Positions 1 through 64,000 of a DNA stretch of 64,000 nt are shown in pieces. Each line of letters starts with the position of its first letter. Position 1 is the stretch's first letter. The translations under genes were made by a program, and so were the position numbers. Below the pieces are notes generated by a model that was not told the origin of the DNA, made no database searches, and saw only the letters and a list, made by a program, of their open reading frames with translations. Source of the DNA: Nitrosopumilus sp. (GTDB lineage: Archaea > Thermoproteota > Nitrososphaeria > Nitrososphaerales > Nitrosopumilaceae); the NCBI GenBank assembly GCA_965203315.1, contig OZ241857.1, positions 1,152,001 to 1,216,000 on the forward strand, read 5' to 3'.

Positions 1-2334
1 TCCTTTTAGTCCTAGTTCGTGCGCAAAGAGATAGGCAGATTTTACATCTTCGGCAGTCACATCATAAGGCATATTGATCGTCTTTGCTATTGCATTTCCA
101 ATCCAAGTCTGCCACACACTTTGAGCCAAGAGATGATCTGCCCAATGAATATCCATTGCAGTAACAAAGATCTCTTGCATCCATTTTGGTATCTCGTCGA
201 TACCACGAAGTGATCCATAGTTGTCTGCAATCTTTGCTAGTATCTCATCGTTGTATAGTTGATGTTCTTTTAACGTCTCTTCGACTATCTTGTTTGTGTA
301 AAAGAATCGTCCAACTGTGACACGTTTCTCAAAGACTAGTGCAAATGCAGGCTCCATTCCATTGCTACAATCCGCAATCATAGATAGTGTACCTGTTGGT
401 GCAATAGTAGTTGTCAGAACATTTCGAATTCCATACTGTTTGATCTTTGTGATCAATGCGTCCCACTCGTACGAGTGAGAGTCTTTTGGTTTCTCATAGT
501 ATCCTGCAACAGGAATCTTGCCTTCCGGATACTCGGTCTTGCTGCATAATGGGAACTCGCCACGAGATTTTGCAAGTGCAACACTCTCTTCCATGGAATA
601 GTATGTTAACGCCTCTGACAGTTTGGATTGTAACGAGTATCCTTCTTTAGAGTTGTATGGGATACGAAGTTTGTACAATAGATCTGCAACTCCCATAACT
701 CCCAATCCAATTCTTCGTGATTCTCTAGACGCTACATTGATCTCTGGTACTGGATAATTGTTTACATCAATAATGTTGTCTAAGAATCGAGTTGTCTTAC
801 GGATGGTCTCTTCGTATCGTTGCCAATCAAATTCATATGTTCCATCTGCTTGTCTCTTTACAAGATTAGCTAAATTGATCGAACCCAAGTTGCAAGACTC
901 GTATGGATATAGACTCTGTTCGCCACATGGATTGGTAGCTCGTAACGGAGATTGACGAGCTTTTGCAAATACATTATACTTGTTGATATTATCAAAAAAG
1001 ATCAGACCGGGTTCGGCACTCTTCCATGCAGATAGCGCAATTAAATCAATTAATTGGTGTGAGTTGATCTCTTTTACCGGTTTGTTATTACGAGGGCTAC
1101 GAAGCATATAGCTGCCGTCAGTTGTGTTGACTAGTGAATTCCAAAAGTCTTCCCAGACTCCAACACTGACATTAAAGTTTTCTAATATACCGGGATTTGT
1201 TTTGTTTGTGATAAACTTTTCAACATCGGGATGCCACACCTCGATTATTCCCATATTTGCTCCACGACGTTTTCCACCTTGTTTTACTACTTCGGTTACA
1301 GTATTGATTATATTCATAAATGATACAGGACCTGATGCAACGCCAGATGTTGACGCAACAATATCCCCCTCTTCGCGAAGATTAGAATAGTTTATTCCCA
1401 CTCCGCCTCCAGACTTGAAGATCATTGCAGCATCAGATGTACATTTCATGATATCTTCCATGTCATCATCCATACCTAACACAAAACATGCAGATAGTTG
1501 ACCCAGACGCCCTCCTGCATTCATCATTGTGGGTGAGTTTGGTAGAAAGTCTTGGGATATCATTAGATCATAGTACTCTTTTACCTTATCAGCATAGTTG
1601 TCTAGCTTTTTGGCTACAAGCAGAGTCAATAGCTTTTTAAAGTTGACTTTCATCTTACCGCTGTTTGCCAGATTTATGTAATGGTGGATCAAGGCTCTAA
1701 AATGCCACTTGTTAAGATAGTATGGACCGATCTTGAACTTGTAGTCAAAGGCATCAAGTTTATCAAGATATGACTTTGCTTCATCTATATCTCTCTTATA
1801 GTGTCCCTCCTTGTCAAAGAGCTGTGAATCATACAGCATATCACCAACTCCAACTAGTATTGCAACTCGTTCAAACATTGCCGTTGGAGACTCGATTATC
1901 TCGTTCTTACCGTTTCTGAATAGGTAACGAGACGCCAATACTCGTAGGCAGTTGAGATCAAACTGTTTTGAGACAGGATCGAGAGACTTTAGGTTCAATA
2001 CCTTCATCTTTTCATCTCTGAGCTTTCGCCTCTCATGACGATATACGATATACGCTTTGGCAATGTCGCTATGGCCACTATCGATCAGCGTAGACTCGAC
2101 AATATCTTGAATGTCTTCAACTGTTGGTATATGTGATTGTGTGAATCCCTGTTCGACTAGTTTGTGGATGACCTTCCCTGCTAGTTGATCAGATAGGTTA
2201 CGATCTGGTTTGGATACTGCAGTTAGAGCTTTGAATATGGCATTAGATATTTTGTCTTGGTTGAAATTGGTTATTGCTCCACTCCTCTTACGAATTTCAT
2301 GTATAGTGCTCTCAATTTGGGAATTATCTGACAT
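1..2334 (-). CDS. nrdJ: Class II (adenosylcobalamin-dependent) ribonucleotide reductase with N-terminal ATP cone; 3' end runs off the window
   Basis: Absent from the ORF track because no stop falls in the window. Manual translation from ATG 2334: MSDNSQIESTIHEIRKRSGAITNFNQDKISNAIFKA (ATP cone), FLPNSPTMMNAG, GQLSACFVL, ATNPCGEQ..ESCNLGSINL, TTIAPTGT. Confidence 0.93.
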   Translation of the reverse strand, partial: MSDNSQIESTIHEIRKRSGAITNFNQDKISNAIFKALTAVSKPDRNLSDQLAGKVIHKLVEQGFTQSHIPTVEDIQDIVESTLIDSGHSDIAKAYIVYRHERRKLRDEKMKVLNLKSLDPVSKQFDLNCLRVLASRYLFRNGKNEIIESPTAMFERVAILVGVGDMLYDSQLFDKEGHYKRDIDEAKSYLDKLDAFDYKFKIGPYYLNKWHFRALIHHYINLANSGKMKVNFKKLLTLLVAKKLDNYADKVKEYYDLMISQDFLPNSPTMMNAGGRLGQLSACFVLGMDDDMEDIMKCTSDAAMIFKSGGGVGINYSNLREEGDIVASTSGVASGPVSFMNIINTVTEVVKQGGKRRGANMGIIEVWHPDVEKFITNKTNPGILENFNVSVGVWEDFWNSLVNTTDGSYMLRSPRNNKPVKEINSHQLIDLIALSAWKSAEPGLIFFDNINKYNVFAKARQSPLRATNPCGEQSLYPYESCNLGSINLANLVKRQADGTYEFDWQRYEETIRKTTRFLDNIIDVNNYPVPEINVASRESRRIGLGVMGVADLLYKLRIPYNSKEGYSLQSKLSEALTYYSMEESVALAKSRGEFPLCSKTEYPEGKIPVAGYYEKPKDSHSYEWDALITKIKQYGIRNVLTTTIAPTGTLSMIADCSNGMEPAFALVFEKRVTVGRFFYTNKIVEETLKEHQLYNDEILAKIADNYGSLRGIDEIPKWMQEIFVTAMDIHWADHLLAQSVWQTWIGNAIAKTINMPYDVTAEDVKSAYLFAHELGLKG

Positions 2335-2700
2335 AAGTTATGATTTAGAAGAATTGTTTGTATATAACTTTAACATAGATAACAAATTTGATTTTAATAA
2401 AATATATGCATAAATGACTATAGAAGACGGGAATGCACAATACTATGATCTCTTGAGACTAGTTGCTCACACGTATAGTAAATTGATGATCTAAAATAGA
2501 CTAAAAATATTGACAATAGTATGATAAATATTGGATATAGATTCAGGTATTGATCATGTACAATTGTACAAGACATAATACTTGGTATTGTAGACTTGTC
2601 AACTAGAATCACTAGTTGATCTAAAGAGTGATTTGATCGACAGAGTCTGTTAGAAATATTACAAGGAGGTTATATAAGGAATGCCAATTATTTCTCACTA

Positions 2701-4800
2701 TTACAGTTGATCAGAATAGATGTATGGTGATTTACATTTGGGGCACTTTTCCACAAAAGGTTGATCTTTGAATCCACACTCCCCACATACAGCGATCCGC
2801 TTGAGTGGTTTAAACATAGGTAGTAGAGCTGATGCCTTTTCGATTATAGTTTTGATCGTCTCAGCCGTTGCATCGTCACCTATATTTATTGTGACTAGTA
2901 GACCTCCATTGAGTCTCTTTGAGATCGCATTTGACTCTGATATGATCTTACTCTTTGGTGTAAGTTTATCGATCTCTGACGCCTCGATCTTTACACCCTG
3001 CGAATAAGGTATACCTTCCATCGAGTTTGTAGTAGAGTTCTTGCCATACTTTTCGCCGTCTAGGCGTGGAAATCGCTCTGAACCTTCCACGGTTGTCATA
3101 GAGATGGTAACCACATCGCCTGTCTCCTTGGCTGCCTTGTTGGCAACATCTATCGCCGTCTCGATGATCTTGTTGGCGATCTCTTTACCAGCCTTGTCTT
3201 CATATCCTAAAATGTCAAAGACCGACTCTTTCATCCCGATCAGATTTATCACAAGAGATATTGAGCTCTTTTGCATATACTGTGTATTTTTAGCTAATAT
3301 GGGATTGAGACCTCGACGTGTAAGATCTGATACGTCCTTCTTTCGTATGATCATAGAAGACAAGGCAGGCTTTAACAATAGTGCAAGTCTAGCTCTAAAG
3401 TAAGTCTCATCTTTATTTGACTCTAATGCAAGTCTTGGTAGATTTATCGATACAGACTCTAATGTGAGGAGAAGTGGACCTGTATTCTTTGTGGGGTTAC
3501 CAACTATACCATAACTTGATGTACGGCCCCGAGAAAATGATACATTTCCTCCCAAATTTATAATCTCAGATATTATATTAGATACATCAGATATCTTTCC
3601 AACTGTATGATCAATTATCAAACCAATCTTTGCCAATGTAGTTATCTCGACATATCGTTTGTATGATTTGAGTATTGCACCAACTATCTTTTTGTCTGAA
3701 TCAAGGGAGAGATGAATAGATACCATAGTCTTGTGTCCATTATACTTTGATGTTGATATGCTAGTAAATATGCCAAAGAGTTTTTGTTCTAGCTCTTCTA
3801 GATTCTTGGAATGTTTTGCAAATATCTGTTGCATTCCATAAACGACTATCTCTTTTGATGCTTCTCTAGACAAGAGTGATATTATAATTGATAACGAGTT
3901 TGAAACATCATCAAGATATTTTGATGGCGGAATTCTAGATATATCAAGATATTTTCCTCCAAGATCAACTCCATTACTCAAGATATCTTTAATGTTTACA
4001 AATATTGTATCAGGTAACATTGACCATAATCCCGGATTTGTTATGTGTAGATCGCCGGATAGATGTGCATCGGCCATATCTTTGGTCAATACATTTGTGA
4101 GAATATTCTCTGCAAATACCCGCTGACCTGCATCTAACAATATACCTTCAGCTCCGTTATTCATATGATCTGAGTTTGAGAGCATCGAGTGCACATCATA
4201 GACGGGCATTCCTAGTCGAACAAGTTTGTTACGATACTCTTCGCTTCCATGCTCGATGAGAACAGAGTTTACCATCTCACGGATTAGAGCGCCTGTAAGG
4301 TATGTAGGCTGATATTTGTATATTTTAGTCTCAACCTCTTCTGTTATCTTTTGTGCAAGTTCAAGTGATAGATTTCCTTCACGTACAAGAGACTGAATTA
4401 TCTTGTGAGAGTTAAACTCTTCAACAGATTCATCAGATGTTCTGACATACATCTTGCCACTCTCGATTACAGATCGTTCTTCGATCTGTCTCGTAAGACT
4501 TAGAACTAGTTTGCCGATATTTGTGATCGTGTATCGCTTTTCTGATTTGTTTAGTGAAACAAGAGACTGTCTCAATAGTTTTCGCAGATGATAAGCAAAC
4601 TTGCCACTATCTTTTTTGGATATAAAACCAGCTAGTGATTTTAGTTCAGAGTAGGTTAATGGAGCTTTAGAGTTTAAGATTCTGAGGATATCAATTCTAT
4701 TAGGACTTGCCATTACAGAGAATATCATTCTGACACGTTTGGAGGTAGATTGATTTCTGCCACCGCGTTTTGATTCGGTTATCTCCTCACTAAATGCCAT
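2701..4800 (-). CDS. ArsR-like wHTH + ATP cone + degenerate class III RNR (NrdD-like) fusion, 699 aa
   Basis: SPNRIDILRIL..LTYSELK..FAYHLRKL (wHTH); VRTSDESVEEFNSHKI (ATP cone); DAHLSGDLHI, SINLPRLA and C-terminal CxxC..CxxC (NrdD-like). No RxxGY glycyl-radical loop. Confidence 0.8.
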   Translation of the reverse strand: MAFSEEITESKRGGRNQSTSKRVRMIFSVMASPNRIDILRILNSKAPLTYSELKSLAGFISKKDSGKFAYHLRKLLRQSLVSLNKSEKRYTITNIGKLVLSLTRQIEERSVIESGKMYVRTSDESVEEFNSHKIIQSLVREGNLSLELAQKITEEVETKIYKYQPTYLTGALIREMVNSVLIEHGSEEYRNKLVRLGMPVYDVHSMLSNSDHMNNGAEGILLDAGQRVFAENILTNVLTKDMADAHLSGDLHITNPGLWSMLPDTIFVNIKDILSNGVDLGGKYLDISRIPPSKYLDDVSNSLSIIISLLSREASKEIVVYGMQQIFAKHSKNLEELEQKLFGIFTSISTSKYNGHKTMVSIHLSLDSDKKIVGAILKSYKRYVEITTLAKIGLIIDHTVGKISDVSNIISEIINLGGNVSFSRGRTSSYGIVGNPTKNTGPLLLTLESVSINLPRLALESNKDETYFRARLALLLKPALSSMIIRKKDVSDLTRRGLNPILAKNTQYMQKSSISLVINLIGMKESVFDILGYEDKAGKEIANKIIETAIDVANKAAKETGDVVTISMTTVEGSERFPRLDGEKYGKNSTTNSMEGIPYSQGVKIEASEIDKLTPKSKIISESNAISKRLNGGLLVTINIGDDATAETIKTIIEKASALLPMFKPLKRIAVCGECGFKDQPFVEKCPKCKSPYIYSDQL

Positions 4801-4848
4801 AGTTGTCGTTTAAAAAAGGACTAAATAAGACTTTTGATTATATCTTTT

Positions 4849-5010
4849 TTATCTCTCATCAACATCAAGTGTAAACTCTGATGTAGATAATCTCTGTCCG
4901 CAAGAAGGACATCGTCCATTATGTTGATTCATTACATCTCTGATAGATTTTAACATCTTCATATTGACAATGTTTTCTCCACACTTACCACAAGTTACTT
5001 CAACTGACAT
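4849..5010 (-). CDS. Small zinc-ribbon protein, 53 aa
   Basis: Below the ORF-track cutoff: MSVEVTCGKCGENIVNMKMLKSIRDVMNQHNGRCPSCGQRLSTSEFTLDVDER; two CxxC motifs; TATA-like sequence upstream. Confidence 0.8.
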   Translation of the reverse strand: MSVEVTCGKCGENIVNMKMLKSIRDVMNQHNGRCPSCGQRLSTSEFTLDVDER

Positions 5011-5116
5011 TAAAGAAAGTAATAGTTGATATATAATTTAAGTGAATCTGATTATAATATGATCTATCATAATCAAATAATGTGTTGTAATACTTGTTGT
5101 ATACCAGTAGACAAGA

Positions 5117-5485
5117 CTAGTTGATCTTTTCTATTAGGATGCCACGATTATCGAATCCAACTATATGTGCTCTTGTGCCGACAGGTAGATCAGCTGGAGT
5201 AGATATTCCTCCCATGAATCCAGATATTCGTAGATCAGAGTTATCTAGATCTAGTACAACAAAAGCATAAGGAGTATATGCTTCAAAACCAGTAGGAGGT
5301 ACTGTAATTATGGTATATGTGACAATAGAACCTATACCTTCTAGTTTAACTGGTTCAAAGTTGGATGCACCGCAACTCTGACAAAAGTATACTGTAGATA
5401 GATGAGCATGTCCACACTTTGTACATCTGTGAGTTAAAATTTTGCCCTCTTTTGCACACTCGATTAGTTGTTCTTTAACTGTCAT
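5117..5485 (-). CDS. DUF35 Zn-ribbon/OB-fold protein (thiolase partner)
   Basis: CTKC..CQSC followed by OB-fold (GSIVTYT, PYAFVVLDL); directly downstream of the thiolase. Confidence 0.9.
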   Translation of the reverse strand: MTVKEQLIECAKEGKILTHRCTKCGHAHLSTVYFCQSCGASNFEPVKLEGIGSIVTYTIITVPPTGFEAYTPYAFVVLDLDNSDLRISGFMGGISTPADLPVGTRAHIVGFDNRGILIEKIN

Positions 5486-5487
5486 GA

Positions 5488-6642
5488 TTATACACTTTGA
5501 AATATGTGGACGGCACAGCTTGCCCCAGTTGCTCCAAAATTATGTGTCAGACCAATCTTGGCATTCTTGACAGTTCTTGCTCCTGCTTGACCAGTAAGCT
5601 GTTCAAAGACTTCAACGACTTGGCCAACTCCAGTTGCGCCTATAGGATGTCCTTTAGATTTTAGGCCACCAGATGGATTAACCGATATGTCAGAGTTTAA
5701 TTTGGTTCGATCTTCACGAACAGCTTGCACACCTTTGCCCTTGTCAAAGAATCCTAGATCTTCAGTATCTACAATCTCTGCAATAGTAAAACAGTCATGT
5801 AGTTCGACAAAATCAACGTCAGATGGTTTAATGTTTGCCATCTTGTATGCTGCATCTGCAGCTATCTTTGTACTGGGAATAGTCGTCATCTGTTCACGAC
5901 CTTGTAGTGCTGCAGGTGACCCGCCTCGACCTGAGCCAATCACTTGAACATAGTCACCGCCATGCTCTTTTGCAAACTTTTCAGAACATAGTATAACGGA
6001 ACTGGCACCGTCAGAGAATGGACAGCAGTCATAGAGCTTTAATGGACTAGCGACAACTGCCGAGTTCATCACATCATCTACGGTAATCTTCTTTTGTAGA
6101 TGTGCTTTTGGGTTCAACAGTCCATTCTCATGGTTCTTTACTGCAACTTTTGCAAAGTCTTCTTCGGTTGCGTCAAACTCGGATAGATATGCACGGGCCA
6201 TAGATGCAAAGAGTCCTGGAAATGATGCACCAGCTTGACCTTCATAGAAAAAGTCAGAACAGTATGCAAAATAGGTCGTAGTCCACTCGGTACCAGTATG
6301 TGTGACCTTTTCGACACCAGTAACTAGCAAGCAGTCATAAAATCCAGCTGCTACATTTGCATATGCCTCTCTAAATGATACAGAACCGCTTCCACAAGCT
6401 GATTCAATCGATAGTGATGGTCTATCTGATATGCCCAAATTACTCATAAGAACAGGTCCTAGATGAACTTGCTTGTCGGCTACTCCGAATACGTTTGAGA
6501 TGTAGCCTGCTTTGACGTCTTTTGGCGAGATTCCTGCACTCTCTATGGCAGATACAGATGCCATTGTTGTAATATCTACTATACTGTCGTTTAATTTACC
6601 ATATTTGGTGCTACCGCCACCAAGAACACAGACTTTCTCCAC
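5488..6642 (-). CDS. Archaeal acetyl-CoA acetyltransferase (thiolase)
   Basis: ESACGSG, CCPFSDGA, ELHDCF, NPSGGLKSKGHPIGATG motifs. Confidence 0.93.
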   Translation of the reverse strand: MEKVCVLGGGSTKYGKLNDSIVDITTMASVSAIESAGISPKDVKAGYISNVFGVADKQVHLGPVLMSNLGISDRPSLSIESACGSGSVSFREAYANVAAGFYDCLLVTGVEKVTHTGTEWTTTYFAYCSDFFYEGQAGASFPGLFASMARAYLSEFDATEEDFAKVAVKNHENGLLNPKAHLQKKITVDDVMNSAVVASPLKLYDCCPFSDGASSVILCSEKFAKEHGGDYVQVIGSGRGGSPAALQGREQMTTIPSTKIAADAAYKMANIKPSDVDFVELHDCFTIAEIVDTEDLGFFDKGKGVQAVREDRTKLNSDISVNPSGGLKSKGHPIGATGVGQVVEVFEQLTGQAGARTVKNAKIGLTHNFGATGASCAVHIFQSV

Positions 6643-6709
6643 AAGATCGATTGATTTTGATCCATATAAAAATCGTTTAGTATTATGTTGAACTGTACAT
6701 AGATATCAG

Positions 6710-7123
6710 ATGGCACAAGACAGACATATCATAAAGCTGACAAAGGGTAAGACTACTGCATTCAAGAGAGAGATCTTGCAGTATATGGATCCTAATGGAT
6801 TCATCTCGTGGTCAGCAAAGGAGAAAAAGTATGTCATACTTGGAACGAGTACTCCAAAGAAGGGTCTTGTGACATGTCCCAACTGTAAGATTGGTGAACT
6901 GATGGTTGTGAGATCAATGAAGACTAGAAAGAGATTCATCGGTTGTTCCAACTTTTATAGTGGCTGTAATGCATCCTCGCCTCTGTTACAGAGAGCACGA
7001 CTGCGAGCTACAAAGAGTCCATGTGAGATATGTAAATGGCCAATCATATTATTTCGATATTCACGAAATGAAAAATGGCAAAGACGATGTTCCAATATAA
7101 AATGCAAGACTAACAAATCTTAG
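6710..7123 (+). CDS. Topoisomerase IA C4 zinc-finger domain protein
   Basis: CPNC..GELM..RKRFIGCSNF..C and CEIC..CSNIKC resemble TopA C-terminal zinc ribbons. Confidence 0.75.
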   Translation: MAQDRHIIKLTKGKTTAFKREILQYMDPNGFISWSAKEKKYVILGTSTPKKGLVTCPNCKIGELMVVRSMKTRKRFIGCSNFYSGCNASSPLLQRARLRATKSPCEICKWPIILFRYSRNEKWQRRCSNIKCKTNKS

Positions 7124-7920
7124 TCTATCTTGTACAGACTAGATCTTCTATTCTTCAAGAGTGGTAATGCTTTACGTGTATGTATGATCTTTTTTGGATC
7201 AATTGTTACGATTCCAATCCCTTGTCGTTTCTTCATGTCGATCAGTATCTTGCCAAATGGATCTACTACCAAGCTACGACCACAATAGATATTTCCAACT
7301 TGATCAGGAGCAATTACATAACAACCGTTCTCAATCGCACGTGTCCGGGTTATTGCAAGCCAGTGCTCTTCTTTCATGTACCCCTGTACCCACGCAGACG
7401 GTACAACTAGACATTCAGAACCAGCAACAGCTAGTGTACGCGACATCTCTGGAAATCTCAAGTCATAGCATATCATAACTCCTAGTTTGCCAATAGATGT
7501 ACTGACTGGTTTTGTGATGACTGAACCAGCAACCAACTTTGTAGATTCACGAAAACCTAGTGCATCGTACAGATGGATCTTGCGATATGTAGAGACCAGT
7601 CTGCCATTCTTGTCAGATATGAATACTGTATCGTATACACGATCTTTTACTGAACTCGTTTCATAAAGAGAACCGACTACTTGAATCTTGTACTGTTTAG
7701 CAGCAGAGAGAATACTCTGAACAAAGTTACCATCTAGTGGCTCTGCCATGCTAGCAAGTTGATGAGGCGTCTGTTTTGAATCTGTATAAAACATCATAAA
7801 CTCTGGAAACGCACACAGTACTGCGCCTTGTGCAGCTGCTTTTGAGATATAATTAATGATTCGTTTGAGATTTACAGTCTTGTCACGATGAGCTTTAAAT
7901 TGAACTAGACCTACTTTCAT
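7120..7920 (-). CDS. Carbon-nitrogen hydrolase (nitrilase superfamily)
   Basis: FPE, YRKIHL, ICYDLRFPE catalytic triad motifs. Start reassigned to MKVGLVQ at 7920. Confidence 0.9.
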   Translation of the reverse strand: MKVGLVQFKAHRDKTVNLKRIINYISKAAAQGAVLCAFPEFMMFYTDSKQTPHQLASMAEPLDGNFVQSILSAAKQYKIQVVGSLYETSSVKDRVYDTVFISDKNGRLVSTYRKIHLYDALGFRESTKLVAGSVITKPVSTSIGKLGVMICYDLRFPEMSRTLAVAGSECLVVPSAWVQGYMKEEHWLAITRTRAIENGCYVIAPDQVGNIYCGRSLVVDPFGKILIDMKKRQGIGIVTIDPKKIIHTRKALPLLKNRRSSLYKID

Positions 7921-7963
7921 GATATCTGTAAAGATACTAGAAATAAAAAGATTAGAGTTGAGA

Positions 7964-8131
7964 TTATTGTGCAAAGAACCAATTCTTTTTTGGATTGTCT
8001 TGAAACACAACGATTACATGACTCTCTTTTGTCTTGAGAATCTCTACTGCAGCCTCTGTTATGGCTTTAGCATATTGACTCTTTTGCTCCTGTGTTCTAC
8101 CAGGATACATCGACACTGTAATCAGTGGCAT
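7964..8131 (-). CDS. 4-oxalocrotonate tautomerase family protein, 55 aa
   Basis: Missed by the ORF track: MPLITVSMYPGRTQEQKSQYAKAITEAAVEILKTKESHVIVVFQDNPKKNWFFAQ; catalytic Pro1 and GRTxEQK signature. Confidence 0.85.
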   Translation of the reverse strand: MPLITVSMYPGRTQEQKSQYAKAITEAAVEILKTKESHVIVVFQDNPKKNWFFAQ

Positions 8132-8358
8132 CAAACTAGCTATATCTCAATGCCAAATGTATCTTTCTAGTAAAGAGTAATTGAAAGCAGGACGTACAGT
8201 ATAGACAACATGATACTTTTTGCATGAAAGTGATTTGATTACTGTCGAGAGGTCAATCAGATCTTTGCTAGTTTAAAATTTCTCATCTATCCGATCGTGT
8301 CTAACAGAACCAATCAAACACAACACTTAAAGTTATTATATCATACACACAACTTGTC

Positions 8359-10296
8359 ATGGGCGAATGGAGACCTGGAAATACTATTATGAAGATTCCA
8401 TTAAAAGATCATACATTAGAGATTACTGGTAAAGATATCCAAGTCTACAACTCTGAAAGAATTTTGTTGATTGTTCGGATGAGAGATATTAAAGCAATCA
8501 CCCCAAGAGAAGAAAATAGTATTTGTATATATTATGATAAAATAGGGTGTCATCCATTCAGACCAGATAGAAAAATATATGAACTCGATAAATCTCAACC
8601 CTCGTCATTGCAAGTTTGTCGTCAGATTCTTAATAAACTTGCAAATATAGGACTAGTACAAAAAAATGAGAAAGGTCTGCTGTGTATAAAACATAATGAG
8701 GAGATTTTAGGGGTATTTCCTAATGTCAGAATACATAAAAATTTTGGTGTACTCTACATTACAAGTTTAAGAATTGTTCACGAAACTGATATTGGAGTAT
8801 TGATGGATATGGACTATTATGATATGGTACATGTCAGAGAACAATCAGAAAATACTATTGAAATAATATGGGAGCATGACGTATCGTCTCTGAAAGATCC
8901 AATATTTTCTTCTAAAATAACTATGTCAAGCAAGTCTGATAGGAAAGTTGCATATTTAAGAATTACTCGGCATATTGCAGGAGTTGATTCGGTGAATAAG
9001 ATATTTTATAAATTGGATAAAGATTTTGGTTCGTTAGATTGTGACAAAATATATGACCTAGCTCGAAATAGTGATAAAGATTTTGATAAATACATATTCA
9101 TATTATCCCTGCTTTCATGTGGATATGTTTCTGATGATTTTACAGATCATGAAAAAGACCTGATTCTAGCATGTAAATTATTGGAATTTGACGAAAAACT
9201 TGTCATGACTATGACCAACGAAGAAGTTCGACAGCGTAACTTTTCTACAAGATATGAGTATTTTTCAGATCGTATAGTAAAGGAATTTGATCTAGATGAA
9301 GATAACATATTAGACTATGTTGAACGCTGTCTAAAATCAGATCAAACTCCAGATCAAACGCAACGAGATATCCAGAGCAGACATTCAGAGATGATGAATG
9401 CAATAAGATTGACTAACAAGATATATGCTGAGTCTCTACGATACTATGACAAACGAGTTATGATTTTATACAAAGAGTGGTGTAAAAGTAATCCTCTACA
9501 AAACTTTACAGACGAGTACGGCAATGAGTGGGTCAATTATCTTTTAAATAAATTAGATACACCTAAAGGACATCATCCCATTGGTGATTATTATCCTAGT
9601 TATCATAATCTAAAATCTATGTTAGAGATTAGAGACAAAAGCCGTTATACACTTACAAACTTTTCAGCTCCAGATCATATAGAACCGAGAGATATCTACA
9701 ACAACTGTTGGTATGACAAGCAACATGAAATGTGGTATGTCCAAGATAGTGACTTGGGTTATATTTTACAGAATATTGCAGACTCTAATCCAGATCGCTC
9801 AGAGGCGATGGTTGGTAGACGTGTATGGGGTTTTAAAAAAGACCGTGTGAATATGTTTTGTGGGTTTCCTAGCGTATTACAAGAGTCCATCTATAAAGAA
9901 AAAGCAATCACAATTACATCTAGTAGAGTCACAGGTCAGACAATGCGTAGATTGTTTTCTGACACTCTCAATTATATACTACCGATACTACGAGATTCGG
10001 ATATCATTCCAGAGATGGAGATCAAATATGGGAGCATGTTCTATAAAACCAGTGAGTTAAAATATATCATTAATCCTTTGGGTGACTATGACATACTTAC
10101 ACCACAGATGGCAAAGTTTAAGAATAAACGATACGACTTTGCAGATATTCCGTTAAATGAGAGAGTTAGAAGGGCACTATTTGTTTTAGAGACAGGTCTC
10201 AGATTTAATCCTCATGCCCCTTTGGAACCATCTACAATAAAGGTTCCAAATCCATATCCAAATACGTTCTATGATGAACGTTTTGAATACGTATAA
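8359..10296 (+). CDS. Hypothetical protein with putative N-terminal PH/GRAM-like domains, at the edge of the defence island
   Basis: 645-aa ORF; GVLYITSLRIV pattern resembles PH/GRAM folds; remainder not recognised. Confidence 0.6.
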   Translation: MGEWRPGNTIMKIPLKDHTLEITGKDIQVYNSERILLIVRMRDIKAITPREENSICIYYDKIGCHPFRPDRKIYELDKSQPSSLQVCRQILNKLANIGLVQKNEKGLLCIKHNEEILGVFPNVRIHKNFGVLYITSLRIVHETDIGVLMDMDYYDMVHVREQSENTIEIIWEHDVSSLKDPIFSSKITMSSKSDRKVAYLRITRHIAGVDSVNKIFYKLDKDFGSLDCDKIYDLARNSDKDFDKYIFILSLLSCGYVSDDFTDHEKDLILACKLLEFDEKLVMTMTNEEVRQRNFSTRYEYFSDRIVKEFDLDEDNILDYVERCLKSDQTPDQTQRDIQSRHSEMMNAIRLTNKIYAESLRYYDKRVMILYKEWCKSNPLQNFTDEYGNEWVNYLLNKLDTPKGHHPIGDYYPSYHNLKSMLEIRDKSRYTLTNFSAPDHIEPRDIYNNCWYDKQHEMWYVQDSDLGYILQNIADSNPDRSEAMVGRRVWGFKKDRVNMFCGFPSVLQESIYKEKAITITSSRVTGQTMRRLFSDTLNYILPILRDSDIIPEMEIKYGSMFYKTSELKYIINPLGDYDILTPQMAKFKNKRYDFADIPLNERVRRALFVLETGLRFNPHAPLEPSTIKVPNPYPNTFYDERFEYV

Positions 10297-10441
10297 TCGT
10301 GGATAGAAACGAGTTTACATTTGTTAATGATTTTCTATTATACTTGGCGATTTACAACCACGACTATTGGTGAATTAGAAATCTATTGATCAATAACATT
10401 CTTGATCGATAAATGTGACGTGAATTTATTTTTGTCCACGA

Positions 10442-13138
10442 CTATGCACAAGGATTTTTATCGCCAGATGTTTCGTCACTAGTCTCGCCATATTTTGCTC
10501 TGCTTGCCTCAATGGCTCGTTCAAATCTTATTTTCTTTCTAACATCCTCACGAATTCTCTCTAGTGGCCAGTCGGGATGCTCACGTTGAACTTGTTGCAT
10601 CATTCGTACTGTCTCTTCTTGTGTATATTTTTTTGGTTGTGCGACAGAACTAGATTTTGACTTGTGAGATATAATGCCAGTACCGTCACAAATTTTACAA
10701 TCAAGAGATTGTGTGCTATTTCCAAAACAGCTATAGCATGTCTGATCAGTTGATTTTCGTTCGTCATATACTGTATCGTAGATATATTCGAAAAATCGCC
10801 ATGATTGATCAACCTCTTCTTTATCGGATACAAGTTGAATGTTATCTGATATGTCAACTATTACACAGTCGGTTGTTCCGTTATTCTTTGGTCCTCGCAA
10901 TCCTCTACCTGCCATCTGATTATACAATACATGACTAAATGTAGGACGTGCAACAAACACACAGTCTACTTTTGGTGAATCAAATCCGGTAGTAAGTATA
11001 TTGTAATTACATAAAACAGAGATCTTGCCTTGTCTAAAATCGTTTGTTATTTCATCTCTCTCTTCAGTGCTAATTTTATGATCAATCGATGCAGATTTTA
11101 TTCCATATAGCGCGTCTAACACAAATGATATAAACCGTGAATGTTCAACAGAACAAGCAAAAAGGAGAATTGATTTTTTATTTTCTTTATTTATTAATGA
11201 ACATATCTTGTTAATTATTCTGTGGTTTCTCTGTGGATCACTTCCAATTGCTTTAATAGTTTTTTCAGAGATATCATGAAATTGTTTAAACTGTTCTATC
11301 TCTTTGTCAGTCATATCTACTTTGTGTCTTGAATAATCAATAATATAGTGATGAGGAACTGCTAGAATTTTTTGTTTGATTAAATGGTCATATAGTTTTT
11401 TCATTTCTTTATCATTTGATGCTTCACTCGATCTAGGAGACTGTAGAATATTAATATATGATATGGCCATATTTGTACTCGTATTTTTACTATCGCTAAC
11501 GTATAGTTGAATTTCATACTTGCCTGGGTCTCTGAATGAAAAGTCGATATTTGCGTCTTGACCCTTTTCATTATAAACTTCTGTGCTTGGGCTATCGTGA
11601 TTATGTTTAAGAATGATAAAGTGATACTCTATAATTCTTTCATCAGTAATACTATATGATCCTTCACCATACAATCTAATCTGTTCGTTTTGGAGTCCAT
11701 TCTTCTGTACAGTAAGAGAAGCATGTGGAGGAACATCAACCTCGTCTGCAAGATCTGAAAATGATGGCCAAAGTATACGATGCTTCTTTCCAAATCTATT
11801 CAATAAACTTGTTGTACTCTTTTTGTCATCATCACCCCTAAACGGAGTTGCGGTCAAGCCAAGCAGGCATGTATGGTTTTCACTAATATCCATACCTGCT
11901 CTTCTCCGAAAGTTAAATCCCAATGCTTCTAAAACTCGATTATAGCTAATATTAGATGGGACCGCATGGTGCGCTTCATCTATAATTACCATTGCGGTGT
12001 ATTTTCCTAATTCTGGAAGAGAACCGTTATCACTATTTTTAGATATACTGTACAGTGATTGTATTGATGCCACTATTACACCATTTTGTTCATCAATATA
12101 GCCACCATCATCACCAGAGTGCTGATATAATATGTCACCGATATTTTTGGCTTCTTTATCATATATTGGATGTAGTCTTAGACTGGAATCTTTTTTGCCT
12201 TTGTGTCTAAACATATCTGCAAACGTATCGAATGCTTGTTGGCATAGTTCCTTTTTATCAACGATCCATAAAATGAATTTCTTATCTTCTTTACCCTTCT
12301 TGCCATCGTTTATCCAATCTATAAGTGTCTCAACAACCAACCTAGTCTTTCCTGCACCTGTCGGTAAAACAACAAGTGCTCTCGATGTATCTATAGTATA
12401 GTTTTCTAGCATATCAAGAATCTTGAGTCTAATACTAGATTGATAATCATGTAAGGGTTGCAACATCCCAATAGGACGTATAGTGTCTGGAAGGAGTTTG
12501 GCTTCATGACTTTGACTAAAGAAAATTTCTCTCGGAAGCTCGAGATGGTCATGATTCTTAGCCTTAAGATGTTCAATGATCGTTTTGCAAAAGCTTTTGT
12601 ATTCTTTATTAATAGTGAACTCTTTAACAAGATCACATAGATTATTTGATACAATTCGCTGTTGTGCAGTGATACACTCTTTATCAGAACAATATAACGG
12701 TTTTTTAAGCCCTAGCTTTTGAGAAAAAATGGGCTGATCCTTATTCCACTTGCTATTACATTTTTTACATGATCCAGCAGACTCTGAATTGATATTACTA
12801 ATTAAACAAGATAAAAATATATCCTTGAATGAACTATCTATTTCAATCTGTTTTTTTATGATCAAGCACAAAAAGCTTGTTCGAGTATGCTTGTTAGTGT
12901 TTACAAGAAAATTTTTACCAACATAATCAAAAAGAATTTCTGCAAAAGATTTTCTTTCTGCATGACTTTCCTTCTCATAATTTTGTAGTTGACCATAAAT
13001 AGAATCAGAGAAACGTTTATCTGCAATACTTGGAATTATATCTTTTCTAATCTCATCATCTGTCCACCAATCATTAAAAATAGATATTATCTTATCTTTG
13101 GGAGGGATTTCTGGCGGCAGATCAAAAAAATCGGTCAT
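10442..13138 (-). CDS. SF2 DEAH helicase (ResIII/YejH-like) with a PKD-like insertion and Cys clusters
   Basis: LPTGAGKT, DEAHH, GLTATP, TGFDSP, QMAGRGLR; FRDPGKYEIQLYVSD lies between the two RecA domains. Confidence 0.85.
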   Translation of the reverse strand: MTDFFDLPPEIPPKDKIISIFNDWWTDDEIRKDIIPSIADKRFSDSIYGQLQNYEKESHAERKSFAEILFDYVGKNFLVNTNKHTRTSFLCLIIKKQIEIDSSFKDIFLSCLISNINSESAGSCKKCNSKWNKDQPIFSQKLGLKKPLYCSDKECITAQQRIVSNNLCDLVKEFTINKEYKSFCKTIIEHLKAKNHDHLELPREIFFSQSHEAKLLPDTIRPIGMLQPLHDYQSSIRLKILDMLENYTIDTSRALVVLPTGAGKTRLVVETLIDWINDGKKGKEDKKFILWIVDKKELCQQAFDTFADMFRHKGKKDSSLRLHPIYDKEAKNIGDILYQHSGDDGGYIDEQNGVIVASIQSLYSISKNSDNGSLPELGKYTAMVIIDEAHHAVPSNISYNRVLEALGFNFRRRAGMDISENHTCLLGLTATPFRGDDDKKSTTSLLNRFGKKHRILWPSFSDLADEVDVPPHASLTVQKNGLQNEQIRLYGEGSYSITDERIIEYHFIILKHNHDSPSTEVYNEKGQDANIDFSFRDPGKYEIQLYVSDSKNTSTNMAISYINILQSPRSSEASNDKEMKKLYDHLIKQKILAVPHHYIIDYSRHKVDMTDKEIEQFKQFHDISEKTIKAIGSDPQRNHRIINKICSLINKENKKSILLFACSVEHSRFISFVLDALYGIKSASIDHKISTEERDEITNDFRQGKISVLCNYNILTTGFDSPKVDCVFVARPTFSHVLYNQMAGRGLRGPKNNGTTDCVIVDISDNIQLVSDKEEVDQSWRFFEYIYDTVYDERKSTDQTCYSCFGNSTQSLDCKICDGTGIISHKSKSSSVAQPKKYTQEETVRMMQQVQREHPDWPLERIREDVRKKIRFERAIEASRAKYGETSDETSGDKNPCA

Positions 13139-14103
13139 AAATAGCCTAAATGTGTATCGTTATTAAAAGTTTGTAACTTTTGTTTATATACGTTGACTTG
13201 ATTACTTGAATTTAATATCTAGTACAATATGATATTCTCAAGGAAATCATAACTCTTTTAGTACATCTCTAAAAAACCCATCATTAGGATCTCGAAGCAT
13301 CCATCTATCTAATAGATTGTTAAAGTTTTGACAGCTAGTCTCTGAAATTATCGTACATGCATAACATGCAGAACCAGAATATTTCATATCTAGAGCAAGA
13401 TTCTTCCGAAGTTCTACAGGATCTCTTTCGCCACACAAGGGATCGCCCGAACAAACATCAGAGCGTCTTATGGTATTTTTGACAATCATCTCAAAATTCT
13501 TTACATTACCCAATCTAACTAGCCCACCCAAACTTCCTCCTGACGAAGCACTCGATGTATAAACAAGTATTCCATTTCGATTTTGTGGATCGGCTGTAGA
13601 ATATATTCTCTCTTTAAGCGATGCTTCATGATATCCTGAATGATTGGCAATTTCACGTATAAGCAAATGTGCAAATGTATGAAGAAATATGTAACGTGGA
13701 GAATTGAACATTTTTTTAATAATCTCTTTCTCAATATGTTTGTGTTTATCTGCATGTTCTGCATAGCTGTCTAGTAGTACATCATATCTTTCACAAACTT
13801 TTGGTCTTTGCTCCCATATTGAAAGTATGTCTTCATCAAAACTGAAAAAGATTCCTTCGCCTTTTGTTTCAATAGCAGGCAACCAATCAATAGAAGATTT
13901 GTTTCGAGAATTAAACATGTCGCTTGAGCTAATTGGTCTGAATGCAGATTTTCTATTTAGTTGTTCTTCAGTGGCAAACGGATCTGGAGAAATACCTCTA
14001 GTGAACCCTCGTAACACATTAATTGCGATCAATCTATGAAATTTCATTAAAGATTTTACATGATATTTTTCTAGTAATGACTTTTGTATGTCTAATGGTT
14101 CTA

Positions 14104-15636
14104 TAGTCACGAACATAATTATTTTCCGGTTCGTTTTTGCCAAATGATGTGATTTCTTTCAACATCCTCGTTGAAATCACATTGATCATAAAACATACGA
14201 GGCAATAACAACAAAAAATCACTGATTATTAGTTCATGGTTGGAAATAAACAAAGATGATTAGTGACCAAAATTTAAAATGTCCAATGGCGCACAAAAAA
14301 TTTAAATTTTTGTTAATGTTGGTATTGAACAATAATAATTAACTAATTGATCATGTTTAGTTGACTATACATGTTTATTTGTTACTATCTTTTATGATAT
14401 GTAATGAATCAAGTATGTGAGGATATGGTTAGCTACATCAAACACATGCCAAATCATAACGTACACAAAAGAATTATTGTTGTACTAACGGTACTAAATT
14501 TTAGTTACACACAAGTAAATGTTGCAGAGATAGCAGGAATTACGCCTCGCACCGTATTTAATTGGATTACACGGTATCAGAAAGAAGGAATTGAGGGACT
14601 CAAAGACAAGTCAGGTCGAGGAAGGAAACCAAAAGTATCTAACCGAATGTTTGAGTACATACTGGGACTCGACAGCACCACAACAGTACAAAGAATTTTA
14701 GAGTTGGTTTTCAATATAACAAAAGTACGATATCATCCCAGCACGATACGACGCAGAATGAGAGAGCTAAGACGCTCTGCAAAGAGCTATGTCCAAGTAA
14801 ATTTCACTAATCGAGCCAGTGATGAGATGATAAAAAAATTCCAAAGAGCCAACATATCTTGGATTTCACGTCTAAACAACATGGGATTTCTAGTGATGGC
14901 AGTAGATGAGATGCACATCAACACCCACACAAAACGTCGTGTAAAAAGTTGGTCAAGGATAGGTGAAAAGATACGCATGCTAGCAGTAGCAGGAAAAGCT
15001 GAGAGAATAACAATATTTGGAGGAATCAGCACTAACGGAAAAATATGTCATACAATACGTCATTCAGCAAATTCTAAAGACTTTATAGCATTTATGAAGA
15101 TCATACGAAAGATGCGTCCCATGATAGAACCAATAATACTCATCCTTGACGGTGCATCATGTCACACTAGTCAAATAAGTAGACGATTTGCAAAAGAAAA
15201 TAACATAAAGTTAGTGCAATTACCAGCTGCTGTTCCTGAACTCAATGCATCAGAAGCACTCTGGAAACAGTTTAGACAATATACTCCAGTCAACAAAGTC
15301 TTTAAAACACTACGATCTCTAGAGAAACATGCAGATGAAACTATGAAAATCATGAAATGTAACGCAAATGTCATGGGTTGTCTTAAGAGAAAGATAATTA
15401 CGCCAAAAATATAGCTTGAAATTACAAAAATCATTGTGTCGTGCAAGAATAAATCATGCAGACGACCATAAAATTTTGATTGTTTTGTGTATTGGCGTGA
15501 ATATCTTTACAACAAATCAAAATTTATCTGACTTTTTTCGTATTTTATGATAATCGTTGTGATTTGAGCTACACGATTAACAAAAGGCAACACGATTGCT
15601 TAACAACGAACCGGAAAATAATTATGTTCGTGACTA
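14104..15636 (+). mobile_element. IS630-family insertion sequence, 1533 bp
   Basis: Perfect 32-bp terminal inverted repeats TAGTCACGAACATAATTATTTTCCGGTTCGTT (14104-14135 and 15605-15636); TA duplication at 14102-14103 and 15637-15638. Confidence 0.93.
14404..15414 (+). CDS. IS630-family DDE transposase
   Basis: HTH (TVFNWITRY..GRKPK), VDE, LDGASCH, PELNASEALW. Confidence 0.92.
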   Translation: MNQVCEDMVSYIKHMPNHNVHKRIIVVLTVLNFSYTQVNVAEIAGITPRTVFNWITRYQKEGIEGLKDKSGRGRKPKVSNRMFEYILGLDSTTTVQRILELVFNITKVRYHPSTIRRRMRELRRSAKSYVQVNFTNRASDEMIKKFQRANISWISRLNNMGFLVMAVDEMHINTHTKRRVKSWSRIGEKIRMLAVAGKAERITIFGGISTNGKICHTIRHSANSKDFIAFMKIIRKMRPMIEPIILILDGASCHTSQISRRFAKENNIKLVQLPAAVPELNASEALWKQFRQYTPVNKVFKTLRSLEKHADETMKIMKCNANVMGCLKRKIITPKI

Positions 15637-16685
15637 TATATCTATTCTAAGATCATGTTGCGGTCCTAATTTTTTACGTTCTGAAACTCTAATAAAATCA
15701 TCAAACTCTTGTTCTAGTGCTTTTTCCATTATAGATACATCATCATTAAGAACAACAAATTTTGATTCTAGTGTCTCTTTTATCTCTGATTCTTCACACT
15801 CTTTCAAAATTTCTTTGAAATCGTCTTTGTAAAAATCAAATATGGTGTCAGTTGTTCTATTACTCTCATAATCATCTCGAATCCTTTTACGTAATCGTCC
15901 TTCGTCTCTATCTAATAATTCATCAATTGGATTAATCCACTTTGGGATTAATAGAGCAGTTGTATTAACTGGATAATAAATCGCAGTAGAATTGACTTGT
16001 ATTCCATACACATCTTCATTACATTTTTCACTATCCTTACTTAGCCATGGCTGGTTTCCATAACAAGTATTAAAATTAAATCTTTGAAATATTTTTTTAG
16101 AAGTTGCATTTCGCATTGATCTCTCTGATCCGCAATGGAGGCATTTTACTTTATAATTAAACCAGTTGATTCCCGTACCAGATTTGAGAAATACTAATTT
16201 TGGTTCTTCGTTGGACTTTTTAGTGCATTTTGCTATATTTCCATCTAGATTTTCTGGAAAATGTGCCCACATCTCCCAAGGAAATTCAGATATGTGCCCA
16301 TTATCACATATTTGTACAAAATATGCATGAAGTAATGAGAGGTTTGAATCGTGACAATCAACACAAGCAAATCCTTTGTAACTAGATGCAACTAGTGGGT
16401 GCTTTTGTAATCGATGACAACGTTGACATAATTTCCATTGTGGAAAGGATATACAAGGTACATGAGATGTGTCATCAGATGATAACATTTGAAAGAAACC
16501 CTTTTTGAGTTGTTGAGATAAATATGGATGTGAGACTTCTCTCATGTGTTTTCTCTCTTCAGTATTTTTTGGCCAAAACTCTAATCCAAGTATCATCACA
16601 GTATCATTTTGAAGATTCACTAGGGAACCGGGTCCGAATGTAGTTATGAGCTGACTAAGTCTAAGTGTTCCTGCGTTGACCATTT

Positions 16686-19600
16686 TTATCTTCCATAGGG
16701 CTTTTGATAATATAAAGTGATTTCTGATTCGGCATCTCTCAAAGATTCCATAACAGTAAAAGCATTTTCATCATAAGTATCTCTAGAAGAGTTTATCAAA
16801 TATAGATCATTTATTTTACTCTTTTGGTATGGGTTTTTACTATACTTTAATGTCCTTTTATTTTCTTCTGCATTCTTGATGAGATCTTGCCATTTTTTAA
16901 TTATATAATCAATATCGATTTTGGTTTGTTCCAATTCTTCAGGATCAATATCTTTCACTCGGTTTAAGATTTGCTCTTTTATTTTTTCAGTAAGATTTAG
17001 TACTCTAGGAATATTGGTGCTAAATCCTGTAGGATCAGTCGATAGAATATTATCTTGTAGTCTTACTAGTGCAAGAAATATTCCATTGAGTCCTCTATCT
17101 CGAGATCTTCCAGAATATGGAGTGAGTGAGCTAGGTTCGATCAATTTATGAAATTCTGTGTGAAAATGAATAAAATTTTCAAAATATGATAAATCGCGTG
17201 GGTTAAGATATGTATAATTTGTTACAACGATCCCAGGATTATTGCGACCTATTCTTCCCGATGCTTGAATATATTCTGATGTATTCTTTGGTTGGCCATT
17301 GATTACTAATAAATTAAGTCTGTCAACGTCTACACCAACAGAGAGCATATTAGTACAAAGCAATGCATCTAGAACTCGATCGCTTCCAAGCTTTGTTTCT
17401 ACTGATTGTAAAATTTTAGGAATCTCTGTAGCTAAAACTCTTCCTGTTAATTCTTCTTTTTGTAATATTTCTGAAGCAACTTTTTTAGCATTATTCTCTC
17501 TTTGAAAAATCTTCTCTGAGTCAATTATAGAATTAATGTAGTGGGGGAGTGTGTCATCATACATACGAACTGATGCTCCTAGATTTTTAATTGTGTTATA
17601 ATAGTTAACAAGTGTATAATAAGGATCCAAATCATCATCAGAAAAATCGAATTTCTCGTTGTTAAAATAAAATGAATTTTTGTTTTCTCGGATATGTCGA
17701 ATTTTTCTTGTTATAGATGCAGCTATTCGAATACCAACATTATACCTACTAGTCGTAGTAGAACATACGCCAATGTGTAACTTGCCGGGATTTTCTTCGC
17801 TTAGTGGTAAAGATTTCGCAAAAAACGATTCTCCAAATTCAAATCCTTGTGGTGGAAAGATCTTTGTTGATTCTAAATTAAATAAATCTTTTATTTGTTC
17901 ACTAGATTTTTTCATAGTAGCCGTAGCTGTAGATGCAATGATTTTAGGTCTAATTTCTTTATATGTAGACAATAGATCTATAGTGGTTTCATATAGACCA
18001 GTTATTGTTCCTAATGGACCTACAATTAGATGTAACTCGTCTTGAATTATTAGTTCTGGAGGAGATAGTTGCCTAGAAACATTGCCAAGGATTGTTCTTG
18101 TTTGTCCATCTTTGAATTTGTGTTCTTTATGGTGTGAACATATTTCATTTTTCACATTTTTCATATTTTTTGGCCTATATCCATGTTTACGACAGAATTG
18201 AGATACATTTCCAAATAATACTGAATAACGCGGGTTCCAAGAAAGCTGTGCAAATTTATCTACAGTCGAGATAAGTAGTGATGGTCGTAAATGTATTATA
18301 TCTTCATCTATAAATACAACAGGAAGAACTCTGTCGGGATCATTTGGTTTACCAAAAAAGCATTTTTCATTGCATCTGATTTGGATTCTTCTCGGTCTTA
18401 ATTTACTTGAAGATTCATATGCATTTTCAAATTCATATGAACGTGCATCTAATCTTCGTCCACACCAGGGGCAATTTAGTAATTGCATGGGATCACCCTC
18501 TTCAATCAGCATGTTTGGATTATGTTGTCTCGATTTTATTTTAGATCTAGCGTCTGCAAAAGCGTTCGGAGTAGTTTTAACTCCAGCCCAGAGACCCACG
18601 AGGAATGGCTCGTCACCAAATTTTACGCTGTTTTTGCCTTTCATTCTTACATATTCACATGCACATAGAAGTGTCGCCGCTCGTTGAAACTGTTGTAGTG
18701 TTAGTAGACGATATGTATATCGCATAATAACGGATACACCATATCGATCTAACTCTTCATCAAACGATTTAGGATCTTTTCCTTTTAATCGCCTATATGC
18801 AAGTGTAAATGCGATAACACCGTAATACGCTTCAGTTTTACCACCACCAGTTGGAAACCATAATAGATCTACTGTTTTATGATCTTTAGAGTCCTTGTCA
18901 GTAATAGATTCAATATTTAGTAATAAAAACGCAATTTGAAACAATCTCCATTCCGGATTGATCTCTGCATCATTTGGATGATCTTCAGTAATCTTTTCGC
19001 CATTCTCGATCTTGTCTCGGTTTTGTTTTACCCATTTTGAATGAAGAATGTTTTGATACATCACTTCATTTGTAAATCTAAAGGCTTCACCTACTAATGG
19101 TTCATTCGAAATTTTGTGTATTCCATTACGAATACGTGTAAGAGCATCATTACAATTGTCAATATTTTGTTTTGGTATATTTTCACTACCAGTTATGAAG
19201 TCTCTTTCAATTGTACTGTCTGAAGTTTGTTCCCATTCTTGTAATTTATCTTTTAGACTTTTAATCCATTCTCCATATTCTTCTACAATTGGTGATAAAA
19301 TATTTTGAAATTCGTTAAAATTTGTGACTTTTGAAAGTACTTGCATGTTTAATGATTTTTTGACTTTAACTGATGGATCTATTGGTTTGATTTCTGGAAT
19401 TTTGTAGTGTGGAATGAATGTAGTTTGAATCCAATCAGTTCTATCTTCTTCTTCGTTTATGTTCCATTCCACAGAACAGTTTTTACCGTGTGCAAAATAT
19501 TTCTCGTTTCGAAATAAAAACATCATTGCCTTATCTGTTTCATCATTTATTGTTTGTTTAATTCTAGAAATATTAAGAAATATTTTATCATTATTTGATG

Positions 19601-20288
19601 ATTCTATTCGTATTTTTGGTTGAAAAACACAATCGCTATCATGAACTCTCCCACCTCTTGTTAAAGATTCATTTGTTAGAAAAACATTTAGTGTCAAATA
19701 GTTATCTTTATTTTTTTTACTTACATTATATTTTAGAAAAATTTTTTTATTGTCCTGTAATTGTATTTCATTTCTAGATAGTTTTAAATCAATTTCAATT
19801 GGATCTAAATCATAATCTACCCTCTTCCAATCTTGTTTATTTATTTTAGATTTTGTCTTTGTTTTAATATTGTCTGGGAGTTTAGATTCTTCTTGTACAT
19901 ATATACCATATGAAACCTTTGCTAGTATAGATTGTTGATCTATTGGAATATGACAGGTTATCCCTAATGAGCTTGGTTTGGTACCTATATTGACTCGCAT
20001 CTCATCTTCATTATCAGATTCCTCCGAATCTTGTAACTGAATGGAATTTTGTTGTATGTGTTCATCTTCATTAGCTTCATCATCCACTTCTAAATTTTGT
20101 TGAGTAGAGTTTTGTTGTACATGTTCATCCTCAACCGAGTTTGTCTGAATCGGGTACAAAACTCCACTCCAGTATCGATTTTTAGGATTGTCATCGAATG
20201 AAAACGATTCATCTGTCTCATGTGGACCTACTAGTTCTTTTTCAAGCTCGTCTAGAATAACATCTCGAATTATACTACCTTTATTCAT
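16686..20288 (-). CDS. drmA: DISARM DrmA-like SF2 helicase, 1200 aa
   Basis: WRLFQIAF, LLWFPTGGGKTEAY, RYTYRLLTLQQFQR, IIQDELHL, TNMLSVGVD, YIQASGRIGR; immediately upstream of the DUF1998 gene. Confidence 0.88.
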   Translation of the reverse strand: MNKGSIIRDVILDELEKELVGPHETDESFSFDDNPKNRYWSGVLYPIQTNSVEDEHVQQNSTQQNLEVDDEANEDEHIQQNSIQLQDSEESDNEDEMRVNIGTKPSSLGITCHIPIDQQSILAKVSYGIYVQEESKLPDNIKTKTKSKINKQDWKRVDYDLDPIEIDLKLSRNEIQLQDNKKIFLKYNVSKKNKDNYLTLNVFLTNESLTRGGRVHDSDCVFQPKIRIESSNNDKIFLNISRIKQTINDETDKAMMFLFRNEKYFAHGKNCSVEWNINEEEDRTDWIQTTFIPHYKIPEIKPIDPSVKVKKSLNMQVLSKVTNFNEFQNILSPIVEEYGEWIKSLKDKLQEWEQTSDSTIERDFITGSENIPKQNIDNCNDALTRIRNGIHKISNEPLVGEAFRFTNEVMYQNILHSKWVKQNRDKIENGEKITEDHPNDAEINPEWRLFQIAFLLLNIESITDKDSKDHKTVDLLWFPTGGGKTEAYYGVIAFTLAYRRLKGKDPKSFDEELDRYGVSVIMRYTYRLLTLQQFQRAATLLCACEYVRMKGKNSVKFGDEPFLVGLWAGVKTTPNAFADARSKIKSRQHNPNMLIEEGDPMQLLNCPWCGRRLDARSYEFENAYESSSKLRPRRIQIRCNEKCFFGKPNDPDRVLPVVFIDEDIIHLRPSLLISTVDKFAQLSWNPRYSVLFGNVSQFCRKHGYRPKNMKNVKNEICSHHKEHKFKDGQTRTILGNVSRQLSPPELIIQDELHLIVGPLGTITGLYETTIDLLSTYKEIRPKIIASTATATMKKSSEQIKDLFNLESTKIFPPQGFEFGESFFAKSLPLSEENPGKLHIGVCSTTTSRYNVGIRIAASITRKIRHIRENKNSFYFNNEKFDFSDDDLDPYYTLVNYYNTIKNLGASVRMYDDTLPHYINSIIDSEKIFQRENNAKKVASEILQKEELTGRVLATEIPKILQSVETKLGSDRVLDALLCTNMLSVGVDVDRLNLLVINGQPKNTSEYIQASGRIGRNNPGIVVTNYTYLNPRDLSYFENFIHFHTEFHKLIEPSSLTPYSGRSRDRGLNGIFLALVRLQDNILSTDPTGFSTNIPRVLNLTEKIKEQILNRVKDIDPEELEQTKIDIDYIIKKWQDLIKNAEENKRTLKYSKNPYQKSKINDLYLINSSRDTYDENAFTVMESLRDAESEITLYYQKPYGR

Positions 20289-20442
20289 TTAGAAGGTTAT
20301 TGACACTGCTTGATAATAAACTTGTACTTGGTAGATATCACACTAGCACAATAAACGATTCAAGGTATATGAACAACGAGTTGGTCAAGTATTGACTCTA
20401 GATCATGCGAACAAATATTCTCCGCCAGCCAACTGTGACAGA

Positions 20443-21246
20443 TTACTCGTAATATGGTCTATAGCCATACCTAGTTCCATACGTAAATTCAGATTCATGT
20501 GTCTTTTTGTAGAAATATCCTGTAGCCACCCCAATTACAAATCCACCTATATGAGCCAGATATGCAACTCCGCCAGCACCAAAACCAAAGCTACCTATGA
20601 ACAGAGGAAGAAGATTCTGAAATATGAGCCAGAATGGTAGAAACCATTTTGCCTGAATATGCATCATCCTCCAAAAGAATCCCAACATCATGAATGTCAG
20701 TATCCTAGCACGTGGAAATATGATCAAATATGCGCCAAGTACACCAGAGATTGCTCCTGATGCGCCAACAGCCGGTGTCGTACTAGATGGATCTGCATAA
20801 ATGTGTGCCAAACTTGCCACTATGCCCCACATAAGATATATGCCTAGATACTTGAAGCGTCCAAACTTTTGTTCAATGTTGTCACCAAAGATCCATAGAA
20901 AGAGCAGATTACCACCAATATGTAATATTCCTCCGTGCATAAACATCGAGCTCAATAATGGAAGATATTGAATATCAGGACATGATAGTGTGAGTTGACC
21001 AAACGATAATGGTAATTGAGTTACACTAGGTTCTGTTATACAGTATGGTACTGCTCCCCACGTATAGTACATGTTTACTGTATTGACACGTATTTGGTTT
21101 CCTTCTACCATTGCAAAGTCTAGAAACTGACCACCTGTCATAAATATCTGAATCACAAATACGATCAGATTTACAGCGATGAGAGCATATGTCATTTTAG
21201 GTTTAAAGCCTGTTGGTGATGGATTCTCATCTCGTAGCGGAAACAT
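20443..21246 (-). CDS. Rhomboid intramembrane serine protease
   Basis: MFPLRDENP start, SMFMHGG..H..GN, GASGAISG, AHIGG. Confidence 0.92.
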   Translation of the reverse strand: MFPLRDENPSPTGFKPKMTYALIAVNLIVFVIQIFMTGGQFLDFAMVEGNQIRVNTVNMYYTWGAVPYCITEPSVTQLPLSFGQLTLSCPDIQYLPLLSSMFMHGGILHIGGNLLFLWIFGDNIEQKFGRFKYLGIYLMWGIVASLAHIYADPSSTTPAVGASGAISGVLGAYLIIFPRARILTFMMLGFFWRMMHIQAKWFLPFWLIFQNLLPLFIGSFGFGAGGVAYLAHIGGFVIGVATGYFYKKTHESEFTYGTRYGYRPYYE

Positions 21247-21556
21247 AGGTTGTGTTGTAGAGTACAAAAATCGTATAATAAGATTAGTGATATTCAAACT
21301 ATGGATAAACGATACCTCAGATAGATGTTCTTGTTTTTGATAACATTGATGTATATTTTGTTAAAGATGTACAATATCAGATCGTCAATCATGGATAAGA
21401 AGAGATCTCTAACAGAACATTTGACTTGATCCAGTATATGATATCTTTTCGTAATAGTTGGAATACAAGAGGACAGACAAGGATTGATAATATTGAAATT
21501 AAGAGATAGTAGCTTATTCTCTTAGATTATTGAAACGTGTACAGAGACTTGTTGTA

Positions 21557-22810
21557 TCAAATCACAACTAGACCTTGTTCAACTAGATATGTAATGATCT
21601 CGATAAATGCTTCATCGGTTATCATATCGTTTGACCACCATCCAGCCGGTTGTGTAACCCATGATGGAATGCTCCATTCGAGTTGTGGAACTATATCACG
21701 TGTAACAGATAGTATTCGTTGCTCAAACATATAATCAATACCTTCAAGAAATTCGTTATCTGATATCTCACCATTTGCCCATGAACCGGCGCTCTCTTTT
21801 ATCCATGCAGGAATACGAGATAGTTCTGGAGGAATTCCCTTGTCAAATCCAGAGATAGCAAGTACTCCTTGAGATCTGGGTTGAACGGTATATGCAACAT
21901 GCCAAAAACCTAGTTCATCTCTACTTTGAATAAACTCTATTGGCTCATCATTAAATGTGACCTCAAATATCTCATCGCCAGAGATTGGAGCGAACTCAAA
22001 GTTTGCATATGTCTCAAATGGATAGCTGTTATATCCACGTATACTCATTACCGTTCCCGTATCATCAAAGGTTGCGTTATAGAACCAAGAACCCGAATCG
22101 TATCTAAAGCTGTACTTTTGACCCTCCTTTTTTGTAGTTATAGGTACAACTGTAGTATCGGTAGGAGCAAAACAACTATAGTACAAGATCGGCTCAGTTA
22201 TAGAGGGATCTGGATACATTGTAAAGTTGACTATCTCGCCTGGTCTTATCTCAGGTATAAACTCGATATTTTGAGTTACATCCAATATATCATCATGCCC
22301 ATGAACTATTGCAAAGATCTTGGGATTGTGTATAGTTTGGTCTCCAGTATTTTGAATCCTACCAGTAAGATGACCGTCCTTGTGTGTAATGAGTGTCTGA
22401 TCGTATAGTACTTGGAGTGGGATCGTATCTTGCGCGGCATATTGAAACGATACGTCAGCTGGAACCAAGACAGGGCGTGTACTTTGAACGTCTGGAAACT
22501 TTAGTTTGAATGGAATCTCGCTGTATGGCCCCAAAGGAACATGCTGTATAGTTTGAGCTAGTCTTGTATTATGATCAATTACAGATACGGTTATGGTTGG
22601 AAGTATGCCATGATCTAGATTGTTTTTGATATTTCCAATTACAGTATAGACTCCGTTAGAGTCATAGTATCCAATATACTCGCCTGTAGGAACATAGACC
22701 TCTGAATGGGCAACCGGTACAAATAAGACAAAGAGTACACTAGAGAGAATTAATAATATCTTCGAATCCGGCAGAAGACTTTGCAAGTAGACTTGGGCGA
22801 TACTCTTCAA
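21557..22810 (-). CDS. Secreted thaumarchaeal protein with tandem C-terminal IPxWIK..W repeats (true start probably downstream of 22810)
   Basis: Hydrophobic signal; IPAWIKESAGSW and IPSWVTQPAGWW repeats. Annotated start overlaps the upstream gene. Confidence 0.75.
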   Translation of the reverse strand: MKSIAQVYLQSLLPDSKILLILSSVLFVLFVPVAHSEVYVPTGEYIGYYDSNGVYTVIGNIKNNLDHGILPTITVSVIDHNTRLAQTIQHVPLGPYSEIPFKLKFPDVQSTRPVLVPADVSFQYAAQDTIPLQVLYDQTLITHKDGHLTGRIQNTGDQTIHNPKIFAIVHGHDDILDVTQNIEFIPEIRPGEIVNFTMYPDPSITEPILYYSCFAPTDTTVVPITTKKEGQKYSFRYDSGSWFYNATFDDTGTVMSIRGYNSYPFETYANFEFAPISGDEIFEVTFNDEPIEFIQSRDELGFWHVAYTVQPRSQGVLAISGFDKGIPPELSRIPAWIKESAGSWANGEISDNEFLEGIDYMFEQRILSVTRDIVPQLEWSIPSWVTQPAGWWSNDMITDEAFIEIITYLVEQGLVVI

Positions 22811-23237
22811 CTAATCTACTAACCAGATCACGTGATTTAATATAATATCGCTTTTTAAACTCTATTCGTTTAATGTATACGAGTTCATCAGATACCAGTT
22901 GTGTGAGATAGAACGATACGGTAGATTGAGATTTTTTGGCTTTTTGTACAAGTTGAGAGAACTCTTGACCATCCTCATACATTAATGCGAACAATATTAC
23001 ACGGGGAGTCTCTTTGCGTAATGCCTTGATCGCAACCGACTCTTCTTCAGTTATATCTGGCACGTAAAAACGAATCTGTCTTGGACCGCGAACCGCCTTG
23101 ATCATGTTGCGTTGTTCCAGTTTAGTAAGATGATGATCCAGTACGCCATTTTTGAGTCCAGTGTGGCGCATCAGTTCTCGGAACTGAATTCCTGGATTCT
23201 TTTCGATGATATCCTTGAGTAATGACGCCCTAGTCAT
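22740..23237 (-). CDS. Double winged-helix transcriptional regulator
   Basis: NPGIQFRELMR..GVLDHHL and SQSTVSFYL wHTH motifs. Confidence 0.82.
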   Translation of the reverse strand: MTRASLLKDIIEKNPGIQFRELMRHTGLKNGVLDHHLTKLEQRNMIKAVRGPRQIRFYVPDITEEESVAIKALRKETPRVILFALMYEDGQEFSQLVQKAKKSQSTVSFYLTQLVSDELVYIKRIEFKKRYYIKSRDLVSRLVEEYRPSLLAKSSAGFEDIINSL

Positions 23238-23622
23238 TTCTAAAGACCCCCAATGCCAACACTCCTAGCGTTGTAAATGTCAATAGATGACCTATCTCCG
23301 ATAATGGAACTACATCTAGGTCGTATACAGTAGGCCATGTAACGTCAACCAACATTACCACCTCGGCCCCAATAAAAGTAGCAAATGCAATCATACTTAA
23401 AAGAAGACGTTTGGTCCTCAGACGATTATACGCAAGTATAGACAAGAGTGTGATGAATACTGCAAGTGTTATTCCGCCCACATGTAAAAAGATATGCGCT
23501 ATATGAAAGCCGTGCAACAGATGTGGTATTATAATAGGAATGGCCAAGATTGACACGACGCCGACGAGTACCATCGAGAATAGAGTTGACTTTCTCTCAA
23601 GTATAGTCTCTGCTCTAAACAA
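23230..23622 (-). CDS. Small His-containing 4-TM membrane protein, overlapping the wHTH gene
   Basis: Four hydrophobic segments; PHLLHGFHIAHIFLH. Confidence 0.7.
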   Translation of the reverse strand: MFRAETILERKSTLFSMVLVGVVSILAIPIIIPHLLHGFHIAHIFLHVGGITLAVFITLLSILAYNRLRTKRLLLSMIAFATFIGAEVVMLVDVTWPTVYDLDVVPLSEIGHLLTFTTLGVLALGVFRND

Positions 23623-23676
23623 CAGTACAATTACACATCTAGAACGTTTAAGATATGTGGTTCAAACTTGGAATGC

Positions 23677-25179
23677 TTATATGCTAATTATACCGTTTTC
23701 GAGTAGAAACGTTATACTTTGAAGAAATGTAGCATCATCGATCTTCTCTTGTGCCCACCATAGAGCGTTTGTTCGTATCCATGGTGGTATATCACCCGCA
23801 TAATCAGTTGTATCAGATGGTACATTCAGTACAATTACATTATCTTGTATCAGATATTGAATCGCTGCAAGAAATGTAGCATCATCGATCTTCTCTTGTG
23901 CCCACCATAGAGCGCTCTGTTTTATCCAAGATGGAATCATAGTTGTGCGATCAAATATGACTGGAATTGTAGTTGTTGCAAGCGGATTGCCATCAATATT
24001 CTTAAAGGTTAGATTCACGACGCCAGAGATATTGTCAGGTATGACAAATGATGCAGTGGTGTGTTCTTGACGCGAGTTTGTACTGGTACCACTCTGCGTG
24101 TATATTGTTGTGCTGTCCTGAGTAACATCTAGTGTATAGTCTGTAGCAACTGGTCTACCTTTGAGAAATACATCGGTTATGTCAAAAGACAAGACTGCTT
24201 TAGAGTTGTGGCGTAGATCTTGTGGTTCCCAAGAGAGGAGAATTCGAAATTGACCGTTCTCAGTAACCGAACTTAGATGTGGATAGTTACGGTCTGGTGT
24301 GATAACAAAACTCATGTCGTCACTCTTTGTGCCGTTCTCCAAAACTCGTAACAACTCTTTCTGGTATATGGTAAAGTGAACAGTTCTAGGATCAGTGAAA
24401 AAGTCATCCACTGCGACTACATTCTCAGAGAGTTGTAGATCATTTACATACATTATAAATCCCGATGAGAGCATGTCGCCGAATGATGTTGGTGTTGAAA
24501 ACTCGATATGGACAACATCTGTTCTATCTATGTTAGATTCAGTCAACTCGAATGGCATTGTAAATTCGATTCGTTTGTCATCTGCGTTGTAATCAAAGTT
24601 TGAGAGCTCGTCATAGTATGTAACTAGATCTATGTATTGGTCTCCAAAGTTAGGATCGTCTATGGTGTGACGTGTACTCTGTGCAATAGATATCCCAGAA
24701 TTGAATATGAGAGGATCGTCTAGTATATCGTAACTATTTGCCGTAGTAATCTTAACATCAAACTTGTATAGGCCACCTTTGGCGAGATCTGTACCTCGTA
24801 TATCAAATGTCTTCGCTTCGAGACCAAATAGAGAGCCAAATAGATCGCGTTCACGTTCAGTTATAGATATAGAGTCGACACTCTCAGAGATGAAGTTAAA
24901 GGTTATAGAACCACTGTCTGCTTTAAACTCTCTCTCAAAGAGAAACTCGTCTCCACGTTCTGAACGAATCTCAAAGGTTACATCTCGAAGAGTTACCTTT
25001 GAGTCAAAATCGATCAGAGATATTGTAAACTGTTGTGTATCATTTGTGGTCGATGAGTTTATCTCGAGGGTTACAGTCTTGCCATCTAGTTCGGCATTGA
25101 TCGCTTCGCTACCAATTCCATGACCATGTACAGTTCCAAACGTGATAGATACTATTACAAGTAAAAAGAGTGTCTTCAA
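23677..25179 (-). CDS. Secreted protein, predicted mature N-terminus HGIG, C-terminal IPxWIK..WW repeats
   Basis: Signal peptide VHG|HGIG; two ALWWAQEKIDDATFL repeats. Confidence 0.8.
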   Translation of the reverse strand: MKTLFLLVIVSITFGTVHGHGIGSEAINAELDGKTVTLEINSSTTNDTQQFTISLIDFDSKVTLRDVTFEIRSERGDEFLFEREFKADSGSITFNFISESVDSISITERERDLFGSLFGLEAKTFDIRGTDLAKGGLYKFDVKITTANSYDILDDPLIFNSGISIAQSTRHTIDDPNFGDQYIDLVTYYDELSNFDYNADDKRIEFTMPFELTESNIDRTDVVHIEFSTPTSFGDMLSSGFIMYVNDLQLSENVVAVDDFFTDPRTVHFTIYQKELLRVLENGTKSDDMSFVITPDRNYPHLSSVTENGQFRILLSWEPQDLRHNSKAVLSFDITDVFLKGRPVATDYTLDVTQDSTTIYTQSGTSTNSRQEHTTASFVIPDNISGVVNLTFKNIDGNPLATTTIPVIFDRTTMIPSWIKQSALWWAQEKIDDATFLAAIQYLIQDNVIVLNVPSDTTDYAGDIPPWIRTNALWWAQEKIDDATFLQSITFLLENGIISI

Positions 25180-25180
25180 T

Positions 25181-25396
25181 CTAGGTCCACTTGTTGGGAT
25201 CTTTCTTCCAGATCATTTTACCGTCGATCGTTACCGAATCGTTCTCTTCAAAGATTGTATGCCATTTGCCGTTACTTGGAAAGATTCGATCCATCTCTTC
25301 AACTCGTTTATCTGTAGGAGGCCTGTTCATAAGAGCGCCCCATTTCATATTTGGAATCCTTGGCAATATATCATTAATATCTCGCATATCTATCAT
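25181..25396 (-). CDS. Small hypothetical protein
   Basis: 71-aa ORF packed in the same direction between two secreted-protein genes. Confidence 0.6.
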   Translation of the reverse strand: MIDMRDINDILPRIPNMKWGALMNRPPTDKRVEEMDRIFPSNGKWHTIFEENDSVTIDGKMIWKKDPNKWT

Positions 25397-25417
25397 ACAC
25401 CAAATTTATTTAAAACC

Positions 25418-27154
25418 TTATGATTGTATCGAGATTATTCCCTGTGAGATTAGAAACTGTATAGCAGAGATGAATGTAGCATCATTTACGTCTCCGTTGA
25501 CCCAATACTCTGCGGTATTCTTGACCCATGTTGGTATCTCAGAGCTAGAGTCTTGACTTGTTGTAGTTGTGGGTACTCGGATTATCTCCTCTTCAATTAG
25601 AAACTGTATAGCAGAGATGAATGTAGCATCATTTACGTCTCCGTTGACCCAATACTCTGCGGTATTCTTGACCCATGTTGGTATTGCGGTATTGGTAGGC
25701 GTTGTGGTCACAGACGGTACGTCTGGTTCAGGTACAGTGATTGTTCCAGACTGTGTTCCTGGACCTATCTCAACTAGACCAGAGCCTATTCCTGCATGTG
25801 TCTGATCATAGTCGAGTCCTGTTCCATATATCCAAACATCGATTCGTGTCATACCTTGATCTGGAATGTAGATGTTTTGTACGTCGACACCTTCGGTAGA
25901 TAGAATACCCTTGTTTTGTACGTCGTTGCCTATATTTGTGAGTAGAATGTTCTCAGAGCTGTCGATGATTCTGTATCCATATCTGACATCTTTTAACAGT
26001 TGATCATCAGAGTTCATCAATGCAAACTCGAATGGAATCTCTTGTTCTGCACCGAGTGCACTATCCCACGATAATCGTACTTTGGATGGAACCTCGTTTT
26101 CATAGGTTTCGAGATCAACTAGATAAAACTCGATCATACTCTTTGATGGTTTGTCTAGAGGAACCATCTTCAAGTTCATAATACCGCTATTAACGTTTGT
26201 AGGACCCAACAACTCGTTGATGCGTTTGAGTTCAGAGTTTGTGACCAAGAAATGAATGATGTTCTGATCTGTGTATGTATATGGATCATTGAGTAGTGCG
26301 CGGTGACCAAGTTCGATTCCATTAACATATCCTTTAAACTGTGTACCTTCAGCATATGGAAGGAAAGACTTTGGTACTCGAACCTCTTCGTGTACAACTT
26401 GAACAGTATCTACATAGGATGGTGTCCAATCAAACGGCATGTTAAATGATATTGCATTTGTAGTCTGATCAAACTCAAAGTTGTCAACTTCGTCATAGTA
26501 AGTCTTTACAAGTACAGGAACCTCTTCGGCGTTTGCAGTCTGGATCATAAAGTCTTGTTCTTGTGCTACACTGACAAATGTCTCATAGCTGAGTGTGTTA
26601 GCAACCTGACTTCGAGGACTAGTAGCACCTTCGATATCAATTCGAATGTTGTATAGTCCACCTTTCTCCAAGATTGGACCAGTAATTGTAGGTCTTGCAC
26701 ATGTGTCTAGATTATCATCTGTGCACTGTTCACCTTGAACTGATTTTGCTCCAGGAGCGCTGATATCTTCACTACCACCAACAACAGTACACCTCCACAA
26801 CTCGGCTTTATCACAGTCAGACTTGGGTCTAATCTCTACATCAAGTCGCCCATCTTTATCGTAAAAGAGGTCACGTACTAGGAGATCTCCTGCTCGCCAT
26901 ACCTCTATTCTATATGTTACTTTATCAAAATCTATGTCAGTGTCGAAATCTAAAAATCTTACTTGCATGTTTATGTCATCGACATCTCCTACGGTAATGT
27001 CTGCAGGAGTAAGCTGAGTACGAACAGTTACATTCATTCCTTCAAAGCTTATTGGAGGTGCTTGATCACCACCAATGCCATGTCCAAAAGCATTCGGTAC
27101 AAATAATGTAATAGTAGCAAGTGCAACTATAGATAGAATCAACCTAGAATACAT
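25418..27154 (-). CDS. Secreted protein, predicted mature N-terminus HGIGG, C-terminal IPTWVK repeats
   Basis: AFG|HGIGGDQ; paralogous segments with the 23677 and 36730 ORFs (YYD..F.MPF, HEE..P). Confidence 0.8.
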
Positions 27155-27259
27155 TTATCAAAATTACACGTATTCCATATTTAAAGATGAATGAATAGGT
27201 ACGATCGGCGCAAAGACGTACAGGTATGACTTTTATTTATCAATGGATAAAAACATGTT

Positions 27260-28090
27260 ATGAAATTTATCTTTGTACTTGTACCATTACTTGTACCATT
27301 GTTGATGGTATCCGCATATGGAGAGCAACAGACTCTATCAACCGACAAACAAACTCTTGATGTAAGGATAACGCACGATCCGATACAAGTAGACACTCAG
27401 ACTAGAATTCAAGTAGATTTTATCAATCCCAATACGCAAAGACTCCAAGAGCATATAGACTATACTGTATCTGTATCAAAGGATGGAACGAATGTCTTTG
27501 GGCCGATTCCGCTAACGCACACAACTCCTGGTACGGTAAAGATTCCAGTCGAATTTCTAAGTCAAGGAGTATACACAATGGAGATTGGTGTAGAGGGAAT
27601 CTTGTTTCAACCAATACCTCCAGAGATAGTCTCATTTGATATTATAGTACAGAGTGCAGATGCGGCAGAGCCACGAGACGCAATCACGCAACCAGACGGA
27701 GGCGGATGTCTAATTGCAACAGCTACCTTTGGCTCGGAACTTGCACCACAAGTCCAGCAGCTAAGAGAGCTCCGAGATAACATCATACTAGAGACAGATT
27801 CGGGGGTTGCATTCATGAGTGGATTCAATCAAATGTACTATTCGTTTTCGCCTACAGTAGCTGATCTGATAAGGGAGAGTCCAGTATTGAAAGAGACGGT
27901 AAAGACGGGACTCGTACCAATGATAACATCACTCTCATTGTTAAATCATGTACAGATGAACAGTGAACAAGATATCATACTATATGGTGTCTCTCTAATT
28001 TTGCTAAATGTTGGTATGTATATTGGACTGCCTGTGTTTGGATTTCTAAAGTTGTACCAGTCAAAGAGACCATGGTACAAATTTGAGTGA
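27260..28090 (+). CDS. Secreted protein with CFI-box-CTERM domain
   Basis: QEHIDY domain; GGGCLIATATFGSELAPQVQQLRELRD; C-terminal TM. Confidence 0.85.
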   Translation: MKFIFVLVPLLVPLLMVSAYGEQQTLSTDKQTLDVRITHDPIQVDTQTRIQVDFINPNTQRLQEHIDYTVSVSKDGTNVFGPIPLTHTTPGTVKIPVEFLSQGVYTMEIGVEGILFQPIPPEIVSFDIIVQSADAAEPRDAITQPDGGGCLIATATFGSELAPQVQQLRELRDNIILETDSGVAFMSGFNQMYYSFSPTVADLIRESPVLKETVKTGLVPMITSLSLLNHVQMNSEQDIILYGVSLILLNVGMYIGLPVFGFLKLYQSKRPWYKFE

Positions 28091-28123
28091 GGTTTTTAAG
28101 TATCTACATAACATCATTGAACA

Positions 28124-29014
28124 ATGAAGAAAGTAATCAGTTCAATCTTCGTATTATGTGCTTTAGCAGTCGGGTTATCAGCTTCGGATGCTTTTGCAGA
28201 TCATGCTGAAGTGACGATTGAGCCGGTATCAGGATCTGGTACTGCAGGTTGCCAAGAGACACCAGAGGGTTGTTACAATCCAATGATAGCTACAGTCGAT
28301 GTAGGTGGTAAGGTAATCTTTTTAAACACTGATGTAGTGCCTCATGTGTTTGCAGCAGGAGAACCAGGTAGAGATATAGGAATGACAGGCGAGTTTGGTG
28401 GCGAACTAGTACAACCAGGCGGTTCACAAGAATGGACTCCAACTGAAGTAGGTGAAGTATCTCACTTTTGTACAGTTCATCCATGGATGACAGGTACTAT
28501 AGTAGTACAGGCAAAAGAGGGTGAAGATGTCACGAAGGGAGACGGAATGATGGGTAAGATGATGGATGACATGAACACGATGATGGCCATGGAAGACGCA
28601 TCTGGAACAGGAATGCTACCTGATGGTACTATGGTCATGATCCAAGTCGACGAAGCAGGTATGGAAGAGACGACAATGATCAAGGTCATGTTCGAAAATT
28701 CAGAACATGTCAACTATGACATCATGGCAATGCAAGGAGACAGTACAGTACTAGACGATATGGACGTACACTCACACACAGGTATTGAAGAACACATGAC
28801 TGCTCCACTGGAAGCTGATCTAAGCGAGATGCCACTAGACATAACCATAATGTTCAAGGGATATGGCATAGATGAGATTACAGGAGAAGCTGGTGAGGTA
28901 ATGTTTACCAATGTTGTTCCAGAGTTTGGGACAATTGCAATGCTAATACTAGCAGTCGCAGTAGTCAGTGTGGTGGTAGTCACTTCAAAATCTAGGGTTA
29001 TTCCAAGACTCTAA
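28124..29014 (+). CDS. Blue-copper (cupredoxin) protein with Met-rich linker and PEFG-CTERM anchor
   Basis: PHVF..FCTVHPWM type-1 Cu ligands; VPEFG + TM + basic tail. Confidence 0.9.
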   Translation: MKKVISSIFVLCALAVGLSASDAFADHAEVTIEPVSGSGTAGCQETPEGCYNPMIATVDVGGKVIFLNTDVVPHVFAAGEPGRDIGMTGEFGGELVQPGGSQEWTPTEVGEVSHFCTVHPWMTGTIVVQAKEGEDVTKGDGMMGKMMDDMNTMMAMEDASGTGMLPDGTMVMIQVDEAGMEETTMIKVMFENSEHVNYDIMAMQGDSTVLDDMDVHSHTGIEEHMTAPLEADLSEMPLDITIMFKGYGIDEITGEAGEVMFTNVVPEFGTIAMLILAVAVVSVVVVTSKSRVIPRL

Positions 29015-29025
29015 GGAATACTCTC

Positions 29026-29661
29026 TTATTTTCTTTTTACTAGTGATATTACAGCCAGTATTACGCCAGATGCTCCAATACCCAATCCAAAGAATGCAAT
29101 ATCATAGCTAGCTGTATCATCCGATCCAGATATCTTTAGTTGACCAGACTGTATTCTAGATACATCTTGTTGTAGTGCAGATACTGCATTCTTTAGTGCA
29201 GATGTGTCAGTATCTCCTTGTACACTTTGAGGTGGAAAGTCCAAGATTGCAGTAGACTCGACATCTTCGATGGGAATCTCAACATCGACTTGTACGCCTT
29301 CTAGTACACCTTGTAGTACAACGGTATATGTACCGGTCTTTGTTGGTATTATAGGAGAAAAGTAGTATCCAGGTTTTTGGTCAGAGTTGATACCGATCTG
29401 CTTGGATGCACCACCAAATGTAACTGTAGCGTCCATGCCTCTAAACGCATTTGTTATACCGGTAAATGTACCTTCATTCTCACCACGCTCTATCACTCGA
29501 AAGACTAGATCGTTCCTAATACCTACAATTGGAGGTTCTATTCCCCAACCGGCCTCTATCTCAAAAGGCTCTACCTCGACTGTAGTATGACCAAAAGATG
29601 GAGTAGTCACACCTACAACGAGCAAGAGTACTAGACCAGATATCAGTTTCACAGATATCAA
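29026..29661 (-). CDS. Secreted, membrane-anchored protein with predicted N-terminal His
   Basis: SFG|HTTV, GWGIEPP, PTKTGTY; C-terminal TM. Confidence 0.75.
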   Translation of the reverse strand: MISVKLISGLVLLLVVGVTTPSFGHTTVEVEPFEIEAGWGIEPPIVGIRNDLVFRVIERGENEGTFTGITNAFRGMDATVTFGGASKQIGINSDQKPGYYFSPIIPTKTGTYTVVLQGVLEGVQVDVEIPIEDVESTAILDFPPQSVQGDTDTSALKNAVSALQQDVSRIQSGQLKISGSDDTASYDIAFFGLGIGASGVILAVISLVKRK

Positions 29662-29754
29662 AGTACTGTATAGGTTAATTATCTTTATGTGATAACTGGT
29701 ACAAGAATCAAACAGCTAGATTGTTTAAATGATCAAGTATCTATCAAAAGATAA

Positions 29755-32505
29755 ATGATAAGGATATTGTTAGTATTTGTAATATTGTGTGGAACTGTTC
29801 CACTTGTATCTGCTCACCCTTTTACAGAACAGACTATTCCCAGCTTGGCCAGTAATGCACCTGTGGGAACGACAGAGGTTATCGTATACTTTTCAGAACC
29901 AGTCGATATCAACTTTAGTGAGATCAGAGTTTTTGATCATACTGGAGATCAGATAGACAACAAGGATACTGCATATTATGAGAACGAACTGTCTCTGATC
30001 GTTACGACACCACCATTAGAGGATGGCAAGCATACTGCATCAGTCAAGGTATTATCCAAAATAGATGGACATTTGGTTCCTAGTGCATTTGTATTTGGTG
30101 TCGGGGATGTAATCATAAAAGATACATCAGTCGATGTAGATACAGAGATCATATTTCTACCTGGGGCAGTGGCAAGGTTTCCCGGACTTGTAGGTCAGAC
30201 TATTGTACTAGGAGCTATAATTTCATCACTACTGATCTGGGGAATACAGAACAAGAGGACGATCATGGACGAGCTGCAAAAGGTGCAGATGCAACATTAC
30301 TCTAAATTTATGACGATTACAGGTTTGGGACTGATCCTAGTGTTTGTATCAAATGTATTGATGATCGCAATCCAGACGATCCGCTTAGAGACTACGTTCT
30401 TTGATGTGATCGGTACATACTTTGGTACTGTATGGGTTGTGAGGATGGGCACAACCGTTGCGTTGCTGATCATCTGGTTTGTGTTGAATAGACAGGGTAG
30501 ACTGACGATAAAGGGACAGAGCTTGATGCTCAGTATATCACTTGTCCTGATTGCTACAACGACTATAATCGGTCACGGAGCAGCAAGTGGAGAGATGGGC
30601 GCCACAATACTAGACTATGCCCACAATCTGGTTGCAGCTGTATGGATAGGAGGACTGGTATATTTGGCCATGATACTGTTACCTGCTCTGTCTCAACTAA
30701 ACCGGACAAACGAGTCAAAGATGAGTCTGGTCATAATTCCGAGATTCTCGATAGCGTTTGTAATTGCAGTTGGCATAGTTATCGTTACAGGTCCAACACT
30801 CTTGTGGTTCTTGGAGAGCGATGTATCAAGGATAACAGACTCTGTCTTTGGCCAACTCATAATCTCAAAGATCGTGATTGCTGTAATCATGGTTGGATTG
30901 GGAGGGTTCTTTCAGTTCAAGTTGCAACGCGAAGGAACGCGAAACCACACACAGAACAATATTCGTAGAAAACTTCAACGAACACTAAAGATCGATGTTG
31001 CGCTAGGTATAGCACTACTCGGCATAGTTGCATTACTCACCAATGGTACGCTACCTGCAGGCGAGATTGGGCCAGCTAGTGCACAACAGATATCATATGG
31101 GTACAAGGCCATCGAGTTTACAGATGATGCCAAGTTTGATATCGAGTTAGTACCATTTACCAGCGGCATAAACACGATAACAGTAAGTGTAAGTGACTTG
31201 AACGGGAATGGACTGTACGATTTGGATCAGGTAAAGGTAAAGGTATCCAACCCTTCAAAGAACATAGTAGCGATCGAGATTCCTATGACGCAGATCGTAT
31301 CAGACGATACCACAAGATTTCAAGGCGATCTAACTTTTGGATTCTCTGGAGAGTGGTTGATCGAGATCGAAGCTCAACGAACAGAGAACGTCAACGAGTC
31401 AAAGATGTTAAATCTATTGGTGAAACCCAGACTCGGAGACATGCAGATGCAAGTCATCGAGTACGAGTTTCCAGAGAGAGTAGCTCCACTCAACTTGATA
31501 TATGATGGACACGGATCTCTATGGATAGGCGATACAGCAGCCCCTAAACTCTGGCAGTTTACGATAGATACTGCCGAGTTTGAGTCGTATACGTTTGATG
31601 GACTAGTCATCACGTCGCTTGCTAGAGACAGTATGGGGAGAATCTGGTTTCTAGATACACAACGTAGTCAGTTGGGATATCTAGATCCAGATACACGACA
31701 AATCACAACAAAGATCATACCAAATGTGGGTCCGGTAATATCAGAGAATAGACCGATCTCGATTCAGACCGACTCGGACGACGTAATATGGGTAACTGTT
31801 ACCAACAAGGACAAGATCGTAAAGTATTCACCAAAAGATGATACGTTTGACGAGTTTGATCTAAAACGAGGATCACTTCCGTTTGCACTAGATATCGACG
31901 ATGAACAACGAGTATGGTATACGGCAACCGGTACAGGCGATATAGGATATATCGACAGAGATGGGCAGATTGTTACGTTTGCAGCTGATCCTCCATTACA
32001 AGGACCAGAGTCGTTACTGTTTGATGATGATGGTACCGTATGGATAGGCGAGCACACTGGTTCAGGAATTGCGAGGTTTGATCCTATACTAGAGACGTTC
32101 AAGCGAGTTCCCGTTCTAGATCCCAATGCATTGCCGTTTGGAATGACATTCGATCGGTATGGAAACATCTGGTTTGCAGAACATACGGTGGATAAACTTG
32201 GTGTGTATGACCCAGACAATAACGAGATGATCGAAGTTCCCATACCAACCAATACATCATTTGTACAGTTTATGACATCAGATGATAATGGAGATGTCTG
32301 GTTTGCAGTACAGCGTGGAAACAAGATTGGAACCGTAAAGATTACAGAGAGTCTAGTTGCAGTACAGCCACAAGTGGAATCTACCAAACTTCGATATGTC
32401 GAGGTCGTTACACCATTTGTCACATTAGGAATAGTAGCAACTGCATTATTCTATGTCAAAGCAGTTAACGACAAACGAAGACTAAATGAACTCATAGAGT
32501 CCTAA
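29755..32505 (+). CDS. CopC/CopD copper-uptake fusion with C-terminal Vgb-like beta-propeller
   Basis: SA|HPF..FSEPV..S.IDGH (CopC); GHGAA, H..AAVWIGG TM region (CopD); repeated D..G.IWF propeller blades. Confidence 0.88.
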   Translation: MIRILLVFVILCGTVPLVSAHPFTEQTIPSLASNAPVGTTEVIVYFSEPVDINFSEIRVFDHTGDQIDNKDTAYYENELSLIVTTPPLEDGKHTASVKVLSKIDGHLVPSAFVFGVGDVIIKDTSVDVDTEIIFLPGAVARFPGLVGQTIVLGAIISSLLIWGIQNKRTIMDELQKVQMQHYSKFMTITGLGLILVFVSNVLMIAIQTIRLETTFFDVIGTYFGTVWVVRMGTTVALLIIWFVLNRQGRLTIKGQSLMLSISLVLIATTTIIGHGAASGEMGATILDYAHNLVAAVWIGGLVYLAMILLPALSQLNRTNESKMSLVIIPRFSIAFVIAVGIVIVTGPTLLWFLESDVSRITDSVFGQLIISKIVIAVIMVGLGGFFQFKLQREGTRNHTQNNIRRKLQRTLKIDVALGIALLGIVALLTNGTLPAGEIGPASAQQISYGYKAIEFTDDAKFDIELVPFTSGINTITVSVSDLNGNGLYDLDQVKVKVSNPSKNIVAIEIPMTQIVSDDTTRFQGDLTFGFSGEWLIEIEAQRTENVNESKMLNLLVKPRLGDMQMQVIEYEFPERVAPLNLIYDGHGSLWIGDTAAPKLWQFTIDTAEFESYTFDGLVITSLARDSMGRIWFLDTQRSQLGYLDPDTRQITTKIIPNVGPVISENRPISIQTDSDDVIWVTVTNKDKIVKYSPKDDTFDEFDLKRGSLPFALDIDDEQRVWYTATGTGDIGYIDRDGQIVTFAADPPLQGPESLLFDDDGTVWIGEHTGSGIARFDPILETFKRVPVLDPNALPFGMTFDRYGNIWFAEHTVDKLGVYDPDNNEMIEVPIPTNTSFVQFMTSDDNGDVWFAVQRGNKIGTVKITESLVAVQPQVESTKLRYVEVVTPFVTLGIVATALFYVKAVNDKRRLNELIES

Positions 32506-32764
32506 GTGCTATACAACGATCTCTTCGATTTACACGTACTATGTTTTACAAGACTTTTTTTCTAAAAGTGTTTCCAAAGTCTCGGTACTTTTTCTATAAA
32601 ATTCCACCTCAATGTAAATCAAAGAGAACCTTGTCCAATAGTATTGAAATTACTAGTTTAGAATTTACTACATTTATCTAACTTGAATGAGATAAATTTA
32701 CAGTCGTACTTTTCGGCGTATTACATAAAAATCATTTAAATTCTGGTGTAGGCACGTAATTGTA

Positions 32765-33656
32765 GTGGCAACAAGAAAATTAGACCGGAGAGAGATATTG
32801 GAAATTATATCACAAAGGCAAAATGGTACCAAGTTATCTGTAATAGCAACTCAATTTAGCGTCACTCCACAAAGAGTATGTCAAATATATTCACACTATC
32901 TCGAGACTGGTTCCGCACCAACTCTAAAGAAGACTGGACGACCAAGCAAAGAGCCTACAAAAAAAGAGATTCGATTGGTAAAGAAAGCATACAATCGTAA
33001 ACCTCAAGGCATGGTCTATCTTGCAAGGCGTATGCGTAATTCTAATATACATATAAGCTATAATACAGTACGAAAAATAATGATCGCCGAAGGCTTTGTA
33101 ACTCCAGCACCTGGAAGGAGAAAACGTCGCAGTTAGGTTCGTTTTGAGAGGAGATACTCTAACGCCATGTGGCATGTAGGCTGACACATAATATCTGACT
33201 CAAGATGGAACTCTACCTGATTTGCTACATAGACGATGCTTCTAGATGCATCACGGGTTTTGGGTCTTTAAACATGCAACATCAGCCAACGCAGTCAGTG
33301 TGTTGAGAAAAGCTATCAAAAAGTTTGGCGTACCGGCACAGATACTATCTGATCGTGGAATATAATTTACATCTGCTAAAAAACCAAAGAACGGGCGTAA
33401 AATTACATTATTTGAAGCAGAATTAAGCAAACGAAAAATAAAACAAATACTTGCAAGTCATCACCAGACCAATAACAAGTTGGAGAGATTCTTTGGGACA
33501 TTTGAATCAGAGATTAAACATTCCAATGGTATAATGTCATACATCAATTACTAAAACAAAGACAGACTTTATTTCTCACTAGATGTCAATAATAGTGAAG
33601 TACCTTTGATTGCATTTAAAGCAAAACGTGCCAGTGCTGAAATTAGAAATAATTAA
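32765..33656 (+). pseudogene. Decayed IS481-like transposase
   Basis: HTH ORF ends at RRKRRS*; reading on gives VRFERRYSNAMWHV, YIDDASR, QILSDRG, KLERFF with stops and frameshifts. Confidence 0.8.
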
Positions 33657-33683
33657 CTGTGCAAACTAAAATTATGGTGAATT

Positions 33684-34541
33684 TCAATGATTTTTATGTA
33701 ATACAGTCTTACTTTTCGTGGAATAATCCCTTCTAAGTAGACCTGTGGCCTTGGCGACCAGCGTTCCTGCTAGTAGACCCAGAGATAACAGTACAATTGT
33801 TCCTGCGGGAGCAATATTAAATATGTATGACAGTATTATTCCTACAACAACAGAAGAGACAGAATATGTAATAGATATAAGAACAGTTTGTTTGAATCCA
33901 CGACCATAAATTATTGCAGTAACATTTGGTATTACAAATAATGAAGATATCAACAATACTCCTATTAGTTGAATAGAAGTAACAACTGTTATACCAGCGA
34001 TGAAGATCAGCAGATAGTTGAGATATTTAACATTAATACCGCTGGCCTTTGCTTGCTCTTCGTTAAATGTAGAGTATAATAGTTGTCTACGAAATACCAA
34101 CATCGTTATCAATATTATTCCTACCAGTGGCAAGACCATTAGAGCATCGTTAATGCCAACAAGCAATATACTGCCAAATAGAAAACTAAAGATATCAATT
34201 GAAAATCCACCTTGTAATCCAATTATTACAAGTCCTATTGCTATCCCCGAAGACAATAGTATAGCTACTGCCGCATCACCAGAGATGTCGAATCTCTCTC
34301 GAACTTTGGTTATGGTTAATGCACTTGCAATTGCGACTATATATGCTGCCCAAATTGGGTATATGCCAGCCATCAGACCAAATGCAATTCCACCAAATGA
34401 AGAGTGAGCCATCGCGTCACCAAATAGTGAGTACCTACGTAAAACTAGAAACATTCCAACTACAGAACATAGAACAGCAATGGCGACGCCAGACACTAGC
34501 GCGCGTTGCATAAATCCAAACGTTAGTATCTCAAAGGACAT
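33684..34541 (-). CDS. znuB: Zn/Mn ABC transporter permease
   Basis: GDAMAH, FLFGSIL, GVLLISS motifs. Confidence 0.88.
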   Translation of the reverse strand: MSFEILTFGFMQRALVSGVAIAVLCSVVGMFLVLRRYSLFGDAMAHSSFGGIAFGLMAGIYPIWAAYIVAIASALTITKVRERFDISGDAAVAILLSSGIAIGLVIIGLQGGFSIDIFSFLFGSILLVGINDALMVLPLVGIILITMLVFRRQLLYSTFNEEQAKASGINVKYLNYLLIFIAGITVVTSIQLIGVLLISSLFVIPNVTAIIYGRGFKQTVLISITYSVSSVVVGIILSYIFNIAPAGTIVLLSLGLLAGTLVAKATGLLRRDYSTKSKTVLHKNH

Positions 34542-34543
34542 GA

Positions 34544-35260
34544 TTAATGGTGATGCATATGAGTCTGCATCGGCGTCTCTGTATATTGTAACAGTAACTC
34601 TTTATCAGAAAAGAACTTTTCAGATCTGCCATGAAAGTACATCTTTTTATTCAAACATGCGACATGATCTGCAATCTGGTTTACAGCATCGAGATCATGT
34701 GATGACCAAATTATTGTAATATTTTGTTTTGTGTTCAATTCTTGTAGTATACTATAAAATAGATCAATACTAGATTGATCGATTCCTGTTACAGGTTCAT
34801 CAAGTACGAGGATCTTTGGTTTGCGTATTAGTGCTTTTGCTATAAACACACGTTGTTGTTGCCCCGCCGAGAGCTCACCAATACGTCTATTGCTTAATTC
34901 ATGAATCCATAGGTATTGTAAGATTTGATCTACGGTGTCATCATCAGTATCATGATCTAGTCCCATTTGTACAACATCCTTGACAGTTACTGGAAAGTTC
35001 TTGTCAAAGATTGGTTTCTGTGGAACGTAACCGACAGTTTTGAGATATCTCTTTGACTTGCGGATATCTGTATCAAAGAACTTGATTGTACCAGTATATT
35101 TGGTATACAGACCTAGCATTGCTGCAAATAGAGTTGATTTACCTGCACCGTTTGGACCAATTATGCCCAGAAAGTCACCCTCGTTGACTGCAAGATTTAT
35201 GTTATCGAGTACGATATCATCGTATCGTACAGTTAGATTTTGAATGTCAATTAACGACAT
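34544..35260 (-). CDS. znuC: Zn/Mn ABC transporter ATPase
   Basis: GPNGAGKST, LSAGQQQR, LDEP, SHD. Confidence 0.88.
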   Translation of the reverse strand: MSLIDIQNLTVRYDDIVLDNINLAVNEGDFLGIIGPNGAGKSTLFAAMLGLYTKYTGTIKFFDTDIRKSKRYLKTVGYVPQKPIFDKNFPVTVKDVVQMGLDHDTDDDTVDQILQYLWIHELSNRRIGELSAGQQQRVFIAKALIRKPKILVLDEPVTGIDQSSIDLFYSILQELNTKQNITIIWSSHDLDAVNQIADHVACLNKKMYFHGRSEKFFSDKELLLQYTETPMQTHMHHH

Positions 35261-36258
35261 AGTGCAACCTCTAGATTTTGGAGATTTGTAGTCATTCTAG
35301 AGATATAGTCTTCGTCAGAACTTATCTCTAGTGGAGATAGTGGCAAGACTTGTCCATCCAGCTCATCGGCGATAACTTGAGATGCTCTCTCGTTATACTG
35401 TTCTTCAGCGAATATCACATCAACATCTAGACGTTTTGCCGTCGTGATTATATTTTCAAGCGTCTGTGCAGTAACCTCACCGTGTGGGTCTAATGAGGAA
35501 AGAATATTGTGATATCTCAGACCATATTCGTTTGAAAAATATGTAAAGGCATCATGAAATGCAATATAGTCATGATTACAGTTAGCTAGTGTATTACGAA
35601 TGTTATCATCGAGATTGGCAAGTTTAGCATTATACTGTTCTGCTCTAGTCTGATAATACTCTCGATTTTCTGGATCTTGATCAGATAGAGCATCTGCAAT
35701 GTTTTGAATTTGGATCTGGGCAAGTACTGGATTTAGCCAGATATGTGGATCTCCAGCGCTGTGATCATGTCCGTGTTCATCTTTGTGGTCATCATCATGA
35801 TCATCTTCGTGTCTCTCGTCGTCGTGTTCATCATCGTGTTCGTCTCGCTCATCTTTGTGGTCATCATCGTGTTCGTCATGTCCGCCTATGATCTTGATTC
35901 CATTACTGGTATCGACTATTACTCCATTAAACTCACCCTCTTCTAGATCTTCTACCCAAGTCTCAAAACCTACCCCATTGATTACAATCACATCTGCATT
36001 CTGTAGACGCTGTACATCTTGAACGGTAGGCTCCCAGTCATGTGGTTCTGCTCCAGGAGGTATAAGAAGTGATGAATCTATCTTTGTCCCACCAACCTCA
36101 TTTGTAAACTCGTAAATTGGATAAAACGATGATATAACAGTCAACTTTTCTACCGAGTCACTAGTTGATCCACTAGAGCCTATTCCAGATATTGCAATAG
36201 AACCTACTACTACGGCTACAACTATGCCCGCAATTGTTGCCCATATCATTTTATTCAA
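35251..36258 (-). CDS. znuA: Zn ABC transporter substrate-binding protein with His/Asp-rich loop
   Basis: EPHDWEP, DPHIW, HDAF; long H/D/E loop. Confidence 0.9.
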   Translation of the reverse strand: MNKMIWATIAGIVVAVVVGSIAISGIGSSGSTSDSVEKLTVISSFYPIYEFTNEVGGTKIDSSLLIPPGAEPHDWEPTVQDVQRLQNADVIVINGVGFETWVEDLEEGEFNGVIVDTSNGIKIIGGHDEHDDDHKDERDEHDDEHDDERHEDDHDDDHKDEHGHDHSAGDPHIWLNPVLAQIQIQNIADALSDQDPENREYYQTRAEQYNAKLANLDDNIRNTLANCNHDYIAFHDAFTYFSNEYGLRYHNILSSLDPHGEVTAQTLENIITTAKRLDVDVIFAEEQYNERASQVIADELDGQVLPLSPLEISSDEDYISRMTTNLQNLEVALCR

Positions 36259-36277
36259 TACAGCCTTTTGATATTAG

Positions 36278-36306
36278 TTATTAATAAATGTAAAGAATCT
36301 TAATAA
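36278..36306. promoter_or_regulatory. Candidate operator TTATTAA-N15-TTAATAA between divergent znuA and the NikR-like gene
   Basis: Perfect 7-bp inverted repeat with a 15-nt spacer; AT-rich context lowers significance. Confidence 0.35.
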
Positions 36307-36349
36307 AAATAACTGTTAAACTTATAAGATAATTAATAATAATACAGGT

Positions 36350-36733
36350 ATGCCAATAGTCTCGATCTCGTTAAATGATGGGATTCTGACAGATCTGGAC
36401 AATCTACAGAATACTATGGGCTTTTCAGGGAGATCTGAAGCAATAAGAGCAGGGATTAGAGCGTTTATCGCTACAGAGAAGCAGTATGGTGATATGGTTG
36501 GGAATATACATGCGATCCTCTTGGTTGTACACAACGATGCCTTTGATGATATAGTGTCTGGAATCAGACATAGTTTCGAGGATCTGATAACAACACACCT
36601 ACACACCAAGATAGAACAAGAGAAGTGTATGGAACTCTTTATCGTCGATGGTGATGCCGAAAAGATATCTACGATGACTAGAGACTTTCAGACAAACAAG
36701 AATATGGATACAGTAAGACTTGTGATGATCTAG
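36350..36733 (+). CDS. NikR/CopG-family ribbon-helix-helix metal-responsive regulator
   Basis: IVSISL..GRSEAIR (RHH); H..THLH..CME metal-binding ACT-like domain. Confidence 0.85.
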   Translation: MPIVSISLNDGILTDLDNLQNTMGFSGRSEAIRAGIRAFIATEKQYGDMVGNIHAILLVVHNDAFDDIVSGIRHSFEDLITTHLHTKIEQEKCMELFIVDGDAEKISTMTRDFQTNKNMDTVRLVMI

Positions 36734-38064
36734 ACGTATCGTCTAGTAGCTACTATGATACCAGTCAGAGATATTATCATGATTAAGATGGCTAGTCCTC
36801 CAAACTCTGGCACAACAACTATTCTAAACTCTGTATCTTGACCCGTATTACGAATATCTTCAAACTTGATCGTTGTGGGGCCTGTCTGTTCTTCTGCGAA
36901 TGTAAACTTTTCAAACTGACCACCTATTTGAGCAACTCCAGAGGATCGATAGAGCTCTTGATCGTTTTGTAGAATGATAAAGGTGTAGGCAGAGTTACGT
37001 AGTGGCTCATTGGTCTTGCCATCACGAATTGTAAAGACAAAGTTTGTTGGAGTTTCAGGTTCTAGTTCTATTGGATCCCATGCTAGATTGACGGCAAAGT
37101 CTTCACTTATGGTATATGCTGTGAGTGGAAATGATATCTCTTCATTTGCCTCTAGTTTGAATAACATACTTTGAGGAAGTGGTTGATCAGAACTCTGCAT
37201 ATCTCTCTTTAACAGTCGTAGATGATCTTGTAGTAGAACAAAGTGTACGATTCGCTCATCGTCTTCAGTATAGTCGTCAATAACTACTGATTCCTTGAAT
37301 AGTTTTATTCCGTTGACATAACCTGTATAGCTAGGAGACAGAAACTCTACAAAGTCGTTTGGGAAATGTATCTCTTCGTGGACTACAGGTATATGAGACA
37401 TACGATCTTCACTCCAATCAAATGGCATCTCAAAGGTGACTTGCCTTGCTGCTGGAACATAATTTAGATCATGTATCTTGTCAAAGTAAGATTTGGTACG
37501 AAACTTGACATCGTCACCTTGAGAATCTGTTTGTATAAATGATTGAACTTCGGTGACGCTTAGATCTGCATAGTAGATATCGGACTCGATGATATTTGTA
37601 GGCTCATCTATCGTTCTGATCTCGATCTCAAATGTATATAGTCCACCAGAGTTGAGTAGCGGACCTGTAATCTCTATTGGATCAGAGTTTGTTCCATGCC
37701 ATGCACCTAGGATCGAGTCTTGTGTACCATGGATCGTGATCTCGGGATCGTCTGTAGGTATTGGTGTGAGGTACAGTATACCATCTTTGGCAAAAAAGTA
37801 GTTACGAAATATCATCGTGTCGTCATGGTATAGACCTATCAGAAACGTAACATTTGGGACAGGCTCGTCAGTGTCGTCATCTGATGCGGTGATTGTGATG
37901 TATCGCTGATCTTGATCAAAGTCTAGAGGCATCTCAACCGTAATGGATAATTTGCGATCTCCTACATCAATTGAAGATATTGTATCTAGACCAAGACCGT
38001 GTCCGTATGCAGTGCCTACAGTAGTACATGCCACAAATACAAGAAAGAGATGTAGATGCATCAT
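36730..38064 (-). CDS. PEFG-CTERM secreted protein, predicted mature N-terminus HGLG
   Basis: AYG|HGLG; VVPEFG + TM. Confidence 0.82.
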   Translation of the reverse strand: MMHLHLFLVFVACTTVGTAYGHGLGLDTISSIDVGDRKLSITVEMPLDFDQDQRYITITASDDDTDEPVPNVTFLIGLYHDDTMIFRNYFFAKDGILYLTPIPTDDPEITIHGTQDSILGAWHGTNSDPIEITGPLLNSGGLYTFEIEIRTIDEPTNIIESDIYYADLSVTEVQSFIQTDSQGDDVKFRTKSYFDKIHDLNYVPAARQVTFEMPFDWSEDRMSHIPVVHEEIHFPNDFVEFLSPSYTGYVNGIKLFKESVVIDDYTEDDERIVHFVLLQDHLRLLKRDMQSSDQPLPQSMLFKLEANEEISFPLTAYTISEDFAVNLAWDPIELEPETPTNFVFTIRDGKTNEPLRNSAYTFIILQNDQELYRSSGVAQIGGQFEKFTFAEEQTGPTTIKFEDIRNTGQDTEFRIVVVPEFGGLAILIMIISLTGIIVATRRYV

Positions 38065-38774
38065 GTTGTTTTATCCATAAAGAGTTCTTTAACCTTATCA
38101 ACTAGATTGGACATTGTCGGTGCCTCTAGTATTGGCTGTAGATCAGATGGATCTTTGGCGCCTAGAGCAGCAAGTGAGTAGACATAGTCGATGGTTGGAA
38201 TCTCGGTTATCAAATAGTACTGTTCAAGTAGATGATCAAGTGCTTGTGGATCAATAGTCTGAGGTGATGATTTGATAATCTTTTGTTTCCATAGTGCTAC
38301 AAGATCCTGCCATGTATCAAGTGTTATATTATCATCAATCTCTGGAAGCATCTGTACTCGTCCCTGAATGTACATCTTTGTATCTCGACCAATCTTGTTA
38401 TGAAGTTCAGATATGCGTTCATGTCCTTCTAGAGTATTAGGATCATAGTCTAGAGGCCGTTTCATCGGAGGCGGTATGAGCTCGCCAATCATAAATGGAT
38501 TTCGACCCATCGTCTCGATCTGTATCTGTAATCCATCTAGCCCAACATTCTCACATTTTGTAATCTTGGTAATGGTTCCTACCGCTCTGGGTGCAGTCCA
38601 GCCGTTTACAGATAATGATTGGTGATTTGCTAAACAGACTCCAAATTGTCCATCACCCAACATACAGTCATCAACCATCTGCTTGTATCTAGGCTCGAAT
38701 ATCCGTAATGGTAGTTCTTGTCTAGGAAAGAGAACTAGATCAAGTGGAAATATTGGAATTACTCTATTCAACAC
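38061..38774 (-). CDS. LON peptidase substrate-binding (N-terminal) domain protein
   Basis: IPIFPL..VLFP..LPLRIFEPRY..M. Confidence 0.85.
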   Translation of the reverse strand: MLNRVIPIFPLDLVLFPRQELPLRIFEPRYKQMVDDCMLGDGQFGVCLANHQSLSVNGWTAPRAVGTITKITKCENVGLDGLQIQIETMGRNPFMIGELIPPPMKRPLDYDPNTLEGHERISELHNKIGRDTKMYIQGRVQMLPEIDDNITLDTWQDLVALWKQKIIKSSPQTIDPQALDHLLEQYYLITEIPTIDYVYSLAALGAKDPSDLQPILEAPTMSNLVDKVKELFMDKTT

Positions 38775-38903
38775 ATATACTAGAATGCTTCTAGATATAT
38801 TGAATTCGACTAGAGATTTACGTAATCGAGTCCAAGAGTGTTAGTTATTGTAGATGACCATATGTGTACGACGCTCATCTTGGTATGGATTGATAACTGA
38901 CAA

Positions 38904-39168
38904 CAGTTTACCTAAATGTGCCTTTTTGAAAAGACATTACAATGTTTTGCTGAGATTATTGCCTGATGGGCACCATCGGCAATTTTTGCATATGCATTTT
39001 CTAATCAAAAGTTGTAATGAAAATGAAATTTCTAGACGTGAAAGTCAATCAAGCGGATTTACTGTTTGTTGATCTAAAGCAAATTCATGATTACACAGTA
39101 CTAATTGAATCATGACTTTTCTTAAGTATTGTAATATCCTCACTAAAAACACACATTTGGGTAAACTG
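38904..39168. mobile_element. Candidate MITE, 265 bp
   Basis: Terminal inverted repeats CAGTTTACCTAAATGTG / CACATTTGGGTAAACTG (16/17 match); flanks GACAA and GACAT; internal hairpin ATTGCCTGATGG-GCA-CCATCGGCAAT. Confidence 0.5.
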
Positions 39169-39178
39169 GACATAGTCG

Positions 39179-39292
39179 TTGAATAAGAAAGAAGTGTTGG
39201 GGATTGTAAACGATTTTCAAGCTATTAATGGTGGTTCATTCATTGTTATAGGTATCATTGTTTTAGTTGGTATGATATTATCCGTTGATTAA
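39179..39292 (+). CDS. Tiny single-TM protein, 37 aa
   Basis: TTG start; MNKKEVLGIVNDFQAINGGSFIVIGIIVLVGMILSVD; stop abuts the next ATG. Confidence 0.4.
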   Translation: MNKKEVLGIVNDFQAINGGSFIVIGIIVLVGMILSVD

Positions 39293-39293
39293 A

Positions 39294-39623
39294 ATGTTAA
39301 AAGCGTTGGATATTGCCATTGGTGTTCTCATTTTTGTTAGTATTTGTGTTGCCTGGCATAAACTCTATAAGGCTATGAAAAATAGTCTATTGTATTTGGT
39401 TATATTTACTAGATGTGAAAGATGCGGTATCTGTGGTGTCGTTGGATCAAGATTGCATTGGTATGGTAGACGATTATACTGTAAAACTTGTAAACCAAAT
39501 GTGAGAAAGGTAAAACCAAAGACAAGAAAGATGAGAAAGGTAAAACCAAAACCGTCAAGAAAGATGAGAAGGAATATAGATGGGATAGTGTTTGTAGAAT
39601 GGTACTACGGGCTAAATCCATAA
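39294..39623 (+). CDS. Small TM + zinc-finger protein with basic repeat tail
   Basis: N-terminal TM, CERCGIC..CKTC, RKVKPK repeats; ATG at 39294. Confidence 0.6.
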   Translation: MLKALDIAIGVLIFVSICVAWHKLYKAMKNSLLYLVIFTRCERCGICGVVGSRLHWYGRRLYCKTCKPNVRKVKPKTRKMRKVKPKPSRKMRRNIDGIVFVEWYYGLNP

Positions 39624-41147
39624 TTACTGTGATTTTAACTCCTCTATCTTTTTCTTGGCTTCATTCAGTTCAGTTGTAAGTTTCTCTATCGTGAATAAGG
39701 CTTCATTCAGTTGAGATTGAGTTTGAGTAGAGTTGGTTTCTAGTATGGTAAATCTAGACTGCAGTTCAGATAGTTCAGTTCTGACGTCTTTGCATGATTC
39801 TGCTAATTGAGTCAGATGTTCTTTAGTCTTAGTATCTGTGTTAAATGCTATTCTTAGATTCTCTTTGAATTTTTGATGTTTATTTTTCCATTCGTCTTTC
39901 TTTTCTTTGAGATTTTCTCGTTTGTCTTCTAGCGTATTTGCACGATCTATTGTTTTGCTGAGTTGAGATTCGAGATCTGATATTTTTATAGCACTTATAC
40001 TATTTGATTGAGATTGATCTTTTACAATGTTATTATACATTAATTTCCAATACTCTACATCATCATTTAGATCGTTTATCATGTTAGATTTCTCATCTAG
40101 CTGTTTCCGTAGCTCATGTAATTGTTCAGCTGTACTTAGTGGTTTTAGGGTAGATGGTGGGTGTGGAGAGATATTATTTAGTTGTGAATCAATAATTTGT
40201 TGAAAGACTTCAAATGGTTGAGCTCCAGATAGTGTAACGTATCCGAGATCATCGTTTCCAATCAAAAATCCTGGTGTGCCATCAATCCCATAACTACGAC
40301 CATCATTCAGATCGTTTCCAATCTCTTCAACATATCTGCCACTAAACAAACATGAATCAAATTCCTCTTGATCAAGATTGATGGTGGTCGCATACGCACT
40401 AAACAGAGCGACAGCCTCATCTACCGAAACATTACTCCATTCAGACTGTCTATCAAATATTAGATCATGCATCATCTTGAAGCTGTCTTGTTCATCGGCA
40501 CACTCTGCAGCAACAGCAGCCGGGACAGCGTTGGGGTGAATGTTGTGTAGTGGAAAGTCCCTATAGACTAGTTTGACTTTGCCGCTGTCGATATACTCTT
40601 CAATTAAAAGTGGTAGTGTCTCTGCATTGAATCTAGCGCAAAATGGACATTGAAAGTCCGAGAACTCGATAATATTGATAGGCGCGTCAGGATTACCGAT
40701 TATTGGATCATCATCAATAGAGATGATTCCAAGTGTGCTAGAGTTATGATCGGTTGGATTTTGATCGTCATCTTGGACGATAATTGTACCAGACATCCAT
40801 GGATGAACGTAACAAAAGTAAGGCACTTCGCCTACCTCAGTTGGAGTCCATTCGAATGATTTACCTGACTGTATTAGGTTAGAATCAAATTCGTCTGTGT
40901 GTTCCTTTATTGTTCCTGACGCAAACACATGAGCAACATTATTCGTATTTGAGAAAATTACCTTGCCACCTACGTCAACCGTTGCTATCATTGGATTGTA
41001 ACAACCCTCTGGTGTATCTTGACAACCTGTAGTACTAGAGCTTGGCATTGGTTCGATCGTCACTTCAGCATGATCTGCAAATGATTCAGATAAGCCTATA
41101 GATCCCATAACCGAAATTATAATGACACTTACAATAAGAAGTTTCAT
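39624..41147 (-). CDS. Secreted cupredoxin-DsbA-coiled-coil fusion
   Basis: Signal; AHVF..FCYVHPWM; EFSDFQCPFC..RDFPL..GTPGF; heptad tail. Confidence 0.85.
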   Translation of the reverse strand: MKLLIVSVIIISVMGSIGLSESFADHAEVTIEPMPSSSTTGCQDTPEGCYNPMIATVDVGGKVIFSNTNNVAHVFASGTIKEHTDEFDSNLIQSGKSFEWTPTEVGEVPYFCYVHPWMSGTIIVQDDDQNPTDHNSSTLGIISIDDDPIIGNPDAPINIIEFSDFQCPFCARFNAETLPLLIEEYIDSGKVKLVYRDFPLHNIHPNAVPAAVAAECADEQDSFKMMHDLIFDRQSEWSNVSVDEAVALFSAYATTINLDQEEFDSCLFSGRYVEEIGNDLNDGRSYGIDGTPGFLIGNDDLGYVTLSGAQPFEVFQQIIDSQLNNISPHPPSTLKPLSTAEQLHELRKQLDEKSNMINDLNDDVEYWKLMYNNIVKDQSQSNSISAIKISDLESQLSKTIDRANTLEDKRENLKEKKDEWKNKHQKFKENLRIAFNTDTKTKEHLTQLAESCKDVRTELSELQSRFTILETNSTQTQSQLNEALFTIEKLTTELNEAKKKIEELKSQ

Positions 41148-43504
41148 GGTGATTCCAATTCTTCGATCTTTTTCTTGGCTTCAGATAATTCTTGGGTAAG
41201 CTTGGTTATGGTGTGTTGTTGTTCAGTAGAGGTTGTTTCTAGAGTATTGTATCTAGATTGGAGATCGGCTAGTTCTTGTCTAAGTCTCTCTATGGTTGAT
41301 TCAAGCTCAATTATTCTAGTGTCGTCTTGAGTTGGTGGAGGTATCTCTAAATCAGTTGGTGGTTTTAGGTTGATAGATTCATCTAAATCATCGAGTGCTT
41401 TTTGAGATTCTAATTCCTCAATCTTTTTCTTGGCTTCATTCAGTTCAGTCTCTAAAGTGTTGTACCTGGATTGGAGATCGGCTAGTTCTTGTCTAAGTCT
41501 CTCTATGGTTGATTCATCTGAGTCTTTGAGTGCTTGTTGAGATTTTAATTCCTCAATCTTTTTCTTGGCTTCATTCAGTTGAGATTGAGTTTGTGTTGAG
41601 TTGGTTTCTAGTATATGATATTTAGACTGAAATTCATCTAGTTGAGTTTTTGTATCTATGCATGACTCTGCTAATTCAATCAAATGTTCCTTAGTCTTGG
41701 TATCTGTGTTAAAGGCGACTCTTAGATTTTCTTTGAAATCCTGCATTCTGTCTTTCCAGATATCTTTTCTTTCTTTCTGCTTGTCTTTTTTGGTTTCTAG
41801 TATTTCAACAGTGCCATTCATATTTTCAAGGATGTTAATCTTGGCGTTATGTTCAGATTCTAAAGTATTGTATCTGAATTGGAGATCGTGTAGAGAGGTT
41901 GTAGTAGTGTTGTGCTGATACCGTAGTGTGGTGTATTTAGATTCAAGATCAGCTAGTTTGGTTGTTTTGTTGTTATATTGAGTTTCTAGAGCATTATATC
42001 TAGACTGTAAATCATCTAGTTGAGTTGCGTTGTGTTCAGATTCTAGAGCATTATATCTAGACTGTAGTGTTTGATATCTAGATTGTAGTTCAGTTAGTTG
42101 AGTTGGATTTATTGGTCTGGTTGGTATGTGTGTTGTATCGGTTGTGAATGTAAAGTGTTCAGGTGGTTCGTAATAGTAATATCCATTGATAGAGTAGTAG
42201 GGTATCAGAGTAAATGTAAACTCGACAGGATTTTTATGAACATAATGATTTATGCGATATCGGTATTTACCGTCATTACAACCTAAATCACCGTATGTGT
42301 TAGAACCTGTATTTGATTCTAACATGTATTTAACATTAAAAGCACATGTATTGTTAGTGCCATATACTACTTGAACTTCACCAATGCTTTGATCATAGAG
42401 TAATTGTACATCTAGTTTGTAGTTGTCATAAAACACTACACTTGTTTTGTTGTTGAATAACGGTATTTTTGGTATTGTGGGCTCTGTTCCACTTACATTA
42501 ACAGTCATTGCACTCGAATAATAATATGATCTAATACTGTATTCGCCTGTTTTGCTAGGTGTGAATTCAGTGTCACCGTGATTACTCATCTGTATAGTTC
42601 GAGGATAGCTATCATGTGATACAACCACATCACCGTATATATCAAAAATCAGAGTATCGCCAAGTTGAATATTTAGTTCTCTTGGGATGGGCCTATTAAA
42701 ATCATCATCCCATGTAATTGTATGTGTGGTTTGATCTAGTGACTTGTATTTAGAGTAAAGTTCAGCTAGTTGTGCCGGAGTTAGTTGTGTGGGATGTATT
42801 GGTCTTGGCGTACTTGATGGTATGTGTGTTGTATCGGTTGTGAATGTAAAGTGTTCAGGTGGTTCGTAATAGTAATATCCATTGATAGAGTAGTAGGGTA
42901 TCAGAGTAAATGTAAACTCGACAGGATTTTTATGAACATAATGATTTATGCGATATCGGTATTTACCGTCATTACAACCTAAATCACCGTATGTGTTAGA
43001 ACCTGTATTTGATTCTAACATGTATTTAACATTAAAAGCACATGTATTGTTAGTGCCATATACTACTTGAACTTCACCAATGCTTTGATCATAGAGTAAT
43101 TGTACATCTAGTTTGTAGTTGTCATAAAACACTACACTTGTTTTGTTGTTGAATAACGGTATTTTTGGTATTGTGGGCTCTGTTCCACTTACATTAACAG
43201 TCATTGCACTCGAATAATAATATGATCTAATACTGTATTCGCCTGTTTTGCTAGGTGTGAATTCAGTGTCACCGTGATTACTCATCTGTATAGTTCGAGG
43301 ATAGCTATCATGTGATACAACCACATCACCGTATATATCAAAAATCAGAGTATCGCCAAGTTGAATATTTAGTTCTCTTGGGATGGGCCTATTAAAATCA
43401 TCATCCCATGTAATTGTATGTGTGGTTTGAGCATATACATTATCTACTAGACCTATAACGCCCATGATACTTACTGCAATAAGACTCCCAATTAGAATTT
43501 TCAC
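41144..43504 (-). CDS. Secreted protein with a duplicated ~200-aa module and long coiled-coil tail
   Basis: Signal peptide; two identical QTTHTITW..TTHIP modules; heptad repeats ending KKIEELESP. Confidence 0.82.
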   Translation of the reverse strand: MKILIGSLIAVSIMGVIGLVDNVYAQTTHTITWDDDFNRPIPRELNIQLGDTLIFDIYGDVVVSHDSYPRTIQMSNHGDTEFTPSKTGEYSIRSYYYSSAMTVNVSGTEPTIPKIPLFNNKTSVVFYDNYKLDVQLLYDQSIGEVQVVYGTNNTCAFNVKYMLESNTGSNTYGDLGCNDGKYRYRINHYVHKNPVEFTFTLIPYYSINGYYYYEPPEHFTFTTDTTHIPSSTPRPIHPTQLTPAQLAELYSKYKSLDQTTHTITWDDDFNRPIPRELNIQLGDTLIFDIYGDVVVSHDSYPRTIQMSNHGDTEFTPSKTGEYSIRSYYYSSAMTVNVSGTEPTIPKIPLFNNKTSVVFYDNYKLDVQLLYDQSIGEVQVVYGTNNTCAFNVKYMLESNTGSNTYGDLGCNDGKYRYRINHYVHKNPVEFTFTLIPYYSINGYYYYEPPEHFTFTTDTTHIPTRPINPTQLTELQSRYQTLQSRYNALESEHNATQLDDLQSRYNALETQYNNKTTKLADLESKYTTLRYQHNTTTTSLHDLQFRYNTLESEHNAKINILENMNGTVEILETKKDKQKERKDIWKDRMQDFKENLRVAFNTDTKTKEHLIELAESCIDTKTQLDEFQSKYHILETNSTQTQSQLNEAKKKIEELKSQQALKDSDESTIERLRQELADLQSRYNTLETELNEAKKKIEELESQKALDDLDESINLKPPTDLEIPPPTQDDTRIIELESTIERLRQELADLQSRYNTLETTSTEQQHTITKLTQELSEAKKKIEELESP
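42122..43430. repeat. Intragenic 613-bp direct duplication (42122-42734 and 42818-43430)
   Basis: Copies appear identical on manual comparison; offset 696 bp. Confidence 0.92.
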
Positions 43505-43513
43505 AAAAGAACT

Positions 43514-43531
43514 CCCCCCCCCCCCTTATAA
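43514..43531 (-). promoter_or_regulatory. TATA box (TTATAA) followed by a G12 tract just upstream of the GTG start
   Basis: Minus strand reads TTATAA-G12-AGTTCTTTT-GTG. Confidence 0.7.
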
Positions 43532-43753
43532 CAATTACTAAAATATAGCGCAGAATAGTAGGTCATATCACTACACAATTCGAAACCAAAATGTCTATGG
43601 CGTAGATGGCGTTCCCATAGAATGAATCGTTACTCACTAGTATTGATATCAAGTTGATATAACATCCAAACAAGAAAGTCGATCGTCTTATCTGATATCA
43701 TATCGAGGATGTGGAACAGCTGCACAATAGTCAAAGATAATTCCAGTTAAGTA

Positions 43754-44680
43754 CTAGAATCCATCCTTATTGCATATCAAACCTAGCAGTGCAGCTCTGG
43801 TATATTGTCCGTATGCTGCCTGTTCAAAGTACTTTGCATTATTGGTAGAGTCGACCTCGGGAGATATCTCATCGATTCTCGGTAGAGGATGCATAACTAT
43901 TGCGTCATGTTTCATCTTTTTGAGTAGATCCAATCCAACAACGTAACTACCCTTTACTTTGAGATACTCTTCTTCGTCTGGAAAACGTTCTTTTTGAATT
44001 CGTGTGACGTATAGAACATCGATATCATCTACATGATCGTCTATCGAATCTGACTCGACCAGATCCAGTTTTGTCTTGATCTCATATACAGAATCTGATC
44101 GTATTCGAAGCGATTCCGGTGAGATCAGTGTAACGTTGATGTCATAGTTTCTTAAACCGTACAATAACGAGTATACGGTTCTACCATACTTTAGATCGCC
44201 TATTATTCCGATATGCAATCCATCGATCCTACCTTTTTCACGTCTAATGGTAAAGAGATCTTGGATAGCCTGTGTCGGGTGTTCCTCTGTTCCACTTCCA
44301 CCGTTGATCACTGGTTTGTCTGATATCTCGGCTGCAAATCTACTCGAACCATCCAGAGGATGACGCAGTACAAGGATATCAGAGTATATCGACATTATAC
44401 GAATGGTATCTGCTAGACTCTCACCCTTTTGTGCTGACGATGATGTAATATCAGATATGCCTAACGAGTTTCCACCTATACTCGCCATCGCAGAGTCGAA
44501 GCTTAGACGAGTTCTAGTGGACGGTTCATAGAATAGATATCCCAATGTATTGCCTTTGCAGATCTCGTGCCTCTGTATACTATTCATCTGCATCATCTTG
44601 TCTGTATATGAAAAGATCGTCTCTAGTTGTGCCTTGTCAAAGTCTTTAATCGATATAATATCTTGATTGTAAAAGTTCAT
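43754..44680 (-). CDS. pyrB: Aspartate carbamoyltransferase catalytic subunit
   Basis: EPSTRTRLSF, HPTQ, GDLKYGRTV, MHPLPR. Confidence 0.96.
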   Translation of the reverse strand: MNFYNQDIISIKDFDKAQLETIFSYTDKMMQMNSIQRHEICKGNTLGYLFYEPSTRTRLSFDSAMASIGGNSLGISDITSSSAQKGESLADTIRIMSIYSDILVLRHPLDGSSRFAAEISDKPVINGGSGTEEHPTQAIQDLFTIRREKGRIDGLHIGIIGDLKYGRTVYSLLYGLRNYDINVTLISPESLRIRSDSVYEIKTKLDLVESDSIDDHVDDIDVLYVTRIQKERFPDEEEYLKVKGSYVVGLDLLKKMKHDAIVMHPLPRIDEISPEVDSTNNAKYFEQAAYGQYTRAALLGLICNKDGF

Positions 44681-44722
44681 CCTCCCAATAATATTATACA
44701 AGTCAATATACAAACTATTCTA

Positions 44723-45184
44723 ATGGAACAGTCCGGGTTGATGGTTCGTCGCATAAAGGAAGGAACTGTGATCGACCATATCGATGAGGGAAAGGGTCTC
44801 CAAGTTCTTACTGCATTGAGGATTGATGGTACAGATGGTAGTCTGATAACCATAGCGTTGAATGTTCCTAGCGCCAAGTTTAAGAAGAAAGATATCATAA
44901 AGATCGAAGACAAGTTTCTCAAAGACGATGATACCAACAAATTGGCAGTCATAGCCCCCAAATCTACAATAAACATAATCAAAGACTACAAGCTGGTTGA
45001 GAAGCGTCGTGTCTCGTTGCCAAACGAGATCGATAGGATATTTCGCTGCTCAAACCCAGACTGTATCACAAACAGCACCGAGTATATAGAGTCCATAATG
45101 GACGTAATCGATATCAAGGGTAGAATCCTCAGATGCCGATACTGCAGCAGAGTATTGGATGTAAACGAGTTAGAGTATAACTAG
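44723..45184 (+). CDS. pyrI: Aspartate carbamoyltransferase regulatory subunit
   Basis: GTVIDHI, KKDIIKIE, CSNPDCIT..CRYC. Confidence 0.95.
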   Translation: MEQSGLMVRRIKEGTVIDHIDEGKGLQVLTALRIDGTDGSLITIALNVPSAKFKKKDIIKIEDKFLKDDDTNKLAVIAPKSTINIIKDYKLVEKRRVSLPNEIDRIFRCSNPDCITNSTEYIESIMDVIDIKGRILRCRYCSRVLDVNELEYN

Positions 45185-45217
45185 AGATAAAAAAGATTCA
45201 TAGATCTGATTCTACGA

Positions 45218-45526
45218 CTATTGTCCAAGTATGATAAACATCATTACTATACCATAGATGGCGATAGACTCGACCATACCTACAAAGATGAATACCTTTG
45301 ACTGTAATGCTGGGTTTTCACTGATTACCGCAAGACCTGCAGCTCCCACTTGACCTAGACCTATACCTGCACCAAATGCCGCTAAACCAAAAGCCAAACC
45401 TGCACCAAATAGTTTCATAGAGTCTGAACTCGTTGCTCCACTAGCATCTTGTGCATATGCAAGCCCTGTCACTCCAAGGAGGGAGGTCGCTACAACTGCA
45501 GAGAGTAGTAAAAGGGTTGGTTTCAT
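45218..45526 (-). CDS. atpK: A-type ATP synthase proteolipid subunit K/c
   Basis: GAGIGLGQVGAA..ENP..GMVESIAIYG; N-terminal signal-like extension. Confidence 0.92.
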   Translation of the reverse strand: MKPTLLLLSAVVATSLLGVTGLAYAQDASGATSSDSMKLFGAGLAFGLAAFGAGIGLGQVGAAGLAVISENPALQSKVFIFVGMVESIAIYGIVMMFIILGQ

Positions 45527-45763
45527 GTTATATTCACGCCTCAATAAACTCCATATTTAAATGATACAAACAGGTTCTTGCAAACGGTTAGCCTGACAAC
45601 GATTCTTGCAGTGTTTTGAGCATTAGAGTATGTCAAGGGTTGACTTTTGTGCCAGGGTGTCATATCAACTTACACAAGTCATCAAATGCAGTTTGTGCCT
45701 GTTCATCGGACAGAATCGATATCTAATACTTGTATCTCTCAACCACCGGTCAGTAAATCATAG

Positions 45764-46333
45764 TCATGCACTTCGATCGCATGAACCACTCTGAAATCGT
45801 GCTGTATTTTCAGCATATTCAAAATTCAATATTACTCCAATTGCAATATTTTGTATCTGCTGTTCTATGTCTGGTGTAGCTCTGTCTATGTCTATTACTA
45901 TATCAAGCATCCCTGTAGATGTATCAACACCCATTCCCAACAGCGGTAGATCGCTTAGTGCTAGTTTGAGTATGATCGCAATCATCCTTGGATCATCAGA
46001 TTCAGGATCTTCAACAACTGGCAACTCTAGTATCAATTCATCTAATTCTGCATGTAATCTGTCTATTCTGTTATTGTTGTCTCGAATCATATTTTGTATA
46101 GTATTATTATTGGAAAGTTTAGCTAGTTGTTGGTTTTCAAGTTGTAAATCTAAAATAGTAGATCCTATATGGTACAAGTACTCTTGCCAATCCTCATTAG
46201 ATCTAGTGTCGTCTATTTTAGACGAATTGACCTGATCGCCATCATTAGGAGCGTCCTGCGCATGTGCCAATACAGGTAGGGTTAACATTAATGGAATAAT
46301 TGCCAGTAACAATATTTTGAGACTGTTTGTCAT
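45764..46333 (-). pseudogene. Secreted protein, probably truncated (possible protease pro-region)
   Basis: Signal peptide, helical region and GVD..G.L.I.ID segment. After the stop, another frame reads DYDLLTGG*EIQV with further stops. Confidence 0.45.
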
Positions 46334-46511
46334 TATTTTTGTCGACGTATAATTGCTTTTAAGAATTACGCAGAAATGATATGTTTCTGAGACTCGTATG
46401 AAATTGTATGTGGTCGTAGTTTCTTTAACTAGAGATCAATAACGCACAACGACCATACATCATACTCTGCTTGAATGTAATCTGGTAATGATATTTGGAC
46501 TTGTCATTCAA

Positions 46512-46967
46512 CTAGTCATATCTAGTCTCAACTACAATAATCTTGCCAAACTTGCTAAAGAGTCGTTGTCTTTCTGAATTTGTAAAGAGCCAACCCAAAA
46601 TAACATCGAATGGTAACAAGAACGCCTTTCCGAAACTGCTTACTGCCACATTCCATATCTCTGGCTTTGAGCCATCTATTGTAGTTACTTCGAGTCCAAG
46701 TATCTTTTTGCCTATGGTTTTACGTGCAGTATATTCTAATATTGTCCAGTACGCAAAGAAAGCCACACTCATAATTGGAAATGCAACGACAAAATTTGAT
46801 GCATCATCCATATCTGGAGTATACGGAACAGTATAGAATATGGACACTAGAGTTGTAGTGATTATTCCCAACAACAAGATAACAACGACAAAATCGATCA
46901 AATATGCAATGAATCTCTTTGACCAACTTGCACTTGTAAGCATCTCTGATCCGCTCATACTAAACAT
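46512..46967 (-). CDS. RDD-family membrane protein
   Basis: ASWSKRFIAYLID, TIGKKILGL.V, RQRL. Confidence 0.88.
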   Translation of the reverse strand: MFSMSGSEMLTSASWSKRFIAYLIDFVVVILLLGIITTTLVSIFYTVPYTPDMDDASNFVVAFPIMSVAFFAYWTILEYTARKTIGKKILGLEVTTIDGSKPEIWNVAVSSFGKAFLLPFDVILGWLFTNSERQRLFSKFGKIIVVETRYD

Positions 46968-47167
46968 TTTTACAACATATATTAAAGAATTGCGTATGAA
47001 TCGTTCATTACCATGATTTGTGATTGAATTTGAGTTATTTTACTAGATTTGTAAACTATATGATAGCAACCTAGCCTCGGACAAGAGTTCACAGTCACTT
47101 CATCGATCAAGAATGTTATTGAATAGATTCCAAAGATGTAAAGATTGTTTGGTGTTATTACCAAAGA

Positions 47168-47299
47168 CTATACTCGATCAAGAGTCTTCTTTTTGAAACT
47201 AGCAAGATCATCTTTGATAGATTTTGTAAATCTCTCATGATCTTGTTCTAGAGACTTTTTAGAGTCATCGATAATTTTACGAATCTGATCCTTTGCCAT
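47168..47299 (-). CDS. Small helical protein coupled to atpD, 43 aa
   Basis: TGATG overlap; MAKDQIRKIIDDSKKSLEQDHERFTKSIKDDLASFKKKTLDRV. Confidence 0.6.
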   Translation of the reverse strand: MAKDQIRKIIDDSKKSLEQDHERFTKSIKDDLASFKKKTLDRV

Positions 47300-47928
47300 C
47301 ACTTTCTACTCTCCATCGCTGCTTTTACCTTTTTTAACTTTGCAAACTCTTCTCGTTCTCGTTCTTCTAGAGTTGCAAGAATGAATCTAATCCTCTCTTG
47401 ATACTGTGGAATTATGACATTCTCTAGCGCATTCAAGAGTTTCTGAGTCTTTTCTAGTGCTTTTGCAAGACTAAATATGGAATTCTCATACTCGGCAGCT
47501 TTGCAGATCTTTGGTAGTATCTCTTTTATCTGCTTGGCTGCTCTGTCTATGGATGAGTTGGTATCTGCAAATCCATAAGGCATCGACTTGTCCTTCTCTG
47601 TTACTGCTAGTGCCGGAATCTTTACGTCTACGACTCGACGGATATTCACATCTACCTCCATTACCGGAGGAGTAGACTCTGCAACAGAGTCGACTGTGGA
47701 TGTCCCCAGAGTAAGGTATGCCTCGTTTACAGACTTGTAGATGTCTTGAAGTGGTTCCCAGATACCACCACGTGCCTTGGATGCCTCTTCTATCATCTCT
47801 TCGATGTTCTTTAACAAGACTTTGCGTTTGTCGTCTAGTATCTTTTGAACCATTGTAGCGACTTGACTAGAGCGTTTGTACTTTAATAGTTCGATCTTTG
47901 TTGCAGCAACGTTTTGACCAAATGACAT
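47299..47928 (-). CDS. atpD: A-type ATP synthase subunit D
   Basis: TKIELL..LDDKR, NALENVIIP, LEEREREEF. Confidence 0.95.
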   Translation of the reverse strand: MSFGQNVAATKIELLKYKRSSQVATMVQKILDDKRKVLLKNIEEMIEEASKARGGIWEPLQDIYKSVNEAYLTLGTSTVDSVAESTPPVMEVDVNIRRVVDVKIPALAVTEKDKSMPYGFADTNSSIDRAAKQIKEILPKICKAAEYENSIFSLAKALEKTQKLLNALENVIIPQYQERIRFILATLEEREREEFAKLKKVKAAMESRK

Positions 47929-47930
47929 AT

Positions 47931-49313
47931 CTACACCTTGTAAAACTTGTCTACGTACTTGTCCTTAACTTTGGTAATCTCATTCTTTGGTAGTTTAGAT
48001 ACAACCTTCCACAGTATTCCCAGCGTCTCCTCTATGTTACGATTCTCATCTGTCGATTGTGATAGAAACTCTCTCTCAAATGTATCGCCAACGTCCATAT
48101 ACTTTAGATCAATCTCGGTCAAACCTGCCTTGCCGACTATTCCAGCAAGAGCACGAACCTCTTGTGCTCGTGAGTATGCATCATAGTTTTGGTTTGATAT
48201 CTCGCCATGGTCTTCACGTGTACTGCCTTCACCTATACCATCTTTCATCAATCTACTGAGACTCATCAAAATGTTAACAGGAGGATAGATTCCCTGTCGG
48301 AAGAGATCTCGACCCAGAACGATCTGCCCCTCGGTGATATATCCAGTAAGGTCAGGTATAGGATGTGTGATGTCATCTGAAGGCATTGACAAGATCGGAA
48401 CCTGAGTTACACTTCCCTTTTTACCGATCAGTTTGCCTGCGCGTTCGTATATTGTGGATAGATCTGTGTATAGATAACCTGGATATCCCTTTCTGCCAGG
48501 TACCTCCTCTCTCGCTGCACTGATCTCTCTGAGAGCTTCTGCATAGTTTGTCATGTCGGTCAGTATAACCAATACGTGCATTCCTAGATCAAATGCCAGA
48601 TACTCGGCTACGGTTAGTGCTACACGTGGAGTAATGATTCGTTCTATAGCAGGATCGTCGGCTAGATTTAGAAACAAGACGCTGCGTTTCAGTGCTCCAG
48701 ACTCTTCTAGGCTACGCTTAAAGTACTCGGCCTCAGAGTATTGGACACCTATTGCTGCAAAGACTACTGCAAAGTCGTCATCCGTTCCGATGACACTTGC
48801 CTGTTTTGCTATCTGGGCTGCAAGCAAGTTGTGTGACATGCCAGAGCCAGAGAATATTGGGAGTTTCTGACCACGAACTAGTGTTATCATTCCATCTATA
48901 ACAGATACGCCTGTCTGGATGAAATCTTTAGGATACTCGCGTTGTTCTGGATTCATCGGTTCACCATTGATATCGATGAACTTGTCAGCTATTGGATCTG
49001 GTAGTCCGTCCTTGGGTCTACCTAGACCATCGAATACACGCCCAAGTACCTCTTTGGATACAGGCATCTCCATGACCTTGCCTACAAACTTGGCGTTCGT
49101 ACCAGAGACCGACAGTCCCGTAGTTCCTTCAAAGACTTGAACTATAGCTTTGCCGTTTCCGACCTCGAGTACTTTACCTAGACGCTTCTCACCCTCTCGA
49201 GTCTCGATCTCTACCAGCTCGTCAAATGCAGCATTCTCGATATCATCTACTATGACCAGTGGACCTTTGATCTCAGCTATCTTGCTGTACTGGACTCCAC
49301 CTTCGACCGTCAA
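47931..49313 (-). CDS. atpB: A-type ATP synthase subunit B
   Basis: [38 protein letters not shown]. Confidence 0.97.
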
Positions 49314-51088
49314 TTGGATACCTTCACTCCTGAAATACTTTGAAACTGCTCGTGCATCAGAGCCTCGAGTTGATCTAGTTTGGGCATCTCGTCGTCTTTG
49401 ATATCCATTCTTGCCTTGAGAAGTGAACCAATGGAGTCGATGGAACGGATCTCGGCTAGTGATACACCCTCTTTGAGAGCCTGTTGACCCTGTTTGTAAA
49501 AGTCTACCAATAATTGTAATAGTTTGTACTGTTTTTCTGGGCTACAGTATGTATCGACATCGTCAAATGAGTTTTGTTGGAGTAGTCCAATCTTTATCAT
49601 TCTTGCTACCTCTAGGATCAACTTTTCTTCGTCTGGTAGTGCTTCTGGTCCCAAGAGACGAACGATCTCTTTCAGTGTATCTTCACGTTGTAGAATACTA
49701 TACGCCTCACTACGCATATTCAGCCAGTTGGAGTTGATATTCTCATCCCACCACTTTGCAATGTCGGCTAGATATCCAGAATAGCTGTTCATCCAATTGA
49801 TCGATGGATAGTGACGCGAGTATGCGAGTTTTGCATCTAGCGCCCAAAAGGTCTTGATGAATCGCATGGTATGAGTTGTAACCGGCTCGGTAAAGTCACC
49901 GCCAGATGGAGATACTGCTCCGACCAGAGTTACAGAGCCATCACGTTCTGGACTACCGAGTGCACTTACACGTCCAGCTCGTTCATAAAACTCTGCTAGT
50001 CTCGATGCGAGATATGAAGGGTATCCCTCTTCTGCAGGCATCTCTTCTAGTCTTCCACTCATCTCTCTAAGTGCTTCTGCCCATCTACTCGTAGAGTCTG
50101 CTACCAGTACGACATCTTTGCCCATGTCTCTATAGTACTCTGCTATAGTTACTCCAGTGTAGATGCTTGCCTCTCTTGCAGCAACAGGCATGTTACTGGT
50201 GTTTGCAACGAGAACGGTTCTGTCCATGAGTGGTTTACCACTTCGTGGATCTTTGAGATGAGGAAATTCGACCAAAACTTCGGTCATCTCGTTTCCGCGT
50301 TCACCACAACCGATGTATACTACTATTTGAGAGTCGGCCCATTTCGCGATCTGGTGAAGTGTTACAGTCTTGCCTGTACCAAATGCACCTGGAATCGAAC
50401 CTGTTCCTCCTTTTGCTATAGGAAAGAACGTATCGATAACACGCTGACCAGTAAGAAGAGGTACGGTTGGATCATGTCTGTCCTTGTAAGGTCGTGGCTT
50501 GCGAACAGGCCATCGATGATACATCTTTAGTGATATGTTCTGACCATCCTTTTCAGCTACAACTAGTTCAGTCTCTAGATCATAGTCGCCTTCGGACACT
50601 ACACTGGTAATCTTGCCTCCAGGACTATCTGGTGGAACTAGTATCGAGTGTTCAATAAGTGCGGTCTCTTGGACGGTTCCAATTACATCGCCTGCAGAGA
50701 TATCATCTCCTACAGATACAGTTGGAACAAAGTGGTACGTCTTGGTCAGATCTACCGGAGTGGTAGTTATTCCCCTTCCAATAAACGAACCAGAAGCTTT
50801 GGACAGCTCACGTAGAGGTCGCTGAATTCCATCGTACAGTTGGCCGATTATTCCTGGTCCTAATAATACACTTAGTGGATTTCCAGTGCCTATGACTGGT
50901 TCGCCAGGCTTTAAACCACTAGTTGACTCATAAACTTGAATAAATGCAACATCACCAGTAAGTCTGATTACTTCACCTACCAGTTTTGACTCACCGACAA
51001 CTACAGTCTCGTACATCTTTGCATCTGACATTCCGTCTGCTTTAACAGCGGGGCCACTAACCCATACGATTCTACCTTGTGGAGCCAT
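49310..51088 (-). CDS. atpA: A-type ATP synthase subunit A
   Basis: [25 protein letters not shown]; no intein. Confidence 0.97.
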
Positions 51089-51091
51089 ATC

Positions 51092-51679
51092 TTAACTAAT
51101 CCCGAATTTGACTGCAATCTCTTTCCTTATTAAAGGCTTCATGCGTTCAATCCTAGCATCTAGAGTGTTGTCGAATGTGATCGTGCCATCTTTGGATTGT
51201 ACTCGAACTCCACCCAGACATTTGATCACATCTGGTGATAGTTCAGATCCTGTAGGTAGCAAGGTTTGTACAATATCACGATCTCTTTCATTTGTATACA
51301 CAACAACCTCTGATGTTCCCAAGATATTTGTCGCTTCATTGAGTAGTGATGTGATCAGGTTTGCATATTCGCCACTACGATCTGTATCAGATATCTGATC
51401 GAGTGCCTTTGTAAATACTCTGTTTACTGCATCTTCTAGTACTAGGAGCTGTTTGTTCCTTGCTTCTAGGTTGGCACTGCCAACGAGTTGCTGTGCAATC
51501 TTTTCTGCTTCCTTGTTTCCATCAGATATGATCTTGTCATACTCTTGTTCCAAGGTGGGAATCGCATCGTCTAGTGTCTTGTGCGACTCTTTGAGTGTTG
51601 ATGTTATACCAGAGAGTATGCCCTCTTTGGTTTTGTTTAAGATTTTATCTATAGTCTGCTCTAAAGCCAAGTTTGTCAA
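51092..51679 (-). CDS. atpE: A-type ATP synthase subunit E
   Basis: Helical N-terminus, LGGVRV..DG..FDNTLDAR; probable TTG start at 51679. Confidence 0.88.
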   Translation of the reverse strand: MTNLALEQTIDKILNKTKEGILSGITSTLKESHKTLDDAIPTLEQEYDKIISDGNKEAEKIAQQLVGSANLEARNKQLLVLEDAVNRVFTKALDQISDTDRSGEYANLITSLLNEATNILGTSEVVVYTNERDRDIVQTLLPTGSELSPDVIKCLGGVRVQSKDGTITFDNTLDARIERMKPLIRKEIAVKFGIS

Positions 51680-51825
51680 TGAGTGGCGTTTATACATAAT
51701 AGATTTTAATGTTTGGAAGTCAGAGTATAGAAATGTCATACTCTACATATCTAATGTAAGATGGAGTCGAAACCAACGGGCATTCAGAAAGATATTAAAA
51801 AGTAGAGATTGACGGGAATCTTATC

Positions 51826-53925
51826 TTGGGACTAGCAGATCTAAAGCTTGGAAGCGTGATTTTACCAAGGAGTGAGTCTCCAAAAGCCATATCCAGACTG
51901 ACCGAGTTTGAATGGTTTCAAAAGATCGATACAGATAGTGATCTGGTTACTCCAGAGATCGATGACCTCTTACTCGAAGCTCAAAAGACATATCAGAGTA
52001 TAGACGAGGTGGTAAAGGGTTTGGGTGTACCACCCACTGTTGGAATATTAGAGATACTCTTCAAAGGGACTATTATCAAAAAGAAGGACTACGAGATAGA
52101 CGAGATCGAGGCGATGGTTCAAGATCTTGTAAAGCGCTCACCATCGATAATAGACGAGCCTGCCAACCTACTAGAAGAGAGGACAAGGATACAGAGCTCA
52201 CTTGATGAATATCGATCGATAAAAGAGACGATAGAGATTGCCAAAAAACTACAGATTGATCTAACTGGGTTGGGTTTGATGCGATACTTTTATTCAAATC
52301 TATTTATCATAAATACAGCAGACTATGACGAGATCGTTAGATCACTTGAAGGGATAGATATATCAAAGTACGAGTTAGACAGCAAGGTAAAGTCGGCAGT
52401 TCTAGTCTTTGGTTCTGTTGATGATACAGATAAGATTCTAAAAGTTTTACGTAGTTTTAACGCAAATCCATTTGTAATTCCACAAGGAATACCTCAGGTA
52501 CCTTCTGAGGCGTATGTGATGATCGAGTCCAAGATCAAAGAACTTGCTGAAGAGAAGAAGAGCAATGCGAAAAAGATTGCAAGTATGTCAAAGAAGATCA
52601 GACGTGACATACTAGTATTACATGAAGAGGCCCAAGTTGCAAAGGATGTTCTAGAGACGCTACGAAAGCCTGGTGGTACCAGAAACTTTGCAGTGATCCA
52701 AGGATTTATTCCAAGCAAGATGGAGAAGCAGTTCTCCCAAGCTACAAAACTGTGGATGTCCATCACAGAAGAGATTACTGATCCGAAACTAAAGGACCAA
52801 GTCCCGACTCTGTTTGATAACAAAAAGTTTGTACGAACCTTTGAAGTGATCACCCAGAGTCAAGGAATTCCAAAGCGTGGTGAACCAGATCCGACTCCGA
52901 TGATTGCGTTGATGTGGCCCATATTTTATGGATTAATGTTTGCAGATCTGGGTCACGGTCTCTTGTTGATGGGAATGGGGTTACTCTTCAAAGTAAAGGG
53001 ACAAGGAACACTTGCAAGATGGGGAATGTTGATAGCAATATCTGGTGCAGCGTCGGCTATAGCTGGTGTAGGTGCCGGCGAGGCGTTTGGGCATCATATT
53101 GATCATCTTGCGCCGTTTGAGGGTCTGTTTAAACAAGGTGGTGCACTCTATTCGTTGAGTTGGATTGTAGGAATCTTGAGTGTCGCCGAGCTCTCATTTG
53201 ATCAGGTCATCAACATACTCAAGGTCTCGTTGTTTCTAGGAATCATACACCTTGTGTGGGCTATGATACTACGAGTACGACGACTAGCAAAAGAGGGACA
53301 CAAGATTGTATTATACATGGAGGCGATTCCAAACATTACACTCTATGGTGGAATTGTTGTAATCATGATGTGCGCCATAGGCTCACAGTATGATGTGATG
53401 AACATGTACTCTAGAGAGCATACTGAAGCTGTTCCATGGGTTACGATATTTCTTGGTGAATGGGCCCAGGTCTGGATAGTTACGAGGATTGCAGTGGTGG
53501 TAGTTATCGCATCTATGGCCATGATGATGATAGGTGGCATAATGCATGCAAAGCGACATCCTGAGGAGGGTGGCTCTGCTGCAAATGTCGTAATGGAGGT
53601 ATTTTTGGGAAAGACGGTGGAGAGTCTTGCGCATACCATAAGCTATGCTCGTTTGGGGATCATGTTACTTGTGCATGCTGCGTTATTGTTGACCGTAAAC
53701 AATGCTTTCGAGTCGTTGGGCGGAATCGAGTCTGCTGGGGCGTGGGCAATGATAATTGGTGGCAATCTGGGAATAATGATAATAGAGGGATTAATAGTGT
53801 ACATTCAATCTCTCAGACTTCACCTATACGAGTTTTTTACAAAATGGTATAGTGGTGGCGCTAATCCGTTTAGACAGATCAAACCAGAGATGCTGTACAA
53901 CGAGCTGGTCTGGAAACGTTCATAA
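51826..53925 (+). CDS. atpI: A-type ATP synthase subunit I/a
   Basis: EPDPT, FYGLMFADLGHG, SYARL, LRLHLYEFF. Confidence 0.95.
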   Translation: MGLADLKLGSVILPRSESPKAISRLTEFEWFQKIDTDSDLVTPEIDDLLLEAQKTYQSIDEVVKGLGVPPTVGILEILFKGTIIKKKDYEIDEIEAMVQDLVKRSPSIIDEPANLLEERTRIQSSLDEYRSIKETIEIAKKLQIDLTGLGLMRYFYSNLFIINTADYDEIVRSLEGIDISKYELDSKVKSAVLVFGSVDDTDKILKVLRSFNANPFVIPQGIPQVPSEAYVMIESKIKELAEEKKSNAKKIASMSKKIRRDILVLHEEAQVAKDVLETLRKPGGTRNFAVIQGFIPSKMEKQFSQATKLWMSITEEITDPKLKDQVPTLFDNKKFVRTFEVITQSQGIPKRGEPDPTPMIALMWPIFYGLMFADLGHGLLLMGMGLLFKVKGQGTLARWGMLIAISGAASAIAGVGAGEAFGHHIDHLAPFEGLFKQGGALYSLSWIVGILSVAELSFDQVINILKVSLFLGIIHLVWAMILRVRRLAKEGHKIVLYMEAIPNITLYGGIVVIMMCAIGSQYDVMNMYSREHTEAVPWVTIFLGEWAQVWIVTRIAVVVVIASMAMMMIGGIMHAKRHPEEGGSAANVVMEVFLGKTVESLAHTISYARLGIMLLVHAALLLTVNNAFESLGGIESAGAWAMIIGGNLGIMIIEGLIVYIQSLRLHLYEFFTKWYSGGANPFRQIKPEMLYNELVWKRS

Positions 53926-54091
53926 CCAGATATAGATTTAATCTGCATATGATTGATCAGTCTGTCTTTGTAGTTCTGGAAGCTCTTGTGTATTGGAAAG
54001 CAGATTCAGTCTATGACTTGGTATGGACTTTGGAAGCCAAGATGAGTGTGAAAACAGTAAAGCAATATTGTCAAGATGAGGTGTTAGTGAT

Positions 54092-54268
54092 ATGAGTATG
54101 TTTGATGGTTTACTTGGAAATAAGGATAAGTGTGTATGTGGAAATGAGTATGATTATATTATAATTTCTAAAAATTTTGGAGTGCCTATTTGTATCTGTG
54201 ATGATTGTTTATTGGAACTTATTTCAGTTAGGCTTAAGAGTAGAGAGGATAAGGATCGATATGACTAG
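54092..54268 (+). CDS. Small Cys-containing protein, 58 aa
   Basis: MSMFDGLLGNKDKCVCGNEY..ICICDDCLLEL; below the ORF-track cutoff. Confidence 0.55.
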   Translation: MSMFDGLLGNKDKCVCGNEYDYIIISKNFGVPICICDDCLLELISVRLKSREDKDRYD

Positions 54269-54381
54269 AGATATGGGATATATGATTCTGCTATCTGCAT
54301 TTGTGTCTATTCTAGTCTATGAATTACTTTACAGAAAGAATTGAGATGATGAGGAGTGGGATTCTAGTTTAGGTGTTTAGT

Positions 54382-54639
54382 ATGGGTTTTGAAGAAGATG
54401 TTCTACGAGAGCTTAGTTCTATTCAAAAGCGTCTTAGTCGTATTGAAAGTGAAATTAACGAAAAACATTGTGAATTTGAAAAACATTGTGAATTTCAACC
54501 AATTTTGAACGATTGTAAATTTCATGAATGGGATAGTTGTAAATTTGAAAAACATTGTGATTTTGAACGACAGGATTGTAAATTTGAGAGACAGGATTGT
54601 AGATATGAAAGACCTGATGGTTGTAGGTATAATGGATAG
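54382..54639 (+). CDS. Small protein with short coiled coil and tandem C-x-F/Y repeats
   Basis: EKHCEF EKHCEF..DCKF..SCKF EKHCDF ERQDCKF ERQDCRY..GCRY. Confidence 0.65.
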   Translation: MGFEEDVLRELSSIQKRLSRIESEINEKHCEFEKHCEFQPILNDCKFHEWDSCKFEKHCDFERQDCKFERQDCRYERPDGCRYNG

Positions 54640-54867
54640 TTGGTAAGATGGTATGCAGGTGTCATTTACTTAACAGATTATCAATGTTCTATTGAATCAT
54701 ATCTTACCAAGTCTCTCTATCTTTCTACCAAAATACGCTATGGTTCTAATCATGCCAGATATGGTATCATCAAGTTCAGTCAAGGGATCTGGCTTGGCTT
54801 TACGTTTAGGCATGATGGTTATAGTATCAATCTAGTATATATGGTGTTTGAGTATGGGCTTGATTTA

Positions 54868-55068
54868 ATGAGTGTGAAAAGTAAGATAGTTAGTGGGTTC
54901 ATTATTACAAGTTTTGTATTTCTAATCATGTGGATATTTTGGATGATATATGCTTTGGAAAACTATGAAGCTGATATGGGTTTTACTGTTATGAGTTTGA
55001 TTATTCCTATTGGAATAATGTGTTTGATTAGTATTGGATTTGTGATTTATAGAGTTGTCAAAAGATGA
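54868..55068 (+). CDS. Small 2-TM membrane protein
   Basis: MSVKSKIVSG start; two hydrophobic helices. The upstream extension in the ORF track is probably non-coding. Confidence 0.6.
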   Translation: MSVKSKIVSGFIITSFVFLIMWIFWMIYALENYEADMGFTVMSLIIPIGIMCLISIGFVIYRVVKR

Positions 55069-55259
55069 GTGCTATTGGTTGGGTTTTGTTGTTTGTTATA
55101 CCGTTTTTGTTTATTTATGTTTTGTATAATGCATTGGGTTCTGATAAGAAAGGTGGTTTCTACTGTTGGAATTGTGGTTTACAGTTTGATTGTATTGTAG
55201 ATGTTTGTTCTAGGTGTGGTTCTGTTAGAATAAAAAAGATAAAAAAGGGATTAAGGTGA
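55065..55259 (+). CDS. Small TM + zinc-ribbon protein
   Basis: N-terminal TM, CWNC..CSRC; ATGA overlap with the previous gene. Confidence 0.65.
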   Translation: MSAIGWVLLFVIPFLFIYVLYNALGSDKKGGFYCWNCGLQFDCIVDVCSRCGSVRIKKIKKGLR

Positions 55260-56039
55260 TTCTAACTCCTCAATTTTCTTTGTTGCGTTGTTAAGTTCTT
55301 GAGTAAGTTTCTCTATGGTTTGTTCATGTTCAGATATGGTTTGTAGTTGTTGAATAGAAGTTGTGTTCATGATTTGATACAGTCTTTGCAGTTCAGATAG
55401 TTCAGTCTTGGTTTGATTTAGTTCATTCGTGGTCCTTTTCTTGTCATCATTACAAGCTCCGTGTTTGTTCTTTAGTTCCTTGTTCTTTTCTTTGAGTTTC
55501 TGTATCTGTTCATCATTGGATTCTGTTGTTCTATCTGGTTGATTAGATGGTGTCAAGTTGAATGTTCTTGCTATCAGGTTTATGATTCGTTCATCAGTAT
55601 TTTCATGATGGACTATGATTCTCTTGGTTATTGAACTCCATTCTCCATCAACAATACAGTTTTTAGGTAAAAATTTGAATTCATGACTTCCTATATCTTT
55701 TGCAATGAGTAGGATATATCCATCTGGTTCTAGATATTTTTTATTAGCATTATACTCATCGGCGGTTTTAGTTTTAATGTTATCTCTGTTTAAAACTCTA
55801 TAATCAGTTTGAATAATCTCACTAGTAGAGATAGTGTTGCCTTCTTGTATATACAATGGTTCATTACTAGTGTTGATGAGTTTTAGAGAGTCATGTAGAG
55901 CTATCTCTATATCACTATTATCACAATTCTCAAATATCTCATTTAAACTGTATTCGTGTATCATTGCTTCAACATCATCAACTAGACCTATAACTCCAAT
56001 AAGAGATACTGCAGTTAGGACTATTGGCACTATGTTCAT
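55251..56039 (-). CDS. Secreted protein with coiled-coil tail, related to 41144-43504
   Basis: Signal AVSLIGVIGLVDDVEA vs AVSIMGVIGLVDNVYA; tail KLTQELNNATKKIEELESP vs KLTQELSEAKKKIEELESP. Confidence 0.8.
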   Translation of the reverse strand: MNIVPIVLTAVSLIGVIGLVDDVEAMIHEYSLNEIFENCDNSDIEIALHDSLKLINTSNEPLYIQEGNTISTSEIIQTDYRVLNRDNIKTKTADEYNANKKYLEPDGYILLIAKDIGSHEFKFLPKNCIVDGEWSSITKRIIVHHENTDERIINLIARTFNLTPSNQPDRTTESNDEQIQKLKEKNKELKNKHGACNDDKKRTTNELNQTKTELSELQRLYQIMNTTSIQQLQTISEHEQTIEKLTQELNNATKKIEELESP

Positions 56040-56079
56040 TGATTATACCCAGATTGGATAGTAAATAAGCCTTGTTTTT

Positions 56080-56560
56080 TGGTATTTGGTACCAAGTTGG
56101 TACTATAACTAGTACTAAACTGGTACCAAGATTCTAGGCATTGTAAAGCAGTTCTGGTACCAAGTTGGTACCATTGAGCTCATGTTTGTGAGCTCAATGT
56201 CTAAATCGTGCCTAAAAACATGAGCTCAAAGTTGAGCTCAATGTGAGCTCATAAACATGAGCTCAATGACTGTTGAGCTAAAATGTTGAGCTAAAAGCCT
56301 GGATTCGTGCCTAATCTGTTGAGCTAAGATTGAGCTAAATGTTGAGCTAACTGCAGATTATCGATATGGATATCATTATGGATATCTATATGGATATCAC
56401 AAAGTAGGCATGAAAAACCATGATATCCAAATATGGATATCAGTATGATATCCAAGTTTACCCATTGGGTATAATCTATACCCAAGATCTACCCAAATTA
56501 TACCCAAAAATCTAGGCATGGTTTACCCAAATTATACCCAAGTTTTACCCAATGGGTAAA
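56080..56560. repeat. Array of five ~80-105 bp units, each a TAGGCA core embedded in unit-specific repeated 8-mers
   Basis: Motifs TGGTACCA, TGAGCTCA, TTAGCTCA, GGATATCA, TATACCCA; cores at 56135(+), 56209(-), 56308(-), 56405(+), 56513(+). Confidence 0.9.
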
Positions 56561-56875
56561 TTAGATTATAGGAATACTCTAACCCAGTCCTTCTTGCCTT
56601 GCCTAAAGAGATATTAGATGAGATTTCCTATTAGGTATGGTTGATACCTTGTGTGGAAACTTGGTATTGACTGCAAGAAGGACTGGTTATGGGGGCAACC
56701 TCATAATCTACTTGATTCTGGTGTTTTGTGTAAAAGATTGTGATATGGTAGATTCTAGGCACGAAATTGGTTGGAAAGGCTTGATTTGGTTTATATGTAG
56801 AAAGTTCCTAAATAGCCTTGTCTAATTTTCTAAAAAATTATGTTGCTATTGTATATCATAGTTTGAATTGGTACA

Positions 56876-57640
56876 TCATCTCTCTACAGGTAGCTCTAGT
56901 CTATTTCCCCACTCGCCCCAAGAACCGAGATATACTCGTACGTTCTCAAATCCAAGATACTTTAACGTAAGAAAAGAGTTTGCGGCACGATATGCTCCTT
57001 GGCAGTATGTTACAATATCTGCGTCCTGTGATATATTATACAGTTTAGACAAAGAACTTGTATCCAAGAGAGTTCCGTCTTGTGTAAGATTGAGATTCCA
57101 GTCTATGTTGATCGAGTTTGGTATATGACCTCCTCGAGCTGCGCGAATTATACTGCCTGTATATTCTGCGCGTGATCTCGCGTCGATTATAATCAGATTG
57201 GGATCGTCTCGGATCTCTTCAAAACCGATAATCAGTTTAGGGTTGGTCTGTCCTTCAAATTTGGATGGACGGTATGGGTTGCCGGTCTGTTCTATGGGCA
57301 GATGAGCCCTTTGCCATGCTTGGATTCCACCATTGAGCATTGCAGTATTTTCATTTGACATGTACATCGCCATCCAAACTCCACGAGCAGCAAGCATTCC
57401 AGATGTATTATCATAAAAGACGGTCTTCCTGTGATCAGCCATGCCAACAAAAGAGAAGAGAGTTCTTGTCTGCTGATCAAAGTTTGTAATTCCATTACTA
57501 GTTGTGTCAAACCAATGAAACGCAAATAGATCTAGATGTATTGCGCCAGGTATATGACCGCTAGCATACTCTTTAAACGATCTTGTATCGACTATTAGAG
57601 GATCGTCGAGTCTCTGAAGCTCATCTACAGATATTAGCAT
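56876..57640 (-). CDS. Tandem-rhodanese sulfurtransferase
   Basis: GHIPGA, DARS..EY, YCQGAYRA, YLGSWGEW. Confidence 0.92.
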   Translation of the reverse strand: MLISVDELQRLDDPLIVDTRSFKEYASGHIPGAIHLDLFAFHWFDTTSNGITNFDQQTRTLFSFVGMADHRKTVFYDNTSGMLAARGVWMAMYMSNENTAMLNGGIQAWQRAHLPIEQTGNPYRPSKFEGQTNPKLIIGFEEIRDDPNLIIIDARSRAEYTGSIIRAARGGHIPNSINIDWNLNLTQDGTLLDTSSLSKLYNISQDADIVTYCQGAYRAANSFLTLKYLGFENVRVYLGSWGEWGNRLELPVER

Positions 57641-57708
57641 GAGACTATTGAGTCGATCGAGCCTAAATTTATTTGGTTTCTGATAATAAAAAGAGAAAAG
57701 AAGTTTTT

Positions 57709-59274
57709 CTATTCGTTGACGTATGCTCTCTCGCCGTGTTGTGCCAGATCCAGACCAATCTCCTCTTCTTTAGGAGTTACTCTGATTCCGCCTGGCCATA
57801 CTGCATCCATTACCTTGAGGATCACTATTGTTACACCAAAGGCGTATGCAATAGAGACTGCAGCACCGAGGATACTGATTGCTTGCTGCTCATATCCTTG
57901 TGGTGTTCCGGTCCATGCTCCCCAACCATCACCTGTATCCCAGATGTGTGGACTAGCTAATGTTCCAGTCAAGATTGCTCCTGTAAGACCACCCATTCCA
58001 TGTATTCCCCATACATCGAGAGCGTCATCCCACTTTCGTGCATTCTTGAAGGCTACCGAACCATAACAGATAGTACCTGCTGCAATTCCGATGATTATAG
58101 ATGCCATTGGTCCAACCCAACCAGATGCTGGCGTGATTGCGACTAGGCCTGCTACTGCACCAGATGCTGCACCTACGATACTTGGTTTGCCGGTATGTGC
58201 CCAAGACATTAGAACCCAGGTAATAACTGCCATGCCGGTTGCCACGTTTGTAACAATCCATGCACTTACAGCAATACCGTCTACTTGTACTTCACTTCCT
58301 GCATTGAAACCGAACCAACCGAACCAGAGTATGGCTGCTCCAAGAACAACCATTGGAACGTTGTGTGGCTCCATTGGAACTTTACCAAATCCTAGTCTTC
58401 GACCAAGGATTAGAGCTCCTGCCAACGCAGAGAATCCTGAACTGATGTGGACTACAGTACCACCCGCAAAGTCTAGTGCGAACGAGGCTTCTTCGATATC
58501 TGGATTGATATCTAATCCACCTCCACCGATGAATCCGCCTCCCCACACCCAGTGGGCAATTGGGTCATACACGAATGTACCCCATAGGAGGACAAAGATT
58601 ATCAATGCACTGAACTTGATTCTGTCAATCAGACCACCGATAATTAGCACTGGAGTAATTATCGCAAATGTGCCTTGAAATGCTGCGAATAACGAATGTG
58701 GAATTGTACTAGGCCAACTATCGCCACAAGCTTCTTCAGACTTGAACTGTTGCATTTGGTACGCGTTTGCCCAAATGTCACCATCACAAGCTGTTGGAGC
58801 TCCTAGTGGTGCATAGTTTGATACCATGTTGAACCCAGCATAGTCTAGGCTACCCATGAATGCGTTGGCGTCTGGATTTTCGTTTGGTGCAAATGCAAGA
58901 GAGTATCCCCATAGCACCCATTGAACTGCCATCAGACCCATCACAATTAGAGTCATACCTAGAACGTTTGTAACGTTCTTGGAACGTGCCAGTCCACCAT
59001 AGAAGAATCCAACACCAGGACTCATGAATAGAACCAATGACGTTGCAGTTAGCATCCATGCAGTGTCACCTGTATCGATGTAACATGCAGTAAAGGATCC
59101 ATCACCATTATCAACCCAACACTCGTTTGGATTGCCGGTGTAAATTCCATGTTCGTTGTATCCGTCCATACCATCAGTAACTTGTTGTGCAAATGCCTGA
59201 GACATTGCACCAGTTGCTGTAATGGCTACAGCGGTCACAAGTAATAGAGCATACTTGTGGTTCCTAGAATTCAT
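57709..59274 (-). CDS. amt: Ammonium transporter with N-terminal extension
   Basis: DTAWML, DFAGGTVVH, WFGWFGFNAGS, DDALDVWGIHG; start MNSRNHK at 59274. Confidence 0.96.
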   Translation of the reverse strand: MNSRNHKYALLLVTAVAITATGAMSQAFAQQVTDGMDGYNEHGIYTGNPNECWVDNGDGSFTACYIDTGDTAWMLTATSLVLFMSPGVGFFYGGLARSKNVTNVLGMTLIVMGLMAVQWVLWGYSLAFAPNENPDANAFMGSLDYAGFNMVSNYAPLGAPTACDGDIWANAYQMQQFKSEEACGDSWPSTIPHSLFAAFQGTFAIITPVLIIGGLIDRIKFSALIIFVLLWGTFVYDPIAHWVWGGGFIGGGGLDINPDIEEASFALDFAGGTVVHISSGFSALAGALILGRRLGFGKVPMEPHNVPMVVLGAAILWFGWFGFNAGSEVQVDGIAVSAWIVTNVATGMAVITWVLMSWAHTGKPSIVGAASGAVAGLVAITPASGWVGPMASIIIGIAAGTICYGSVAFKNARKWDDALDVWGIHGMGGLTGAILTGTLASPHIWDTGDGWGAWTGTPQGYEQQAISILGAAVSIAYAFGVTIVILKVMDAVWPGGIRVTPKEEEIGLDLAQHGERAYVNE

Positions 59275-59401
59275 TAGACTTATCGAGAGATGGAATGTAT
59301 TTAAGGTTTGAATAGTATATAATAATACAAAAAATAAGTAATTTTCTTTCATTCGCTTCAGATAGTATCATATATTAAGAAAATTATGATACATATCATA
59401 C

Positions 59402-60064
59402 ATGGGAACATCAGGCATAAAACTGGCCATATTTGATAGATTCAAGAATGGAAATCTCACTACGGAGGCAAAGAGACGACGATCAATAATCATGGTTCTA
59501 GCGTCTAGTACCAACCCAACCGATCGAACTAGAATTGGCATATCCCAAGTTATTGCAAAACAACAAAAGCTAGTATGGAAGAACATCTATTCTGGAATAT
59601 TCAACGATATAGAAGAGATACTGATTCCTAGTGGACTAGTTGAGGAGAGTGGACGGCTACCATCAAAGCGGGGACCAAAGATTATGCAAGAGGTAGGAGT
59701 TCCCTTTTACCACCTTACAAAGAAAGGATTACTTGTTGTACTCGCAATAAATGATGACAGAAAGGTGTTTAGTCAATTTCTTGCATTGTTGGAATTGAAG
59801 GAGAGAGAGTTTGAGCCAACTCTTACTGCATTGAACAGGATCAGTCCAAAGTTGACTCGTACCATATTTACAAAGTATGTAAGGAGTTATTGTGATCAAG
59901 AGACCAAAGAGTTACTACCTTTTGATCTGACAAAATTGAGAGGAATCGAAGACGAGATGTTAGACATGCAGAGAGAGATGTTAGAGGCCTTTGTAAAACT
60001 CAGTAGTAAAGACAAACAAGGTGTATTGAAACTCTTTAACACGATAAGCGGTAATGTTGACTAG
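59402..60064 (+). CDS. Hypothetical protein with wHTH-like N-terminus, divergent from amt
   Basis: GLVEESG..YHLTKKG wing motif. Confidence 0.6.
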   Translation: MGTSGIKLAIFDRFKNGNLTTEAKRRRSIIMVLASSTNPTDRTRIGISQVIAKQQKLVWKNIYSGIFNDIEEILIPSGLVEESGRLPSKRGPKIMQEVGVPFYHLTKKGLLVVLAINDDRKVFSQFLALLELKEREFEPTLTALNRISPKLTRTIFTKYVRSYCDQETKELLPFDLTKLRGIEDEMLDMQREMLEAFVKLSSKDKQGVLKLFNTISGNVD

Positions 60065-60371
60065 ATGTAGGTTCACAAATGATATCTTGATCATGAGCAC
60101 TTGGATTTGAATATCTCTAATCTTTTCGTGATAGAGGTATATCTCGCTATATTGTGTTTAGTGCCTCAGATACTAAACCGAGACGATCCGATACAGAACA
60201 AGACTCTATTCTAAAGACAAGATGTTTAGTTCCCATTAGACACAATCTAACATTTTGGACACTTGCCAAGGAGTCAAGAGATACTAGTGTCTCGAATCCG
60301 AATTACCAGAGTGATGAATAGGTGATATTTCACCAAACATTAAAATCAGTTACTCGGTAGAGAACACCAAG

Positions 60372-61403
60372 ATGGGTAAGAATATCTATGCTTCAGTAAA
60401 GTCGTACAGTCGTAGAGGACAACTACTCAAAAAGTCTGACTATCAAACTCTGGCCGAATCACGTGATCTTGACGAGTTGATGACTAGGATAAAGAATACG
60501 ATATACGATGATGCCATATCTGACGTACAGAAACCATACACATCACAGAGGATCGAGGCAGCACTACGTGGTCACCTAGCAACCATGCATTACTCTATTG
60601 CAAAGACTACAGAAGACTCGAAGATTCTTGATGCATATTTCATAAAGTTTATCATTACAAATCTAAAGCAGGTTCTCAAGGGAAAGGTTCTAAACAAACC
60701 GCAAGAAGAGATCGAATCTCACATCAATCTGAGAGCAGAAGAGTTACTCAAACAACGAGATATTATTGTAAAGGCTCTAGTTGCCAAGGATCTCGAAGAG
60801 GCAGTAGCTAGTCTCAGTACATCTCTGTTTGGTGACGAGATAGCAAAGGCAGTAACATTGTACAATGAACGAAAGAATATTCAGATCTTTGACACATACT
60901 TTGACAAGATACTGTATCAACAGCTTGGTCGTTCATTAAACAGTACTAGAGACATGGATGTCGTCAAGTTGGTTGGAATGGACATAGACTTTTACAATCT
61001 ACAGAGCATCATTCGTGGTAAATTTTGGGGGTTGGATGAAGCACAGATCGAGGATCTTATAGTTGCACAGACGCCAACTATCACAAAGGATGTACTTGGA
61101 AAGATTATATCTACAGCATCTGTAAGAGATGCCTTTACAGAGATATCAAATACTAGATACAAGAGTCTCGTTCCTGAAGTAACTAACGAGTTGGATGCAG
61201 TGACCGAGTTTGAGCGAGCATTTGAGATGCAGTTGTATCACGCTGCAGCGCGCTCCTTTACAAAGATGTTCAGTTTTGCGACCATAGTAGGTATCACAAA
61301 ACTGACTACATTTGAGGTCAGAAATATGGGAACGATATCATATGCAGTGGAACAAAAGATTCCAATAGAGACTTGCATGTCAAAGTTGATCATTGAGGAG
61401 TAA
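60372..61403 (+). CDS. atpC: A-type ATP synthase subunit C
   Basis: NLKQVLKGK, IDFYNLQSIIRGK, EVRNM..I patterns of the vATP-synt AC39 family. Confidence 0.88.
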   Translation: MGKNIYASVKSYSRRGQLLKKSDYQTLAESRDLDELMTRIKNTIYDDAISDVQKPYTSQRIEAALRGHLATMHYSIAKTTEDSKILDAYFIKFIITNLKQVLKGKVLNKPQEEIESHINLRAEELLKQRDIIVKALVAKDLEEAVASLSTSLFGDEIAKAVTLYNERKNIQIFDTYFDKILYQQLGRSLNSTRDMDVVKLVGMDIDFYNLQSIIRGKFWGLDEAQIEDLIVAQTPTITKDVLGKIISTASVRDAFTEISNTRYKSLVPEVTNELDAVTEFERAFEMQLYHAAARSFTKMFSFATIVGITKLTTFEVRNMGTISYAVEQKIPIETCMSKLIIEE

Positions 61404-61639
61404 TGATACGATTTCCTAAAAAGAGTGACAAGGTCTCAACTGAGACACTCGTAAATACCATATGGGTGAGTGCCTTTATGGGAATGATCTTTACAATACC
61501 ACCACTTGGAGTATTTCTTGGGTTATACTTTGGGACGGGAGAGTTACTAGTTGCCGTAATATTGGGATTTGGACTACATTTTATCATACTAGCCTTCTCG
61601 GATAGGATCTCGAAGACTTTAACTGAGATTATGCATTAG
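61403..61639 (+). CDS. Small 2-TM membrane protein
   Basis: TAATG coupling to atpC; hydrophobic hairpin. Confidence 0.7.
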   Translation: MIRFPKKSDKVSTETLVNTIWVSAFMGMIFTIPPLGVFLGLYFGTGELLVAVILGFGLHFIILAFSDRISKTLTEIMH

Positions 61640-61654
61640 GGAGATAGATGTACA

Positions 61655-62308
61655 ATGATGGGCGATCGAGATTTTAGAAGTATAATCAAGAATGCGTTAG
61701 GGACGATTGGACGCGAACTCGAGTTAGAGATTGATCCAACAGATACAAATACGATCTATCTTGGTGAAGTTATCCGCTGCCTCAGGAGATCATACTATGA
61801 TAGAGTAGATCCTAGAGAGATCGAGAGACATGGATTTAACGAGCTGTTGACAGGACTGTTGCGAAAGTTAGAGTATGGTAGTGAGCCAAAAGAGTTTGTA
61901 ATAGACGACATAAAGTTGAGGGGTCATGCAGACATGATTGCAGATGACTCTATTCTGTTATTTAGACCAACAGTCACGGGAGAAATGGAGAGTCCTAATG
62001 GATCTGACATGTTGTATCTAAATGCGTGTTTATGGATATATGACAAGACGGATGGCGTTATAGTATACATTACTGGAGATCGACAAGAGACGACCTTTTC
62101 ATTAACTCGCAACAAAAAGATGTTCGAAGAGGTTATTAGGCGGGTCCGAGTCTTGAGTAATCTTTTAGGAGAAGGAAAGACGCCGATCCTAGAACCGTCT
62201 ACTGACTGCTCAGACTGCCAGTACTATGATCGTTGTTATGTCAAAAAGACTCATACAAAGCAGGTAACTCTGGCTGAAATGTTTGGACTCGGAAAGAAAG
62301 ACGACTAG
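61655..62308 (+). CDS. Solo Cas4-like PD-(D/E)XK/Fe-S protein
   Basis: CLRRSYY, LRGHAD, C-terminal CSDC..YYDRC; no CRISPR array or cas1/cas2 in the window. Confidence 0.72.
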   Translation: MMGDRDFRSIIKNALGTIGRELELEIDPTDTNTIYLGEVIRCLRRSYYDRVDPREIERHGFNELLTGLLRKLEYGSEPKEFVIDDIKLRGHADMIADDSILLFRPTVTGEMESPNGSDMLYLNACLWIYDKTDGVIVYITGDRQETTFSLTRNKKMFEEVIRRVRVLSNLLGEGKTPILEPSTDCSDCQYYDRCYVKKTHTKQVTLAEMFGLGKKDD

Positions 62309-62462
62309 ATATGTAATGAGCTCTATCCGACTGTAAGCGCGAAACTAGATCTGATATTTGAGCGCGATGTTTCTGTACAAATCCATACTGGATCAAGATG
62401 AAACAAGTATGATGAAAAACAGTTACAGATTTTGCTGTCTAAATATCAAAAAAGGTATGATA

Positions 62463-64000
62463 TTAGGTCTCACGCACAACTCTTAGCATTTCTTCGTATG
62501 GATTGAGTCCTTGTTGCTTCCATGTAGTTATACATGTAAAGATTGAACTCAATCGTTGTCTGCCTTTCTCAGATACGACATGTTGACACGTCTTGCGGAA
62601 TAGCACGAGTCTTCTCAGAGCACGTTCTGCCCGATTGTTTGTCGGCTCCATGCCCGGATGTGTCACGAATGTGTACAGTTCATGTGCAGCATTCTCTAGA
62701 TGAGTACCAAATTTGATATCCATCTTTTTGTATGCAGCTGCAAGCCGCAACGTCTCGCGTATGAGATCGTCTACAGCATATTTGAGATACAGGTCTACGC
62801 AATTGGGATCCTTTGCTTGTAGTCGAGTGGCAATCTCAAATAGTGCATGCAACCTCCGAAACATCATTAATGTACGTACATCACATACTGCACTTTCCGC
62901 GTGTCGCAATACGTGCGCCCAACACCGCTGCCGTATTTTAAACAAAAAATACACCGAATATCCATCACATACGAGTGGTATGTAGACAAATTTTCCAAAA
63001 TTCTCTTTTAGGAATTTCTTTCCACGTGATGGTCCTATCATAAATTGCGTACCATAATCGCCTACCAACACCCAAACCCATCCCAATGCTGCTAAAAGAG
63101 ATAGTGATGTCTCGTCCATGTGTGTATATCTTGACTTTTGGTTGCGTTCTGCAATCTTGTCCGCTTCTTTTTTGAGTCTGTCGCCAACCTCGTTTATTGC
63201 TCCAGTTACCATGTTATGAGAGATACGTGGATCCAAACACTGTAGCGATGTCGTTATTGACTTTATGCTGCTGCCACACTCTCTCATTATGGTCGCCATA
63301 CAGCCTAAATTCACGCCTAGCATTGTATTGTTTAATACATCTGGTATGTTATCTAGCGTGTTACCTGCACTGCCACAACAATTGCAGGCATATTTGTATC
63401 CGTTATGCATTATGACTTTGATATTGCACTCTAAATCCATAGATATTGTGTGTCCAGCGAACACGTTTGTCATATCTTGACTTCCACAATCATCACATTG
63501 TTCTTTTTTATGTGGTACGATCTCGTCTGCAGATATATCGTGTGTGATTCCATCATATCCCTTTGGTCGTCCTACCGGTTTTGGTACGGTTACTAGTTTT
63601 ACTTTTTTTGTACCTGATTTTGGTTTTCGTGATCGTGGAGTATTATGATTATTAGAAATCTCTCCTAGTTTCTCTTTCTCTTTGGCCTGTTCTGTTTGAG
63701 CTTTAATCTTTTCTTGTTTGTCATCTATCTTCTTTTTGGTGTTACGAATCTTGGTCTTGGATAAATTTTCTTCACGTTCAATAATGTTAATCACTTTCTT
63801 AAACGCAGTGATGCATGCAACTATTGCATTAGGTGATACTTGGAGTCCTAGCAGTGCAGTAATCAAAATCTTGTACACCTTTAGCATGTTCTTGCTCTTT
63901 TGTGCTAGTTGTGTTTGAAGAGATTCGACTGCTGCGTCACTCTCTTTCTTGGCATTCTTTAGCTGTGTCATCTCCTTAGCCATTGCTTGTTTCTCTGCCT
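62463..64000 (-). CDS. IS66-family transposase; frame remains open to the window edge
   Basis: GRPKG..G, CxxC zinc ribbon, HMDET, CDGYSVY, QRCWAH, PTNNRAERALR. Confidence 0.92.
   Translation of the reverse strand, partial: AEKQAMAKEMTQLKNAKKESDAAVESLQTQLAQKSKNMLKVYKILITALLGLQVSPNAIVACITAFKKVINIIEREENLSKTKIRNTKKKIDDKQEKIKAQTEQAKEKEKLGEISNNHNTPRSRKPKSGTKKVKLVTVPKPVGRPKGYDGITHDISADEIVPHKKEQCDDCGSQDMTNVFAGHTISMDLECNIKVIMHNGYKYACNCCGSAGNTLDNIPDVLNNTMLGVNLGCMATIMRECGSSIKSITTSLQCLDPRISHNMVTGAINEVGDRLKKEADKIAERNQKSRYTHMDETSLSLLAALGWVWVLVGDYGTQFMIGPSRGKKFLKENFGKFVYIPLVCDGYSVYFLFKIRQRCWAHVLRHAESAVCDVRTLMMFRRLHALFEIATRLQAKDPNCVDLYLKYAVDDLIRETLRLAAAYKKMDIKFGTHLENAAHELYTFVTHPGMEPTNNRAERALRRLVLFRKTCQHVVSEKGRQRLSSIFTCITTWKQQGLNPYEEMLRVVRET

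What the first reader, a model, noticed from the sequence alone, without database searches (positions are those of the whole stretch)
56080..56830. Array of 'constant core, variable iteron' DNA units: candidate undescribed recombination, origin or decoy system
Seen: five abutting units share one layout: 3-5 copies of an 8-mer, a 6-nt gap (5-6 in unit 4), the core TAGGCA (followed by YG in four of five), then 2-3 more copies. The 8-mer differs in each unit: TGGTACCA (56080-56173), TGAGCTCA (56172-56268), TTAGCTCA (56271-56350), GGATATCA (56364-56454), TATACCCA (56457-56560). Motifs recur about every 11-14 bp. Units 2 and 3 are inverted relative to 1, 4 and 5. Several units have inverted ends (unit 2, 24/25 match; unit 5, 17/18). 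Two more cores follow: 56600(-), inside a 14-bp inverted repeat at 56584-56597/56673-56686, and 56756(+). Simple tandem amplification does not easily explain a fixed core and spacing with every flanking motif replaced in concert. Inference: each unit is a site where a conserved activity acts on the core and a variable DNA-binding specificity reads the iterons. This is the logic of rolling-circle origins/oriT (nick site plus iterons) and of recombinase sites. The array could be stacked empty cassette ends, collected origin mimics, or protein-titrating decoys. No cognate enzyme is in the window.
Basis: partly seen in the sequence, partly recalled or inferred. Interest (0 to 1): 0.92.

Follow-up and report, generated by a model that had tools for sequence, protein, structure and literature searches.

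The report
Phased five-flavour DNA binding-site array
A 480-base stretch between two genes of an ammonia-oxidising archaeon holds five adjoining sets of short DNA words, each set with its own word but all built around the same six-letter centre and all spaced one turn of the helix apart; it looks like a row of docking sites for DNA-binding proteins that nobody has identified.

Summary
Window 56080-56562 holds 32 copies of five unit-specific 8-mers, and each unit has one TAGGCA. None of 1000 shuffles came close. Short-read assemblies from three studies give the identical sequence.

New findings:
- One period of 11.15 bp fits all 32 iterons.
- With its two preceding bases, the core sits in register, four bases after the last upstream iteron.
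- Iteron cells differ from their unit consensus in 6 of 216 cases, flanking spacer cells in 55 of 135. This fits selection on the words, not recent slippage.

The array lies in a low-GC, 2.95-kb lineage-specific insertion, directly upstream of a secreted coiled-coil gene.

It is not the chromosomal origin. Its cores lack recombinase-type inverted arms. Two units cannot form hairpins. No iteron cluster occurs elsewhere in the genome, and no comparable array was found in any collection searched.

Best reading (0.42): stacked, helically phased assembly sites for cooperative sequence-specific DNA-binding proteins plus a shared central factor. The layout resembles split plasmid centromeres or operators. 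The proteins and the function are unknown. The recombination and rolling-circle readings are not supported.

The parts
56080..56174 (+). Unit 1. Slots in core orientation: X X X X C (empty) X X, where X = TGGTACCA (variants TGGTACTA, TAGTACTA). Core TAGGCA at 56135-56140, inside the 12-mer AGATTCTAGGCA at 56129-56140.
   Evidence: D5, D7, I5; iteron starts 56087, 56098, 56110, 56121, 56155, 56166; best period 11.30, R 0.99.
56172..56270 (-). Unit 2. TGAGCTCA six times. Core TGCCTA at 56209-56214 on the + strand, so the unit is inverted relative to U1. The 25-nt ends are 96% complementary.
   Evidence: I2, D10; starts 56175, 56189, 56221, 56233, 56244, 56258; 6 of the genome's 20 TGAGCTCA lie here.
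56268..56352 (-). Unit 3. TGAGCTAA five times, all in direct orientation. Core TGCCTA at 56308-56313. Its word differs from that of U2 by one base in every copy. It has no dyad symmetry.
   Evidence: D3, D8; fold z -0.51.
56358..56456 (+). Unit 4. TGGATATC(A) three times upstream of the core TAGGCA (56405-56410). Downstream the copies run inverted, direct, inverted.
   Evidence: (D2, I16-I18).
56454..56562 (+). Unit 5. T[ACT]TACCCA at an exact 11-bp period. Core TAGGCA at 56513-56518 fills one repeat slot (23-bp gap). Palindromic head-to-head pairs close both ends.
   Evidence: D1, D14, I4; D1 aligns the core segment in register with the repeats.
56563..56574 (+). Degenerate copy of the extended core (AGATTATAGGAA), with no iterons.
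   Evidence: D7, 83% to AGATTCTAGGCA.
56584..56686 (-). Core TGCCTA at 56600-56605, inside a 14-nt perfect inverted repeat (56584-56597/56673-56686). No iterons.
   Evidence: I12; fold z -5.9.
56750..56763 (+). Core with the 12-mer AGATTCTAGGCA, identical to that of U1, followed by CG. No clear iterons. It lies about 115 nt beyond the rhodanese stop codon.
   Evidence: (D7, 100%).
56040..56079 (-). 5' flank and core promoter region of the 262-aa gene. It is shared with a paralogue on contig C5, and the array begins where this similarity ends.
   Evidence: C5:306904-306942, 95%; 45 nt, 93%; the paralogue carries one TGGTATCA at the matching place.
55251..56039 (-). ORF of 262 aa with an N-terminal hydrophobic segment and a C-terminal coiled coil. 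It belongs to a multi-copy family in this genome. Its start codon faces the array.
53926..56875 (.). Lineage-specific insertion of 2,950 bp between the V-type ATPase subunit I gene and the rhodanese gene. It holds small ORFs without family matches, the 262-aa ORF and the array. GC is 32-37%, against 43-48% in the flanks.
   Evidence: (the two genes abut in at least 6 of 30 relatives' loci).

Best explanation
The array is a stack of five nucleoprotein assembly sites.

In each unit, five to nine copies of a unit-specific 8-mer lie about one helical turn apart (about 11.2 bp). They would present one face of the DNA to a cooperative, sequence-specific binding protein. One fixed slot is taken by a different, constant word, NNTAGGCA. 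In four units an unoccupied slot follows it. I read the constant word as the site of a shared factor, for example an architectural or bending protein, that organises the complex.

The layout is that of split plasmid centromeres or operators: short phased repeats on both sides of a central region, sometimes with a host-factor site in the middle.

The five words are close relatives of one another:
- TGAGCTCA and TTAGCTCA differ by one base.
- ATATCCA and ATACCCA differ by one base.
- All fit T-N5-CA.
I therefore infer five related binding specificities, or one protein family, that co-evolved with their sites.

The array sits in a horizontally acquired island and abuts the promoter of a secreted coiled-coil protein gene. 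It may act as an upstream control region of that gene. Alternatively it may be left-over or working cis-sites (partition or operator type) of mobile elements.

What is shown: the anatomy, the phasing, the constraint on the words, the uniqueness and the stability. What is inferred: protein binding, the shared factor and the function.
For: 1. Constraint on the words. Over 27 copies aligned on the iteron start, 6 of 216 iteron cells differ from the unit consensus, against 55 of 135 cells in the 2+3 flanking spacer positions (Fisher p 3e-20). Spacer lengths also vary, from 3 to 6 nt. The test leans on my choice of frame, so the p-value is overstated, but the contrast is large.

2. Phasing. The best period per unit is 10.95-11.55 bp (R 0.82-0.99). 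One period of 11.15 bp fits all 32 iterons across 480 bp (R 0.73). The largest R in 500 random placements was 0.61.

3. The gap that holds the core equals three periods in U1-U4 (31-34 bp) and two in U5 (23 bp). The 8-mer ending in TAGGCA begins 4 nt after the last upstream iteron in all five units, which is the usual spacer. In U5 the repeat finder aligns the core segment in register with the repeats (D1).

4. The sequence is not chance and not an assembly artefact. Contigs of runs X1, X4 and X5, from three studies, cover 55981/55982-57700 or more with 0 differences and 0 gaps.

5. Known systems have this layout. The review PMC5016525 (passages read) describes parC as tandem repeats that can be split in two with the promoter in the middle (plasmid R1). 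It describes tubC as split into two or three blocks, and omega protein as binding direct and inverted heptads alike. Its reference list cites a host factor that modifies recognition of the P1 centromere.

6. Unrelated phage contigs carry the same word, TACCCAA, at an 11-bp period with varying 4-nt spacers in stretches that look non-coding by eye (e.g. L077, L084, L087). Layouts of this kind therefore recur, although their function there is not known to me.

7. Context. The array is in a low-GC insertion, and it starts exactly where the similarity to the paralogue's promoter ends. That paralogue carries a single TGGTATCA at the matching position.
Against: - No binding protein is identified. The island's ORFs match no Pfam or PHROG family that suggests DNA binding.
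- No RHH_1 match exists anywhere in the genome. Other ribbon-helix-helix and winged-helix families were not searched.
- None of the five words forms a cluster anywhere else in the genome. The only pair within 45 bp is one GGATATCA pair on C5. The putative proteins would therefore have no other clustered targets.
- There is no partition ATPase or par-like operon beside the array.
- The array is a singleton. No relative closer than 68% nucleotide identity in the neighbouring rhodanese gene was available, so conservation across species cannot be tested.
- Two other paralogues of the 262-aa gene, inspected by eye, lack any array upstream.
- A still unknown generating mechanism that writes identical words cannot be excluded.
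- TAGGCAYG is not enriched genome-wide: 83 sites, about what composition predicts (the expectation is my own estimate).
Confidence: 0.42

Rival explanations
1. Replication-origin-type sites. Each unit would be an iteron origin, or a mimic of one, from an integrated or visiting plasmid or virus. An element-specific initiator would bind the words and a common host factor or nicking enzyme would act at the core. Stacked in the chromosome, the units could titrate such initiators.
For: - The iteron-plus-constant-element logic fits.
- The array lies in a low-GC acquired island.
- TAGGCA/TGCCTA is also part of a conserved non-coding element of the genus, whose layout recalls origin recognition boxes: a G-string and an inverted copy next to an AT-rich stretch.
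Against: - No initiator, primase or helicase gene lies in the island.
- No AT-rich unwinding element is evident in the units.
- The words are 8 bp at an 11-bp period. Plasmid iterons, as I recall them, are 17-22 bp.
- Five origins in a row without genes would be odd.
- The chromosomal origin is elsewhere. cdc6 lies at C1:1281692 with four TTTCCACTC boxes upstream and a GC-skew extreme at 1.28 Mb, 73 kb away.
- No phage, plasmid or viral contig resembles the array.
Confidence: 0.13
2. Site-specific recombination or transposition sites. TAGGCA would be the crossover or cleavage core and the words would be arm-type accessory sites, as in phage attP, or variable arms, as in shufflon sites. The array would be a set of cassette ends.
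For: - Cores occur in both orientations (+ - - + + - +) at 74-156-bp spacing.
- A constant 6-nt core with flanking accessory repeats recalls attP arm sites (recalled, not tested).
- The genome is rich in IS elements and MITEs.
Against: - There are no inverted binding arms next to any of the 7 cores: 2-4 of 11 matches, null mean 4.8.
- Only two Phage_integrase-like matches exist in the genome, at C1:412469 and C1:1468056. There is no resolvase and no Y1 transposase match.
- No direct repeats flank the island.
- The units are single-copy.
- No joints or alternative forms appear in contigs of three studies (weak evidence, because contigs drop rare variants).
Confidence: 0.1
3. A functionless old minisatellite. 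An 11-bp tandem repeat would have diversified into blocks of variants by slippage and unequal exchange, with TAGGCA as one more variant.
For: - The genome has many intergenic short-period tandem repeats, for example 13 bp x 16 at C1:1264231 and others.
- The whole array keeps one period.
- In U5, TAGGCA aligns with TACCCA in register.
- Neighbouring units have words one substitution apart.
Against: - Slippage copies the spacer together with the word. Here the spacers are near saturation (55 of 135 cells differ) and vary in length, while the words are almost invariant (6 of 216).
- The other tandem repeats of the genome are near-perfect whole-unit copies.
- The same core at the same slot, with the same 4-nt spacer, in five blocks is not expected from drift.
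Confidence: 0.1
4. Virus packaging-type sites (cos/pac logic). A conserved cleavage core would be flanked by repeats read by virus-specific small terminase subunits, letting flanking DNA be packaged, or decoying the terminases.
For: Analogy only, recalled and not tested here. Lambdoid phages share cosN but differ in cosB. The P1 pac site has hexamer repeats on both sides of the cleavage region.
Against: - No terminase or capsid gene lies in the island or among the neighbours examined.
- No viral contig has the U2 word pattern.
- None of the 21 viral contigs with the U5 pattern has a unit-like layout.
- The 262-aa protein has no relative in viral contigs.
Confidence: 0.05
5. Non-coding RNA genes. 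The units would be transcribed, and the repeated words would bind an RNA-binding ring protein or form hairpins.
For: Strong predicted hairpins in U1, U2 and U4 (z -4.5, -10.0, -3.9) and in 56580-56690 (z -5.9).
Against: - U3 does not fold (z -0.5) and U5 folds only weakly (z -2.0).
- The hairpins follow trivially from palindromic words.
- Rfam gives only far sub-threshold microRNA-like hits, 29.5 bits against a gathering score of 85.
- Opposite orientations of the units would give unrelated RNAs for the non-palindromic words.
Confidence: 0.06

Closest known systems
Split type II and type III plasmid centromeres (R1 parC with ParR; tubC with TubR)
   Same: Short repeats one helical turn apart lie in two blocks on either side of a central region. 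They are bound cooperatively into a wrapped complex, and they also act as operators (PMC5016525, passages read).
   Different: There is no par operon, partition NTPase or identifiable centromere-binding protein next to the array. The central region is not a recognisable promoter. Five different specificities are stacked head to tail. The host is an archaeon. The copy number per block is 2-5 rather than 5+5.
P1/P7-type parS, with a central host-factor (IHF) site flanked by plasmid-specific ParB boxes
   Same: The logic is the same: a constant site for a host architectural protein in the middle, with boxes on both arms that set the specificity. The reference to a host factor appears in the reference list of PMC5016525. 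The details are recalled.
   Different: The box types and numbers differ. No ParB or IHF-like partner is known here. Nothing shows that TAGGCA is bound by a bending protein.
pSM19035 omega-protein heptad arrays and MetJ met-boxes (ribbon-helix-helix operators)
   Same: Arrays of 7-10 short words, direct or inverted, are read by small dimers that bind side by side (omega: PMC5016525; MetJ: recalled).
   Different: Those words abut one another (7-8-bp period). Here the period is about 11 bp with free spacers. No RHH_1 match exists in this genome.
Iteron-type plasmid and phage replication origins
   Same: Phased repeats specific to one initiator lie next to elements used by host factors.
   Different: Typical iterons are longer (recalled). 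There is no initiator gene and no unwinding element here, and five specificities sit in a row.
Heterobivalent integrase attP sites and shufflon sfx sites
   Same: A constant short core has accessory or variable flanks, and the cores occur in both orientations.
   Different: No inverted core-binding arms, no nearby recombinase and no sign of exchange between units.
REP/BIME and MITE clusters
   Same: Clustered units of about 100 bp, partly palindromic, in alternating orientation in an intergenic gap of a genome rich in MITEs.
   Different: Each unit here is single-copy in the genome. There is no Y1 transposase match. U3 has no inverted ends.

Membership tests
Tyrosine or serine recombinase core-type site (dif, attP/attB core, sfx) | Two inverted recombinase-binding arms flanking a 6-8-bp crossover region | tested here: not met
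   the best symmetry of the 11-nt arms around the 7 cores is 2-4 of 11. The null mean is 4.8 and the 95th percentile is 7.
Tyrosine or serine recombinase core-type site (dif, attP/attB core, sfx) | A cognate recombinase encoded nearby or in matching number | tested here: not met
   two Phage_integrase-like matches in the genome, both more than 250 kb away, and no Resolvase match.
Tyrosine or serine recombinase core-type site (dif, attP/attB core, sfx) | Rearranged forms (inversions, deletions, circles) in sequencing data | tested here: inconclusive
   no joints in contigs of X1, X4 and X5. These are contigs, which drop rare variants, and raw reads were not available.
Rolling-circle origin, oriT or HUH nick site | Nick site presented in the loop or at the foot of a hairpin formed by adjacent inverted repeats | tested here: not met
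   this is possible in U1, U2 and U4. In U3 and U5 the core is flanked by direct repeats, and U3 has fold z -0.5.
Rolling-circle origin, oriT or HUH nick site | HUH endonuclease gene | tested here: inconclusive
   no Y1_Tnp match in the genome. Rep and relaxase families were not searched. The island ORFs have no Pfam or PHROG match of that kind.
Archaeal chromosomal origin (ORB elements with Orc1/Cdc6) | ORB repeats around an AT-rich stretch, usually beside orc1/cdc6 | tested here: not met
   cdc6 and four TTTCCACTC boxes lie at C1:1.2817-1.2832 Mb. The array is 73 kb away and has one chance-level GTTTCCAC (43 in the genome).
Plasmid centromere of the parC, tubC or parS (type Ib) kind | Array of short repeats about one helical turn apart, continuous or split by a central region | tested here: met
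   periods of 10.95-11.55 bp, with blocks on both sides of the core in all five units.
Plasmid centromere of the parC, tubC or parS (type Ib) kind | Lies upstream of an operon for a partition NTPase and a small centromere-binding protein | tested here: not met
   the adjacent gene is a secreted coiled-coil protein. The island ORFs have no ParA, ParM, TubZ or RHH match; no RHH_1 match in the genome.
Neutral minisatellite | Copies diverge evenly along the repeat unit, and spacers are copied together with the word | tested here: not met
   6 of 216 iteron cells differ, against 55 of 135 spacer cells. Spacer length is 3-6 nt.
MITE or IS end | Several copies in the genome, with terminal inverted repeats and target duplications | tested here: not met
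   the units match only themselves; no word clusters elsewhere; no flanking direct repeats.
Described RNA family (Rfam 15) | Score at or above the family's gathering threshold | tested here: not met
   the best hit scores 29.5 bits against a threshold of 85.

The most novel reading that the evidence does not exclude
The chromosome keeps a small 'library' of five centromere- or origin-like sites of different specificities, each built around the same host-factor site. By soaking up the partition, replication or packaging proteins of five kinds of mobile elements, the array would make those elements unstable. That would be incompatibility used as a heritable defence. Alternatively the array could work as a multi-input nucleoprotein switch on the neighbouring gene. 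In either case new specificities would arise by duplicating a unit and changing all of its words in concert, as U2/U3 and U4/U5 suggest.
Probability: 0.1. Interest if true: 0.9.

Novelty: new variant of a known kind. Interest (0 to 1): 0.6.

Why it matters
Very little is known about how DNA is recognised, organised and partitioned in ammonia-oxidising archaea, and no cis-element of this kind is known to me there. My two literature searches for related terms turned up nothing on it.

The array offers 32 ready-made, sharply defined candidate binding sites in five related 'flavours', plus a constant partner site. Single units could serve as baits to fish out the proteins.

If the words are read by a family of paralogous proteins, the one-base differences between neighbouring units would give a natural series for studying how DNA-binding specificity and its target co-evolve. 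If the array titrates proteins of mobile elements, it would be a new kind of defence.

If no protein binds, the array would still need an explanation for how identical words are maintained among scrambled spacers.

Tried and rejected
1. Chromosomal origin: rejected.

2. TAGGCAYG as a genome-wide regulatory motif: rejected.
- There are 83 sites, about the number expected from composition.
- Many sit in coding sequence, in IS promoters or in a roughly 100-bp MITE, where 3 of 8 copies read TATGCA instead.

3. Other TAGGCA sites with repeated 7-mers in the genome: these are tandem or coding repeats or weak cases. None has the unit layout.

4. Syntenic comparison.
- 30 rhodanese loci from 60 genus genomes sampled show no iteron array.
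- The DNA search of 40 relatives found only two marginal hits of 35-45 nt, outside the units.
- The DNA search of all 151 genus genomes matched only the rhodanese part, at 76% identity or less over short pieces and 68% or less over the gene.

5. Pairs of cores 75-105 bp apart in 301 family genomes.
- 22 genomes matched, and roughly ten matched the reversed control, which is about chance level.
- None outside G000 has words around a core. G077 (48 bp x 16) and G154 (about 100 bp x 3) are plain tandem repeats that happen to contain the motif.
- This count includes the unpublished genome G296 (one match).

6. Collection scans.
- The U2 pattern gave 0 viral, 58 metagenome and 30 genome loci. None was related: 7 were printed as low-GC or TAGGCA-bearing and none was unit-like.
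- The U5 pattern gave 21 viral loci, none unit-like.
- blastn against phages and plasmids gave no match.
- The 262-aa protein has no relative in viral contigs.
- Records of the window's own genome may be left out of these collections.

7. Expression: no RNA holder was listed, so nothing can be said.

8. Hairpin or ssDNA models: not shared by all units.

9. MAFFT alignment of the five units misaligned U4. I therefore did not build a model for wider searches.

10. Contig C3, with TGCCTA-bearing 18-bp arrays, was checked as a possible plasmid. It has few long ORFs, and its arrays share nothing with the window's words. I dropped it.

11. Avoidance of GGTACC, GAGCTC, GATATC and AGCT, as a restriction-site hint: none seen.

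12. Pelve et al. 2013 on the Nitrosopumilus origin is not held. What I say of it is recalled. Supplements of papers were not consulted.

Full report
**What is there**

The window is G000:C1:1152001-1216000 of a 2.47-Mb, seven-contig genome with 38.6-42.9% GC per contig. Its genes are those of an ammonia-oxidising archaeon: an ammonium transporter, V-type ATPase subunits and a rhodanese.

Positions 56040-56875 are a gene-free gap. On its left, ORF 55251-56039 lies on the minus strand with its start codon facing the gap. On its right is the stop codon of the rhodanese gene, 56876-57640, also on the minus strand.

Further right are:
- a degenerate core at 56563-56574;
- a core at 56600 (-) inside a perfect 14-nt inverted repeat;
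- a core at 56756 (+), whose 12-mer AGATTCTAGGCA is identical to that of unit 1.

**Is it more than chance, and is it real DNA?**

- In 56080-56562, 18 canonical 8-mers occur four or more times. The largest such number in 1000 dinucleotide-preserving shuffles was 1.
- TAGGCA/TGCCTA occurs 7 times in 56080-56830, against a shuffle mean of 0.55 and a maximum of 4.
- Runs from four studies hold part or all of the stretch.
- Contigs of X1, X4 and X5, from three studies, cover the array and its right flank with no difference, gap or joint. One X4 contig spans the whole 2.5 kb laid.
- These runs may all stem from one strain, and one may be the source of the assembly. They show that the sequence is not an assembly artefact. 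They do not show that it is conserved.

**New anatomy**

1. Phasing.
- Each unit has a best period of 10.95-11.55 bp.
- A single period of 11.15 bp fits all 32 iterons over 480 bp, with a resultant length of 0.73. The largest value among 500 random placements was 0.61.

2. The core is in register.
- Taken as an 8-mer (NNTAGGCA), the core starts 4 nt after the last upstream word in all five units.
- The gap that contains it is three periods long in U1-U4 and two in U5.
- A unit can therefore be written as slots: X X X (X) C, then an empty slot in U1-U4, then X X (X).

3. Constraint.
- With 27 copies aligned on their starts, the eight word columns have 6 mismatches to the unit consensus in 216 cells. 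The two preceding and three following columns have 55 in 135.
- Spacers also vary in length, from 3 to 6 nt.
- I chose the frame after seeing the data, so the p-value (3e-20) is inflated. The contrast is still far too large to be due to that choice.
- The other intergenic tandem repeats of this genome are near-perfect copies of whole units. That is what slippage gives. This array is different.

4. The words are relatives.
- In core orientation they read TGGTACCA, TGAGCTCA, TTAGCTCA, TG(G)ATATC(C)A and T[ACT]TACCCA, and all fit T-N5-CA.
- U2 and U3 differ by one base in every copy. The U4 and U5 words (ATATCCA and ATACCCA) also differ by one base.

5. Dyad symmetry is not general. U3 consists only of direct repeats and does not fold (z -0.5). 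U5 folds weakly.

**Context**

- In at least 6 of 30 relatives' loci, the V-ATPase subunit I gene ends within about 100 nt of the rhodanese stop. Here 2,950 bp lie between them.
- That stretch has 32-37% GC, against 43-48% in the flanks.
- It carries small ORFs without Pfam or PHROG matches, the 262-aa ORF and the array.
- No direct repeats mark its ends.
- The 262-aa protein has a hydrophobic N-terminus and a coiled-coil tail, and it has several paralogues in the genome.
- One paralogue, on C5, shares the 40-45 nt upstream of the start codon. The array begins where this similarity ends. The paralogue has a single TGGTATCA at the corresponding place. This is a weak hint that the unit 1 word belongs to this promoter type.
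- Two other paralogue upstream regions that I read have no array.

**Uniqueness**

- In the genome, none of the five words clusters anywhere else, and the units match only themselves.
- 6 of the genome's 20 TGAGCTCA sites lie in unit 2.
- TAGGCAYG is not enriched genome-wide (83 sites).
- Outside the genome, nothing comparable was found. I searched:
  - 40 relatives by DNA;
  - 30 syntenic loci;
  - all 151 genomes held for the genus (none is closer than 68% nucleotide identity in the rhodanese gene);
  - 301 genomes of the family with a two-core pattern (hits at about the rate of the reversed control);
  - viral, metagenome and genome contigs with word patterns;
  - phage and plasmid records.
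- The lineage has no close sequenced relative, so the absence of homologues says little about age or function.

**What it is not**

- It is not the chromosomal origin. The only Cdc6_C match is at C1:1281692, with four TTTCCACTC boxes in inverted arrangement upstream and a cumulative GC-skew extreme at 1.28 Mb, 73 kb from the array.
- It is not a classical recombination core. No inverted arms flank any core. The flanks of every unit are homotypic, so no exchange at the cores has occurred between units. Integrase-like genes are two in number and lie far away, and there is no resolvase or Y1 transposase match.
- It is not a shared hairpin structure.
- It is not a described RNA family.
- It is not a MITE.

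**Most likely mechanism**

Invariant 8-mers, free spacers, a one-turn rhythm kept over the whole array, and a constant heterologous word at a fixed slot are together what one expects of DNA that is wrapped or coated on one face by cooperative sequence-specific proteins, with a second factor at the centre.

The closest described layouts are as follows.
- Split plasmid centromeres or operators: R1 parC, with repeats on both sides of the promoter, and tubC, in two or three blocks.
- Omega-protein heptad arrays, which accept direct and inverted repeats.
- Centromeres whose recognition is modified by a host factor.
These come from passages of PMC5016525. The P1 details are recalled.

Membership in these families fails on the gene side. 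There is no partition NTPase, no identifiable centromere-binding protein, and no RHH_1 match in the genome. I therefore say that the array works like such a site, not that it is one.

Whether it controls the adjacent gene, is a relic or tool of mobile elements, or titrates their proteins cannot be decided with sequence alone.

**A lead on the core**

- TAGGCA/TGCCTA is also part of a strongly conserved non-coding element of the genus.
- In G000 at C1:324010-324200, three 'G-string' elements (TGCCTA-N5-TAAACCCCCC and TAGGCA-N7-TAAACCCCCC) stand in direct, inverted, direct order.
- The exact 20-nt pattern occurs in 62 of 151 genus genomes. The reversed control gives no hit in any of them.
- The inverted copy is almost identical between G000 and G010 over the 34 nt printed. 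These two genomes share about 66% nucleotide identity in the rhodanese gene.
- This shows that the 6-mer is part of something functional in these organisms. It does not show that the same factor reads it in the array.

**Verdict**

The thing is a singular, apparently selected, phased multi-specificity site array with unknown partners. I rate it as a new variant of a known kind (iteron, centromere or operator arrays). It is interesting mainly because it is directly testable with simple binding experiments.

Noticed in passing
G000:C1:324010-324200 (locus L068:4010-4200); also L051, L053, L189-L200: A conserved non-coding locus of the genus holds three G-string elements. In G000 and in G369, G377, G412, G413 and G418, two direct copies lie exactly 166 bp apart; in G000, G002 and G010 an inverted copy lies between them. 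The pattern TGCCTANNNNNTAAACCCCC is found in 62 of 151 genus genomes, with 0 hits of the reversed control. In 12 of 14 single-contig genomes it lies 0.47-0.50 of the chromosome away from the rhodanese gene, which is near cdc6 in G000. It is therefore roughly opposite the cdc6-side origin, and could be a terminus element or a second origin.
   Followed up: partly
G000:C1:1282880-1283170 (L007:2683-2980): Four origin-recognition-box-like repeats (TTTCCACTC core with GGGGT-type tails), in inverted arrangement, lie directly upstream of the only cdc6/orc1 gene. They coincide with a cumulative GC-skew extreme. This is the likely chromosomal origin.
   Followed up: partly
G000 contigs C1 and C5, bases 1-17739: The two contigs are identical over their first 17,739 bases. 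This is either a long repeat at contig ends or an assembly duplication.
   Followed up: partly
G000:C3:3359-4332 and 24126-24600: Two long arrays of an 18-bp unit with a constant part (GCTTACAAAGT) and a variable hexamer (TGCATA, TGCCTG, TGCCTA, TACCTA and others). This is another 'constant plus variable' repeat of unknown meaning. The contig has few long ORFs.
   Followed up: partly
G000:C1:1123483-1123581 and about 7 further copies (e.g. C1:9326, C1:1072042, C5:68371, C5:288846, C6:40890): A MITE-like element of about 100 bp with terminal inverted repeats (GTATGAYGTT ... AACATCATAC). One search shows several more short repeat families with dozens of copies each, so the genome is unusually rich in MITEs.
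   Followed up: partly
window 32700-33900: An IS element with an HTH OrfA of 123 aa (32765-33136), followed by an integrase-core (rve-like) frame, judged by eye, that is broken by stops. Related copies lie at C1:292430, C1:1108216 and C5:143051.
   Followed up: partly
L004:2700-3039 (G000:C5, about 308100-308440): A run of ten G lies inside a frame that resembles, by eye, the start of a DNA methyltransferase. It is directly downstream of the paralogue of the 262-aa gene and could be a phase-variable tract.
   Followed up: no
window 54373-54639: An 88-aa ORF whose C-terminal two thirds are about eight short Cys-x-Phe/Tyr-Glu-Lys/Arg-type repeats, encoded by 18-21-bp tandem repeats. It has no family match.
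   Followed up: no
G000:C1:615775-615815: Five copies of (T)GTACA at 9-10-bp spacing in the gap upstream of a long minus-strand ORF. This is another short phased word cluster in this genome, of one kind only.
   Followed up: no
G077:C1:743699-744378 (L038:1463-2240): Sixteen identical 48-bp tandem units, each containing TAGGCACGAA and a GTCTTC-N7-GAAGAC palindrome, lie between two ORFs. The downstream ORF looks like an archaeal-type ATPase by eye. It was picked up by the two-core pattern, and the core match is probably coincidental.
   Followed up: partly
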